Shown: positions 1 to 64,000 of the stretch, piece by piece | Layout of the letters: the number at the start of each line of letters is the position of its first letter | Numbering within the stretch: position 1 is the first letter of the stretch | From: Massalongia carnosa | Taxonomy: Eukaryota | Length of the DNA stretch: 64,000 nt | Assembly: GCA_965645245.1 (NCBI GenBank) | Contig: OZ287074.1 | Span: 930,001-994,000, forward strand | Direction: 5' to 3' | Program-made: the position numbers and the translations under genes | The notes under the pieces: model-generated | Seen by the model: only the letters and a program-made list of their open reading frames with translations | Database searches by the model: none | Told to the model about the DNA's origin: nothing

Positions 1-1283
1 GCCAACTTTGTTCCCCTGGGAACCAGGAGATTTGTCCCACCAAGAGCCGGACGTGCTCCAGTCTGCAATATCCGTGGAGATTATTCTTGCGTCGAAGAAG
101 AAGGGCTTGCTGACGGATCTATTGCCTGATCCAGGCTACTTTCTCGCCGGTGGCGTCGCGGGTGTCGTATCTCGAACTGCAACTGCCCCTTTAGATCGTC
201 TCAAAGTCTACCTTATCGCGCAGATCGGGAGCAAGGAGGAAACGGTGCAGTCGCTTAAGGAAGGGGCACCGCTGCAGGCTGCTAAAAAGGCATCACGCCC
301 GCTGGTCGATGCAGGAAGAGCCTTATGGCGTATGGGAGGGATCCGGAGTCTTTTCGCCGGTAAACTAGTCTGGCAGTAATGGTGTGTCGTGCTGATTCTT
401 TGGTAGGCAACGGGCTTAACGTGATAAAAGTCATGCCTGAATCGGCGATAAAGTTCGGCTCCTATGAGGTACTGAGATTGTTTCGCTCTGCTGATGATAG
501 CTAACGTAAGCTACAGGGCTCCAAAACAGCATTAGCCAAACTTGAAGGGCATGGGAATCCCAAAAATCTCAAACCATGGTCTCAATTCTTTGCTGCCGGC
601 ATGGGGGGCATGATATCTCAGTCAGCTTGATCGCTCGTTACCCTTGGGTAATAAGCGCAATACTCTAACCTACTACTAGATTCTGTATATATCCTCTCGA
701 CACACTCAAATTGTATATCTCTTGAGCAATTCTTTCTTCGAATCAATCGACTAACCTTTCTAGCCGCATGCAATGCGAAACCGTTGAAGGCGGCCTCCAC
801 GGCAACGCGCTCATCCTTGCTACCGCCCGTAAGATGTGGCGCACGACGGGCATCCGCTCCTTCTATCGCGGCCTCCCCATGGGTCTTATTGGCATGTTTC
901 CCTACAGCGCTATCGACCTCACCACTTTCGAGTATCTTAAGCAGTTCATCACGCACCGCAATGCCGTGGCTCGACACTGTCACGAGGAAGATGCCAGCCC
1001 TGGGAATGTTATGACGGCCGGGATGGGCGCGGTCAGCGGCGCTATGGGCGCTAGTATCGTTTACCCCATTAATGTACTTCGGACTAGGCTGCAGAGCCAG
1101 GGAACGGCAACCCATCCACCTGTTTATACGGGGATGTGGGACGTCACAGTGAAGACGGTCAAAGGAGAGGGGATTCGAGGTCTGTTCAAAGGGATCACGC
1201 CAAATCTTCTAAAAGTGGTGCCCGCTGTCTCGATAACTTACGTCGTGTACGACAACTCAAAGCGAGTGCTCGGGCTGAATTAA
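1..1283 (+). CDS. SAL1: Mitochondrial carrier, Ca2+-binding ATP-Mg/Pi (SAL1/SCaMC) type; 5' part lies outside the window
   Basis: Three carrier repeats with PX[D/E]XX[K/R]-like signatures (TAPLDRLK, VYPLDTLKFRMQ across exons, VYPINVLRTRLQ) and the GNGLNVIKVMPESAIKF motif. Introns at about 360-406, 469-516, 621-679 and 713-762; stop at 1281-1283. Confidence 0.85.
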
Positions 1284-2079
1284 AATATCTACAGCGACGC
1301 GCTTCGTTGCTCCCGATTCCGTAGCTTCATTTAGGAAGAAAATCTGACGCCGAGGACGATATCACGAAGGATGGATAGTTCGCGCGAGGTTCGTTGTCGC
1401 ATTGATTGGCGGCGCAATATTTATTGAGTTCCCGACTAACACTTGATTCCTCCGCTCAGGACAGAGACATCAATATGTCACCAATTCAACCCATGTGCTT
1501 TGGAGGATTTTGTGTTTAGGCGGCTGGGCTGGGCTAGTTAAGGCTACATGGGTCGGGCTGGATGACGAAAGGCAGGAACGGGAACACGAAACGGTTTCTG
1601 TTGCTTCCATCGACTTATATTTTTAAGCGGAGATACCCGGCGCACACGCGCGCCTTTTTCAATAAATTAAAATTAAAAAAATTTTCTTTTCAGAATCTTT
1701 TCTTCCTCTCTGTTTCAATTCACACTCTCGACAATGAGAAATAATTTTTCGGAGAAAGACAGCTAGCCAAGACTATTGCGGTGCACATAACGAGCCCGGT
1801 CCGAGATGCGTATTTGATTTTCCAGCCAGAAGCATTGTGTTGAAATAGGTATATGACTATGGCTATATGGCTATGTAATAATAAAGGTATGTATGACCGT
1901 GATGTTAAGGATGAAGAGTTGCTATGCAGCAATCTTTTCCTATTACTGGTCACCCTTCTAAGCGAGGTGATCTTATCTTATCTTGGGACTAAGCCTAATG
2001 CGGCATCTACGGTTTCCGTAGATCATCTGTCAATCTAGGGCAGCCGTAGGTGCTATGTTCATTGAATTGATAGGTGTTC

Positions 2080-4605
2080 ATTGTGCTGGTAGGAATTGGA
2101 TATTCAACACATTGCTTGCGACAACGCCGGTAGAGTGAGGATTCTTCGGGGCGGAGGTCATATTCGAAGCGCCCAGCATAGTTGGTAACTAATCTTCTCT
2201 TTCAACGAGTACCCAGGCCATGCCGCTCTAAGAAGGAATTGAGACTTTAACGTGTGGCCGTTGCATTTTGGGCGTTGATGATGTTTTTAAAATAAAAAGA
2301 GATGCTTACCACAAGATGCCATTGGATGTGGCAATGAAGTAATCATGCGCTAGGATTGTCAGTGATGTACCTATTCTTGGGTCAGCTGCACTTCGAATAA
2401 ATTCGTGATACTATATTGAAGATGTCCACAAGACTGATCGAATCGCAAGCCAACCAAATATTGGCAGGTCTGTTGTGTCCCTGTAAGGAGGGTCGTGAAT
2501 ATCGATCATGGTTGAAGGGGCGACATCTACGGAAGAGTATGGGAATTTTCTGCTTCTGGAGCCCAAAACCCAGAACTTGTGGTCGTGGAGGTGGATAAGG
2601 GTGGCCCATCTTGAAATCGTTAGTAACCAAGGCCCTGGAAATGCAGCGAGTAGCGATAAGAAGGACTTACCTTATCCATAGAATCATCCGCAACTGTCAT
2701 AATAATGTCAATTGTTGAATTAGAAGGCAAATGGAGTGTTGTATTTGTGTTCCATCCATCGGATGAATTTCCATAGAGAACCGGTGTTGAAGCCTTGGTG
2801 TATGGGTTACCATTCATCACCCAAGTCACGATACCCGTCTAGCTGATGTTGAAAGCTTTGGTCATATCTGCTATCCCCAATAGTGGCGAGTTCTTTTGAG
2901 CGGTTGCAAAGATTAGTGTCGACGCGTTCATGATAGCCGACCCATTCTTGAGCATCAAAACCGACGCTGAGTAGTCCCGTGCTTCGATTGTACGTTTAGA
3001 CATTGTGTGATTCATCTAAACTATCAGAGTCTATCCAAGACAACATTCTACGTGACTCATACCTTGTAAGACAAAATGGCTTGGCCTTCCAGGACTTGTT
3101 GCATATCACCGGTTGGATACGATGCGAATCGAAGATAATAGTCGCCAGGTGGCTGGTTCAGCTTTATCATTACTGAATAGCGTTGGCCGATAGATATGCA
3201 GAGTACCTTTCTACGTTAACCCAGGCCAGACAAGATTGTTAGACGGTTTGTAACTGACCTTGACTTCTTGTAAGGTAACATATAGACCGTCAGCAGCATA
3301 GATGTATATGGAGTGTGCAACGAGCGATACAGCCAATTTGCTAACCGCACCCGAGTTAACGAGGTTGAGAGCTAACCATCCTTGCATGCAATTCCCCCGA
3401 ATTTTCAACAAGGACGACGTTGTGTCTGCGCATGTTGCTGGGGGAGTGAGCTAACATTGTAGCCTGGTTTGAACATCATTGGTGGATTACAGCCGCGTGG
3501 ATCCAATGAACCCATTTCAGGTGTGCTTGACATTGACCCCATACTCGACATCGATGAGGTTGAGATCATCTGCATGGATGGAACCCTCCATCGTCGACAT
3601 CCCCTTCAGCGTCATATCGGCGTACATGCTCGATTCGCCTATGTCCATTGTTTGATCATTCCCGTCATGTTAGTAGACTTCTGGAAAGATCCGCTGCCTC
3701 CGGAAGGTGGAGAATCGAGTCCTAGACCTGTTCCTGCTTGGAGGATGTAGTTAGAAAGATATTTAACTCGTCTAAATCCATTTGCTAGAGTAATATAGAC
3801 ATAATGTGGAAACGCGCCTGTTTTGAAGTAACGCGAGCAGATCATCTCCGAAAGATCGTGGGTCCAATCATTCAGCAGGACAGGAGGGACGTCCAATTAA
3901 GCTTGAAAGAGCTTCGCCAGATCATCGCTGTTTTGCGCAAGTTATGTAAATGGCCGAGGACGCGTTCGTGATGGGTGTATCATTAACGCGCCTCGAATCA
4001 CATCGTCGTAGTAGGCTCGAAAGTGGGAATGGTACCAGTAGAAGCTATATTCGCTTCCGACAGAAATTTATAGTTGAAGTTGCCCCCCCGGGAACGATGG
4101 GATACTATTCTATGTCAGATGGTATGTATTAACTTACCAATGCACATGATCGCTAACCTGTGTTACCCCGGAGACTCCATCCATCTCGGGAATTCCACGT
4201 TGAAGAAGGCCTAGTATCAAATGGTTAGTATTAACTTCGTGACAGATTGAATACTTGTTAAGGGAAAGAAATCTCCACGAAGATAAAACATCGGGTTACT
4301 TGCCGTGCCAATGAATCGTATTCTTCACGAAGACCTTAAGGTCGTATCCTTCGTCGATTTCTATCAACGGGCCAGGCTGTTGGCTATTGACGAGATACGC
4401 TTCTCGGGGAAAGCCGTCTACAAAGCATTAGCAATATCCCATCTCCAGCGCGAAAGAGATCGATGCTTGAAGACGCAAATAGTACGCATTTACCAGGAGC
4501 TTTCGTGCCACTTTGAAGAGTAAAACCGTGAGTACGAAACGCTGCTTCAGAAAGTCTGCTCGTGACCAACGACAGTACAACAAGAATGAACAAAGATGAA
4601 ACCAT
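2080..4605 (-). pseudogene. Laccase-like multicopper oxidase (AA1), disabled
   Basis: Signal peptide MVSSLFILVVLSLV. All four Cu motifs are readable: TIHWHG (~4304-4320), WYHSH (~4023-4038), HP-IHLHDH (~2580-2604, +1 frameshift, G>D) and HCHIQWH (~2316-2336). In-frame stops at 2343-2345 (NPSA*, W expected) and 2839-2841. The 3' end is uncertain and may extend to ~1720. Confidence 0.85.
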
Positions 4606-5139
4606 GATAGATTTTGCGCTTACTTAAGAGTTTGGTAAAGTGAGAAGATGAGTTGGAGAAATTGTCGTAGCTGTTTCCATTTCATACTCCCTCATTCGAG
4701 TTATTTTGGCGTATTTAAGAATTGTGTTAAAGCCGGCAACCAAAACTGAATGCCGAAATCGTCTGACAAAGCAGCCAAACTAAACTGAGTACATCTACAG
4801 AGTACTCTGTACAGAGTACCTCGATAGCAAAACTCTACGTCGATGACAAATTTATATGAAAGCAAAACAATTACATCGAACAAGATCATCGACAAAATGA
4901 AAAAAAATACTTCTGGAATAAAGGACAAAAAAACATACACATATGAGCGATTTCTTTTACACTGTGATAAGATGATCGAGAGCATCGTCAAACTATATGA
5001 GTACTGAGTTATTCACGATTACTATGTAATACATGACGATTATAATGCGATGAATCAATTAAAGCTGCTGTTGAAACGTTATCGTTGTTTCTTATGTTTC
5101 GATTACCTATTTCTACTTATCATCTATTCATCGAATTCG

Positions 5140-7728
5140 TCAATAATACCCCCCACCTGGCGGCGGCGGCGGCTGCTGGTGCGGCGCTCCATAAGATCCC
5201 TGTTTCTGGTGCTGCAGGGGCGCGTCTGGGTCGTAGCCATGCGGTGGTTGCTGGGCACCGTACTCATAGCCCTGCTGCAGTGGGGGATAGGTATCCTGTT
5301 GGGCCGGATAACTCGCTTGTGGAGGGCCGTAGCCGCTTTGCTGAGGGGCTGTGTATCCTTCAAAGGCGGGCGGTGCTTGATTCCATGATGGCGCGGAGGG
5401 TGGGGGCACGTCGTAGTCGGGTTCTTGCTGATGGGACGCGGTCGGCGGATATGAATTGGGGTATTGAGTGCCGTAAAGACTCTGATGGCCCGCTGGGTAT
5501 CCAGCTTCAGGCCCCGCAGGCGGACGCATCTCTGGGTAAGCAGTAGCTGTGCCGTGGTATGCAGCTGGAATATCGCCGACATCACCACCAATATCATCGC
5601 GGCCAACACCCGTGGTATTACGCATCTTCTGGAGCTTTTCCCACGGTGCACCGCTAACCTTGCTGTGGGTGCCTGATCCCAAAAAGTCACTTACTCCGCT
5701 GCCGCCATGGCTGTGTTTTTCCTGATCTCCTCCGATGTGATTCTTGCCATGCCTGACGCTATCGGAGCTGAGTATATGATCAAGGTCAGGGCTGCCATTG
5801 GGGCGTGAGTGTGCCCAACGCTGCACAACGTCGTACATGTTGCGGTGCGCCTCGCAGTGGTTGTCTCGGAGTGCAGGGTGGTGAAAGACGCGGACAACGT
5901 CATCAAGGACTTGGGCGACTGGGATGTCGGGGTGCTGCCATGCGTAGATAACACGTGGAGCGACGTATTGGAGAATGCTAGCTGCGACCTGACCGGCCGG
6001 CTCGTTCAAGATGTTCGAGAAGTGGTCTTTGGAAAGAAGGGAATGGGTTGGGTCCGCGCAGTGGGGATCTGTCCAGGGTTCGTATTGATGTTTGCCGCTT
6101 GCGTCAACAACGGAGGAGCTACCGTTCTTGAGCTGGGCGGATACAGCATTGATGATGGGGCGTACAAAGGGTGCTAATAGAGACAGCACAAACACGGTAA
6201 GTGTTTCCGAAATTTTCTCAACCAAAGCCTCCAAGCCAGGGATCCTCTCAATGGTTGCCGAGATGGCTCGCACGACTTTGTCTCGAAATTCTAAGATAGG
6301 CTGGTTGTAATCGATATCAGCATCTGAACATGTAAACGGTGATGGTGTCCTTTAAACCACTTACATATATTTGGGCAGCAGTCTTGATTGGATCAAAAGT
6401 TGCTGACATCCCTGGTACGCCGGGCCCAGGTGGTCCTCCTGTAGATCCTGGGGGAGCACTGAACCTAGGCTCAGTCCCTGATGTACCATATGCCAGGGGG
6501 TCTTCAGCTGCACTTCGAGTACTCGCCACAACATGCGCTTGGGCATCTGCTTGAGCTTTGAGATACTCTGCTTGCTGGCAGAGGCCGCCAGTTCCGGGAA
6601 TTTGAGAAAGCAAGCCGGTCATATTGGATATATCGGATGCTCCTACCGTTCGCTTTCCAGCAGAGGGTTTAGATTGAGACTGCGCATCCCCAAGTGCAAT
6701 GTCCATTTGGTCAATCTCAGTTTGCGCGAAATGATCAGTAGCTTCTCCTAAGCTTCTTGCCATTAGTTTTGGACAGAACCAAACCACCTCGATTGGTTCG
6801 GACAACATACACGCTGTGTAGGAAATCTACCACCCCAAAAGTTCCAGTGACAAGTGGGAATACATGATGACCTCGTATATTAATCCCAGTAGCAGTTCCA
6901 GTGTGAGCAAAGACATTCTTGTATCCTAATTCCCGGAGTGCAAGTTCCGTGTAATTGGTATGGGCCCCAAAATCCTCCAAACAATGTAGGCCCTGTCCAA
7001 GGCATCTCAAAGCTTCGCATAAGTCCGCCTCTTTCCCACTGGTGCCACTCGCACCACTTGTATAGACTCTGCCGAAATGAATGCTTCTAGAAAGACTGTA
7101 CCTGACGTAGCCGGAACTGGTAGCAATGCCAAGAGAATCGTTGGCGATATAGTTCTTCATCCCCGTTGCGGGGTCAATCTCCAGCTCAATCGGCAGTACT
7201 GGAGGACGCAACCTTGGATCAAACTTCCGTGCATCGATGTTGTCTGCATAATCTTTAGGGTTATCGATGTGTTCTTCAGGCCTGTAGACTCCAAGACGTT
7301 CCTCGGTGACTTCGAATTCGGCAGTGGCGTACCCGAAGCTCAAGAACGACAGCACCCAGACCAAAATCCTTATCGTCCCAGACTGAATAGCTTTCAATGT
7401 GCCCACGTCCAGAGCCTGGCTGTAATCTCGGAGCCAGTTTCCAAAGTAGACTCTCCTGATCATCATCGAGGTCCATTTGTGGCCTTGAAGGAAGGCAACC
7501 GTCTTAAGCATGTCTTCAATATCGCCATGACGCCAGTTATGCCCTTCGATCTTAGAAATTGAAGCTGTGACGCTCTCTCAGCAAGAGCCTGTACCCTTTA
7601 GGGTAGTCTGAGTGAAGCTTGCCTATATTCCCGGCTCCAAAAGCGGCGGTGGGCGAAGCATGGAGTAATAGGGCAAGAACTGATAAAGTCCATAGCCAGA
7701 TCGATAGACCACTCGCAAGCCTAGCCAT
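5140..7728 (-). CDS. Het-C domain protein (heterokaryon incompatibility Het-C / TinC-like) with a P/Q/G/Y-rich C-terminal tail
   Basis: Signal peptide followed by FGAGNIASISKIEGHNWRHGDIED; motifs RVYFGNWLRDYSQA, LGVYRPEEHIDNPKDY, HCLEDFGAHTNY and PTHSLLSKDHFSNILN. Three introns (7565-7622, ~6750-6800, ~6302-6364). Confidence 0.9.
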
Positions 7729-7900
7729 GATGGCGATATTTACGGTGTGGCTTGAAAGGGTTCCGGATAGTGAAACTAGTAAACTGTAAGATTGTCAGAA
7801 CTCCGTACATACAGAGGATGCTTCGCTTAGTTAACTAGCTAGCATGGTTAGCAATGCAAATCACGTGAATTAAAGGTCAGTTACTTGAACAATCTATGTA

Positions 7901-8514
7901 ACCGTGCGACCGAGGTAAATCGAGCTCCGCTCGGGGTGCGGCTCACCTCTATGACGCATTTTTAAAAAATTTCTATCATCTATCATCAACCATTTATTAT
8001 TCAACCACATCATGTCTGATTCGTACAAGAAACAAGAGGCTAACATTGTAAAGGCCTTAGATGCATTTGCAAAGAACACATACAAATCAGCCGCAGCCTG
8101 TGCCAAAGAATTCGATATTTCACCTCGTCTATTTCAAAGAAGACTACATGGATATAGCAAGCGAAAAGCAGTCAGTATGAGGCTGTCTGCTGCACTAGAA
8201 CTAGCCCTGAAGGAGTATATTGAATTTCTTGATGATATTGAATTATCAATGAGACTGATCCAGACAATCGAGACTATATAACTTCGGTCGAATGCATCAA
8301 TGGAGTTGGCGGAAGCGTTCCATCCTTTTTGATTTTGAAAGGGGTCAACATACTTCACAAATGGGCCTTAGAGAATGATTTGAAAGATGATATCGTGTTG
8401 ACTACAAGCGATAGCGGCTATTCGAATGATTGGAGATGATAGCGTCATGGAGGTGAGCCGCACCCCGAGCGGAGCTTGGGGTTCGGTCCATCGGATTTAC
8501 CTCGGTCGCACGGT
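7901..8514 (+). mobile_element. Non-autonomous pogo/Fot1-type DNA transposon (614-bp internal-deletion derivative)
   Basis: Inverted ends ACCGTGCGACCGAGGTAAATC...GATTTACCTCGGTCGCACGGT continuing through the GCTCCGCTCGGGGTGCGGCTCACCTC block. TA on both flanks (7899-7900, 8515-8516). Internal ORF 8012-8281 resembles the HTH N-terminus of pogo transposases (KSAAACAKEFDISPRLFQRRLHG); no DDE domain. Confidence 0.85.
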
Positions 8515-8919
8515 TAACTATTATATACAGCTTCTTCTACCAAATCTAACCTCAGCATCTTCGTTTCTATTCCGAATCCCCTCGGCATACCTAGAAGAGG
8601 AGAAGATTTCCCCCAAATTTTTATTCATAATTCTAATCGCCAACAAAACGTCAATCTCTATAGCAACGCGTATATCGATCACTTCTAGAACGGAACCATT
8701 CAGATGAGAAGGTAGTAAAACCACATCGCCAGATTGCGCGCGCTCGAGAATTTTAGAGTCAAGGAAGAGAGGGCAGGCTTCGTGACCATCTCTGTCTTAG
8801 CGTCCACAGAAGTTGATCTTGTTGGTTGAATTTCAGGGCGTATTGAATAGTTTGGAGGGTAGCTTAGATGATGAGGCAAAATACCGTGCTCAAAGTTGCG
8901 ATTCCCTGCCGTGACGGCA

Positions 8920-11895
8920 TTAGATCAGGACCCGAATTGTAACTGCAACAACTATAATCTTGTAAACTCGGCGACTTCGCAACACCGTACTAGCGCCGCC
9001 TGTAAAGCTAACCGCAAACCTATTTATTCCTAAGAGACGCTGCTGTGGTCGTTACCCCCGGCCCAAACCCTTGCAGAATCAGGCTTCCCAAGTTCACGGT
9101 CTCGGTACTTGTTCTCACGATCACATCAGTTTCTTGAGTGCTAAGTGAGATGCGTGTTCCCGAGACCGTTATGGCTTGGCCTGCCGCTAGCGTTTTTCCA
9201 CTAACGACGAACTCTGAGGCCGCGTTCGCGGTAAAGAGGGAAGACCCAATGCTGATGATGGCTGCAGTTTGAGCTGGCGGATGGGAAAGAAATGAGGTTC
9301 TGCCGCCGATGATCAGGAATTCGCCTGAGGGGCTAGAATTAAGAGCGTAAGGGGTTTGATTAATAGTTATGACATTTCCCCCTTAGGCGCAGAGTCTGGC
9401 GGCCGACGATAAATTCAGATTCTTCATTGGCTGTGTAGATCGACGAGCCTATGGTGGTTACGACTAGACATGCTGGGGTAGGGGGCAAATAAGACGTGCT
9501 GGAACCGGCAACCAAAGCTAAACCTGGCAGACCAGAATAGATTGAATAAGTGGTTCCATCATCCGTAATAGAACTGCCACCGGGCGAAAGCGTGTGCGTG
9601 CCGACTACAAAATGAAAGGCCAAGTCTTCCGTGTAGAGATTTCCATCAAAATTTACAATATTAGGAGACTGGATCTGAGCAACAGGGAGCGCAATTATTG
9701 CGGCTACCAGAGATCTCCAGAGATCAATGCGGTTGTTGCAGGAGGGGCAAGAGCAATAGCCAATACCACTAGTAGTAATTGTCGAGTCACCTGCCTTAAG
9801 GGTCTGACCTCCAACGACATAGTTTGGCGAGGAACCTGCCTTACAGTTTTCCTCTTTATAGTCAAAACCGAAATGTTGTATGGCGTAACGGGTGTGGCGA
9901 ATGGAGCAAGAACATACGGCGTATTATCTATAGCTCTGGCTGAACCCCTAGGGATGAGGGTTTGAGAGGCCGCAACAACATTGGAGAGCGAATCTGCAGT
10001 GTAGGCCTCATTACCTATCTCCAGAACGAGCGGGCTTGGATTTTCTTGGCTCAGCAACATAATAATTTTGCCAGAGATAATTGCCACCACAGAATGGCTT
10101 AATACATAAGGAATATTGTTCATAGTTATCGGAGATTCTCCTGAGGTGAGAGACTGGGAGCCAATGGTATACTCTTTGTCTGAGTTAGCTGCGTATATCA
10201 AATCGCCTATTATAATAGAGAGCGGTAGAGGGAGTTCTTTCACAAAATATTTTGACAATGAGGAGAGCACTTTCCTCGGATCCACTAGTGTACGTTTTTG
10301 GAACACTTCGTTCAGGAGTAATATAGAAAACCGATTGCAAAGTTGCTAAAGGAGGTACAGTCTCTATGAGCCTAGCAGGACTGCCTTTCTATGGGATCTC
10401 ACTGCATTGGTCGGCTTTGGCGCTACCTCTGGAGGCGAATTTTATTAACTTGCTCCGTGAATGGAGTAAGGGGGGTTTGGCTTATCAAATTGTGGTATCC
10501 CAACGGATCTAGTATTAGGAGTAGGGTTAGGTGGTTCAGGTCTATCGACGGAGCTTGGTTGCGGTTGCGGTTGCGGTTGCGGTCCTCCTAGGCCCGAAAT
10601 CTTGACACTGGGATTGTTAAACTAGGGCAGCTGGAGCCTGCTCTAAGGTCGGCTGGGGTTGAGGTGGTAAAAGGAGTTATTCACTTCTACGTTGGCGGAC
10701 GAAATTGGCGCCTCGACTGAAGGAGTAGTAGTAGGCCCTGCTGGCCCCTTGGGAGTCGAGGCCGGAGTTGGTTTCGGGTTGGTTTCGGGTTGGTTTCGGG
10801 TTGGACATAGCAGCGCCTTAAGCAGTTCACTTAAATTATCAGCAGTGTATGTACCAGCGCTTTTCACGGTGGAGTAACCGGTAGCTGTCAACAAAGACAC
10901 TCTCATCTTGACTGAAGGCGCTCCACAGATCCAGCCCCAAAAGCGGGTTTTTACCTCGCGATGTAGGCTAAGGATTTTGGTATTTGAAATGAGATATTGA
11001 TAGGAATCGTCGAGAAAACTATCTGGCGCTCCAGCGAATGGATCATCGTATAGGGAACTGATAGCCTCGATAGCATTTAAACCTCCTGGGTAGGCGCTGT
11101 ACACCGTCGAGTTAAGAGGTACGCTAACTGCTCGCCAACCATCAACGTCAGGCCCCAGCGGAAGGTATGGTGTAAAACCCGATCTGCAGCGCTCAAAATA
11201 CAGTTTCCCAGGCCATCATTTTAATTGGCGTTCCTGGTCCAGAGCTCGAAATCCAAGTATTGGTAGTAAGGCGTGGGGTAGGTGCTGCGTGTGTATTAGC
11301 TTTATTTTGTAGACCACCGCTGCTGGTCTCGATGATTCGCACTTACAGAGTAAACTCATCTGGGTCTATTATCGTTGTTGCAGCAATCAGTGATACGGTG
11401 CCGTAGAGAGCCGAATTGCTCTAGCTAGGTCAAGGGCTTTCGAGACTTGGAAATTGTTGAGCCCTAGAGTTTCCACCTTGAGTGTAGTCAGGTTTGCACG
11501 ACTAGTTTTGATGTTTGTGATTGCGGCTAGACTTCAAGTTAGATGTTCTTAATATGGCATTCGCATCTCTAAACTTGCTGTTGTTGTATTGCGTAACCAC
11601 ATAATGAAACGTGTCTAATGTTAACGGCATGATGGATGTCCACCAAACAAGCTTTGCAATGAAATTTCCAATTAAGACACTAGTCATGCAGTCTATCTGT
11701 GGGCTTGCTGTGGTCGGAACGTTCTCGGCATGGTACGATGAGTTAAAGAATGTAAGGGTAGCTTTCCAATCCAGTTAGCTGAGATTATTACAACGAATAC
11801 TCGTAAAGCTTACGGGATATAGAAGTGGCTATTGGAGATACTTGTGAGCAAACAGCAGCGAAGAAAAACACCGAGGAGCACATATTCCACATTAT
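8920..11895 (-). pseudogene. Degenerate Ser/Thr/Gly-rich secreted or GPI-type surface protein with 'FVVGxQTLxPGGxAIT' repeats
   Basis: Repeat units appear in different frames: FVVGTHTLSPGGSSITDDGTTYS, FIVGRQTLR, YTIGSQSLTSGESPITMNNIPYVL, VVAASQTLIPRGSARAIDNTPYVL, FVVSGKTLAAGQAITVSGTRISL. Pro/Thr linker with a (PQ)n microsatellite at ~10555-10583; hydrophobic C-terminus ending TAA at 8920; many stops and frameshifts. Boundaries are approximate. Confidence 0.6.
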
Positions 11896-13903
11896 GGGCA
11901 GCTAGAGTCAAACTATTACTTCGTGGAGATGGCGAAGCTGTTGCCCAGGGTGAAGAGGAAAATATGATAGCTTTGTAACCCAGACAGGAGAGAACTGGTG
12001 ACATTGAAAGATTTCAACAAGAGCCTCTGAGGTTCTCTTCTTACAAACACTAAACTTAACAGCAGGCAGAAAATACACGAGTTGAGGGTGTGAGAAGTGA
12101 GCGGTGGCCATGGGATATCTGTACTCTCCTCTTATGTGCTCTAGACGCATGCAGCCCCAAAGAGTACTTGGTGGGAATGCAAGGTCAATTAAACACATCA
12201 CTCCATCACCAAGACAGACAAGATCGATTGCACACTTGCTTCATAGGAAAACTTTCCTGTCTTGCAAACCGAATGAATAAGCAAGGTACGGAGAACAGAT
12301 AGAGCAAAGGCAAACTTGCAAGAGACATAAGAATACAACCAAAAGAGCAACCAGATTAAAGGATTCAATTTTCCGCCACAATCGCTCCATTACACCAACA
12401 ATACACAAGCTGCATGAAGAAGCCCAGAGAAAGCACGGAGGAAGCAGAGCAAAGCACGAAGGAAACAAGGCAGAGCACGAACGAAGCAAAGAGGCTGCAA
12501 GAGCATGCAAGAAGGAGCCTGTTTCGACTTCAATTACTCTGTTGGGAGGCGCATAGAATTGAAAGAGTAGGGGTATAATCACAAAGGAGGTTTAGTAACT
12601 CGCATGATCAAATCGTTGTGGCTGCTTTGTGGCTGGCGATCGGTTTGAAAGGAAGGTAATCTTTTCAATAAAGCGTAACGATCACGTTCTTCATGAGCCT
12701 CACTCTTGTCGCATCACGATTAGACCTTTGAAAGCAAGTCTATTGTGCTCCTCTTGAAGGCGCTTCGATGATGGAGGCGTATTGCTGCTTCATGACAGCA
12801 TACCCGTTGCCCGGGTAGAGAAAGCCTCAAAACGCAAATGATGCATGTTGTTTGATAGCTGTAGACCTGTCATGATGAGGAGTGAAAGTTTCGTACTCGA
12901 TTGGAATGTATTGCAGAATCAAGGTTGGTGGTACTCGTACGTTTGTACTTAACCGTGCTAGGGATCGAACCATCCCTTGTAACATGATGTATATACAAAG
13001 TACATCCGCATCAGACGAGAAAGAAAAACCTTCCAGAATCGAGCTTGATTACGAGTACTCTCACATCATGATAACTATTCTCAATCAAAATGTCATGTAG
13101 GTGTGGGACATCACCACCCACGCATGGCCCACCCAACAACTCACCTACATGTTCATTTAATACACCCAACCCAAACCCTCATCCATACATATGCAGTTGC
13201 CATCCCTCCCATTGCAGGACATCATCTCCCCCCCCCCACCCTAAAACTAGGCGGCATTGCTTCCAGCCCCAAAAGGGCTCTCGACTACAAATCAATCTAA
13301 CCCGTTAAGAAAAACATAACAAAACTCCCCCATATCCCCCCTCTCTCCTTTCCCTAGAAGGTGGAGAAACTATGTTGTGAAATTTCTGATTGCTATCTAG
13401 TACATACAAACACGTACTCACGTACATATTACGTATCATTATCCCATTCGTCGTCCATTCGGTTTGGTAATTATCCACAAGAAGCAAGCAGGAGACGAAG
13501 GGGCGGAGAAAAAGGCCCCTTGATTTCATCTATCCCGTGCCCCTAGTGTGCCCGGCCATCCAGCGGTCCATCTAAATTTCGCTCCCTTCCCAGTCCGCCT
13601 ATCCCACCCATCCATCCATGATGGACTCCGACTCCCGTAAAGCTTCTTTCAAGGGAGATAGATTGTTGCTTATGCTGGAAGAAAGCTAGCAAGACTATCC
13701 ATACAAACCTACCACGACCACAAAAGAAAGGAAAAGGGGGGAAATTAAAAATAAACTCCGCGAAAATGAATATGGAAAAATAAGGAAAATTCGAAAAAAG
13801 ACCATCGATTTGTTTCTATGCTTGGGTCCTTGCTTTGTACAAAATTTGGGCTTCGAAAGAAGGTAATCTCCGAGAGAGGCGCGAAGAATAAGAAATAGAA
13901 CGA

Positions 13904-16900
13904 TCAGTGTTGATCCATGCGATGCAGTTTCTCACGCTCTACGTCGGTGAGGGAATGGTATTGGTTCTGAAAATCAGGTTCCGCTTCGACAGCGTGGAAA
14001 AATTCGACGAGATATTTCTGGGTTTCGTCGTCCCATTGGCGAGCGTTCCATTTGGATTCGTCCATGTAAGTCATAAGTTCTAGAACAAGTTTTAGTTTTA
14101 GTTTCAATTCAACATTCTTGCCCGTGTAGAAAAATATAGAATGTGAGGATGTGCAATATAACTTACCGGACCGAGTTTTAGGAGCTGCCAGATCTAGCAA
14201 AGTAGGCTCATCCTCCCAGTCGTCATCCTCGTCGTCGCTCCCACCGTTCTGAGTTCCAAGCGTGAGTCCAGGCGTGGTGGGACTCACAGGATTAGCCAGC
14301 TCCTGAATGAGAACCTTGACAAGCTTCAGGGGCACTGGGATGACGGACCACTGGTCGGGCTCCTTTTTAGCCTGGGAGCGGGTTTTGATCCGGGAGGTGT
14401 TCTGAACCACAAGGTCGCCCTGGACTTGAATGTTGTTGAGCCGATCATCGTGGAGCTTATAGATATTCGTCAATGCAATCACATTTTGGCGAATGGCGTC
14501 GTAGCCGGAAAATGTGGCTGAGTGGTCAAGCCACTTCCTCAAGACCACTTCCAATCCAGTCTGGCGGCCAGCGTCGGGAGCATCGACCTCGACTTGCGCA
14601 AGGAAGTCAATCACCTCGCGTGCGTTGGTCATGGACAAGCGGGCAAAGACAAGGACCAGATTTTGGATGAAATTGGCATGATCAGCGGTGCTGAGACGAA
14701 TCGCCACCACCCGAAGTAGCTGCATAAGATATGGGCCTAATTTCTCAGCGCCAGCCTTCTCAACCAACTCAACGGCTAGACCTCCGACTTCTGCTGCCGA
14801 AGCATCATCCACATCTGGTCCTAGCAAACGGTCAATGATGAGTAGGATAATTTCAAGGCCACCCTTGCCCGTCTCCGAATCTTGCCAATCAAACATTTGA
14901 ACAGGATCATGGGCCAAAATATGCTTGATCGTTACAGTAGCTGATTGATGCAGGCTGAAGTCTGCCTTTGAGAACAATAGTCGGTATAATTTCGGCATGA
15001 TCGTGGCGACAAAACCTGAAGGGAGTGGCTCGGGACCATTTTCTGCAAGACTTGACAACAGCGAGACAGCCATGTCACTGAGAGCGCTGACTGCTGTCAT
15101 GTCACCGACGTCAAGGGCTCCTGTCAAGGTTGGCAAGACCTTGGCGCACAACTGCGCATAAGCATCTGGGCCTTTTGATGCCATTGACGAAGTAATCGAT
15201 TCAAAAGCTTCATTGACGAGCATTGTAGTCTGCCAACTACCAGCTCCATAAGATGCCATGGTGAAGAGAACATCAAGCGCCGGATGCTCCAAGCACAGAC
15301 TCGGATCAGCCATGATCGCGTCACGCAGGGTTTCGACAAGGGTATCTAGCAAATCTGGGCTCTCTGCGATATCGTTGAGATCTTGGGAAGACAGAAATTT
15401 CGAGATGGCGGCCACCGTTTGCACCTGGAACTCGCGAGCATTTGAAGAGGGCAGCGCCTTTAGATACTCCTGCATGACTCGAATACACGACACTTTCACG
15501 ATATCTGATGGATCATTGTCGATGGCATTGAGCGATTGCTGCGCAAATTCGGGTATTGCCTCAAGTAACGATTCTCCTAAGACGGTTGTCAATGCGCCGG
15601 CCACAATGAATGCACGAGCTCGTAGGAAGTCATCCCCTACAACGACATCAGCTAAGTTGCAGGCTAAAACAGAGGGGTAGTGTTGACGGTTTTGCTGCGG
15701 TGATCTTTTGGTGATCGGCTTTGGCAAAAGGGGGTTATACTTACGGTCTTGCATTGAAATACGGATATAATTCAGAAACAATCCTGCAGAATCAGGATTT
15801 ATAGGTTTATCATAAGTACTCACCTCGGCCAAGACGTGCTTTAGAATATATAATGTGGATTCTTTACTCTTTGGTCTGTGGTCTTGTGTCAGTCTTGTTG
15901 TGCTCGAGGACAATAGGAGTTGACCTTACGTTGATGATGGGTCTTCGAAGAGGGCTTTGCCATATGTCAAAAGACTCTCGAAGACTGGCCACGCGCAAAG
16001 TTTAGCAATGAAATTCGAGCAAGCGTCGCGCGGCGAGTAGTTTGCGGTCTCGGAGGTTTCTTCCGACAGGAAGATGTTGATATCAATATCCCAGAGCCCT
16101 TCATCTTCCATGGTGATCTGCGCGTAGCCCACCAGAATGGGCATCACCTGAGCAATCCACGTGCTATTGTAGGCTCCGTTCGTCATTTTTTCAGGTGTCA
16201 ATTGCGCATCTAGCTCGCGTCTTAGTGTGGCGGTGTTCAATAGGGTTTGTATGTAGTCCAACTCCTCGATCACCAAAAAGTCCAGGGTGTAAGGCAGGCG
16301 ATCTGCATCCTCCAGCCGACCTTGTCTATTTTCAATCACATACAGAGCATGATATGGCCCCAGATGTGCCTGTAGCCCCTCCCAGATTGTGCTGAACAGT
16401 TCCAACGTACGGGCACTCAGGAGCTGGGGGAACATGTTCTGGATCTTGTCTAAGGCCTGAGTGCCATTTAGCGACGATCACCCAAGATGATATATATTTA
16501 AGAACCTACCTTGACCACCTGCGTCTTCAACGCAATCACTCCTCTCCAGCTAGTCACCGCAGGGCCCCCTTGATCCTCTTCCTCCTCACTTGGCAGATAA
16601 GGCAGCGGCATCTTGAGGACATCGATAAAAAAAGGCAACCAAGCGTCGGAGGATTCCTGCATGAACTGCTTCACCGAAGACTTGTTGGTCTGGTACACCA
16701 GCTCCATTGTATCGAAACATGCCCGGAAGATGGAGACGGCCAACGCCCTTGCGGTCAATTTGTTGGACCCATCGATCGCGACGTCGTATATACACTTGAC
16801 CAATCCGACGGCACTCTCGGAGAATTGGTCCTCATCAAAGCCATCCTCTACCAAATTCCCCAGCACCACCAGCGCCCCGTGCAGCTGGGCCTCGTCCGTG

Positions 16901-17334
16901 CGCGAAACCAACTGGAGCAGCGTACGCAGAAGATTTGGCCACGCTTCCGGGAAATCTGCACTGGCGATTTTGCTCACCACATAACTGGCCGCGGCGACAA
17001 TCTTCCTCTCTGGATCTCCGCTGGTGGCGAGGGAAAGTATAGCCTGCCGCAGCTGATCCTTCGTCGCGTCTCCAAGCGTGACGGGGCCTTGGAATTCCTC
17101 CAGCGTTGGCGACCATGTCTTCAGCACCACCTTTTTCAGTGACAACAAGGCCGCTTGTCTGATGTCAATGGGAACGGACTCGTGCGAAGCGATGGAGATT
17201 AATGAGAGTGGGAAGGATTCGTTCGTGTAAAGCTGCTCTAAGTGGCACTCCGCGTCGTTTCGAAGTGCAGCAGCCGACTCGAGGGTCGCGGCTAGGAGGT
17301 CCACTACTTGTTGCTCCATGGTTGGTATCATCAA
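13904..17334 (-). CDS. KAP114: Importin-9 / Kap114 (importin-beta family)
   Basis: IBN_N-like start (MEQQVVDLLAATL...IRQAALLSLKKVVLKTWS; SKIASADFPEAWPNL), HEAT-repeat body, and the IKTRSQAKKEPDQWSVIPVPLKLVKVL motif followed by an acidic loop DDEDDDWED. Several short introns. Confidence 0.85.
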
Positions 17335-17652
17335 TGGATTGAGTTATGAGGAGAAGAAGCGTCCGTCTGTGGCGGGTTCTGTACAAAATGTGGTGTTGTA
17401 TAGCTTGATACACCGATACGCGTTGGATGAAGTGGCGTTGGGCAAGTGGGACGCTCTAAGCTCCAAGTGCTGTATAGTGGGTGGATTAGTGGTGGGTAGT
17501 ACAAATAGGGACGCACCTTCTATCGATGGTCCCGATTTCTGGTGATACCTTAATTCTTCGGCGTTCACATCGAGGAAACGACGAGCGAATGTTTGTCGGA
17601 GGGCATTGGGAGGGCATAGGGATATCTAACTTATCGCGTTTTTTGAACAACC

Positions 17653-18946
17653 ATGTCGTCGCATAACCACGACGGCACAGTCCTCGATACCTACCAGGCG
17701 GTCGTCTCGGCGTTCAGCGATTTCTTAATCGTCGCGATCCACACCATCCTCTATGAACGAGACATCTACCCAAAGACGTCGTTTCTCAAGGCCCGGAAAT
17801 ATAACCATCCAGTGAGGCAGAGCAGGCACCCTAAAGTCTGCCAATGGATTCAAGATGCTATCGCGGCAGTGGAGGTGGAGATGCTGAAGGTATAGTATCT
17901 TTCTGACTTCAAATGCATTACACGGTTTCCAATGCAAGGTTTCCATGCAGAATAAGAATGATTTTCCATTTATCTACTTGTGTCCAAGCTGGTTTATTTC
18001 TTCCCTTTCTGGTACTTGGATACATATTTGAACTTTAGCATGACATCAATCATGACATATAAGAACCCTCGGCAATAAATTCGAGTCATTCACAAAATAA
18101 TCTCTTTTCCATTCATCTATGCAAAGTTCCACGGTTCTTCAATCATACATCTTACTTCTATCTACCTATACATATCTTTCCTCCAAAAAACTCACAAAAA
18201 TCTCCCGCTAACCCCTCCAGTGTACAATAAGCAGTACATCCCTCGTCCTCTCCTCCCCACCCCCCCTCTCTCAACCCCTAGAACGCTACACATTCTCTAC
18301 CGCCTCCTTCCCCCAAGTCCCCCCCTCGGAGCACCTCACGCCCTTCAGCCCCTCTCCCCTTCCTGACCCCAACCTATCCACCACCACCGCAAATCCGAAT
18401 CCAAATCTACCAACATCAACAACAGCAAAAACTCCCCTCTCCCCTCCCTTTCCCCCTACCCAAAACCTTCCTGTGCAATTCCGCGCCACTCTCTCCCGGC
18501 TCTCTAGCCTCCTCCCCTCCCTCTCCCCCCTGCCGCCCGAAAGCACCTACACCCTCGCCATCGAACTACGTCCTAGCGCCGACCCCCCGATCGGGGTCGC
18601 AGTACGGAACGAACGGCCATGGATCGCAGCTGAGCCGGGCATGCAGCAGCAGGGCGGGGTGCAACAGAACCGGCAAGATGACAGTAAAGAAAAGCACCCG
18701 GAGTCACCCAGCGATGGGGAAAGCCAACTCCTTGAGAAAGGGGACGGGGGCAAATCCCCAGAAGCAGCGAACATGGCTGCAGTAGCAGGCAGAAAGGGTC
18801 TACAAAGCGTACGCATGATGCCCGTGCGCAGTGTCGAAGCAGGCGCGTTCATGATGGAGGTGTGGGTCGAGGAGGGAAAGGGGAAATTGGCTTTAGATCG
18901 GGCTCAGGCTCAGGCTCAGGCTGATGATGGAAACGGCGGGGGTTGA
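17653..18946 (+). CDS. REV7: DNA polymerase zeta accessory subunit Rev7 (HORMA domain)
   Basis: FLIVAIHTILYERDIYPKTSFLKARKYNHPVRQSRHPKVCQWI. Intron 17890-18220 (GTATAG...GCTAAC...CAG). Exon 2 carries PLERYTFS, QFRATLSRL and PVRSVEAG. Confidence 0.88.
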
Positions 18947-19431
18947 ATAATGGATTGTGAGGGGATGGAGGGAGGAGCAAGAAGGGGGGAAGGAGTGGCA
19001 AATATTCAGATCCAAGACCAAGGTTTATTATTTCCTGATGAAAAAAGTGAAAAGAAAGAAAAGGGCGCCAGAAATAGTGTGTAGAGAGGATGTGAGGGAG
19101 AATGAGGGGTTTTGATAAATCAGGAAGGAATATGAGCGAAAGAGAGCGTCGCCCTCTAGACGGGACCACCAATAGTTATGTGAAAAAGTGCTCACGCTCG
19201 TAGGCACTGCACTTTGAGCAAGTGTTGTATCCAGCAGGCAAGTCTTTAGCCTCCTGAAAAGTTTACATTAAGGAACAATACTCTATCTGTCCGTACTCAT
19301 GCACGCCATGCATCACCTTTCAACTCCTTAATTAAATGCCCCCCCCCCTCGTACTTCCGAAAGAACCCGATTCCCGTGGCTATCTAACCACTAGGAAGCT
19401 CCACAGATTCTGTCCTAGAAACGCTGCCCAC

Positions 19432-21964
19432 TTAATGTGCTGTCCTCCCTCTCCCACCAATCTGCTCCACGTTGGCCCAATGGCCAAAATCATCCCCATC
19501 GTTAACGTCATCCCGTAGCCAGTTGCCGAAAAGGTTGTCCACATCCACCCTTGCGTTCCTCGGCGCCAATCCCGCCGGTTGGAAACCAGCAATCCCGCGC
19601 GCATTCCTGGCATATGCTTGCGCTCCTACCGCAAGTCCTGGGTGGAAATGGGCGATGTTATTATATGCGTCGAGTCGCCTCTGGGCCACACGGCCGGCCT
19701 CGTGGCGTATGGCTTGTAGCCGTAGTTCGTGCGCGGTTTGTCGAGCGCGATTTTCGGCCTCGGCACGACGGGCGTTGGTGGCAATTTGGTCGTCTAGTTG
19801 CTGTAGGGCGATGCGGCGGCGTTCATCGTAGGCGGCGTGGTGGTGGCCTGGTTGTGCTAGAGGTGCTTGCTCGTGGGGCCGATGATGGTAGGGTACGGGA
19901 CCATGGGGTTGGACGTAGTGGTTAGGGCGCACGCCTTCCATGAAGGGGATGCCGTAGAGTTGCAGCAGACGGGCTGGGTCTCGTATACCCCCATCTGGTG
20001 GGAATGGGATGGCGTTGGGAGGATGGCCAGGGATGAAGGCAGCGAACCCCGGAGGAGGTTGATGAGGCCGGCTCACGGGCGAAGCTGTGCTCTCGGCGAA
20101 TTTAATCTCGAGGTCTTCGGCGGTGATGTTAGGGTTCTCTTGGCGAATTTTGTTCATGGCTTCCGCTTCAGCCTTTTCGACCTCTTTGTTGCGGCGGACC
20201 TGGAAGTTGTCATAGGTGGGACATTTCTTGCCGGTGCCACCACCCGCAGCCGCACCGTCGAAGTGGACGTAACCGACGCCGGATATGTCCTTGCCGCAGT
20301 AGTCACATAGCATTCCGCCGCAAGTGCAGATGACCTTGTTGCAGCCGTCTTCTTTGAGAATCTTGACACCGCACTTGGGACACGTCCGGAGAAGCGCCGA
20401 GGTTCTCGCTTCCTCCACCGCATGGCGCTCGCTGATGCCATTTTCCTTTTTCGATTCTTCGCAAGTCAGAGGGAGGTGGGACTCCCGCTTGCACAGCCGG
20501 CAGGAAATCCTTTCGCATTCGGGGTTCCGGCATCGAAATTCTCTGTCAACGCTTGTAGGAGGGCAAATCGCAGCGAAGTCGCAGAATGGGCAAGAGGATA
20601 GATTAGGCAACTCAGCCTGCCTAAGCTCAGTTTGCTGCTGGATACGCTCCAGGGTTTCGATGGATTTGGCAACTAGGAACCTTTGCTTTTGCTCACGACT
20701 AAAAGTAGCATGGCAGCCACTCCCATCCATGCATGTAAGTTGATAGTGTGAGTTGCCTATTTCGTTCTTTGCATTGCTGCTGGCACATTCTAGGCAAAAA
20801 AAGTGCGGTTCATCGCCATCGCAGTGGGTAATTTTGTTTATGGGGTAGGTATCGAAGCAACATTGGCATTCCAGGACATCTCCATTTTCTCGATACTCCT
20901 GATCAGTCGCAGCTTCGGCTGCGGCAGCATCTCGTTTCAGCTGCCGTTTAACTGTATTTTATCAGGCCAATGGACTCTTTTATTCACTAAAAAAACATTC
21001 GGGAGTGTTAAGTATATCGACGTACCTTCTTCCTTCGTCCGCTTCTTTCTCGCGGCTTCAACCTCTTTCCTTAGTTCTGATACTCCATACCCGGTAGCTT
21101 CCATTTCGTTAAGCCGAGCAAAAGTGTTTGACTTAGGTTTTCGTGGCGACTTTAGCCTTGTATAAGGCGGTGTGGCCGTATCAACGTATGTATACTCCGC
21201 AAGGTCAAGAGCAAGGTAAGTCGCGTAGAAGTTGCCGGAAAGCTTTAATTGAAAGTCGATGAACTTGCTGGGAATATTGACAAACTCTTCTTGGAGAACC
21301 GCGCGCCTGGAGGATGAGCAATAGTTAGTTAACGTTGATCCTTTTGAAGTGATGATACCGTTTTGAGCCACGGGTGAACTGTAAGTTTTTCGATTGTATC
21401 CACCCTTACACATATACCTACAACAACCTCGGCGAGTCATCGTCAACGAAGCTGTGGAGTCACGTACGCTTCGACAAAGTATAGATTTATCTCCTGTCCA
21501 CGCTCTACGGCTTTCCATCGAGCTGCCTCTTCCTCATCGCTACTTAGCACTTCCGTTCTCTTTCGTTTAAGTTCATTGATCCGGTCCTTCTCTTTGGGAT
21601 ATGCCTTCCCATCAAGGATCTGTAAAATGAGTTCCTGCGCAATATCCGCTCTTCGTAGTTCATGGTCCAAGCTTTGTACCCGAGTATCGTATAGCTGTCG
21701 GACATGCTCATGAGAAATGTCTGGAAAAACTTCAAGTACCTCGGTCAGACATGTTTCGTAGTCTCCGGGGGCATCTACTTGAACTGTCCACGGAGCTGGA
21801 GAATAAGCATCATCCAAGCGTGGCAGAGCGAAGCCTCCAATCTGTTCGTTGTCAAACGCGTTTTCAAATTCATCCAAAGCTAGCAAGTCCTCTGCTGATG
21901 GGCCTAGGTCATCGGAATCCGAGTCGATTTCGATGATCTCTCTCTGGGTCGGAATTGCTTGCAT
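19432..21964 (-). CDS. RBR E3 ubiquitin ligase, RNF216/TRIAD3-like (CUE-like domain + RING1-IBR-RING2)
   Basis: RING1 ECQCCF...HFFCLEC...CMDGSGC; IBR CPFCDFAAIC...CRNPECERISCRLC...H...C; RING2 CPKC...DGCNKVICTCGGMLCDYC with the catalytic Cys; VLEVFPDISHEHV is CUE-like. The start could lie further upstream (~22114). Confidence 0.85.
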
Positions 21965-23159
21965 TCTGACACGCGCCGACTCAGATCTTAGATGTGAACA
22001 GGACGTATTATTAAATGGGCAGTACCCCCAAATATTGTTGACGCTGTCGCTCCGAGTTATCCGAAAGCGCGGATTTGGTAGTTGGCCGAGTAATTTCGTT
22101 GTCGAAGGCCACACGGTATAACGCTCCAGCTGCTGCTGGGTGTCTCAAAGAATTCTGATCTGAACGCGGACGGTTTGAGCTCATGCAAGTGTATGGAAGC
22201 CTTGCCGAAGGTAAAATAATCAATTTCAGCAAAGGGGGCGTTGCTTGTAAAGGCTTATAGTCACAATCGGCCAAGCCAGAATGTCCAAGGCCATGCCGAG
22301 CCCACCACTACCAACGTGTTGTGGTAGTGCTAGCCCTCGTGCTTGTGCGCAAGTGAATGAGAGAAATACTCGACAAAAGTACAGCACTCAAGTATACGTG
22401 AAAGGATTGGCCTATGAACGTTGTAGCTGCACGAAATCCCACAATTGCGCTTCAGGTCAATCAACGGGTTCTCAAACGTAGTCTCCTCTATAGCATCAGG
22501 CCGAGAGTAGCAAATTCCAATTACAAGCCACCAGGCACGAACCACACAGTATGGGTTGCAGGGAGTGAAACCCCACAGTTTGAAGCAATTCGAACAATTC
22601 AAACCTTGCAGTGCGCGTCATGAGGCAAATTCGAAAAGATAAGTTATGAAGTATGAAAATGCCTTGGGGTTAATAAAACCCATCACTCTGTTAACTGATA
22701 CATGAATGGTGATGTTGTTACAGTACTCACCAAACTTCACGAATCTATCTCTAAGAAACCTTTTGCATTATCGAAACGACCATAGATATGACGCTAACCA
22801 TGTTTGTCCTTCATTTGGTTCATTTACAGAGGTACGAGACTGTGCCATCTCAGACCTGAGATTAATTTGCTACTACTTTTCATTTGCTTACTATTTGGCT
22901 TGCTATTTTTTCATGCGAATCTTAAAATATCTCAGATTTCTGCTCCGGACCTGCTGCGCTTCGCTTCGCAACGGCCCTGCGCCATCTCCTTGCCACCCGT
23001 CAAGGCATCTGTCAAAGCATCTTTCAAATAGTCTCCCAGATAGCCTCCGCTGATTGTAATAAGGCCCCACATCTAGCTCCTAAATAGCCTTCAAATAGTC
23101 TCTGCCGCTTTTCAAAAAGCCTCCCTTTTTTCCCTGAAAATTCCACCTCGACATTTTTT

Positions 23160-24055
23160 TGTCTGCTACTCAGAACACCGTTTATCTACCATCTAGACCA
23201 CCTTTTGTCAATCATCCAAACCATCTCTTGATCACCGTCCTGACCACCTTTTCACCACCACCCTGATCACACTTTGATCGTCACCCGTATTACTTTTTGT
23301 CCACCCTCCAGACTATCTTCTGTCCATCGTCCAGATCAACTGACAGATCATCGTCCAGACCACCTTTTAATCATCACCCAGATCACCTTTTGTCCATCAT
23401 TCAGACCCTCTTTGACCACTATTCATATCATCTTTTGTTCATCACTCATATCATCTATTGACCAATGTTCATATCATCTTTTGTCCACCTGCAAGACCAC
23501 CTTTTGACCATCACTCAGCCACCTTTTGATCACTATTCAGATCCCCTTTTTTCCACCTCCCATATCATCTTTTGTCCACCTGTCAGATCATCTTTTGTTC
23601 ATCGTCTTGACCAACTTCTGATCATCACCCAGACCATCTTTTGTCCACCACTAATAACCTTTTTTTCACCTGTCAGGCCAACTTTTGTTCATCACCCAGA
23701 TCACCTTTTGTCCATCGTCCAGACCACCTTTTGACCACCTTTTGACAACCTTTTGTCCATCATCTAGACCACCTTTTGTCCACCTGTCAGGCCACATTTT
23801 GTCCACCTGCCGGACCACCTTTTGTCCACCCCTTATATCACCTTTTGATCATCGTCCAGACCACCTGCTAGACCACCTTTTGTCCACCTGCCAGACCACC
23901 TTTTGTCCACCTGTCAGACCACCTTTTGTCCATCCCTCATATCAACTTTTGATCATAATCCAGACCACCAGCCAGACCACCTTTTATCTATCACCCAGAC
24001 CACCTTTTTTCTACCTGCCAGATCACCTTTTGTCCACCGCTAATATCACCTTTTA
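23160..24055. repeat. Degenerate ~23-bp minisatellite, consensus CAGACCACCTTTTGTCCACCTGC, roughly 35-40 units
   Basis: Recurring (GA/AT)CCACCTTTTG(T/A)CCA core at ~23-bp period; + strand almost free of G; the period is not a multiple of 3 and the ORFs in all frames are low-complexity. Confidence 0.9.
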
Positions 24056-24584
24056 ACATGAAAACCTCAAATAACGACCACATCTCACGGCCCACAACGG
24101 GCGTAAAAGAACGTAGTTTTCGCGATACGGATTGATATCCACAGGATCAGTTGATCTACCAAGTTTGACGAAGTGAAACGGTCCGGTACGGTGGAGGCAA
24201 GAGGGGAGTTTTTGGTCCTGTCCGCACGACGTCCTCTCCGCATTAAACGGTAATTCAGTACTATAGATATATTGCTAGACGTGATCACCTTTCATAATGG
24301 ACTTAACGAACGATAGAAATGCTCTGCTACACAGCTGCCTCCAGTCTACCTCACACGTGGGTACATGTCTATTCTCCTCATCTATGTATTTTGCAAAACA
24401 AAACTTGGTTCAAAAAAAGTCCCTCCGTCGGCTGGAAGCGGCTTACAGCGGCTTAATCACAGGCAGGTTCTGTTGGCAAAACAAAGTGATTTTCCCAACC
24501 AACATTTCAGCTCCACAGCTCCCTGCACCTTGTTTCTTAACGATTTTAGGAAATTGCACTGGTTTAGCCTGTTCGCCGTAAGTA

Positions 24585-25854
24585 ATGACAATCTTATCCC
24601 CAGCCACCGCTCTTCCCGCCAGCACTTCTCCCTCGCTCGTGCTGGCGCATCCCACAACCGCCGAAAAGCTCGCGATATGGCGCCTCAACGGAGAAAGTTG
24701 GCGAGGAGCCCTCTCGCTCGATGCGTATCTCCGCCGTGAAGAGACGCTTGGTAACCAAGCCCTCACGCGTGATGGAGGAATAACCTTTTGGGTCCTGGTG
24801 GACACCTCCGTACCCGGCTCTGCCCCCCGAAAGATACTCGCGAGCTGCGAAACTTTCAAAAAGAGGGCCTTGGTGGTGTGGGGAAGTAACAAGGCCGAGG
24901 AGGTAGTGAGCCACGGAATAGGAAGCGTGTTTTGCGACCCACTGCTGCGAGGACAAGGGTACGCGGGAAGAATGATGAGGGAGCTGGGAGAAAAACTGAA
25001 TACGTGGCAGCAGAAAGATGAAAGGCGGGCTCCTTTTACGGTACTGTTTTCTGATATAGGAAAGGTAGGACGTCGGAGGGTCTATAGAAAGGTCGTGGTC
25101 CTTAACTCTCGAATAGAAGTTCTACGCGAAAGCAGGTTGGCAGGCGTACGCTTCGAGTCATCTTGCACTCCCACAAATCGCCGTTGACAAGCCATGGTCT
25201 CGACCTGATCACCTTCCAATGGCGCGGCTTCTTCATAAGAAGGATCTTGTAGAGCTGTGCAACACGGATGAGGCTTTGTTGCGATCGAACATGGAAAAAC
25301 AATCATCGAAGCTGCATAATGTTCAGGTAGCATTTATCCCAGACCTAGAGACATATCAGTGGCATCATGCACGAGAAGAGTTTGTCGCAAACGAACTGCT
25401 GGGTAGAGTGCCCCAAGTCAAAGGCGCAATAGTAGGATCAAAGGAAGGTAGCCGAGTATGGGGGATTTGGACTCGAACTTTTGGTGACACCCCAGGAAAG
25501 AATACTATGCACATCCTGCGCCTGGTAATTGAAGGTGAGCTAGGCTCACGCAGCCAAATCCGAGGATCGCAAAATAAACTTGCAGATCTGGAGCATTCCA
25601 GCAAAGAGCACGTCCTTGCTGCAGCCTCTGTTTTGCTCGCAGCCCAACACGAAGCAGCGCATTGGACTATGCGGGATGTTCAGTTATGGAACCCGACACC
25701 ATTGTCTGTCCTTGCGGCACAGGAGGTTGAACCGTCGGCTCGGATAACAGAACGTGAATGCGAAAGCATTGCGAGTTTGAGGTGGCATGCTATTGAACCA
25801 ATGCTTGGGGCCGATGTGGAATGGGTTGCAAATGAGAAATTTGGTTGGTGTTGA
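24585..25854 (+). CDS. GNAT-family lysine acetyltransferase, Lyc1-like
   Basis: HGIGSVFCDPLLRGQGYAGRMM acetyl-CoA motif A. Intron 25065-25116 joins LFSDIGK to KFYAKAGW. Also WHHAREEF, SIASLRW and C-terminal WVANEKFGWC. Confidence 0.85.
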
Positions 25855-25905
25855 GAAAGCTTTCTATTTATCCATTTCAAGCCATATGCCCACAGATTAC
25901 TCGGA

Positions 25906-27113
25906 TTATCGCCTCGTGTTCTTGAATTTTTCATGCCACTTTCCATGTCGTTTGCCATTAGTATTTACTATGACAGAAGCAGCTGAGCCATTATCTGCAC
26001 TGATGCCAAACCCGATCCGTCCTTTCGAAGGGTGATGGTACTTACACTGGGGATAGAGTATGGTTAGAGAGCCAGTAGGAGAAACGACAAGGATTCAATA
26101 CCTTGAGCACACTGGCAGCTACATGCTTCCTCCATTCCTCCGGCACTTGATTTTTCCAATCACTGAGAAAGTCCAATTCTACAATGCTACCTTTGGGCGT
26201 TGACTCAGATTCTAGCAACACGCCTCCAATCCAGCCAACGCATGTTTCTTGATCCAGCGTTGTCCCTAGACCCATATTAGCCATGATGGTGTGTTAAAAT
26301 TCAACGTAAGTCCGCATACATCCACTTTTAAGGTCTTCAACATCCTTGCAAATCCTCCTTAAAATGGCATCGAGAAGAGCCTGGGGAAAACCATCCTCGC
26401 CAACTATATCAGAAATGTCAAGGATGTGAAATTTTTCTACAAGATTCACGTTCTGCACCGCCGCGGCTGATAAAATGGATTTCCAGACATGGCCAAGGGA
26501 TATGGCTGATGGTAACCACGCTTGACCGTCAAGTTCGAAGGCACAGAAGTCTAGCCAGGCCTTGTCAAATTCTCCCAAAGACAAAGGTGTGTTTTCAAGT
26601 GTCTGCTGCTTGCTAGTCTTCTCTAGAGTATTGGATTCCATCATTGGTTTACCCTCGTTCTCCAAACCAGTATGGGGATAGCTATAGATGGGAAGAATCT
26701 GCCTTAGAATTGCCCCTGTGGTGGAGGCAGGAATGAGTTCTAGAGTAGATGCACATTGCGCAATGGCTCTCACAGCTGTTTGGGTAAGTAACGATTCTCC
26801 AGAATTAGAACTGTTGCTGGGCGGTTGGATAAGGTAGACTGAATTCGAGGACTGAACTTGGCGAACGTTGTAGGTTTGACTATCTGTACATAGCACGACA
26901 TGGCTTTGGTTCGAATCCTTGGCATCCTGCATTCCTATGGTCGCAGACTTGATTGACAAACTCTCCTCTTGGTTAGCATAAGCTCATGAAGCATGCTTGA
27001 TTCAGATATTACCTGGGCGGATTCGCGGAAGTACACTGCTCAAGCAGTGCCAGAGGAAGTTCTAGTAGCCGGAAGTGTTCTAGATCATGGCAAATCTCAA
27101 GGGGAACATCCAT
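25906..27113 (-). CDS. DCC1: Sister chromatid cohesion protein Dcc1 (Ctf18-RFC subunit)
   Basis: Exon 1 HFRLLELPLALLE; VVLCTDSQTYNVRQVQSSNSVYLI; FLSDWKNQVPEEW; C-terminal KWHEKFKNTRR*. Three introns. Confidence 0.85.
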
Positions 27114-27662
27114 GATATTCTAAGAATAAACCGATATCTCTCAAAGATAATAGATAGGCAATAGCAAGCGTTTGTGATGAATTACGGTATGAAGGTCACT
27201 TACTACTGAGTACATACAGAGTAACATAGCAGGCTAACCACAATGGTTTCGTTGGATGCACGACGATAACGTTGGGTTAGTGGGGGAAACGCGACGTGCA
27301 GGGATAAACAATGACGCGCTTTTCGAGCAAGATCGACAGGCACGAAACTCACCATCCTTCCACCAAATCCCCTGGGTCTCGTAGACGGACATCTCGCCCA
27401 ATCGGTGGACTGGCGCATTGCTATCCAAAATATTCGCATCCTATCTATCCCATCAAGGTCAGAATAGAACCCACAAACAAGCAGGTGTTTTTAGAAATTA
27501 TCTCAATACCTCCACTGGTTGGGGCATCATGCATCCGTTTGTTATCTTGTGATGCACCTCTCATCTTCTTGACATGCGTTGGCCAATTAAGTTGTGCCGA
27601 AAACTAGGAAACGAGGCCCGAATAGACTCACAAACTTGAAACTCCAATTCTTCAGCGTCAAT

Positions 27663-30600
27663 ATGGTAGCCTTTTCTGCACCTCCGCCGCCTCTGTCAAG
27701 TGAGGTCGTCTCACTTTATTACACTAGAGATGCTCTCCTGGAAAATCTACCGGCACTGATATTTTATGGCGCTTCAACAACCGGCAATTCTACCCAAAAT
27801 GGCTCGCGAATCCAAGCGCATATCTATACCCTGGCGGGTTTTCAAAGCTTTCCTCGTTTAACCATATCACCAAGCTCACCTTTATACGCCGCAGTCTACC
27901 ATCTACCTGCCGACCAGCAGGGAGATCAGTTATGTCGTGGGTTGGCAGTAAGTCTGCTGAGTTATTTCGCAGGCATGTCAGAGGCACTAAAGGACTCTCT
28001 CAAAGAGATGGCTGCAAGTCGTCGGCCAAATCGAGTGGCCCCAGCAATGTTCGACGAGATGCATGCAGGAGATGTTGCTTCGAGGATGGTCAAAGTTGAA
28101 GATACAGGAGAGATGATCAGTTCTATCACCGGTGCCCTGAGGGCGCAATCAATTTCTTGGCTCGATGTGGATGTTGTGCTTCCGTCAGAATCAATCCGGC
28201 GAGTCATGGCCACTGAAGCATCAGACCATGCTCCATCTTTCGGTGAAGATGGCCTTCCCCTCTTCCACTACGGCGAGCATGACTCTTTGGTAAACCTGCT
28301 TGGATCACCAACTTTCCTCCCAACATCAAAACTCCGGCGGGCGCCATCAAAACCCACCGCACACTCGAAGAGTAGATCTCTACTCAAAGACCAGAAGATC
28401 GCATTGCGTCAGGAGATGTGCGAACTAGTCGACACAGAAGGGCGTTACCTGGGTAAACTAGACGAGTTGGTTAACTCCATGGCTCTGGGATTTCGCCAAG
28501 GTCTCGAGGGCTCAAGCATCATTGATAAATTGTTCCCGCAAAGCCTTTCTTCCATGCTTCAGGTAAACAAGGATTTCTATGACGATATTCAAGAGATCCT
28601 ACAACTCACGGAGAACGAAGCTATTAGCGATATCGAAGGTGCTGTAAGCGAGGCAGCTGCTATTGGCGGAAGGAAAAGAGATCCCACAGGTATAGCAGCC
28701 TTTGCAAAAACATTGCTGAGGTGGTTTCCGAAATTCACAGGCCCATATCAAGAGTTTATGCGTGCAAGTACCATCTTCCCAAGTATCTTACATAGCTCCC
28801 TTCAAGACACCTCATCAAACTTTTCAAGGCTTGCCACCCAGATTGGCGAACAGCGACTTAGATCCGCCCTTATCGAACCGGTCCAGCGATTGCCTCGGTA
28901 TAGCCTCTTCATCGACAACATGGTGAACCAACTTCCAGCATCCCATCCCGGATTAGCGAACCTTCTGAAGGCGCGGGACATCATCACCGATATTTGTGCT
29001 CTCGACACCAATAGTCTTGCACAAAGTAATCGGACTGTAAGCTTTCTTAAAACTGTCACCAGAAATTGGCCAGCTTCGTTCTCACCTCGGAGCCGGCTCA
29101 TCACTGCTGTGGACGTCCGTGAACTGGCTCCACCATACCAACCGTCTGGAGAAGGCCAAGCGAGTATGCTCCTGCTATTCTCTGAGGCTCTTCTGCTTCT
29201 CAAGAAAACTGATGAGGTTGCGCTGTCTGCAAGAGGCCTTATGACAGAAGTTGATGGCCCCAGCGTTTCAACCATGACAACGCCGTCTCTGAATTCTTGC
29301 GTAGAGAAGGGATTGATATGTGAAAGTGTAATGCCACTTGACAATCTTCAACTGACCGAGTCCGACGACAATAATATGATCTGGGTTACCTGCAGCGAGG
29401 ATGCATCATCGAAAACCGGCCAACATCAGAGCGTCGTCTTCCCACAGCCGATCACCAAGGTATTCTCATTAATAGGTGCTTACGAACGCAAATCGACTCG
29501 CCTTTGTGAGGAAGTAGCGAGAGCTAGGATGGAGGGGCGTTTCCCGGAATCAATGCGAGAAAATGACAAGTGGGCCCTGCGTACTATCAGCACCCCCTTT
29601 GAAAGTTTGTCTATATTAGCAGCAATATGGGAGGGCCCCTCTGCCGATGTTGACAGCATATCTCATGGTCTCAGCCGAACAAGAATCATAGTGGATAAGG
29701 AGGAGTCTTGTAAAGCTTTGCTTGCTAAAAACAAGGAACTAGACATTGTGGCTTCCATCACATCATTTGGCCATGATCATTACCATCTCCGTATAGAATG
29801 TGTCAATGGTGATTGTTCTGCTGATGATACGCTAAGTGACAGCTTGGCTGTTCTGCTTGTCCAAAGATGTATGCCTGTTGAACGAGCACGGTTGATCACG
29901 CTGATTTTCGAGTAGTGGCAGGCCTAATCCGACAGCAAGGCCAGAAGCTAAATGCGTCTCGAATATCGTTTCATCGCAACGTACTTCAGAATTTGCCCAT
30001 TCCAAAGCAGCTACAGGAGTCGCGGCTTCGCAACTTTCGTCCCATTTCCCCTGTGAAGATGCTTTCAAACTTTCTAGGGGGCGGCATAGGCATTCAACCT
30101 GGCAGTCCCACGAAAGCACGCGGCGATTTGCCCACGCTGCAAGGCTCAACCCCATTGCTAAGGCCCCTATCTATGCGTTTCAAGCCTGAAGATTTGCAGC
30201 CAACGGACGACAAGCCATCGAGTAATAAAGTAACGCTGGCAGAAGGACATGAAAGCAAATCCAGCGATACGCTTGCTCTTCTAGAGGACACATTCGCTGC
30301 TTACGTGGACGCCCTACGTTCAAGAAGTGGTAATGTAGTTGGTAAAGTGCTACGAACCCGAGCTGGAGCCGATGAGCTTGTGGTCAACGAACTCTATAAT
30401 ATCCTAGGTATGGCATCCTTATAATCACTAGGTGGGAACTCCTCTTGACACATGTGTAGTTGAAGATCCCTCCAGAATCCAAGCGGCAGCTGAAGTTTCT
30501 GTCGACATTCTGTTTGCCGCTTTTGAAAAGTTCTTGAAGATTGTTTGGAGGGAACGCATGGGTCCACTACTTGCAGCAAATGTCATCAAGAGCATGCAGT

Positions 30601-32622
30601 CCAAATTTGGTACCTCGTCCTTACGTGTACTGTGGTACAGCATATGCTGAACTCATACAGATTCAGGAAAGCCCGGGGAATTTGCTCATCACTTCAAGCA
30701 ACGTTTGGAGGAGATGACACCACAGAATAAGAGAGCGTTTACTTGCACCATCAGACTTTTGTCGGAGTACATCTTCTATTTCTAGGTGGTTGTGATCATG
30801 GCTAAGTATAATCTAGTTTGCTAGATGCCTCTGGAAACGATGGTGACCGAGGCGTTTTGATCGCAAGCTTTGCCGAAGCCCTTGTACTTGATGGCAATCC
30901 ACACGACTATATCACTCTACTGGATCGCTTGGTAGATGATTACGAAAATCTTTTTGAAGGTACTAATATTCTATTTCCCATCAAATTAATGCGTTAAACA
31001 AACCCATCTAGAAGCTGCACCATTTTCTGCGCTCGACGAAGGCAAATCTTCCGGATCTGCCTCCAATTCTCTTAAACGAAATCGGTCCTTTAATACCGGC
31101 TCTCTAAGCTCCAATGCTTCGTCTCTTCGGAAGAAGTTTGGCTTTGGCACACTCAAGGCTGAAAACGAGTCGAAAGTTGCTTCGGTATGGCGTACGCTGA
31201 GCAAAAATTCAAAGAATACAAGTGATTCTCACCTACAACCATCAAGCCTCTCCAAGGCATCTTTGGTCAGGTCAAGATCAACTGATATTGACAATCGCAC
31301 GCTCCCCCCTTCACGGCCCGTCTCGCGAGACCTACCTCCTCTACCTGGTGCCTCAACCCTTGAGGAGTTGCATTCTCGTCCTGGAAGCTCCCATCTTAGT
31401 TTCTCCACTCTAACTACCATTGGTGAAGGGATGGCAGCCAAGCCTACAATGTTGAGAAAAAAGCGACGAAGTTCGTTATCAGATCTCAAACCCGCTAATG
31501 AATCGAGATTACTCTTGTCGTGGTCGCCATCTCAGCCACGCCAGGTACACGCCTCGCAGCAGCACCATGAACAGACGAAAACTTTACTGAGAACTCCATC
31601 TCCAACCAAACTGGTTTTCAGCCCACTGGAAGTTAAGCAGTTGCCACAATCTGCAGCACCACCGCAACGATCCGGACTACCGCAAAGATTTGGGTCGCCA
31701 CAACGCCTCGGATCTCCACAACGACTCGGCTCTCCCGAACGCCTTGGATCACCAGAGCGGTTTGGATCTCCACGACGAAAGGAGAATTCGCCAACAATGA
31801 CGCGAACCATCCAAGCGAAAAAAGCAACGTCCAAACATGGATCCGATGAAGCTAGAGCCACCATCACTAATCCCAAAAAGCGCACTGACCCCCAATCCGG
31901 GATCCCTACACCCAAAGCGGGTCTCAGTGAGCGAGCATGGCCTCCAAATGGCACCACTCCTCCGAAGAAACTTCCTCAACCATCCCAAAAGCTACGCATG
32001 CAAAGCCCACAAAAGGTAGTGATAGCCTATCATGCTACTTATCCTCCGATACTTCCCCTGGATTCTTGTTAACGTATCGCAGCTCCGCGAACGGCTTAGC
32101 AACGACCAGAAAGCCATCAGCACCGCGGAAACCAGCCTGCAAGCAGAACTCGCCCAAATCGGTGAGGAGCTTTCAGCGTTCAAACTCCCACGGTCCCCCA
32201 CCAAATTCTCCCCCGCCACAAAACCTCCCTTCTCAACAGTCGCCACAGACACGACTTCACCCCCCAACCCAGCCCTCTCCACCATCACTGCCACCGTGGC
32301 CAGCCTCTCTGCAACCGTGACCGCCACCCTCGCCGCCCTAACCGTCCAATCCGCCACCCTCGCCAAGGACGTCGAGACTTCCCTTGTGGTCACGGAGCGC
32401 AGAGCCCGCCAGCTGGACGACCTGCGCCGCGAGGCCAACGCCGAGAACGAGGCGCTGTACGACCGCTTCAACGAGGAGCTAGGACGGGTCCTGCTGCGGG
32501 TCCGGGCGGGCGACGGCGTCGAGGAGTTGCGGGCCCAGCTGAAGGAGGCGTGGGCGGAGGCGGGGCGGCTGAGGGCGGAGAATCGCCGGTTGAGGAGGGA
32601 GGCGGTGGGGGGGAGGGGGTAA
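27663..32622 (+). CDS. Rho guanine nucleotide exchange factor (DH-PH), Gef2-like, with a C-terminal coiled coil
   Basis: DH motifs ELVDTEGRYLGKL and SALIEPVQRLPRYSL; multi-exon middle; Ser/Pro-rich region; terminal coil ARQLDDLRREANAENEALYDRFNEEL. The Gef2 assignment is from memory of the family and is unverified. Confidence 0.8.
31662..31781 (+). repeat. Coding 18-bp tandem repeat, (P-Q/E-R-x-G-S)x6
   Basis: PQRSGL PQRFGS PQRLGS PQRLGS PERLGS PERFGS PRR in ORF 31263-32072; units differ at synonymous sites. Confidence 0.9.
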
Positions 32623-33210
32623 TGAAGGACGGATAGATTTGGTTTTTTTGTTGTGGGAATGTGGGGTCGGCTTGGGGGGTTAGGTAATTGTTTAATTGGT
32701 TGGTTGGTTGGCTGGGGGCGTTTTGGGGGGGGGGGGATCGAAAAGCGCGGCAAGTACTTACTTACTCACACACTTATCATACATACATGTTACATGTCCC
32801 GGGTTTGGTTCGGATTTATGTGGATAGAGGCGAACGAACGATAAACGAAAGAAAGTGTCTTTTTATTGACCCCTGGTTCCTTCTTTCGCGATTCTTTTCG
32901 GCCTCCTCTCTCTCTCCCTCCCCCCCTTTCTTTTTATGCAAGGCCATGAAGAAAGGATAGCAAGGAGATGTTTGAACTATCTCTATATTCCGTATTTCTA
33001 GTCTAGTTCCTTTCACCGTCTTTTTCCTTTTTCCGATGTTTCAGACTACATCACTAACGTCGTTCGATCGCGGTGATGAACCATCTGGAACGGAGCAGAT
33101 AATCTTTCTGCACCAACGCAAGATCGAAAGCCGCCCTCCAACCCCTTCCAGATGCTTTAACCCGCAACACGCGAAAATTTACCAATGGGCGCAGAACGCC
33201 GGCGGCATTC

Positions 33211-35358
33211 TCAACCCAAGTCCTCAGCCGCCACGTCCAGCGTCGTCCACGTCGACAACAGCTCGGCGAAGGCTGCGCTAAGGCTGCGCTATAGAGGGTG
33301 GGGGCGGGCAGCGCTCCGAGGGGGGCCGAGAACTGGCATGCACAACTCTGGGGCGGCATCATCGGGTACGGCGCCGGGAAGTGCGTCATCGTCCTCGCCC
33401 TCGTCTAGTGGCCTTGCACCGCCTAAGATGGCAGAATCATTACGTGTTGGCCCAGGCGACAGCGACATTCCCGGCATGTCCGACCAAAAATAATCCTTGC
33501 CCTCTAGCATGGCGCTGCGCTTCCAAGCGACAGAGAATTGAATAGGCTCTGTGGATTCGGGTTCCCCTGGATATTCATGACTCTCTAGGCTTTCAGATCG
33601 AATAGTTGGGTCTTCAAACCAATGAGTTCGCGTTCGAGGCGATTCGGCATAACTCGTTCTCTGGTAGAAGGACCTCTCACCTAGACCCGGACTAGGCTCA
33701 CCAAGATCCATACCCATCGGGTCTGTGGTCTTTTTTTGGGATTCTAGTGGCAAGGTAGCGGTCCCGCGCCGGATATTTCGGTTGATGATATCTGTGTCTC
33801 CTCCAGTGCCATAACGGGATCCTGACGACTAGAGAATTGGCTGGAAATCGTGACAGCTGTAATGCGCCGGGGTTTCATTATTGCTAATAGCGTTACAAAA
33901 ATTGCCGTCATAATAACAAGTGAAGGGGGAAAGCAGGATTCAGGGACGACGACGCTGGAAAACTTACCTGGCACCAAGGAATGACTAGCGATCGAAGTTA
34001 ACATCATGCTGATACTGCGAGTGTCGAGTTCAAGCAATGGCATGCATGCTTAAGGAAGACCCAGGATTGGCGTCGTAGGAAGCTGATGACGAAAGATGTC
34101 ATGAGGCAGGTGCAAAGTCGGGCTTATTGCATGATTGATCAGAGCGAGCCTTTGAATTCTAATGATTGAGGTATTAACGCTCGCGTCTTATCTTTGGAAT
34201 CATTGCCTGTAGATTGTCCTACCGGTGCACCGATTGAAAGATTAACCGACCTTTTTGGCTCCATGATCACCGAGCCGTCGTGACGCCACGATGAGAAATC
34301 TTCGACGATTCCTGAAACATAGCCTCTAGTGTCTGTATATGCTGAGCAATCGGTTCTTGTTGGCGGAGGGGCTTTGGTAGCATGAGACCCTCCTGAACCG
34401 GTTTCGAGGGACTTGGGTATCAGACTATAACGAGCTTCGTCGATCGAGTCCATGACGTTACCTAGGCATCTCTTCAACTTGACCTAGCTGGTGGGCACTA
34501 GTGTAGACAGCAGATGGATATCGGGCTTTTTGGGCTTGTCGTTGAGCGTTGATTCAACATGCAAGGGCTGCGCTTCTGGAGACCCAAACGGCACGTTGTC
34601 TGGAATGGGTGGCAAGCCATCTAGCGCTCCCACCCCGTTTGTTCCTAGATCAGCCCGGCGTAATGGTCGAATATGGGAGTGGATCCAATCAGCTGCACCC
34701 TGCTTTAGAAGCTGCTCTACCTCTGCTTCGGTATTGTGGTCGGGAGGCTTGACGCTCAGCGTCTCGAAATCGAGTATAGCTTCTTGGTTGGCAATGACCA
34801 AGCGCTCAATTTGCTGTCGTTTGTAACCACGATCTATTTCCGTACTCGATTGCCTGTAGAGGTGTCAAATACAGTCATTGGCCTTAATAAGTCTGCAAGC
34901 CTACTGCTGTACCTTTGCAGCGTACATGAAGACATCCAGCATCAAGATTAGGGTGCTCTCGAGCCTTTCCAAGTTACTTCGAAGATGCTCTATCTTTGGC
35001 CGAAAGAAGGCCATCTCAGTTTTTCAAGTGCGAAATTCCCTTTTTCATATTACATACCCGCTTTTAGCCTTCCTTATACCCTTCTGCAAAGTGCCTTCGA
35101 TGCTACTGAAAATATCCGAAAATTCCAAAACAATCTCTCGCGCAGTAGTGGTGGCGTTGTTGGTCGCAATTCCGAATTGCTCCAGACTGCTTCCAGGGTC
35201 GCTAAGGTCTGCCGAAGTCAACGAGATATCTTTGGCAATGCGCTTGATGCTCTCATCCGCCAAGGAAAAAAATTCTACAAACGCGTACAGAGCAATCGAC
35301 AACGTCAACTCGCTGCCAGCGATTTGAACCACGGAGACATCAACCCGATTTCCGCCAT
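33211..35358 (-). pseudogene. Fungal N-terminal (HeLo-like N) domain protein with a long disordered tail, disabled
   Basis: ATG at 35358 gives MAEIGL, then a frameshift into VSVVQIAGSELTLSIALYAF...ADESIKRIAKDISLTSA; further shifts lead to PKIEHLRSNLERLESTLILMLDV. Fragmented low-complexity ORFs follow, ending ELLSTWTTL...G*. Confidence 0.6.
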
Positions 35359-36161
35359 GTTTTCCAAAGTTCAATAAGCCGTGATGGCAGTCATCACTCT
35401 CCCGTGCGACATTTTCTTTAGTCTCGTCCTCAACCTCCTTTGAATGAGCGTTAAGAATAGAGCGAACGCAAAAATATATAATATATTACGACTGTAAATC
35501 GATGATCTAGAGAAAGCTGTACAAATCGACGAGTTTTCTTGAAGGAACGAAAGGCTTGACATCAGCAGGTGAGCAAAGAAACCGGGGTTGAATGATAGTA
35601 CTTTTCTGGAACGGGCATTCGAAGATGTCACCTGCCTGATGGCTGAGCCTCGTACTCAGCCTCGAGATCAACTGCATAATGCTGTTTTAGTTACTTTAAG
35701 AAGCGCGTCAACGCAATCATTGATCGCATGAACGAAGAGCTCCTAATACTAACTGGCAATAATAATGCAATGTATGTAATAGCCGACAAGGCTAAGACAA
35801 AATATAGCTTCATGAAGAGATTAAATATCATTATCCAGCACGCAAGAAACGCGCTGTGTGAACCCTTTGTAGAAGCTAAATATAGCGGAAAGAGGACAAA
35901 AGGACGGAACGCGAATTCAATGCAAATCGACCTGATTTCTCAGACTAAGAGCATAATTAAAACACGATCCGAGAGTACCCACACAATCTTCAGGCTTGAT
36001 GTCCAAAGAGCGAATTGAGGATGTACGCTACGCTGTGACATCAAGGCAATGAAATAAGATCGTCGCGGTTTAAACAGGGAAGTGAAGTATTTATGAGCCA
36101 AAATATCATTCGGGGAAAGCAGATGGGAAAAGTCTCCGAGATTACTGCCACGACCTGCCCT

Positions 36162-37297
36162 TTATTCCTCCACATCCAGAACATCTTTTCCCTCAAACGA
36201 GGGTTGCGCTCCTGGCAAAGCCGCGGTGCACTCCGTTAAGCTGTTTATGTTGTTCACACCCAACAAACTCAGACGTATATATGCTTTGGAGTAGTCCTAA
36301 GTCGACATCACATTAGTAGGAAGACACATCTCGGAAGGAGCCAAATCACCTCGTTCCAATGAGACTGGTCGTCGATGAAGGACAGCCACTCGCTCCTAAT
36401 GCGGGGATCATTCGATAGCGCGACGTCTGAAGGAAAGACAAACAGCTTTTTGCGAGGGGGTGATTGGATCGTCTCGTTGTAAAACCGCACGTCCCAAACG
36501 GCCGGTGTGGAGTCTTGCGAAGCGCCCACTCGAGTCAGATCTTGAGTGAACTGCTTCGAAGTCGAATGGGCGCCGACGAGTGCAGCCAGATCGTGCGGAA
36601 TAATGGTCTTGTCTTTGAAAAGGTCGATGAGAACCGGGGCGGGGGACTTCATGCTCGGCAACAAGCCGTCAGGTGCCGCCTGCGTGGCGTCTTTTCTTCC
36701 CACGAACGTCCGGACTCGTGGCCCCAGTGGACACGTAACCGTTGCGTGGGTGGAAGCGAACTGCACAAGGTCTGCGAAGCCTACGCCATGCTTGGCCTGA
36801 ACGCTACGTAGCAGCGCGATGATACCTTGTAGTCCATTATTCTCCGGTCTGGCGTTTTCGCCGAAATTCATCACTAGCGACCCATCGGCGCCGCCAAAAT
36901 CTTTGCCGGCTGCCTTGTTGCTTTTGGACCATGTTCCTGCGTCGTGAAATCCTGCCCGGACCGCTGCGCGAGCGTTATCGTTGCAACGGCCACCATGACC
37001 TTTGAAGTTCTTCGTCAATGTCTCCGAGACGGCGTACCAGATGCAGCATGGGTCTTTTTTGCAGGCGTCACCGCGTGGGGCCTCACCACCCTCTTGGCTT
37101 TGTCCAGATCCGGAACCGGTAATAATATCGGCAATGATTTGTCCAACTGGACTCAGCTTGCCCAGAACGAGGTCCCCGATCAGTTCCCTTTGCTCTGAGC
37201 CGTCGTTGGTCCCCGCAGCAGGAGCAGGAACGGCAAAAGCATTGGAGAGATCAAGGAGGATGGAGAACACCACGATATAAACCCTTGAGCCCTTCAT
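36162..37297 (-). CDS. Secreted class II heme peroxidase (generic peroxidase, AA2)
   Basis: Signal peptide MKGSRVYIVVFSILL; CCIW; distal RAGFHDA; GGADGS; CPLGPRVRTFVGRKDA; proximal LVGAHS; DSTP; FPSD. One intron, then DYSKAYIRLSLLGVNN...EE*. Confidence 0.9.
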
Positions 37298-38242
37298 TTG
37301 ATTGTTTCTCTGGCTTGACGATGAACAACGTTGGAGTGTGTTGGTGAGTTCAGGGAATTTCCCCAATTGCTAAGACCTTTGCCTGGTATTTAACCCATTT
37401 TCAAGATGCCAACGCTGCATCTGCCAGACGACCAAGGTCGGGGAAGGTGCCTCGCACAAAGCCGCATCTCGATGTCCAGTTTGAAAATTGTGAGCAACGC
37501 AGGCAGCAATGTGCTGAGGAATCATCGAATGGCTGAGACATGGGAATTATTTTGGGACTCCTTGTCTAGGCTTGCTATTTCTATTCTTGAGTTTGTCTTT
37601 TTGGGGCGAAATACCGAGTATCATGATACCCAAACATTGTGTGGCGTCGCCACATGGCTTTTCTTTGAACGAATGACGCCTAGAACATGCTTGGAAAACT
37701 GAAGCCAGACTCCTGAAAATACCCGAAAGTAGATGCACCCAAGGGCCGTTGCATGAAGCAACGTATTTAGCCATTCTGAATACGGGGGGGGGTGTCGGAA
37801 CCGTAGAACGCCCAGAGTACGCCCAGTCATATCTCCTAAACGAAAATTTCTTCTTGGCTTTGGGGTTTGAGAGGCCGGCGCTTGGGGGAAGGGGGCTGGG
37901 CGTTGCGTTGGCATCCATACCCAAGGCTTCAAGCTGCCATTAGGCTTTGCCAAGAAATTGACGGGATGTTGAATAGTTAGTTAGGTGCTGACGTGGTGGA
38001 GATGATAGGAAAGAAATTTTCTGATTTGAGCTTTGATGTTTTGCTGGGGGTATCAGGTGCCGAGTACGTAAAAAGGTTCTCTCTACGCGATCACATGGTC
38101 AGGCGTAAAGTTAACGCGAGAACACTCTTCCGAACGAAACGCCACGCCTATTGGAGACGAGTTGTACTCGGTACAGAGTAACCTACCTACCTTGCCTTAT
38201 CGTTGTGATGAAGGCACGATCAGTGGCATGGGTGTGGCATGG

Positions 38243-39566
38243 CACGCGGGTGACAAAATAAATTGCAACGTGTAAGCGAATTTACCCCTGAATGCCCCAT
38301 CAAAACACCCTCCTTTTTTTCAACTTTTTATCTCATCATCAATGTCTCGACCCAAAAAGCCTCATTATGATACTCCCACAAAGGCCAAAGTTCAAGGAGC
38401 TTATCAATTTCTCATCTCACATGCAATTCCATTCGATCCACGGGCCATTTTTCAGGAATTTGGCGTGGCCGAGCGCGCGGGCTATAACATCATCAAAAGC
38501 GGAGTTTCTTGCACACGTCACAATTCTTCTCTCGTTGAGACTCGGGGTCGAAAGCGAAAGATTAGTGATGATCAGCTGAAGGAGGCAGATCACATTCTGC
38601 AGGATCAAGATCTACAATTGGAAGGAAAACGCTACACATGGGATGCTTTAGCACAGGAGATTGGGGCCGACGTGATGGGACGTACAATGAAGAGAACTCT
38701 TACAGCTGCCTTGAATTATCACAAATTTCTAGCCTGTGTCAAAGGGTGGCTGGCAATGGCATCAGAAGAAAGAAGAGAAGAATTTGCTACAGTTATGTTA
38801 AATAAATATCCTCGGTCCGAAGACTGGCATCGCGTACGATTCAGCGATGAGATTCATTTTGGCTACGGGCCTGAAGGACAGTTACGAATCATTCGTAAGC
38901 CCGGAACAAGATATCGTTGGGATTGTATTCAGCATCGTGATGCACCACCTGAGAAAGATCGTAAAAGAAAGCACTGCTGGGCAGCAGTTGGTTACAATTT
39001 CAAGTCGGATATCTACTTCTACGATGTGCCCAGCAATAGCAATGGAAAAATAACTCATCAGGTGTATATTGACGCTATTCTTGATCCCGTCGTCAAGCCC
39101 TGGTTGGAGCGTGGAGATGACTTCGTACTTGAAGAAGATGGAGACTCTGGTCATGGCACGGGCAAGAGACGAAACGCGGTCAAAAAGTGGAAGTTAGATC
39201 ACGATTTAGAGCACTATTTCAATTGTTCTTCATCTCCTGATCTAGCTCCCATTGAAAATTGCTGGCAGCCCGCAAAGCAGCATGTTCGTAAATTTCCTCA
39301 TTGGGACGATGCAAGTTTGGAGCAGCTGATTAGGGAGGGATGGGCTCGAGTCAGTCAGGAATTTATCAATGAAAGGGTGTTATCCATGCCCAAAAGATTG
39401 AAAGAGGTGAAAGATGCAAAGGGGGCGATGACTGGTTATTGATCTCATGTAATTTAGATGAATTTTATCAGCTATGCAGATGATGGTTGATGATGAGATG
39501 AAAATTTGAATAAAAAAGGGGGGGTAAATTCGCTTACACGTTGCAATTTATTTTGTCACCCGCGTG
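38243..39566 (+). mobile_element. Full-length Tc1/mariner (IS630-Tc1) DNA transposon with perfect 46-bp TIRs
   Basis: TIR CACGCGGGTGACAAAATAAATTGCAACGTGTAAGCGAATTTACCCC at 38243-38288; exact reverse complement at 39521-39566; encloses an intact transposase ORF. Confidence 0.95.
38342..39442 (+). CDS. Tc1-like DDE transposase, 366 aa, DD38E
   Basis: GRKRK motif; VRFSDE (D1); LEEDGDSGH (D2); SPDLAPIENCW (E), with 38 residues counted between D2 and E; no stops or frameshifts. Confidence 0.92.
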   Translation: MSRPKKPHYDTPTKAKVQGAYQFLISHAIPFDPRAIFQEFGVAERAGYNIIKSGVSCTRHNSSLVETRGRKRKISDDQLKEADHILQDQDLQLEGKRYTWDALAQEIGADVMGRTMKRTLTAALNYHKFLACVKGWLAMASEERREEFATVMLNKYPRSEDWHRVRFSDEIHFGYGPEGQLRIIRKPGTRYRWDCIQHRDAPPEKDRKRKHCWAAVGYNFKSDIYFYDVPSNSNGKITHQVYIDAILDPVVKPWLERGDDFVLEEDGDSGHGTGKRRNAVKKWKLDHDLEHYFNCSSSPDLAPIENCWQPAKQHVRKFPHWDDASLEQLIREGWARVSQEFINERVLSMPKRLKEVKDAKGAMTGY

Positions 39567-39610
39567 TGCATGGGTGTGGCATGGGTGTGGCATGAGAGTG
39601 GCATGGGGGG
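39567..39610. repeat. 11-bp GTGGCATGGGT minisatellite split by the Tc1 element (left part at 38223-38242)
   Basis: gtggcatgggtgtggcatgg | element | tgcatgggtgtggcatgggtgtggcatgagagtggcatggg. Confidence 0.8.
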
Positions 39611-40086
39611 ATGCGTTGGCTATTTCCGGAATGCCGTACACAGTTTACCGGGTGGGACGGATCAACCGAGATGAACGCGACCGGGGTTCCTTACGAATCC
39701 AGAACCCTCAAGAGCCGCTCGTTCCCAATCGGGCGAGAAACGAAAAAAGGGTCATGCCAAGAAATCGTGAAAGAATCGAATGGGACGCTCCTCGCCACAC
39801 GGGAGGTTAGGTCCATCCCAGTCCCTTGCAGTCGGTCCAGTCAGTCCCCTGCGGTCCCTTGCGGCTCCACCCGAGAGGGAAATAAGGGACTAAACTAACG
39901 GACTAGCGCGCCTGTTTGAACAATGCAGGGTCCAGAAGGTTAACGGAACGTTGGTTACTCCAGTATAAGTCGGTACAGCGTATCGCAGCAAGAGCGCAAC
40001 ATGCGCAACATGAGATTTCATCGAGCTGATTATACAAACACCCCCCACCCCCCCCTATTCCTCGGTACAGATGAGTAACTAGATAG

Positions 40087-42320
40087 CTAACTAGGTGGAG
40101 GAGGGTAGGTAGCCTTCGTCCTTGTAACTCCCGGGTAGACGAGGCCTTGGGCAAACCTTGCCGAGTACCCGATATCCCTTTTGGCAGCCGTGGTGCCCGT
40201 CTTCGTCACCGGATCCGAGACCGCGGTGTTGCCAATGAAGCTCTGCACCGTGACTGAAGTAGGCTGTGGCGTACTGCGTGCCGAAAGGCTATAGCGTCCG
40301 GGTCCGTCTTTAGCCACCCCCTGGAGGGCGCCGCTATTCAGCCTGAGCTGCATGATGGCCGCAGGGTCAGCGAGATCGACCGTCACGGTTCCGCCCTGCT
40401 TGGGGATCCACGTGAAGCTGTCGATGACGAGATGATCTTTACTAGTTTGGTCCGATGTAATATCGATGCTATCGGTAGCCTTCGTGCCGGACGGGGTGTG
40501 CGTGATGGTGACCTGAAAGGAGCGTAAGACTTGGGCGGGGTCGGCATTCCCCAGGACAGGTAGTTCCAGGGTAGCGGTGGCGGTATTCGCGCCGGTGAGA
40601 GTGATCCCTGCCGTAGGTCCAGCTGTCTGAGCCCATGCGAAGGTTAAATCCCCAGCCCGGATCCCTGGGGCGGTCTGTGCGGCTTTCAGCGTTACGAGAT
40701 TCCCACCTCGAAGGGTTTGATCAGCCCCTGCGTTGGCAGCCACCGTCACATGTCCTGTGAGCGGGGTGATTGTATCAGGACACTGCTTGCTGGGCGTTGG
40801 GGCCGCAGATCCTACGATGAATTAGGCATCTCGACGGATCAACCTCCGAAACGACACTTACCAGGCCATGGGCTCAACTGATGGAAGATGTTGCCTTTTG
40901 CATCAGGCCCAAATCCATTGGCCAGTGGCCCAATTCCGGTGAAATCCAGGGGCCGGGGAGTAGCGCCTGGGGTGATGACTTCGGGGAAAATCCACCCAGT
41001 CACGCGTTGCACGTATTGCCCAGCAAGAATGCTGTCGGAAGTTTTCTGAGTCCCTGAAGCAAAGTTTGATGCGATAATTTCGCGTATACAACCCAATCGA
41101 GGTGCGGTCGGTTCGGAATTCCCATTTCGCTCGTCCGCCCGCGGCTGGCTCGGGCGTCGCATTTCCGATCAGACGGTCTGTCTCGTCTCCCGTGCAGGGA
41201 TCTTGATCGATGGCATATATACGCCGATGGATCCGTCACATGTCCAACGAACTAGATCATTTTTAGACAGTGAGCAAGTCCAAAAACGCAGAAAGGAGAG
41301 GCCGAACACCAACAGAAATCTTCACTCACTATTGCACGTGCAAACTCGGTGTCTGGGGTATTATCGATGATGCCGATGATGGCATCATCGACTCGAATGA
41401 ATCCAGGCGCAGTGCCAGCCTTAGTAAAGATGCCGATATTGACCGTAATGGAGTAACATATAATTTCCTCTCCTACTTTGATGCCAGAGTAGTCGAGGAA
41501 ATCTCCGAATTTCATGGGAGCGAGCCATGTGTAAGGCGTCCGGGACCACGCTGATCTAAGGTTTTAGCATGAGTTTATCGATAGCTAGATAGAAGCCGGC
41601 TTACTGGTTCAGCGGATTGAGGACGTTATTAGGTCGATTAGATTGAGAACACTTTGGGTCGTTTGCGCTGCGAGGAACACACATGGGAAACTCCCCAAAA
41701 CTAGAGATGCTGGGGTTTTCGTTATCAGCGGTAAAAGATGGGATCGCATCATACCCAGCGCTGTATTTGGCATCGGGATCGTTAATGCGGATTGTTGGGC
41801 CGTTCCGGATCTTGATTGCTCCATCCATCCCAAAGGATTCGATGACCCCAGTTGATGCTTGAAGAAAAATCTGAGCGATAGACAACTGTCCCACGATGAT
41901 CTGAGCGATAGACAACTGTCCCACGATGATCTGACCGTTGACAACATTGCCATTGATCTAGATATAGCGTTAGGGAGCAATAAGGCCTCTAATCATGATA
42001 ATGTACCTTACCGAAACTTCGTAAGGGCCTAGACCCCGGTTTCCTGCTGCAAACTCCTTGAACGGGACTTGCAATGCTGGGAACTCCACCAGCAGATTGT
42101 CGGGAATGCGAATCGAGAAGCCATTGACAGAAAAAGTCCCATCAGACCGAACGGAGTCACCGAAAGATACAGCACTTAAGACATGTTCAGACATAATCTG
42201 ATATATACGTAATTTCGAGGCATACTTATCTAGGAAGCCTGTGGTTGAGAACGGCACCACCCGTGCCAAAACTCCCAAGCTCATGGAGCCAAATGTAGTG
42301 CTTAAGAGCAGAAATCCCAT
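40087..42320 (-). pseudogene. Secreted uncharacterised beta-rich protein with a C-terminal PKD/Ig-like domain; frameshifted
   Basis: N-terminal MGFLLLSTTFGSMSLGVLA. Exons encode GTFSVNGFSIRIPDNLLVEFPA, GPTIRINDPDAKYS, TADNENPSISSF, FPMCVPRSANDPKC..NRP, GDFLDYSG, IYAIDQDPCTGDETDR, AGQYVQRVTGWIFPE, FHQLSPWP, and last-exon ANAGADQTL...LTFAWAQTAGP. About 5 GT-AG introns; frameshifts near 41225 and 41063. Confidence 0.7.
41869..41934. repeat. Perfect 30-bp tandem duplication within the coding region
   Basis: ATCTGAGCGATAGACAACTGTCCCACGATG x2 plus ATCTGA; duplicates QIIVGQLSIA. Confidence 0.95.
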
Positions 42321-42836
42321 GTTCGCGCACCGAAAAGGGGTTTAAATTGAGCGGCTACAGGTTCTTTGTCGCCTCGAGAGGAAATGAGATATAACCAAGG
42401 ATCTCGTGAAGAAGAGCCGTGAAATATGAAGACTTGCAGTTCATTCCTTGGAACTCTAGGAGACAGATACCTAACTAGAAAGACGTACGTATAGCTCACT
42501 GAAATCCCATCATACCACACACAACGAGAATCCAATGTACAGCCAAGAAATGGAGCCTGCCTGAATGAAGTGAAGCTACGTATATCGCCCACGATGGGGT
42601 CGCTGAGGTGGTGTAATACATGATACTCTCTCGCCTGTTTGGGATACGAGAGCTTGGCTATGAGAGAGTTTTACAAAAATAGAGCAGCTAACGAAAGAAA
42701 TGCATAGAGTCTAATTCGGAACCTTCCGGTCGGAACAATAAGCCTGGGGGGGGAAATCTCAGTATGAACAGAGCCATGCAATCATCTCAGACTCTAAAGG
42801 ATAGGAAACGGAAAATAGAGTCACGGCATTGATAAA

Positions 42837-42884
42837 GGTGGTTGAGGAGGGTGGTTGAGGAGGGTGGTTGAGGAGGGTGGTTGA
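42837..42884. repeat. 13-bp tandem repeat (GGTGGTTGAGGAG)x3.7 in the divergent intergenic region
   Basis: Three exact units plus a partial one, read directly. Confidence 0.9.
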
Positions 42885-43742
42885 TCGGGGATTTTGCAGA
42901 TGATGGGTCCCCTACCTGCATAACGACCAGCAAGCCTCAATTCATGGGATTCTAATCGAGTCCCCACAAACCTGGAGATACTTCTAGGCTAAAGAATAAA
43001 CCTTTTGGCAATTGGCTGGCTATTGTCAATGGTTGCAGCGTCGTGACTCAGGAGCTAAACCTAATGTCAACGAGTTGTGTGTGCTCCCATATAAACATAA
43101 AAAGCCTCATTTTACAGCCAGATATCTACTCTCGATGGTCCAATAATGTCAACAACAGATATTTCAGGGGATGCTTCGGGTCTTGGCAATGATCACATTG
43201 TGGTAGTGAGGCAGGAAAAAGTATGCCAGGAGTCTCGGACCCCGTTGATACTCGACGGATCTTGCCTTCTCTCGCTTGACCCTGATAGCTTTGGGGGTTG
43301 TTGCGTTTCTACAACGCTTGCCACTGCTGTTAGTTGACTTTATTCATCTTCTATTCAGTCCGAGGCCGCCTGAGAATGCCTATTTCCGTCCTTGATCATC
43401 CTCGATCTAGGGCTTTGAAACATCATGACATTTCTGGTAAGTCACTCCAATGACCCGCAGGAAAGGATGTCCTTCTGTCCGCGGTGACCAACTCGTGCTG
43501 ATGGCGTTTTGAAGGTCGGAATTAGAAATTACGATACTGGAGGTGGTGTAGCCCCAATATTGGAGCCTTGTGAATCTCCTATATATCAGGCTGCTGGATG
43601 AGTAGAGGCTCCTCCCCCATCTCATTTTGCTATGTTCTCTTCAAGCGCCTGAAGGGTGTCTAGCCGTTGAAGAAGTTTCAAACTTCGCATTCTCTTTAAT
43701 CGTCTCTGAGCCACCGCTTTCGTTCGGTAACGAGAGAAGATA

Positions 43743-46043
43743 ATGCCGTGCAGGAACTTGGTCCAGGCTGTGCATTTCAGTCTGCTGCTAGGAGAGGCTT
43801 TGGCGAAGGACTGGCTAAGCCCTATATACAACAAATTCTTCCAGTTCCCTCTCCCGATCCCGCCAGACAAAGTCCCCAAGTTGTAAGCTTGTTAACAGCC
43901 TGAATTCGGCTCTTCAGTTACGTCTATTTAGTTCCTATACAAATGCGTCTACAGGACGAACCATCGATTATTACGAGATCAAGATCAAGCCCCTTCAACA
44001 ACAAGTCTATCCTGACCTGGGCAAAGCAAACCTGGTTGGCTACGATGGCATATCGCCGGGACCTACCTTTCGTTGGAAAAACGAGTTGAAGCAGTCGTTC
44101 GATTCGTCAATCATGCGTCATTGGCCAACTCCGTTCATCTCCATGGATCCTACAGTATGGCCTGTGTTCCAAGCCTCCGTTATCAACGCTGATCATGAAA
44201 CAGGTCATTCCCCTTTTGATAGCTAGGCAGAAGATATAACCGAACCCGGCCATTACAAAGACTACTACTATCCAAATAGTCAGAAGGCACGGACACTCTG
44301 GTATCATGTAAGCCGCGCAACCGTCCGCGTTCAGAATCCTTTCCAGTCGAAGCACTAAATTACCGCAGGATCATGCAATTCATCACACTGCTGAAAACGC
44401 GTACTTTAGCCAAGCTGGATTTTACATTCTCCATGACCCAGCAGCGGACATTGGGCTACCCGGTGGCAAATTCGATGTTCCCCTAGCTCTTGCAGCAAAT
44501 CAGTACCAATCTAATGGCGACCTTTTCTCGCCAGCCAGCGAAACGACCAGTCTCTATGGGGATGTTATCCATGTCAATGGCCAGCCATGGCCATACTTAA
44601 AAGTTGAACCGAGAAAGTACCGCTTCCGCTTTTTGGATACATCAATCAGTCGAGCCTTTAAGTTGTGCTTCGAAGACGACACTAAAGTTGGCACCCAATT
44701 CCATTCCAAGTGGCAGCTTCTGATACCGGATACTTGTCCAAACTAGTCTTATCTTCAACCTGGAAATTCCATGGCGGAGCGCTGGGAGGTCGTGTTCGAC
44801 TTTGCACCATATGCAAATCGGAACGTAACTTTGAAGAATTCGCGCAAAGTCCAAAGCGACGAAGACTTCTTTGGCACAGCCAGGGTGATGAGGTTCGTAG
44901 TTGGAACCACAGTTTCAGACAACTCCAATAATGGAGGACCTCCCTCAACGCTGTCGGTGCTCGACCCCTCTCCCTCAAAAACCACTGTCGACAAGAAGTT
45001 CACCTTTGAGAGAAAGTAAATTAAACCCGCTCATCCGTATCCTGCAATCGGGCTTGTACGCTTAAGTTAATCTGATTATATAAGAACGGCGAATGGACCA
45101 TCAACGGCGTAACATTCTCTCAAGTAGGGAACCATATCCTCGCCAAGCCTCCCCGTGGGACCGTCGAGTTGTGGGAACTCGAGAACAAAAGCGCTGGCTG
45201 GTCACACCCAGTGCACATCCACCTTATCGACTTTCAAATCGTTGAACGTTTCAACGGGCGACCCGTTCTCGAATATGAGGTAAATATTCCTAAACGTTGA
45301 TTGTTCTTCTTTCATCTTATCTTTCTCTTTTGATGATGATTGATTCTTGTACCGATCTGACACCGGCCGAAGGCCGGCCCATGCGGGCTATCTACTTATT
45401 CTTACAGGGAAAACCTTTTAAAAGGATAAAAACCATGCAGACTGCGCCATTATCCCAAACGTGTTCCGTTTCTGGACTGCATTCTTCGCTCGATGTTCTG
45501 TGAAATCCTTGACAAAATGAGAGTTATCACTCGTATAACAGTTGCGATGCTAGTGAAAATTGGGTCAGCAAATTTGCATTTATTATCCATGTGGTTAGTT
45601 TTTTCAACATTTATCTTTCTCTTTTTATATTGCACAAACTAATCTTAAACTAACTGGCAATCTCTACTTACTAGAAATCTGGTCTCAAAGACGTTGTCCT
45701 CCTTGGCAATAACGAACGGGTGCACGTGCTGGCTAAATACGCCCCCTGGGACGGCGTCTACATGTTCCACTGCCACAACCTCATCCACGAGGACCACGAC
45801 ATGACGGCGGCCTTCAACGTCACCGCCCTCGCCGCCGATTTCGGCTACCCGGAAACCACCCACTTCATTGACCCCATGGAGGCCCGCTGGCGCGCCAAAC
45901 CCGAGGATTCTACCAAGTTCACCGAGCAGTTCATCACGCGCGAGCTGCTGCCGGGGTTCGAGGCCTTGAATGCGTATCACGACGTGAAGGGCGTGGAGGA
46001 CGCATTGGATGCGTATTGGAAGCGGAAAGGAGTACAGGTTTAA
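43743..46043 (+). pseudogene. Bilirubin oxidase / CotA-like multicopper oxidase, disabled
   Basis: Signal peptide then WLSPIY..FQFPLPIPP; VYPDLGKANLVGYDGISPGPTF; SVHLHGS; RTLWYH/DHAIH; NGQPWPYLKVEPRKYRFRFLD; WSHPVHIHLIDF; YMFHCHNLIHEDHDM. Frameshift at ~44073, TAG at 44224-44226 (FDGWAED>FDS*AED), more indels at ~44695-44770. Confidence 0.9.
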
Positions 46044-46240
46044 ACGGATGTAGGAAGGGATTTTGGATGGTAGGGGAGGAAAAGGCTTTTTGGCCAGGGA
46101 AGGGAGGTGACGGGGTTAAGGATCAGAAGTTCAGAATCTGGTTCTTTCGTTCCTTCGCTCCTTGGTTTTTGGTTCGTCAAAGCTCTTATTAAACGTGATC
46201 ATGACACATCCACATATATCTCTTCGCTTCCCGAACCCCC

Positions 46241-48408
46241 TCACCCTTCCACCCTGAACACTACCTCATCAACCAAGCTCCTCAGCACCCTCTCCATCCT
46301 CCCTACATCCTCCTCCCCCACCTCCAACTTCCCCCCCGCATTCCGGCGAAACAACTCCCTCTCCACAGCGACCATGCGCGCAAACCTCGACTCCGCCCCG
46401 TGACTCTTCGCCACATTATCGCTCAACTCTCTCAGTAGCCCAAACGCGACGACGCCCAAGTTCAGCGGCACGTGGTGCAGTAGCGCCAGCACCTCGGCGT
46501 CGCCCTCGTGCGCTAGGTGCGCCAGCTGCGCGGTGAGTTTTAGCAGCACGTACGCGTGCGCCGCGCGCACCGGGTGGAAGGTTGCGGGGAAGTGCACCGG
46601 ATCGATGAGGAAGCGCGTGACGAGGGTGTGGGCGAAGGCCTCGACCCAGTGGCCGGCTGTCAGGAGGGCTAGGACGAGCTCGGCGCGCAGGCGCGCATAG
46701 GGCTGACGGTGGAGCGGGTAGAGGCCTTTTTGCGCGTGGGGAGCGAATTTGGCGAGGGCAGCGCGGAGCGCGGGGATGCGCGCGAGGGGGTCGCGATTGG
46801 AGCGGGCAATGGCGACGTCGGCGGTGGCGTCGAGGGTTGCGAGGATGGGGGGTGGGAGGGCGTTGGTGAGGGCGGGTGGCGGGTCGGGGTTCGTGGGGAA
46901 GAGGGTGCATGGGGTTGGGGCGACGCAGAGGAGACAGGTGCAGGTGAAGAAATAGCGCTTCTGGAGCTCGCGCTGGCGGGTCGGAGGCGGGTCGGTCGCG
47001 TCGATGTAGGAGATGGTAATTTCGCTAGTGGCGGCGATGGGGAGGAGGGAGTGGAGCGAGAGCATGGGACCAGAAAAGGAGAGGGTGCTGTTGGGGCTGC
47101 AGCTGTGGTTTAGGAGAGCAAGGCGCGGAGTTAGGGCCAGGCCTAGAGGGGTGCAGGTGGAGTTGGTGAGGGTATGAGTGTTGATTAAGATCTGATTTGG
47201 GAGCGTTAGGCGGGAGGGATTGGTGTAATTGGAGGATAACCCAAAGGGTGGGAAACGTACCCGCCCGATCAAACTCTCCACTAGCCTTAGATCCTCCTGG
47301 GACTTGGAATATTCCCTCGCCGCCTTGGCCATTAACTGTACGTTCTCCCACGCGCCCGCGCCTTCGGCGGCATATTGGGTTTTGAAGCCCTCCGTGTGAT
47401 GCTGGAGGTTGGTGAAGGAGGACCATTCGGGGTCGAGTAGGAGTTTGTGTTTGCGGCGGAGTAGGAATTGGACGGCCATGCGAACCGTGTTGGGGAGAAG
47501 GTTGGGGTAAAGGCATTTGAAGAGGTTGCATTCGAGTTTGTGGTGGCGCCAGGAGGATTTTTGGCAAGGCTATAAGGGGGTTTGGGCTTGGTCAGTAGAA
47601 GTGACATTGGGGAAGTATGGGTTATGGGGAAAAGGAAGATATAGGTTATAAGAAAACACAGACTGCAAAAGATGAGAGACTTGGAAGAATTTGATCGACT
47701 TCAATCTTCCGTATCCTCTAAAGGAGAACTTACAGGCGGTTATCCTGAATGGTCTTGTGGTTTGTGAATATGGTTGAGATCCATGAATCCAAAAAGATAT
47801 CAATAATATGAGAATATGAGAATATGAAAGAAAAGACAACTCAACCATTTGACAATTGTAAGTAGTGATACGGAATCGGTCATGTGTAGTTTGCAATGTA
47901 TCGTAGAAAAGTCCGAGAAACCACGCTCATATTATGCGGCTCATTATCTTCTGTCGGCCGGGCATTATCCAAACCCAAGAACAATTCAGGTCCTCCCATC
48001 TCATCGCAAACAAAACAAATGACGCCAACTCACCTCCCCACAAAACCTCACCACCCCACAGCCACCACATTTCTTTAGCTGAACAGACTCTACCATCCCT
48101 TCGTCCCCGCCGATCAAGCACCACTCGCACACTCTCGCCAGCTGCGGACTATCAAGCACACATCCCATAGGCCTCTCCACACGCATCACCAGCTCCCCTG
48201 GCCTGATATCTCGTTTCGCAAAGAGGCCGTTGCCTGCAGCGCCGGCATCTTTCACGTATGTGGCCTCTTCATCTGCAAGAGTGGGCTCTGGATCGATCCG
48301 AGAGGAGAAGTTGGGGAGGGAGACCTGGACGTCAAGAAAGCCGTGGTTGGCTGCTAGTTTCTTGATGTCGTTAGCGGCGTTTTGCAGTGCTTGACTGTCC
48401 GCTGGCAT
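46241..48408 (-). CDS. SET and MYND domain (SMYD-like) lysine methyltransferase
   Basis: AGNGLFAKRDIRPGE; MYND CEWC...CGGC....FC / CQKSSWRHHKLEC; LLNHSCSPN; EITISYID; post-SET YFFTCTCLLC. Introns at ~47573-48029 and ~47186-47242. Confidence 0.88.
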
Positions 48409-49171
48409 TTTAGAATCAATCTGAGCGCATGCGTGGGGATGATTTTTGGGAAACCACACCAGTGAAAAGGTGGATGAAGCTGGTTTGCCTAAATGCCAAT
48501 CAAGAATTAAAAGAGTGAAAAGAGAAGATGATCAAAAGTTCCGGGGAGTGGATATTTAGACATCTATTCTAGTAGCGATACAGCAGCTAGATAGCTACAC
48601 CGCTTGAATGCCTTTACCTGCAGCAATTGGAATTGTCGAAAACATGTTAGTTGCCGAACCTCTGCCAAAAACTCGTGGTATCAAGAAAAATGGGTTGCCC
48701 ACTTGAGCGAAACATCAGTCAGCTATTGAGAGCATATAAATAAACAAAACAAAACGAATTCGGCTCCATTACAGAGTACACCGAAGATCATGAAATGATG
48801 TACTATGTACTTTCCCATTCTTTGGATCGCCATGTTTCCTGCCATGTTTTCGCCATGTTTCCCGCCATCGCTTTTAGGCTTGGCTGCATGGACCTGTAGC
48901 GTTCCTTCCATCCTTCCGTTCTTAGAGACGAATGGAATGGAGGGGGCTAGTTAGCTGGCCTGTCCAGTGGGTTGTGGCTAATACGAATATGCTCTGTGTC
49001 GGTCAACTTGCAGAGTCAAAAGCGAGTTACTTCATCGACACTTCTTAGGACTTGAAAGATGGTCAGGTCGCTGAATGAGTACTCTTGGCTCCTCCTGTTG
49101 AATTCGACAATATCACATCGAAGGATCACATGACGATAAAGATCGGGATATCACGAGATCAGTCTTATATA

Positions 49172-51581
49172 ATCGTCGGCTTGCTTACCTCCGGGATCCG
49201 ACTTGAAAAATGTCGACCGCATTTTAATCGGGGAAAGCGGTTGCATCCCGGAAAGCGGTTGCATCCCCCCAAATTCAAATTTCTTCATCTTTTTGATCAT
49301 TGACCAACAACCACATTGATTAAAAATCAGCCGATACCGTACATAGCTTGAAAATCATCGCCGTCATCATCACCATCGTCAAAATCATTTCCCTTGACTC
49401 CCCTGACCCCCTGACCCTCGTGATTCTCCGCTTACTCCGCATACCCCGCATACCCCGCATTCTAACAATCATTCGCATCTCCTGGTTGAAAAGATGCTTC
49501 CGAATCGAATTCTTTCTAATTTCCTTCTTCGCTTCCTCAGCTATCCATACCTCATTCGTGGCCTTCCATAATGCCTCGGGGTCAGGAATCTTCTCATACA
49601 TCTTAATTGGAATGGGACCGAGCATTTTCTGCATTTCTTTCAGCTGTTTAACTCGATCTCTTTCTGCTTTTCGAGCAGCCAATCCCTTGACATGCATTTC
49701 GTCTCTTTCTATTCGCCATAGCTTCATAAAGCTATTATTCGCTCGTTTCTCCTCAGCCTCTTGATCCTGTTGTAGTCTGATGGCTATAGCCTGCTTTGCA
49801 TCTTCCGCTGTGATTCCCAATCTTCCGGTTTCTGGTCTCAGACGTTTACGAGATATTCGTCTGTTATTTAACTGACTTCTTCTGGATTCTCGATGCATTT
49901 CCAGCTCCGTGCCATCGATAATCGCATTCGAAACAACTTCATTTGTATTGTCTACAAATGAGTCCCATTCCTCAGCCCGAGCGGGATCACTCCATTGCAT
50001 GGATTTTCTGATTTTCGGTCCCCATTGACTCAAACCATACTCAATGTCAGCTACTTTTGTCGGTTGGATTTGACGAGGTAGGGGTAGAGGTAATGAGGGC
50101 TCATTATTCAGACTGTTTAATGAATCATTGGGATCATTGGGATTGAAAATTTTCAGCTGACGAATGCATGCCTTTGGATCAATCGGCCACATTCCCGACT
50201 TTTCAAATGCATGCCGAATCGTAGAAGTCTTGAATGTATGATTTCTGATTTTGGTCAAGTCCTGTATAAATTGAGACAGAGAATACTCGACAAATGACGA
50301 CGCAACGACTTCCTCAATAGCTTTGCAATGCCAATGCTTATAAGGCTGAAATACGCCCACATCCAATGGTTGCATGCAATGAGTTAAATGCGGTATAAAG
50401 GGAAAGGGTCGAATGCGATTCTCATTGGCCAAAAGTGAAAATTCAGGGGTTGTATGACTGCCATGATTATCCATCAGCAATAATTGCCATTCCGCATCAG
50501 GTCCTGCATTTGTATGTTTGATAGATGCTTCAAATATTCAATTGCTATCTTATCAGATGTAAAACCACTGTTCGAGGGCACGACATACGTGCCCTCGGGC
50601 ACACCTTCTAAAAACCATGTGGCCATGATGTCATGACCCTGTACGATGATCATTGGAGGGGGGGGATAGTCGCCGGCAGCATTGATAGTCTCAATAACTG
50701 TCGCAGATCTGCGATTTTCCGGGCTGACGGCGTAGAATTGTTTGATTTCCTCAGGAACAATGATTTCCTGACCCCTCATGCATCCAACCCGAAAACCAGC
50801 TTCATCAAAGTTCAAAATGTTCCGACTTTTTCGAATTTTCAACTCTTTCAACACCTCTCTATACCTTTCAAACCATTCTATCACATCTGATTCTTGGGCA
50901 GCTTCATAACGAATCATTGCTAGTGGTTTTGTCTTTATTTTATGAAGTTTGTTACATTTCCACCAGCTCCGAAACCATCTTCTTGACGGGCCTACCTCGA
51001 GGGGGTTATGGGCCTTTTTCAGACTTACAATAGCCTTGAAAACCATCTGATGTGTAGGAAGAATTCCATGCATCAATAAGGACTTAATAAAGCCAGTAAT
51101 TGACCTTGCCTCATGCTCCCTCAGTATCTGATTTTGTCCTCCATTTTCCTCCCTTCTGGTCGACGAATGGAAGGCGTCAAAGTTTTGACGTTGATATTGT
51201 AGATTCTAGCTGCAGTCGTTTTACTTTCTTTGGGATGATTTGTCAGAAATTCCTTCGCCTTTTCCAATCTTTCCATGGGGTTGAGAGTGGAGACAAGGGA
51301 GGCGTCGTTATCCATGATACGAAAGGGGAGATTGGTTTGGGGGATTGATTCGAGAGGAAAGAATTTGAATTGATGATCAGTTGGGTCGGAGAAATAATTT
51401 TCAAGCTATGTACGGTATCGGCTGATTTTTAATCAATGTGGTTGTTGGTCAATACTCAAAAAGGTGAAGAAATTTGAATTTGGGGGGATGCAACCGCTTT
51501 CCGGGATGCAACCGCTTTCCCCGACTAAAATGCGGTCGACATTTTTTCAAGTCGGATCCCGGAGGTAAGCGAGCCGACGAT
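49172..51581 (-). mobile_element. Fot1/pogo-like DNA transposon with ~185-bp TIRs and a TA target duplication
   Basis: 49172-49355 and 51397-51581 are inverted copies with about 6 differences; TA at 49170-49171 and 51582-51583; each TIR has a tandem GGAAAGCGGTTGCATCCC repeat. Confidence 0.95.
49320..51315 (-). pseudogene. Fot1-type DDE_1 transposase (DD35D), frameshifted
   Basis: HTH AARIYNIN, GGQNQIL (after a shift at ~51145), NFDEAGF, LMDNHGSH (after a shift at ~50522), HCMQPLDVGVFQPYK; 35 residues between D2 and D3. Confidence 0.88.
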
Positions 51582-51976
51582 TAGATCTTAACGTAATCTA
51601 ACCGTTGCGTCTTGTCTTGACGGTAACAATACTGATATGCGCACACCGCAGTGATGTCACCGCTCTACTAATCCGTACTCGGTAACTACCAAGCTCAGGA
51701 GGCCACATGCATCCATCTTTCCACTTCCAAGTGGTGTTTGCTTGAAGGTAAGCTTGCAGGGTGTGTGGATTAAAGCAATGGATACAATGAATACACTAGA
51801 TACGGTCAGCACGTGTAACTTACCACAAGCTAACGCTCTAAGATGAAACCCAATCCATCTCACTTAACTCCTCCTCTATGATGGCATCAACGATATAGAG
51901 CAGCTTAGCAGGACTGAATCCTCGTCGCCGCTCCCACGGGGAAGATCTTATATTGGGTATTGCTTAGAACTCCGGC

Positions 51977-54900
51977 ATGCTGTTGTCCTGGGGTAAGCTG
52001 GCAAAAGGCCGACATCGCCAAGAACCCTCGCCGTTTGTCTCCTCGTTTACCGGTCTTCTATCTTCTCCGGTCGCTGCGAGACCGAGTTCGCTGGAGGAGC
52101 GTGGTCGTCCCACTATTGATTTTGATCGGAATATTCCCCACAGTCTCGATGGCAAGGTTGATGAGGAGCCAGAGGAGGAACAAGAAGATGAGGGCGACGC
52201 AGATAATCTAGACGAGGATGCTGACGAGGATGGGGACGAGGATGGGGACGAGGAAATAACACCGCTATTGCCAATATTCTCTGCAGCTCATCTCGGTAGC
52301 TACTCCTCTCACCCATGTGCCTAGCCATCCTAGCCCCACGTTTGTATTAAGCAATATCAGATTCTTTACCAGTATACCATCTTACGCATGTCATTCGCCT
52401 GTTGGTTGTTCCTCGATGCGACACAACCCTATCATGGGACCAGCTGAGATCACCGCAAGTCTCGCAATTCCTTGTGAAGCCAATCCAACAACAAATCCGC
52501 ACATCTCATTTTTCGAGGGCTACGCTGTACGCATTGATGGCCAACTGTTTACAGTTCACCAAGGAAGTGCAGATGAATCCTGGTAACAGCGGCGCTAGCA
52601 AGACCAGAGCTTTGGTTTGTGAGCTTCTGGCCATTAAACTGCTTAAGGAATTCAGTACGCGTGAATTGGTACGTAATAGAGAACAAAGCATACAGTTGGT
52701 GCCTTGAGCTGACAGATTCTAGATTGGTATGCTTGAGAATTACCCAGCGCGTTCGCAGTCAATTGCACTTACATTAAGAAAACATAGATGCGCTGTCCTA
52801 TGACTTCTTCCCGCTACAAGGTCTCGTCACAGATGGCAGCGGAAATTTAACTCTAGCAACACATTGGGATGCGCCACATAAGGCTAAGTCGCTGCCGCGG
52901 GCAGCCCGTATCTCAACGCTAGAGATAGCCATACGAGCTCAATCCAAGCGGTTTCTTGCCCACCCTCTTGTTGTGCAGCAACTTGAAGCCATTTGGGCCG
53001 GTAGCATTGTATTTCACTCGTCCGCAGACAATTTGCACCGATCTATCGAGAAAATATTGTCGAATCAAAACCGAGGATATGGCACCATGGAATCCACTGG
53101 CCAAGTCTTACCAGCTTCTTTAAATCGCTTGAAACCGGCAAAGCAGCGAGTTGCTCTTGATCCAACGTCATTTTCTATCCGTAGATCAGTAACGCTGTAT
53201 GATCCACGTGACGCATCTCTTTTCAAATTGTCGAGGCTCAGAGTCCCTCGCTATCGACAATTTCTCTCCACATGCTCGTTTGCAATTTTGTTGGGACTTT
53301 ACCTGGCTGTGTTGATCGATCGGTCACTGAATATTACTACTTTAGAGGTGGTTTTCTGGTTCTGGAGTGCCGGGTTTATGCTTGATGAGGTGGTCGGCTT
53401 TAACGAGCAGGGTTTTAGTTTGTACATCATGAGCTTCTGGAACACGTTCGACGTTGGCATTTTGCTCTTACTTGTCGCCTTTTATTCCATGCGACTATGC
53501 GGGATTTTGATGCCGGATGTCCGCAAACATGCCGTAGCGGACATGGCGTACGATCTGCTTGCTTCCAATGCCGTTCTCCTCTTTCCACGGCTCTTTTCTG
53601 TGCTCGATCATTACCGCTATTTCTCGCAGCTCCTAATCGCCTTTCGCATGATGGCCATGGATCTTGTGACGGTTTTCATTCTGATTGTCATCAGCTGCAG
53701 TGGCTTTTTCGTTGCCTTTACCTTATCGTTTGGGAGCAACGACTACGATGCTGGTGGTGTCGCCTATGCGCTTTTCCAAATGCTGATGGGATTCACGCCC
53801 GCTGCGTGGGATTCTTGGGAGAAGTACAATATGCTTGGCAAAGGCATCTTGACGTTGTTCTTGTTCATTTGCCACTTTTTAATTGTAACAATACTGATCA
53901 CAGTCTTGACAAACTCGTTCATGGCAGTTGTGCAAAATGCTAATGAGGAGCATCAATTTGTGTTCGCTGTCAATACAATATCCATGGTGAAATCCGATGC
54001 TCTGTTTTCATATATAGCTCCGACCAATGTGATCGCCTGGTTTCTGACACCGCTACGGTTTCTTCTGCCCTTTCGACAATTTGTCCGAATCAATCGGACG
54101 GTAATTAAGGTGATACATTTTCCAATCCTGTTCCTGATATACGCCTATGAGCGGCTCATTCTTCAAGGAGCCTCATTCGAGCCTACCGATCTTGTTGAGC
54201 AACGCGGTCGTCCAGCCGCAGAAGTGACATTGTTCGAGAGTCGAGGTGGTAAGCTGAGTCTTTTCAGCCCCAGGCAGAACCGACTACGTGAGCCGTCGGT
54301 CGCAACGTTTCATAAAGATAGAGCACTCGAGGAGGTTTTCCGGCGACCATTCAGGGACAATACCATCCGGCAACCCCGTAAAAGCCATGACCATCGCAAG
54401 ACCAGCAACGTGGTGAATACCTGGATGCAGAATATGGGTCCTAATGGGACAGCAAGCCCTCCTGTTGAACAAGATAGAACTATAGTTGACAAGCTAGAGG
54501 CGCGCCGACTTGCACATCGGCAGTCTCAGCTACAGCTCCCAAGGTACAAACCCGGACGTGGCCGTAATTTTACTGAAGCAGCTATATCGGTTATGTCCGA
54601 TCCTGAGGACTTTGTTGGGGGTGGGTATTCGGATCGTCCTATGTATCGTAGGAATACGAGTGATTTGCTGCCGTTGAGTATGGAAGATGTTCCTGAGCAA
54701 ACGGATGCAGACGGAGACGACGGGCTCGTCACCAATGATGAGGACGAGAACATGACATTGGACCGCCAGCCCATAAAAACCCCCGAGACTCGTACAAACG
54801 AACCCAAGGCCAGCGACGACTATTTCCCCCACACACCCACCGCAAAATCCCAAGTGCCACAATTTCCATCATCGTTTACTTCCAACTCTCCCAGAGAACT

Positions 54901-55663
54901 ACCTGTTACTCAGCCTGCTATCGTCCGAAGTGAGATACGGCAGAGTAGTCGCGGTCACGCAACAGACCTTTCCACCAGCACGGCCCTTCATGATCCAGTC
55001 TCTCAGCCCACCGATTTATCCTCATCACCAAATCGCAAGGCCATCACGGCTAAAAACAGCGCAAAGAATACAGGGATCGGAACTGGTGCGATGACACCAG
55101 GTTCCGCAGAAAAGCGTACTCCAAAGCGCCCGGTTCCTGGGCAGACGCGAGCGCGACCAATCATGCCATCACGAACTGCGTTTCAGTCAGTACCGAACCT
55201 TGACAGTATGCTCCTGCTTGATAGTGGCCAAGGAAGAGGATCATCATTCGCCTTGGAGCTTGGCTCGGATATTGGCGATAACAAGGCAGTTGGAGGAGGC
55301 TTTGTCGGGGCAGTTCCATCCAGCTTTGCGACACAGATGGCCTTCGCTACCAGTGCTATGAGAGCTGGGCAAGCCGCCGTTGCTAATGGGAATGAAGATC
55401 AACGGATGATGGGTAAATTGATGCTTGCAAGAATGAACGCTCTAGAGGAAGGGTTTCGGGAGGTACTGAAGGAGGTTAAAGAGTGGAGGAAGGAAGAGAG
55501 CAGAAACGCGGGAGAAGATCGATTAGAGGTCAAGAGCGGTGGAGGTAAAAGCAAGAGGCCTGCTCGAAAGGATGGGAAGGCGAAGGTGACCCCTCAGAGT
55601 CACGGGGTTGAATGGGTTGACGTGCGCGAAGGGCCCGAAGGCGAGAAGGGAAGCTCAGTCTAG
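51977..55663 (+). CDS. TRP-like non-selective cation channel, Yvc1 family paralogue
   Basis: LSWDQLRSPQVSQFLVKP; STLEIAIRAQSKRFLAHPLVVQQLEAIWAG; SRLRVPRY; six hydrophobic helices with SFWNTFD and LITVLTNSF; long disordered C-terminus with a terminal coil. Includes a 4-nt micro-exon. Confidence 0.85.
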
Positions 55664-57986
55664 CATGGCGCGCAGGGTGTTGATCGGTTTCTTGAGGATC
55701 ATGGTAGTGGGGGTTAATTGCATCAGGCGGCATGGACTTTGCATAAAGATGGCGGTCTTATCTCTTCATCAACATGTCTTCAAGTCAGTTTGCATTGCTG
55801 GAGTTGACGGGTCGTTTAGCCACGACATTCATGTACTCCATTAGCCATCATGTTCATGTCGGCGCGACCTCGTAACCCTTTTCACTCATGATCCTATGTC
55901 CATTTACCACAGGGCAACGACCCTTTTCGTCATAACCGAGCGTCCAGCTTCTCTGACCATCGCTCAAACCCCCCCTTGGCCCTTCACCAGAAAACGATTC
56001 CAACCAAGCCCATTTCCGTATGAGTCCTTCCGGCGTGAGAACGCATTTCGGCTGCTGCTCTGAGCATCTATCCCATGCTGCCATCCTTTTATACCCCTCC
56101 TCCGGACCGATGTGTAGAAACTTCGTAATTTTTCCTTTGCCCATTGGGCACAGGTCTGGTTCGCTGCATCACAGTCCTGGATTTAAGCCCCACATAGAGC
56201 GCACCGACAGAGATGAAAGCAAGGATAAGGAACGTGGAGGGACGCCTCAAAGTCCGAAAAAATTAGTCGGTAATTAGTGGGAATTGAAATGGGTGGTAGA
56301 GGGAAGGAAGGACAGTGAGAATGAGATGAGGGAAGGAGGATGCTTACGAGAGGATGTTTGGCCGTGGCATCTGAGCGGAGGGTTTGAGCTAATCGATGGA
56401 TTCGCTGAAAGGTTAGTTCAGTGCATTGAGTTTCTTTTGCGAAACCAACGAGCAAGCAATCGATAAGGGAATCAACAATCGATAGTCACGAGAGCGGGAC
56501 TGTGAAAGTCAACGGCGAATGCCGGCGCTGCACCGGCCCGGATCATTCGTCTAAATCAACTTCTAGTAACTTGTAATGCGATCTTCAACTACGTCCATCG
56601 GTTGCACATTCTCTGAAGCCAACTTAGACATCGCCCTCTGGAGCCATAAACACGTTTGGTGCGATAAAATATTCATGTACAGCATCGGAATTCGTTCTGT
56701 ACCAGCTTGAGGAGTTTGATCCATGCCAGCACTCCAAACCAGGATCCTCGAACCAGAAAGTGCAAACGGGAAAGGGAACAACGTGAAGCCGGAGGCGCGC
56801 AATAGCTTTAGAAGCTGGTTCGTGCTCCTGCTGACGTGGCACGTAAGCAAAGACAAGAACAGTAACGCTTCTTGGACACCATGAAAACATTTTAAATAAA
56901 AAAATATACAAAGAAAAATACAAAAACGAGGCGGTGATGTGGAGAAAGTCTTGCCGATCACACCAAATCACATCCGCGACAGGATCCCATTCGATGTCCT
57001 TTTGGAAAAACATGTGCGAGACGCTATGTAGGTAGACTGACAACATTGGCATGACAGAACGGATGACATATGAAAGAATGAAATGACGAGTCGGTTGAAC
57101 AAGAAAGTACTTCGTATTCCGATGGTAAAGGCTTGCCCTGTAGCCTTGTCGGCATCCGCCTTCGGTTGGCTGCCCTGGAATAGAATGAGCCAGTGGAATT
57201 TCTGGATTATTTCCCCTGCAGATGTGTCGCAGGCAGCCGTTTACTAATCTTGACCACGGTCCGTAGTGAAATGCCTTTTTATCTATATTGAAGTTCAGCC
57301 TCATCCATATCCAGGACGTGAACATATTCTCGAAGGAATCGTCTCATAAAGTTCGGAAGTCTGCGGCCTACTGTCGGTCTTGTATCGATCAGGAAAGAAG
57401 CTCGCCATTCTCATCTATCCTGACGGGGAGCTAGCATCATTTGAGTCATCAGAAGCGCTGCACTTGCGACTAGCCCACACAAATCTTACTTACTCTTTTC
57501 TACGTCTCACTTGGAGTTGTTTTATTTTATTTTCTCCCTCTCTTTCCCACCTCAACTCTCTCTGTCACTGGGTCACAAGTTGGTCGAGAGATCGTGCTGC
57601 TACGTGCGTTCTTCAATTTCTTCATCCAAAGCCCCATCTTTCTGACTCTATTACTGAAGCTTTGCACTGGGGTCCGCTGTCAAGCTGTAATTAATTTCGC
57701 ACCCAAATTCTGACGGGCCTCCCAGACTCAGTACACAATACATAGTAAGCTCAGCTACCTCCAAAGCCAGATCACGTAAGTCAGTTGGCTACTTGCTATT
57801 CATCGCCGAAAATATGCTGTTCTTCAACGGGACACTGATATTTAGCAGAAGAGCATTGTAACAACCATTTTGAGTGCCACCGGCGCTCTTTCGTCGTGCG
57901 GAACTTTCGTTCTCAAGCTTGTGAGTGGGAAAATTAACTACAATAAATGGACCGTCATGCTGATAGATGACCCTATCTAGATTGCA

Positions 57987-60900
57987 ATGTCTAACATGAC
58001 GCCTGGAGAAGAGGTTAAAGAGGGTTTAGCCTACAATGAAAACGGAGTCTTCCAGCATACAGACGGAGAGAAAGATATCATTGACGCACTTAAAGCTTCG
58101 CTAGATGATGCACAGGGACCACAAACTGAAGCTCCTGATAAAAAAAGTTCTGTTGAGTCCACCGACGATCCCCAATCATATCATAGTGGACATGCTGTTC
58201 CTCCAAGTTTGAATGTCAGCCCGAGTGAATATGCTCTACAACAGGCGATTCAACTTTCTATGCAAGATGCCAAGGAATTAATGCAGAAGCTTATAGACTC
58301 CAAGTGGGACCGCTTACTTAGTGGCGAGCAAACCGAAGAGAACAAGGGCAAAAGCCCTGACACTGGCGATATGAAAGATGCCGCAGCACTCCCAAACTTG
58401 GAAGATATGATTAAAGACCTCTGCTTGAACATGTATTCCGAGCTACCATTGTTGTACGATCCAAAAGGTGATACCTACGTTTATATTGATCCGCCGTCAC
58501 GACAACCGGAGCAAGATGACAACTCCTACTTTCGCTATGTCGAGCGATACAAGACGCCCTTGCTCCTACGAAAGCAGACTCTTCTGAGCTCTGGCTCGCC
58601 TGTTTTTAAGGAGATGTTTGGCCCAACATCTCAATATCGCATAATCCGCCGTCGCGGTCTGGTTGGAAAGCTTCCCGACAACGTCAAATATGTGATTGAC
58701 TTGACGCCACCAGCTGAAGGGGACGACGCTGTCTACTTGATGACCGAGTTGTGCTGTGTCGATGGGGTACTTCAATGGTTCCTAGCCACTCAGCGATGGG
58801 GAGTGTCGAAGTCTCTCATCGGGGGTCAAGACGAATATGTGCCATCTTCAGGTCACCAACGCATTGATAAAGCCATGGACAACTTGGATGGCCGCACTTC
58901 AGCTTCGCCTAGTAGTTATGGCTGTGCTACAGAACACAACTCTTCTGACACCAAAGGAATTGGTCAATTGGGCCAAGAGTCCAAAGCCGGTTTCACCATT
59001 TCCAACGGCGTTTTGGTACCTCTTCCATTGGAGTATTCTCCGATTCGCCACCGTTCTGCTATAGAGCGTGTGCTTTGTGCGCTCCAGGGACTTGACCCAC
59101 ATCTGGATTCTGCCCCCAAAGTCTGGACCACCTTTGCGGTAGCAAAGACTTTTGAGATTTCTAGTAGCCTCTTGACGGATTACATCGTAAGATGGCTTCG
59201 TGCTACCCCAAATTCCTATTTTCTCGAGGTCATGCCCGAGGTGGTGCTAAAGATGGCGGACGGGCTAAAGTGTTATGACCTCTGCCGGGATGTGTTTGCA
59301 ATCCTCGTGGGCGAGGAAGCACTTGCTACAGCGCACCGTCGCTCAAACAAAGGTTTCGGCTCCCAAAAAAGCATCTGTGGCCGAAAGAAATACGATTGCT
59401 TGGAGGTGTATCAAACTAGGATTGAATACGCAAGTAAAGCATTTATAGAACGTATCACCGGACAGTTCTATGCCCTGGTTGATGCGAAGATGAGCTGGAT
59501 CGAAGAGCTCCCAGAATTTCAAAAACTTGACCTGAATGGCCCTCTTTCTGCCTATGCAGGAGAAAAACTACTAGCAGTGAGATCTAAGTTGAAAGCCTAT
59601 TTGCGCGGAATCATATTTGAGAATCTCTGCGCCAACCACGAATATATGTGGACGTCCGACGAAGGCCGCCCTGGCGGCGAGGATCTCTATCCACGCGTTT
59701 CATGGGCTAGAATCTGGCTTGCTCTTCCGCCATATGAACGGATTTTTACGCGATCCTTTTGGAGGCAACTTAATCTTTGCAGCGTAATATCTGGTACTTC
59801 AAACATTCACATGGATAACGATTGGGACGCGTTCTTGGCAATGGGTAGCGTCTCCGACGCTGAGAGAGCTCTATGCAAGGACAAGCCCACAGAGTACATG
59901 TTCGGTTTCGACTTAGCGGATATGATTGCAGACCTCAACGATTCATGTGTTGCTGATCATCGCCAAACCAATGGAGCGCCAACTAAACAAGGCAATGATA
60001 GGCAAAACGTCGTCAAGGCGTCGCCTTTACACCCTCAATCAATTAAATCCAATGATCAAGCTTCTACGACTAAGTCCGGTTACAGCCACGAAACAGGTAC
60101 CCATTGTCAGATCATTAACGGGCGGCCTGCTCATGAACATGCGTTGACCGAAAAGCCCATCTCCGTCAAGGTACAGACTGAATCCCAATCGATTTCTGAG
60201 CCGTTAGAAATCGATTGTTGGACGTTTGACGAACTCCCAGCAAGCACGCCTATCACTACAACTAGAAATACGGGTAATCCAGATGTTGGCAAAGAGAGCG
60301 CTGACGGACACTTCTTTGACTTATATCAATTCTTTGCGCAGGCCAAGGACCATCTTGCAGACGTCGCCTGTCTCATGTTGGGATCACCCGATGCTTCGAT
60401 GCGGGCACAGACGCTTGAGCTGGGCATTACGAATACTCTGGTCTGCTTGAGTGATTCGGAGTGGAAATTCTTACCAATGTGGGCCGGTGGGAACGACGAT
60501 GGGAGCGGAGGAGTTTTCAATGACGACGTGCCTTTTAGCTATGAGGGTTTCGCAACGGCGGGCCCTCAAGTACGTATTACTTCTGGAAGCTCCACCTCCA
60601 CGTCAGACAGCAGCGATTTTGCAGTCGTTAGGAGCCATCCAGCGAGCAGCTTTCTACATGCGTCCGTCGAAAACCACGATGGGCGTTCGTCCACATTAGA
60701 GCAAGGGCAAGTGGTCTCGGTCGCTTCCAAGTCAAGCGACGACATTTATTCTCTGGACGGCTTCGACATAATCGCAGATAACCGTACGGCTGCGAAGTGC
60801 TCGGAAGACGATGGGTTCACCTTAATCCTAGAAAAGCTATTCGGAGAAGATTATGCTATCGTTAAAGCATCGGACCAAGACAAAATGTCTGATTCGGTGG

Positions 60901-61154
60901 GGACTATCGTAACTCGATCTCAGCTGGTACCTGGCGAGGAAGAAGAGACTCACAAAGCCATTGCAGATATGGAGGCGCAAGAGCAGTGCGATGCCGCGGC
61001 AGATAAGAATAATATCAAGGTGATAAAGGGTGAGGAAACATACGACGATCTGTTTGACAGTTTCAACGAGGAAGACAGCGAGGAGGGAGACGAGTTCAAA
61101 GAGCTGGTCGGTGGTTCTTCCGAGGCCCAGGACGACGATCCAACGGTTCAGTAA
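57987..61154 (+). CDS. Hypothetical protein, 1055 aa (fungal; possible divergent BTB-like core, acidic C-terminus)
   Basis: Uninterrupted 3168-bp ORF with globular-looking segments (LLSSGSPVFKEMF, YVIDLTPPAEGDDAV, LDSAPKVWT, KFLPMWAGGNDDGSGGVF). Upstream splice signals (e.g. intron 57921-57980) suggest 5' UTR exons. Confidence 0.8.
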   Translation: MSNMTPGEEVKEGLAYNENGVFQHTDGEKDIIDALKASLDDAQGPQTEAPDKKSSVESTDDPQSYHSGHAVPPSLNVSPSEYALQQAIQLSMQDAKELMQKLIDSKWDRLLSGEQTEENKGKSPDTGDMKDAAALPNLEDMIKDLCLNMYSELPLLYDPKGDTYVYIDPPSRQPEQDDNSYFRYVERYKTPLLLRKQTLLSSGSPVFKEMFGPTSQYRIIRRRGLVGKLPDNVKYVIDLTPPAEGDDAVYLMTELCCVDGVLQWFLATQRWGVSKSLIGGQDEYVPSSGHQRIDKAMDNLDGRTSASPSSYGCATEHNSSDTKGIGQLGQESKAGFTISNGVLVPLPLEYSPIRHRSAIERVLCALQGLDPHLDSAPKVWTTFAVAKTFEISSSLLTDYIVRWLRATPNSYFLEVMPEVVLKMADGLKCYDLCRDVFAILVGEEALATAHRRSNKGFGSQKSICGRKKYDCLEVYQTRIEYASKAFIERITGQFYALVDAKMSWIEELPEFQKLDLNGPLSAYAGEKLLAVRSKLKAYLRGIIFENLCANHEYMWTSDEGRPGGEDLYPRVSWARIWLALPPYERIFTRSFWRQLNLCSVISGTSNIHMDNDWDAFLAMGSVSDAERALCKDKPTEYMFGFDLADMIADLNDSCVADHRQTNGAPTKQGNDRQNVVKASPLHPQSIKSNDQASTTKSGYSHETGTHCQIINGRPAHEHALTEKPISVKVQTESQSISEPLEIDCWTFDELPASTPITTTRNTGNPDVGKESADGHFFDLYQFFAQAKDHLADVACLMLGSPDASMRAQTLELGITNTLVCLSDSEWKFLPMWAGGNDDGSGGVFNDDVPFSYEGFATAGPQVRITSGSSTSTSDSSDFAVVRSHPASSFLHASVENHDGRSSTLEQGQVVSVASKSSDDIYSLDGFDIIADNRTAAKCSEDDGFTLILEKLFGEDYAIVKASDQDKMSDSVGTIVTRSQLVPGEEEETHKAIADMEAQEQCDAAADKNNIKVIKGEETYDDLFDSFNEEDSEEGDEFKELVGGSSEAQDDDPTVQ

Positions 61155-61627
61155 TGCTACTGCAGAGACGGAGGAAGACGCGAGCCAGCTTGAAAGACGT
61201 GGCTTTCATTCGTGGATAACGAGTTGCTGCCGTTTGCTGTGAGATACATGAGTGTGAGACGTGCTCTTTGCCTGTAGACGTAGGGTTTCTTTAGTGTGCT
61301 CCAGGCCACCCTCTGTGAGCTGCTTTAGTTAGCTACTTCCGTTGATTCGGTAGTCTTGAGTCCAATCCAGGCAACGTGATTTTAAGCTCTACTCATGGTA
61401 ATCATTCCTGGAAGGTATGAGAAGGCTGTTTCTGAAGGTACTCGTACCTGTTCCATTCCCATTGACTTCGTACATAATACCGAATGATTCGTGCCGTCGC
61501 TGACTAAGTTAATGTTAAGCGACGTATTCGTAGATCCTGAAGCAAAGTTAACTCCTCCCTCACTTCCCTTCCCCTTCCCTTCTACTCTCCCCCCTAAACA
61601 CAACCAAGTCCAAGAGGAAAAAAAGCA

Positions 61628-62536
61628 ATGCGCGTGAAAACCCTCTCCCCCCTCCCCCCTCATGTCTTTTCCCCCCCCAAAGGCCGAAAGCAAATCTATC
61701 TGTTCGTTTTCTCCCTCCCTGGCACCACCACCTCCACTAACCCCGAGCTTCAACCAAGCCCCAACATCACTCTCACCCTCCTCCGCACCCCGCACGCCCC
61801 CGCGCACTTCGCCTCCTTCCTCGCCCCGCTGCACCTGAACAAGCTCGACCTGAGGGACTTTCTGTACCGCGCGTACGGGCTGGAGGTGCGCGCCGTGCGC
61901 AGCTTTGTGGTGCAGGCGCGCGTGCGCCAGGATAAGCCCGGGAGGATAGAGTTGGGAAGAAATAAGTGAGTAGTTTTGTTTGTTTGTTTTTTTTTTTAGT
62001 TCTGAAAGTTTTGGAATTTTAATTGGCGAGCGAAGGGGAAGGAGAGAATGAATGGATAGGAAGGGGGAATGGGTGGATGGGATGAAGGAAACTCCCTCCG
62101 CCCTTCTCCCTTCTGTTCTACCCCTCTACGGGAAACAGACGCGCTTGCTTACCCGGCCCCTCCCCCTCTAATAACATCCTCCAGCTAACGAAAAGAAACC
62201 CCGAAAAACCAGATGGTTCCGCCCGCGCGCCACCAAGAAAATGACCATCGAACTCGCCCCCTCCCAGCCCTTCGTCTGGCCCGACCCGCCCGTCGACTTT
62301 TCCCCGTTCGTCCTCTTTCTCCTCGTTTCTCTCCTCCCCCCGTCTTTCCTTTCTGCACCAAACCCCCCAGCTAAAGAGAACTGAACAGATGGTCGCAAGA
62401 CGCGTTCCAGAAACGCACCGCGGAGCAGGAGGCGGAGCAGAAGCGGCTCGGGCCGCAGCGGGCGCGGCTGGAGAGGGAGGATGGGCCGGTGCTGGCGGAG
62501 CAGGCGAGGGCGTTGAGGGAGGGGAGGGGGAGATGA
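61628..62536 (+). CDS. MRP20: Mitochondrial ribosomal protein uL23m
   Basis: KQIYL/PNITLTLLRTP...PLHLNKLDLRDFLYRAYGLEVRAVRSFV; WFRPRATKKMTIEL..PFVWPDPPVDFSPW. Three introns; TGA at 62534-62536. Confidence 0.88.
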
Positions 62537-62953
62537 TATTGACAGGTTTTTGTAGGGAGGTGGCGGGTGCATGAGGGGGGGCACATGTACTTGTCTACGT
62601 ATGTGCGTAGAACAGCTGTTGAGGTTTGGAAGGGTTCACGTTCCTTTCTGTTTTATTCGGCAAACGGTGGTGACACGATTGTCCAACCAGGATGATTTGG
62701 ATGAAGGGGAAACAATGGATTGGTCAGAAAGATAGATAACATTGTGGGGTTTCACCATCCTCCACCAACGTCCAAGCAAACCTAGGATGATATCCTCACG
62801 CCCTCGCATTCACACGGCACACGATAGCTGTAACTCCAAGCTAGCAGAACCATCCGATAAAAAAAGCCCAGTTGCACGGTGTATTCGCGTTTCTCCCAAA
62901 TAGCCCAGGTTGGAAGCTCACTCCACCTACCTAGGTACTTACTTACCTGTGTC

Positions 62954-64000
62954 TCACAGCCGGCTTTCGATCCCAGGGAGGACTTGCTCGCCGGGCCAGT
63001 GCGCTTCGGGCCAGACGTGACGGAGGGCTTCCCAAATGTGTCTAATCCGGATGGAGGATGTTAGCGGAGTGCACGTTGTTCCGCTTTTCAGGAAAGCAAA
63101 AAGCGAGGTCGAAGTGAAAACGCAACGATAAATGAAGGAAATACAATATAACGGATCGGGGGAGAAGTACATACCCAACGTGAATGATCTCCAATCCCTC
63201 TCTAACCTCCACTGGCAAATCCCTCACATCCTTTCGGTTGCCAACCGGCAACAACACACTCCTCACCCCGGCCCTCAAGGCCCCAATTAACTTCTCCTTC
63301 ACTCCGCCCACGGGCAACACCCGTCCCCGAAGACTCACCTCCCCGGTCATCGCCAGCAGTGACGGCACCGCCTTTCCGCTAAACAACGATACCAACGCCA
63401 CCGTGTGCGCCAAACCCGCTGAAGGGCCATCTTTTGGAATCGCGCCCGACGGGCAATGCACGTGTACGCTGCGGGCGCGCATGATGTCCTCGGTTGCATC
63501 TTGAGTAAGGCCTAGCTCAAACGCATGCGCCTTGACCCATGAAAGAGCTACCTCGACGCTTTCCTTGAGTACGTCGCCTAGCTTCCCGGTCAGCTGCACG
63601 CGTCCCGTACCCGGCATGTCGGCAACTTCGATGAAAAGGATGCTGCCTTGGCCTCCGGTCGAATAGGCTACGAGGCCTGTGACGACCCCGGGGAGGGTGT
63701 TCTTCTCGGCGATTTCCTCCTCGAAGCGGGGAGTGCCAAGAATGGCGTCGAGATCGGCGAGCGAGACCTGCGGGTTATAGGAGAGGGGCGGGGAGGCGTC
63801 ATTGGATTCGGCGTATTCAACGGCTTTGAAGCGACAGACGGAGCCGATTTCGCGTTCGAGGTTGCGCACCCCAGATTCACGGGTATAGGATGTGATGATT
63901 TCGTCCACGACGGGTTGGGGAAAGGAGACTTGGTTGTCGTCAAGGCCGTTGGTGGCGATTTGCTTAGGGATGAGGTGTTGAATTGCAATGTGGCGCTTTT
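62954..64000 (-). CDS. Peroxisomal Lon protease (LonP2), 3' part
   Basis: [26 protein letters not shown]; catalytic PKDGPSAG (Ser) and GGVKEK (Lys); last exon ends ESRL*, a PTS1 signal. Confidence 0.92.

What the first reader, a model, noticed from the sequence alone, without database searches (positions are those of the whole stretch)
40087..46043. Head-to-head pair of a bilirubin-oxidase-type multicopper oxidase and an uncharacterised secreted PKD-domain protein: candidate two-component extracellular oxidase module
Seen: two genes with signal-peptide-like starts diverge from a 1.4-kb spacer (ATGs at 42320 and 43743). One is a clear BOD/CotA-type MCO. The other has conserved-looking blocks (IRINDP, TADNENPSI, FPMCVPR..DP.C..NRP, DPCTG, QLSPWP) that I cannot assign to any characterised family. 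Known: BOD/CotA-type MCOs oxidise Mn(II) and phenolics, and some bacterial Mn oxidases need partner subunits (Bacillus MnxG with MnxE/F). Inference: the unknown protein is a co-regulated partner (scaffold, metal or mineral binder, or surface anchor) of the fungal MCO.
Basis: partly seen in the sequence, partly recalled or inferred. Interest (0 to 1): 0.8.

Follow-up and report, generated by a model that had tools for sequence, protein, structure and literature searches.

The report
Dead copy of conserved oxidase-partner pair
Two broken fungal genes here are the remains of a gene pair, a secreted copper oxidase and a secreted protein of unknown action, that stays together in many other fungi and has counterparts in bacterial oxidase clusters, which points to an overlooked helper of outside-the-cell oxidation, possibly of manganese.

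Summary
The head-to-head pair is real, but both genes are pseudogenes here. The lesions are in the short-read contigs and in an independent lichen run, while a secreted haem peroxidase 2.8 kb away looks intact.

The unknown gene (U) belongs to the family of Verticillium VDAG_07742: two OB-like barrels, a further beta domain and an Ig/PKD tail.

U lies beside a bilirubin-oxidase (BOD) gene in 8 of 14 named fungal genera and head-to-head in 8 of 15 distinct fungal metagenome loci. In V. dahliae the neighbour VDAG_07741 is the BOD, and both proteins rise in one proteome comparison.

Bacterial U homologues sit by MnxG-like or other multicopper oxidases (13 of 20 loci) and MauG-type haem peroxidases (12 of 20). 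Four fungal loci also carry the window's peroxidase.

Best reading: U is a non-catalytic pathway partner handling the product of extracellular one-electron oxidases, most likely Mn(III)/Mn oxide. Binding, Mn activity and mechanism are not shown, and linkage is not universal.

The parts
40087..42320 (-). Pseudogene of the secreted U / VDAG_07742-family protein; six exons (42320-42226, 42174-42012, 41957-41605, 41550-41330, 41251-40862, 40811-40087); three frameshifts (near 41524, 41223, 41062) and one in-frame 30-nt duplication
   Evidence: tblastn with intact homologues; splice sites read by eye and located; lesions present in read contigs
42321..43742 (.). 1,422-bp divergent spacer, presumed shared promoter region
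   Evidence: sequence; 2.0-3.4 kb separate the two matches in 8 linked fungal loci; promoter function is inference
43743..46043 (+). Pseudogene of a bilirubin-oxidase-type multicopper oxidase; six exons (43743-43882, 43932-44154, 44204-44307, 44369-45015, 45085-45279, 45675-46043); three frameshifts and one in-frame stop (44224-44226)
   Evidence: Pfam Cu-oxidase hits; pieces 58-72% identical to P0228, which matches Myrothecium-type BOD structure 2xll at E 3.9e-199; copper motifs
45331..45612 (.). 282-bp repeat inserted in the last BOD intron, flanked by a 15-bp direct repeat; other copies run on beyond it, so probably a truncated retro-element
   Evidence: 40 scored of 461 candidate places in the genome, 97-100% identical; flanking duplication and longer copies; depth over 100-fold background
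36164..37297 (-). Intact-looking secreted class II-type haem peroxidase, two exons; probable third member of the ancestral cluster
   Evidence: PF00141; closest solved relatives are fungal class II peroxidases, E 1.5e-36; homologue beside BOD+U in L028, L048, L070, L083 and in none of the other 98 loci
38243..39566 (+). Tc1/mariner-type transposon with 46-bp terminal inverted repeats and an open 388-aa DDE_3 frame, between U and the peroxidase

Best explanation
The locus is the decayed remnant of a conserved secreted redox module: BOD-type oxidase + U, with a haem peroxidase in some lineages. SHOWN: both genes are pseudogenes here; intact homologues are linked in many fungi; bacterial U sits in operons with multicopper oxidases, MauG-type peroxidases, SCO1 and cytochrome c; U has an all-beta core with conserved Asp/Glu/Asn and a Cys pair but no conserved His or Trp. 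INFERRED: U is co-secreted with the oxidase and is not itself an oxidase. It works on the product side of one-electron oxidation: its carboxylate-rich core binds Mn(II)/Mn(III) or nascent Mn oxide and holds the reaction at the wall or matrix through its Ig/PKD tail, as a dirigent protein steers radicals made by either laccase or peroxidase. The peroxidase would remove H2O2 that re-reduces Mn oxide (recalled chemistry). Any contact with BOD is probably loose. The module became dispensable in this, probably lichen-forming, fungus. My odds: functional coupling to extracellular oxidases about 0.85; manganese as main substrate about 0.55.
For: Adjacent or one-apart tags/accessions in 8 of 14 genera with both proteins listed. 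BOD upstream on the opposite strand in 8 of 15 distinct fungal loci with >=2.9 kb upstream, never in another arrangement. VDAG_07741 (BOD) up 2.74-fold and VDAG_07742 up 5.4-fold among 181 of 2,031 proteins (PMC9965449). Bacteria: oxidase in 13 of 20, di-haem peroxidase in 12 of 20, either in 17 of 20 distinct loci >=9 kb, against about 2% per 15 kb from 38 PF07731 matches in 25.1 Mb. Five neighbours match MnxG model NF041487 at E<=1e-216, all below its cut-off. A randomly drawn genome (G461) also has U ending an mnxG-like/SCO operon. Pseudomonas: MnxG in 13 of 17 U-bearing vs 83 of 284 other genomes, Fisher p 1.3e-4. Ascomycete BODs are reported Mn(II) oxidases (PMC7902709). Both genes decayed while the neighbouring peroxidase stayed open.
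Against: No BOD upstream in 7 of 15 fungal loci, and the two proteins lie on different contigs in 5 of 14 genera (other BOD paralogues unseen, only 120 of 628 hits listed). 83 of 96 MnxG-bearing Pseudomonas genomes lack U with this query, so U is not required for MnxG. None of 8 further Pseudomonas U loci has an oxidase within 8 kb; 6 have the haem peroxidase instead. 3 of 20 bacterial loci and G737 have neither enzyme. None of the 8 unannotated rows in the Mn-oxidising native-gel table of PMC7902709 is recognisably U. The VDAG_07742 knockout phenotype is loss of penetration; 'manganese' does not occur in that paper's main text. VDAG_07738 is also up, so the induction may be regional. Loci and genomes are related, so counts and p values overstate independence. 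Metal binding by U was not tested.
Confidence: 0.5

Rival explanations
1. The same module acts on phenolics or aromatic amines, not manganese: BOD and peroxidase make radicals and U steers their coupling or cross-links them into the wall, which stiffens penetrating hyphae.
For: The VDAG_07742 knockout cannot penetrate cellulose membrane. Most bacterial oxidase neighbours score weakly to CueO/PhsA models rather than MnxG. The fungal peroxidase appears to lack the manganese-peroxidase acid triad (by eye, positions recalled).
Against: MnxG-like neighbours in 5 of 20 bacterial loci plus G461, and enrichment with MnxG in Pseudomonas. Knockout colony colour was unchanged.
Confidence: 0.25
2. U is a stable subunit or maturation factor of the oxidase, for example a copper-loading or activating partner.
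For: Divergent pairing and joint loss; SCO1 neighbours in 5 of 20 bacterial loci; OB-like barrels with faint CusF hits in 4 of 68 members, best E 0.012.
Against: Partners are unrelated folds; no His is conserved in 80% of members; Myrothecium-type BOD structures are solved without such a chain (profile search found no U-core chain in the PDB); linkage is missing in half of fungal loci.
Confidence: 0.15
3. U is itself an enzyme or metal-binding protein whose cofactor is made by its neighbour, as MauG and MbnH modify their partner proteins (recalled).
For: A MauG/MbnH-like di-haem enzyme is the most direct neighbour in many bacteria; Cys, Met and two Tyr are conserved.
Against: No Trp is conserved; fungi have no di-haem neighbour in the loci read; the hit to the MbnH model is far below cut-off (150 vs 363 bits).
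Confidence: 0.06
4. The linkage is inherited gene order without functional coupling, and the two genes decayed independently.
For: Linkage is lost in several lineages; all fungal U sequences fall on one side of one branch, so the pairing may be a single old event.
Against: The pair is kept across Sordariomycetes, Dothideomycetes and Pseudogymnoascus while other window neighbours are not seen beside it apart from the peroxidase (top 40 rows read); bacteria show the same kind of neighbourhood with different oxidases.
Confidence: 0.04

Closest known systems
Verticillium dahliae VDAG_07742 (PMC9965449)
   Same: Same protein family: a window exon hits P0009 at 62% identity, E 1e-27, whose 90% cluster holds VDAG_07742. 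Secreted; neighbour VDAG_07741 is a bilirubin oxidase.
   Different: The passages read report only a penetration/pathogenicity phenotype and do not link the gene to the BOD or to manganese. The window's copy is broken and carries an extra PKD domain.
Myrothecium-type bilirubin oxidase and the Mn(II)-oxidising BODs of Acremonium and Paraconiothyrium (PMC7902709)
   Same: Same oxidase subfamily with all copper ligands.
   Different: Described as single enzymes with no partner gene in the passages read; here a pseudogene.
Bacillus Mnx complex (MnxG + MnxE3F3; PMC13689576)
   Same: A multicopper Mn oxidase with a neighbouring accessory protein; the review calls accessory needs of other Mn oxidases an open question.
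   Different: MnxE/F are small proteins forming a hexamer; U is 500-1,000 residues, multi-domain, and no sequence match to them appeared.
Fungal Fet3/Ftr1 pair (PMC3129052)
   Same: A fungal multicopper oxidase gene adjacent to the gene of the protein that takes its oxidised-metal product.
   Different: Ftr1 is a membrane permease for iron; U is a soluble, all-beta secreted protein.
Plant dirigent proteins (recalled)
   Same: Non-catalytic secreted beta proteins that handle radicals produced by either laccases or peroxidases; a working analogy only.
   Different: No sequence or fold match was listed; not gene-linked to their oxidases as far as I recall.

Membership tests
BOD/CotA-type multicopper oxidase | Four His-rich copper motifs with axial Met | tested here: met
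   HLHG 44136, WYH|DH across the 44308 intron, HPVHIH 45205, HCHNLIHEDHDM 45768
BOD/CotA-type multicopper oxidase | Closest to fungal BOD rather than laccase, Fet3 or ascorbate oxidase | tested here: met
   one search hits named bilirubin oxidase/cupredoxin; proxy P0228 vs 2xll E 3.9e-199, CotA 1e-65
BOD/CotA-type multicopper oxidase | Intact reading frame | tested here: not met
   three frameshifts and a stop, present in read contigs
BOD/CotA-type multicopper oxidase | Oxidises bilirubin or Mn(II) | not testable with these tools
   needs an assay on an intact homologue
VDAG_07742 family | Homology over the whole core (RINDP, DxNPS, FPMCVPR, DPCTG, PxP blocks) | tested here: met
PKD-domain protein | PF22352 K319L-like PKD domain | tested here: met
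   over cut-off in P0007, 30 of 68 members at E<=1; absent from many sordariomycete members, so optional; window exon itself no hit
Bacillus Mnx complex (MnxE/F-type subunit) | Small accessory subunits forming a hexameric cap | tested here: not met
   U members are about 500-1,000 residues; MnxE/F described as small
Bacillus Mnx complex (MnxE/F-type subunit) | Shared fold with MnxE/F | tested here: inconclusive
   not listed in the fold searches, which does not exclude it
Bacillus Mnx complex (MnxE/F-type subunit) | Stable physical complex with the oxidase | not testable with these tools
Fet3/Ftr1-type oxidase-permease pair | Partner is a multi-pass membrane transporter | tested here: not met
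   models are all-beta and soluble; VDAG_07742 reported without a transmembrane domain
MauG/MbnH substrate proteins (Trp-derived cofactor; recalled) | Invariant Trp to be modified | tested here: not met
   no Trp at 80% conservation across 68 rows
OB-fold / DUF5666 / CusF-like | OB barrel | tested here: inconclusive
   best Z 7.3, rmsd 2.7, 76 aligned (3f2b) for residues 114-276; Z 6.0 for 11-113; DUF5666 in 10 of 68 members, best E 0.0034; middling scores

The most novel reading that the evidence does not exclude
U defines an unrecognised accessory family of microbial manganese oxidation shared by bacteria and fungi: a secreted protein that captures Mn(III) or nucleates Mn oxide for whichever oxidase makes it. 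The trio multicopper oxidase + haem peroxidase + U was assembled in both domains from unrelated peroxidases, and the Verticillium penetration defect is a defect in this extracellular redox chemistry.
Probability: 0.3. Interest if true: 0.85.

Novelty: new variant of a known kind. Interest (0 to 1): 0.6.

Why it matters
[quoted passage not shown] This family gives one concrete candidate in both fungi and bacteria, testable in Sordaria and Pseudomonas, and a biochemical lead for a knockout phenotype that has none (VDAG_07742). My 9 answered literature searches (less none; one search failed) found no paper linking the two genes, but the library lacks most subscription journals. The window's own copy matters only as a natural joint loss.

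Tried and rejected
Assembly error as the cause of the frameshifts: rejected. X1/X2 may be the source data; X4 is from another study; X5 covers only scraps.

Selection test on X4 differences: 11 non-synonymous and 7 synonymous among 18 coding SNPs, pN/pS 0.49. Neutrality is not rejected (p 0.16), omega 0.1 is (p 0.001); small sample, no control gene, and one 9-codon piece without SNPs was off frame.

No RNA holder was listed, so expression here is untested.

Complex prediction of U with BOD was not available; no verdict.

Fold searches: the full-length model gave only Ig/PKD matches; the core model (pLDDT 90.9, pTM 0.90) gave no Foldseek hit at E<=0.001. MnxE/F, dirigent and CusF were not listed. 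The third core domain was barely tested.

Pfam, NCBIfam and PDB profile searches gave nothing for the core. Atlas: top cluster is probably the family's own, auto-named beta-1,3-glucanase N-terminal domain, with no Pfam; no usable named hit. I do not adopt that name.

My recalled lead that U equals P. putida GB-1 PputGB1_2552/2553 found no paper and is dropped.

Broad bacterial co-occurrence could not be tested: U was found in only 1 of 400 and 1 of 250 sampled genomes besides the centres.

The maximum-likelihood tree timed out; the FastTree tree is unrooted, so no transfer direction is claimed.

L052 was left out of the fungal count (kingdom unclear, no BOD in 2,995 bp).

Full report
OBSERVATION. 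The window is part of a 52-Mb, 25-contig fungal genome. A run labelled lichen metagenome holds 82% of the region's words, so the host is probably lichen-forming; I did not identify it further. Two genes diverge from a 1,422-bp spacer. The plus-strand gene is a bilirubin-oxidase-type multicopper oxidase with all copper motifs. The minus-strand gene, U, aligns over its length with 520-650-residue fungal proteins.

BOTH ARE PSEUDOGENES. U has three frameshifts. BOD has three frameshifts, an in-frame stop and a 282-bp high-copy repeat in its last intron. Contigs of X1 and X2 agree with the window. X4, from another study, differs by 22 substitutions outside the repeat, shares every lesion and adds an 8-nt deletion in BOD exon 3. 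The coding differences are 11 non-synonymous and 7 synonymous (pN/pS 0.49), compatible with relaxed selection but a small sample. No second copy of either gene was found, though other Cu-oxidase genes exist (19 PF07731 matches). A secreted class II-type peroxidase 2.8 kb beyond U, across a Tc1/mariner element, looks intact, and other window genes keep long open frames. The decay is therefore specific to the pair.

WHAT U IS. A model of a bacterial core-only member is confident (pLDDT 90.9, pTM 0.90). It shows two OB-like barrels (best Z 7.3, rmsd 2.7, 76 aligned; middling) and a further beta domain with no clear match. Fungal members add an optional PKD domain and a terminal Ig-like domain. 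Residues conserved in at least 80% of 68 rows are mostly Asp, Glu, Asn and Arg, with two Cys, one Met and two Tyr, and no His or Trp. That fits carboxylate metal or mineral binding better than a copper site; this is inference. In a FastTree tree the 30 ascomycete-like rows, 3 named basidiomycete rows and 3 unnamed rows lie on one side of a branch against 32 rows that include all bacterial loci. The family includes V. dahliae VDAG_07742, a secreted protein whose knockout loses penetration and pathogenicity (PMC9965449; I read parts 1-2 of 7, searched passages and supplement rows).

LINKAGE IN FUNGI. Fourteen genera had both proteins in my lists. Eight show adjacent or one-apart tags or accessions: Apiospora, Microdochium, Xylariales PMI_506, Lasiosphaeria, Lasiosphaeris, Sordaria, Pseudogymnoascus and Verticillium. 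Colletotrichum is unresolved. Five lie on different contigs: Tothia, Massariosphaeria, Paraphoma, Coleophoma, Oleoguttula; only 120 of 628 BOD hits were listed, so a linked paralogue may be unseen. Of 80 metagenome loci kept from 111, 22 were fungal with at least 2.9 kb upstream, forming 15 groups; 22 were bacterial and 36 too short or unclear. Eight of the 15 groups have BOD head-to-head and 7 have none. Four of the linked loci also carry the window's peroxidase, and none of the other 98 loci does. Those four are related sequences from two datasets, so they are not independent. In V. dahliae both genes' proteins are among the 181 up-regulated of 2,031 (2.74- and 5.4-fold), but so is VDAG_07738.

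LINKAGE IN BACTERIA. 44 loci form 34 groups, 20 of them at least 9 kb long. Thirteen have a multicopper oxidase, 12 a MauG-type di-haem peroxidase, 17 either, 8 both and 5 SCO1 (labels). Background is about 2% per 15 kb. Five neighbours match the MnxG model strongly but below cut-off; six others resemble CueO/PhsA models weakly. Of two further hits from random samples, G461 ends an mnxG-like operon and G737 has neither enzyme. In 301 Pseudomonas genomes U occurs in 17 and MnxG in 96; 13 of the 17 have MnxG (p 1.3e-4, not tree-corrected). These counts include unpublished genomes G156 and G104; without them 12 of 16 vs 82 of 283, p 3e-4. In 8 more Pseudomonas loci U has no oxidase within 8 kb and faces the di-haem peroxidase in 6.

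MECHANISM. U keeps company with four unrelated oxidising enzymes. A fixed subunit would need to bind them all, whereas a protein acting on their common product would not. I therefore read U as a co-secreted, non-catalytic partner on the product side, most likely binding Mn(III) or nascent Mn oxide and tethering the reaction by its Ig/PKD tail. Manganese is favoured by the MnxG-like operons and by reports that ascomycete BODs oxidise Mn(II) (PMC7902709, passages). Against: U is absent from most MnxG-bearing pseudomonads, and none of the 8 unannotated rows of the Mn-oxidising gel-band table is recognisably U (I saw only rows matching my terms, and U could stand under another name). A phenolic-coupling role is the main rival and fits the penetration defect. 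Binding to BOD could not be modelled, so it stays open.

NOVELTY. The oxidase is a known kind and oxidase-plus-partner pairs are known (Fet3/Ftr1, PMC3129052 passages; Mnx, PMC13689576 passages). I found no paper linking this family to an oxidase in ten answered searches; subscription journals are largely missing from the library. Other papers seen as passages only, without bearing: PMC13631088, PMC9765421, PMC13386937, PMC8218464, PMC13403910. Dirigent proteins, MauG/MbnH chemistry, H2O2 reduction of Mn oxide and manganese-peroxidase ligand positions are recalled, not from calls.

VERDICT. A real and conserved module, dead in this genome, with good evidence of functional coupling and an unproven manganese mechanism. 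New variant of a known kind; interest 0.6.

Noticed in passing
window 45331-45612; L112, L113: Young high-copy repeat (461 candidate places; 40 scored at 97-100%) with a microsatellite-like end and a 15-bp flanking duplication; other copies extend about 360 bp further, suggesting a recently active SINE or truncated LINE.
   Followed up: partly
window 38243-39566: Tc1/mariner element with perfect 46-bp terminal inverted repeats and an open transposase frame; possibly still active.
   Followed up: partly
window 36164-37297: Secreted class II-type haem peroxidase, intact-looking; a 41-44% identical paralogue lies on contig C18.
   Followed up: yes
window about 2435-2596 (G000:C8:932435-932596, minus): A second, weak Cu-oxidase_2 match within this window (E 7.7e-6); not examined.
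   Followed up: no
window 49323-50537: DDE_1 (pogo/Fot1-type) transposase frame.
   Followed up: no
L004-L006, L116-L120, L122: In Pseudomonas, U and a MauG-type di-haem peroxidase form their own head-to-head pair; in L004 it lies between acyl-CoA dehydrogenase genes near biotin genes, and U occurs in only 17 of 301 genomes.
   Followed up: partly
L007, L009, L018: Tandem copies of U (two or three per locus) in acidobacterial and actinomycete genomes; L009 and L018 show no oxidase nearby.
   Followed up: no
P0301, P0314, P0323: U homologues in Agaricales (Pleurotus, Mycena, Flagelloscypha); their gene neighbours were not examined.
   Followed up: no
L089 6227-9345: Indoleamine 2,3-dioxygenase-family and outer-membrane beta-barrel genes upstream of the U-mnxG-like operon.
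   Followed up: no
window 5143-7577, 13907-17343, 27591-29912, 46244-47569, 52778-55660, 63045-63998: Ordinary fungal genes: Het-C, importin-9, Bud3, SET-domain protein, YVC1 channel, Lon protease.
   Followed up: no
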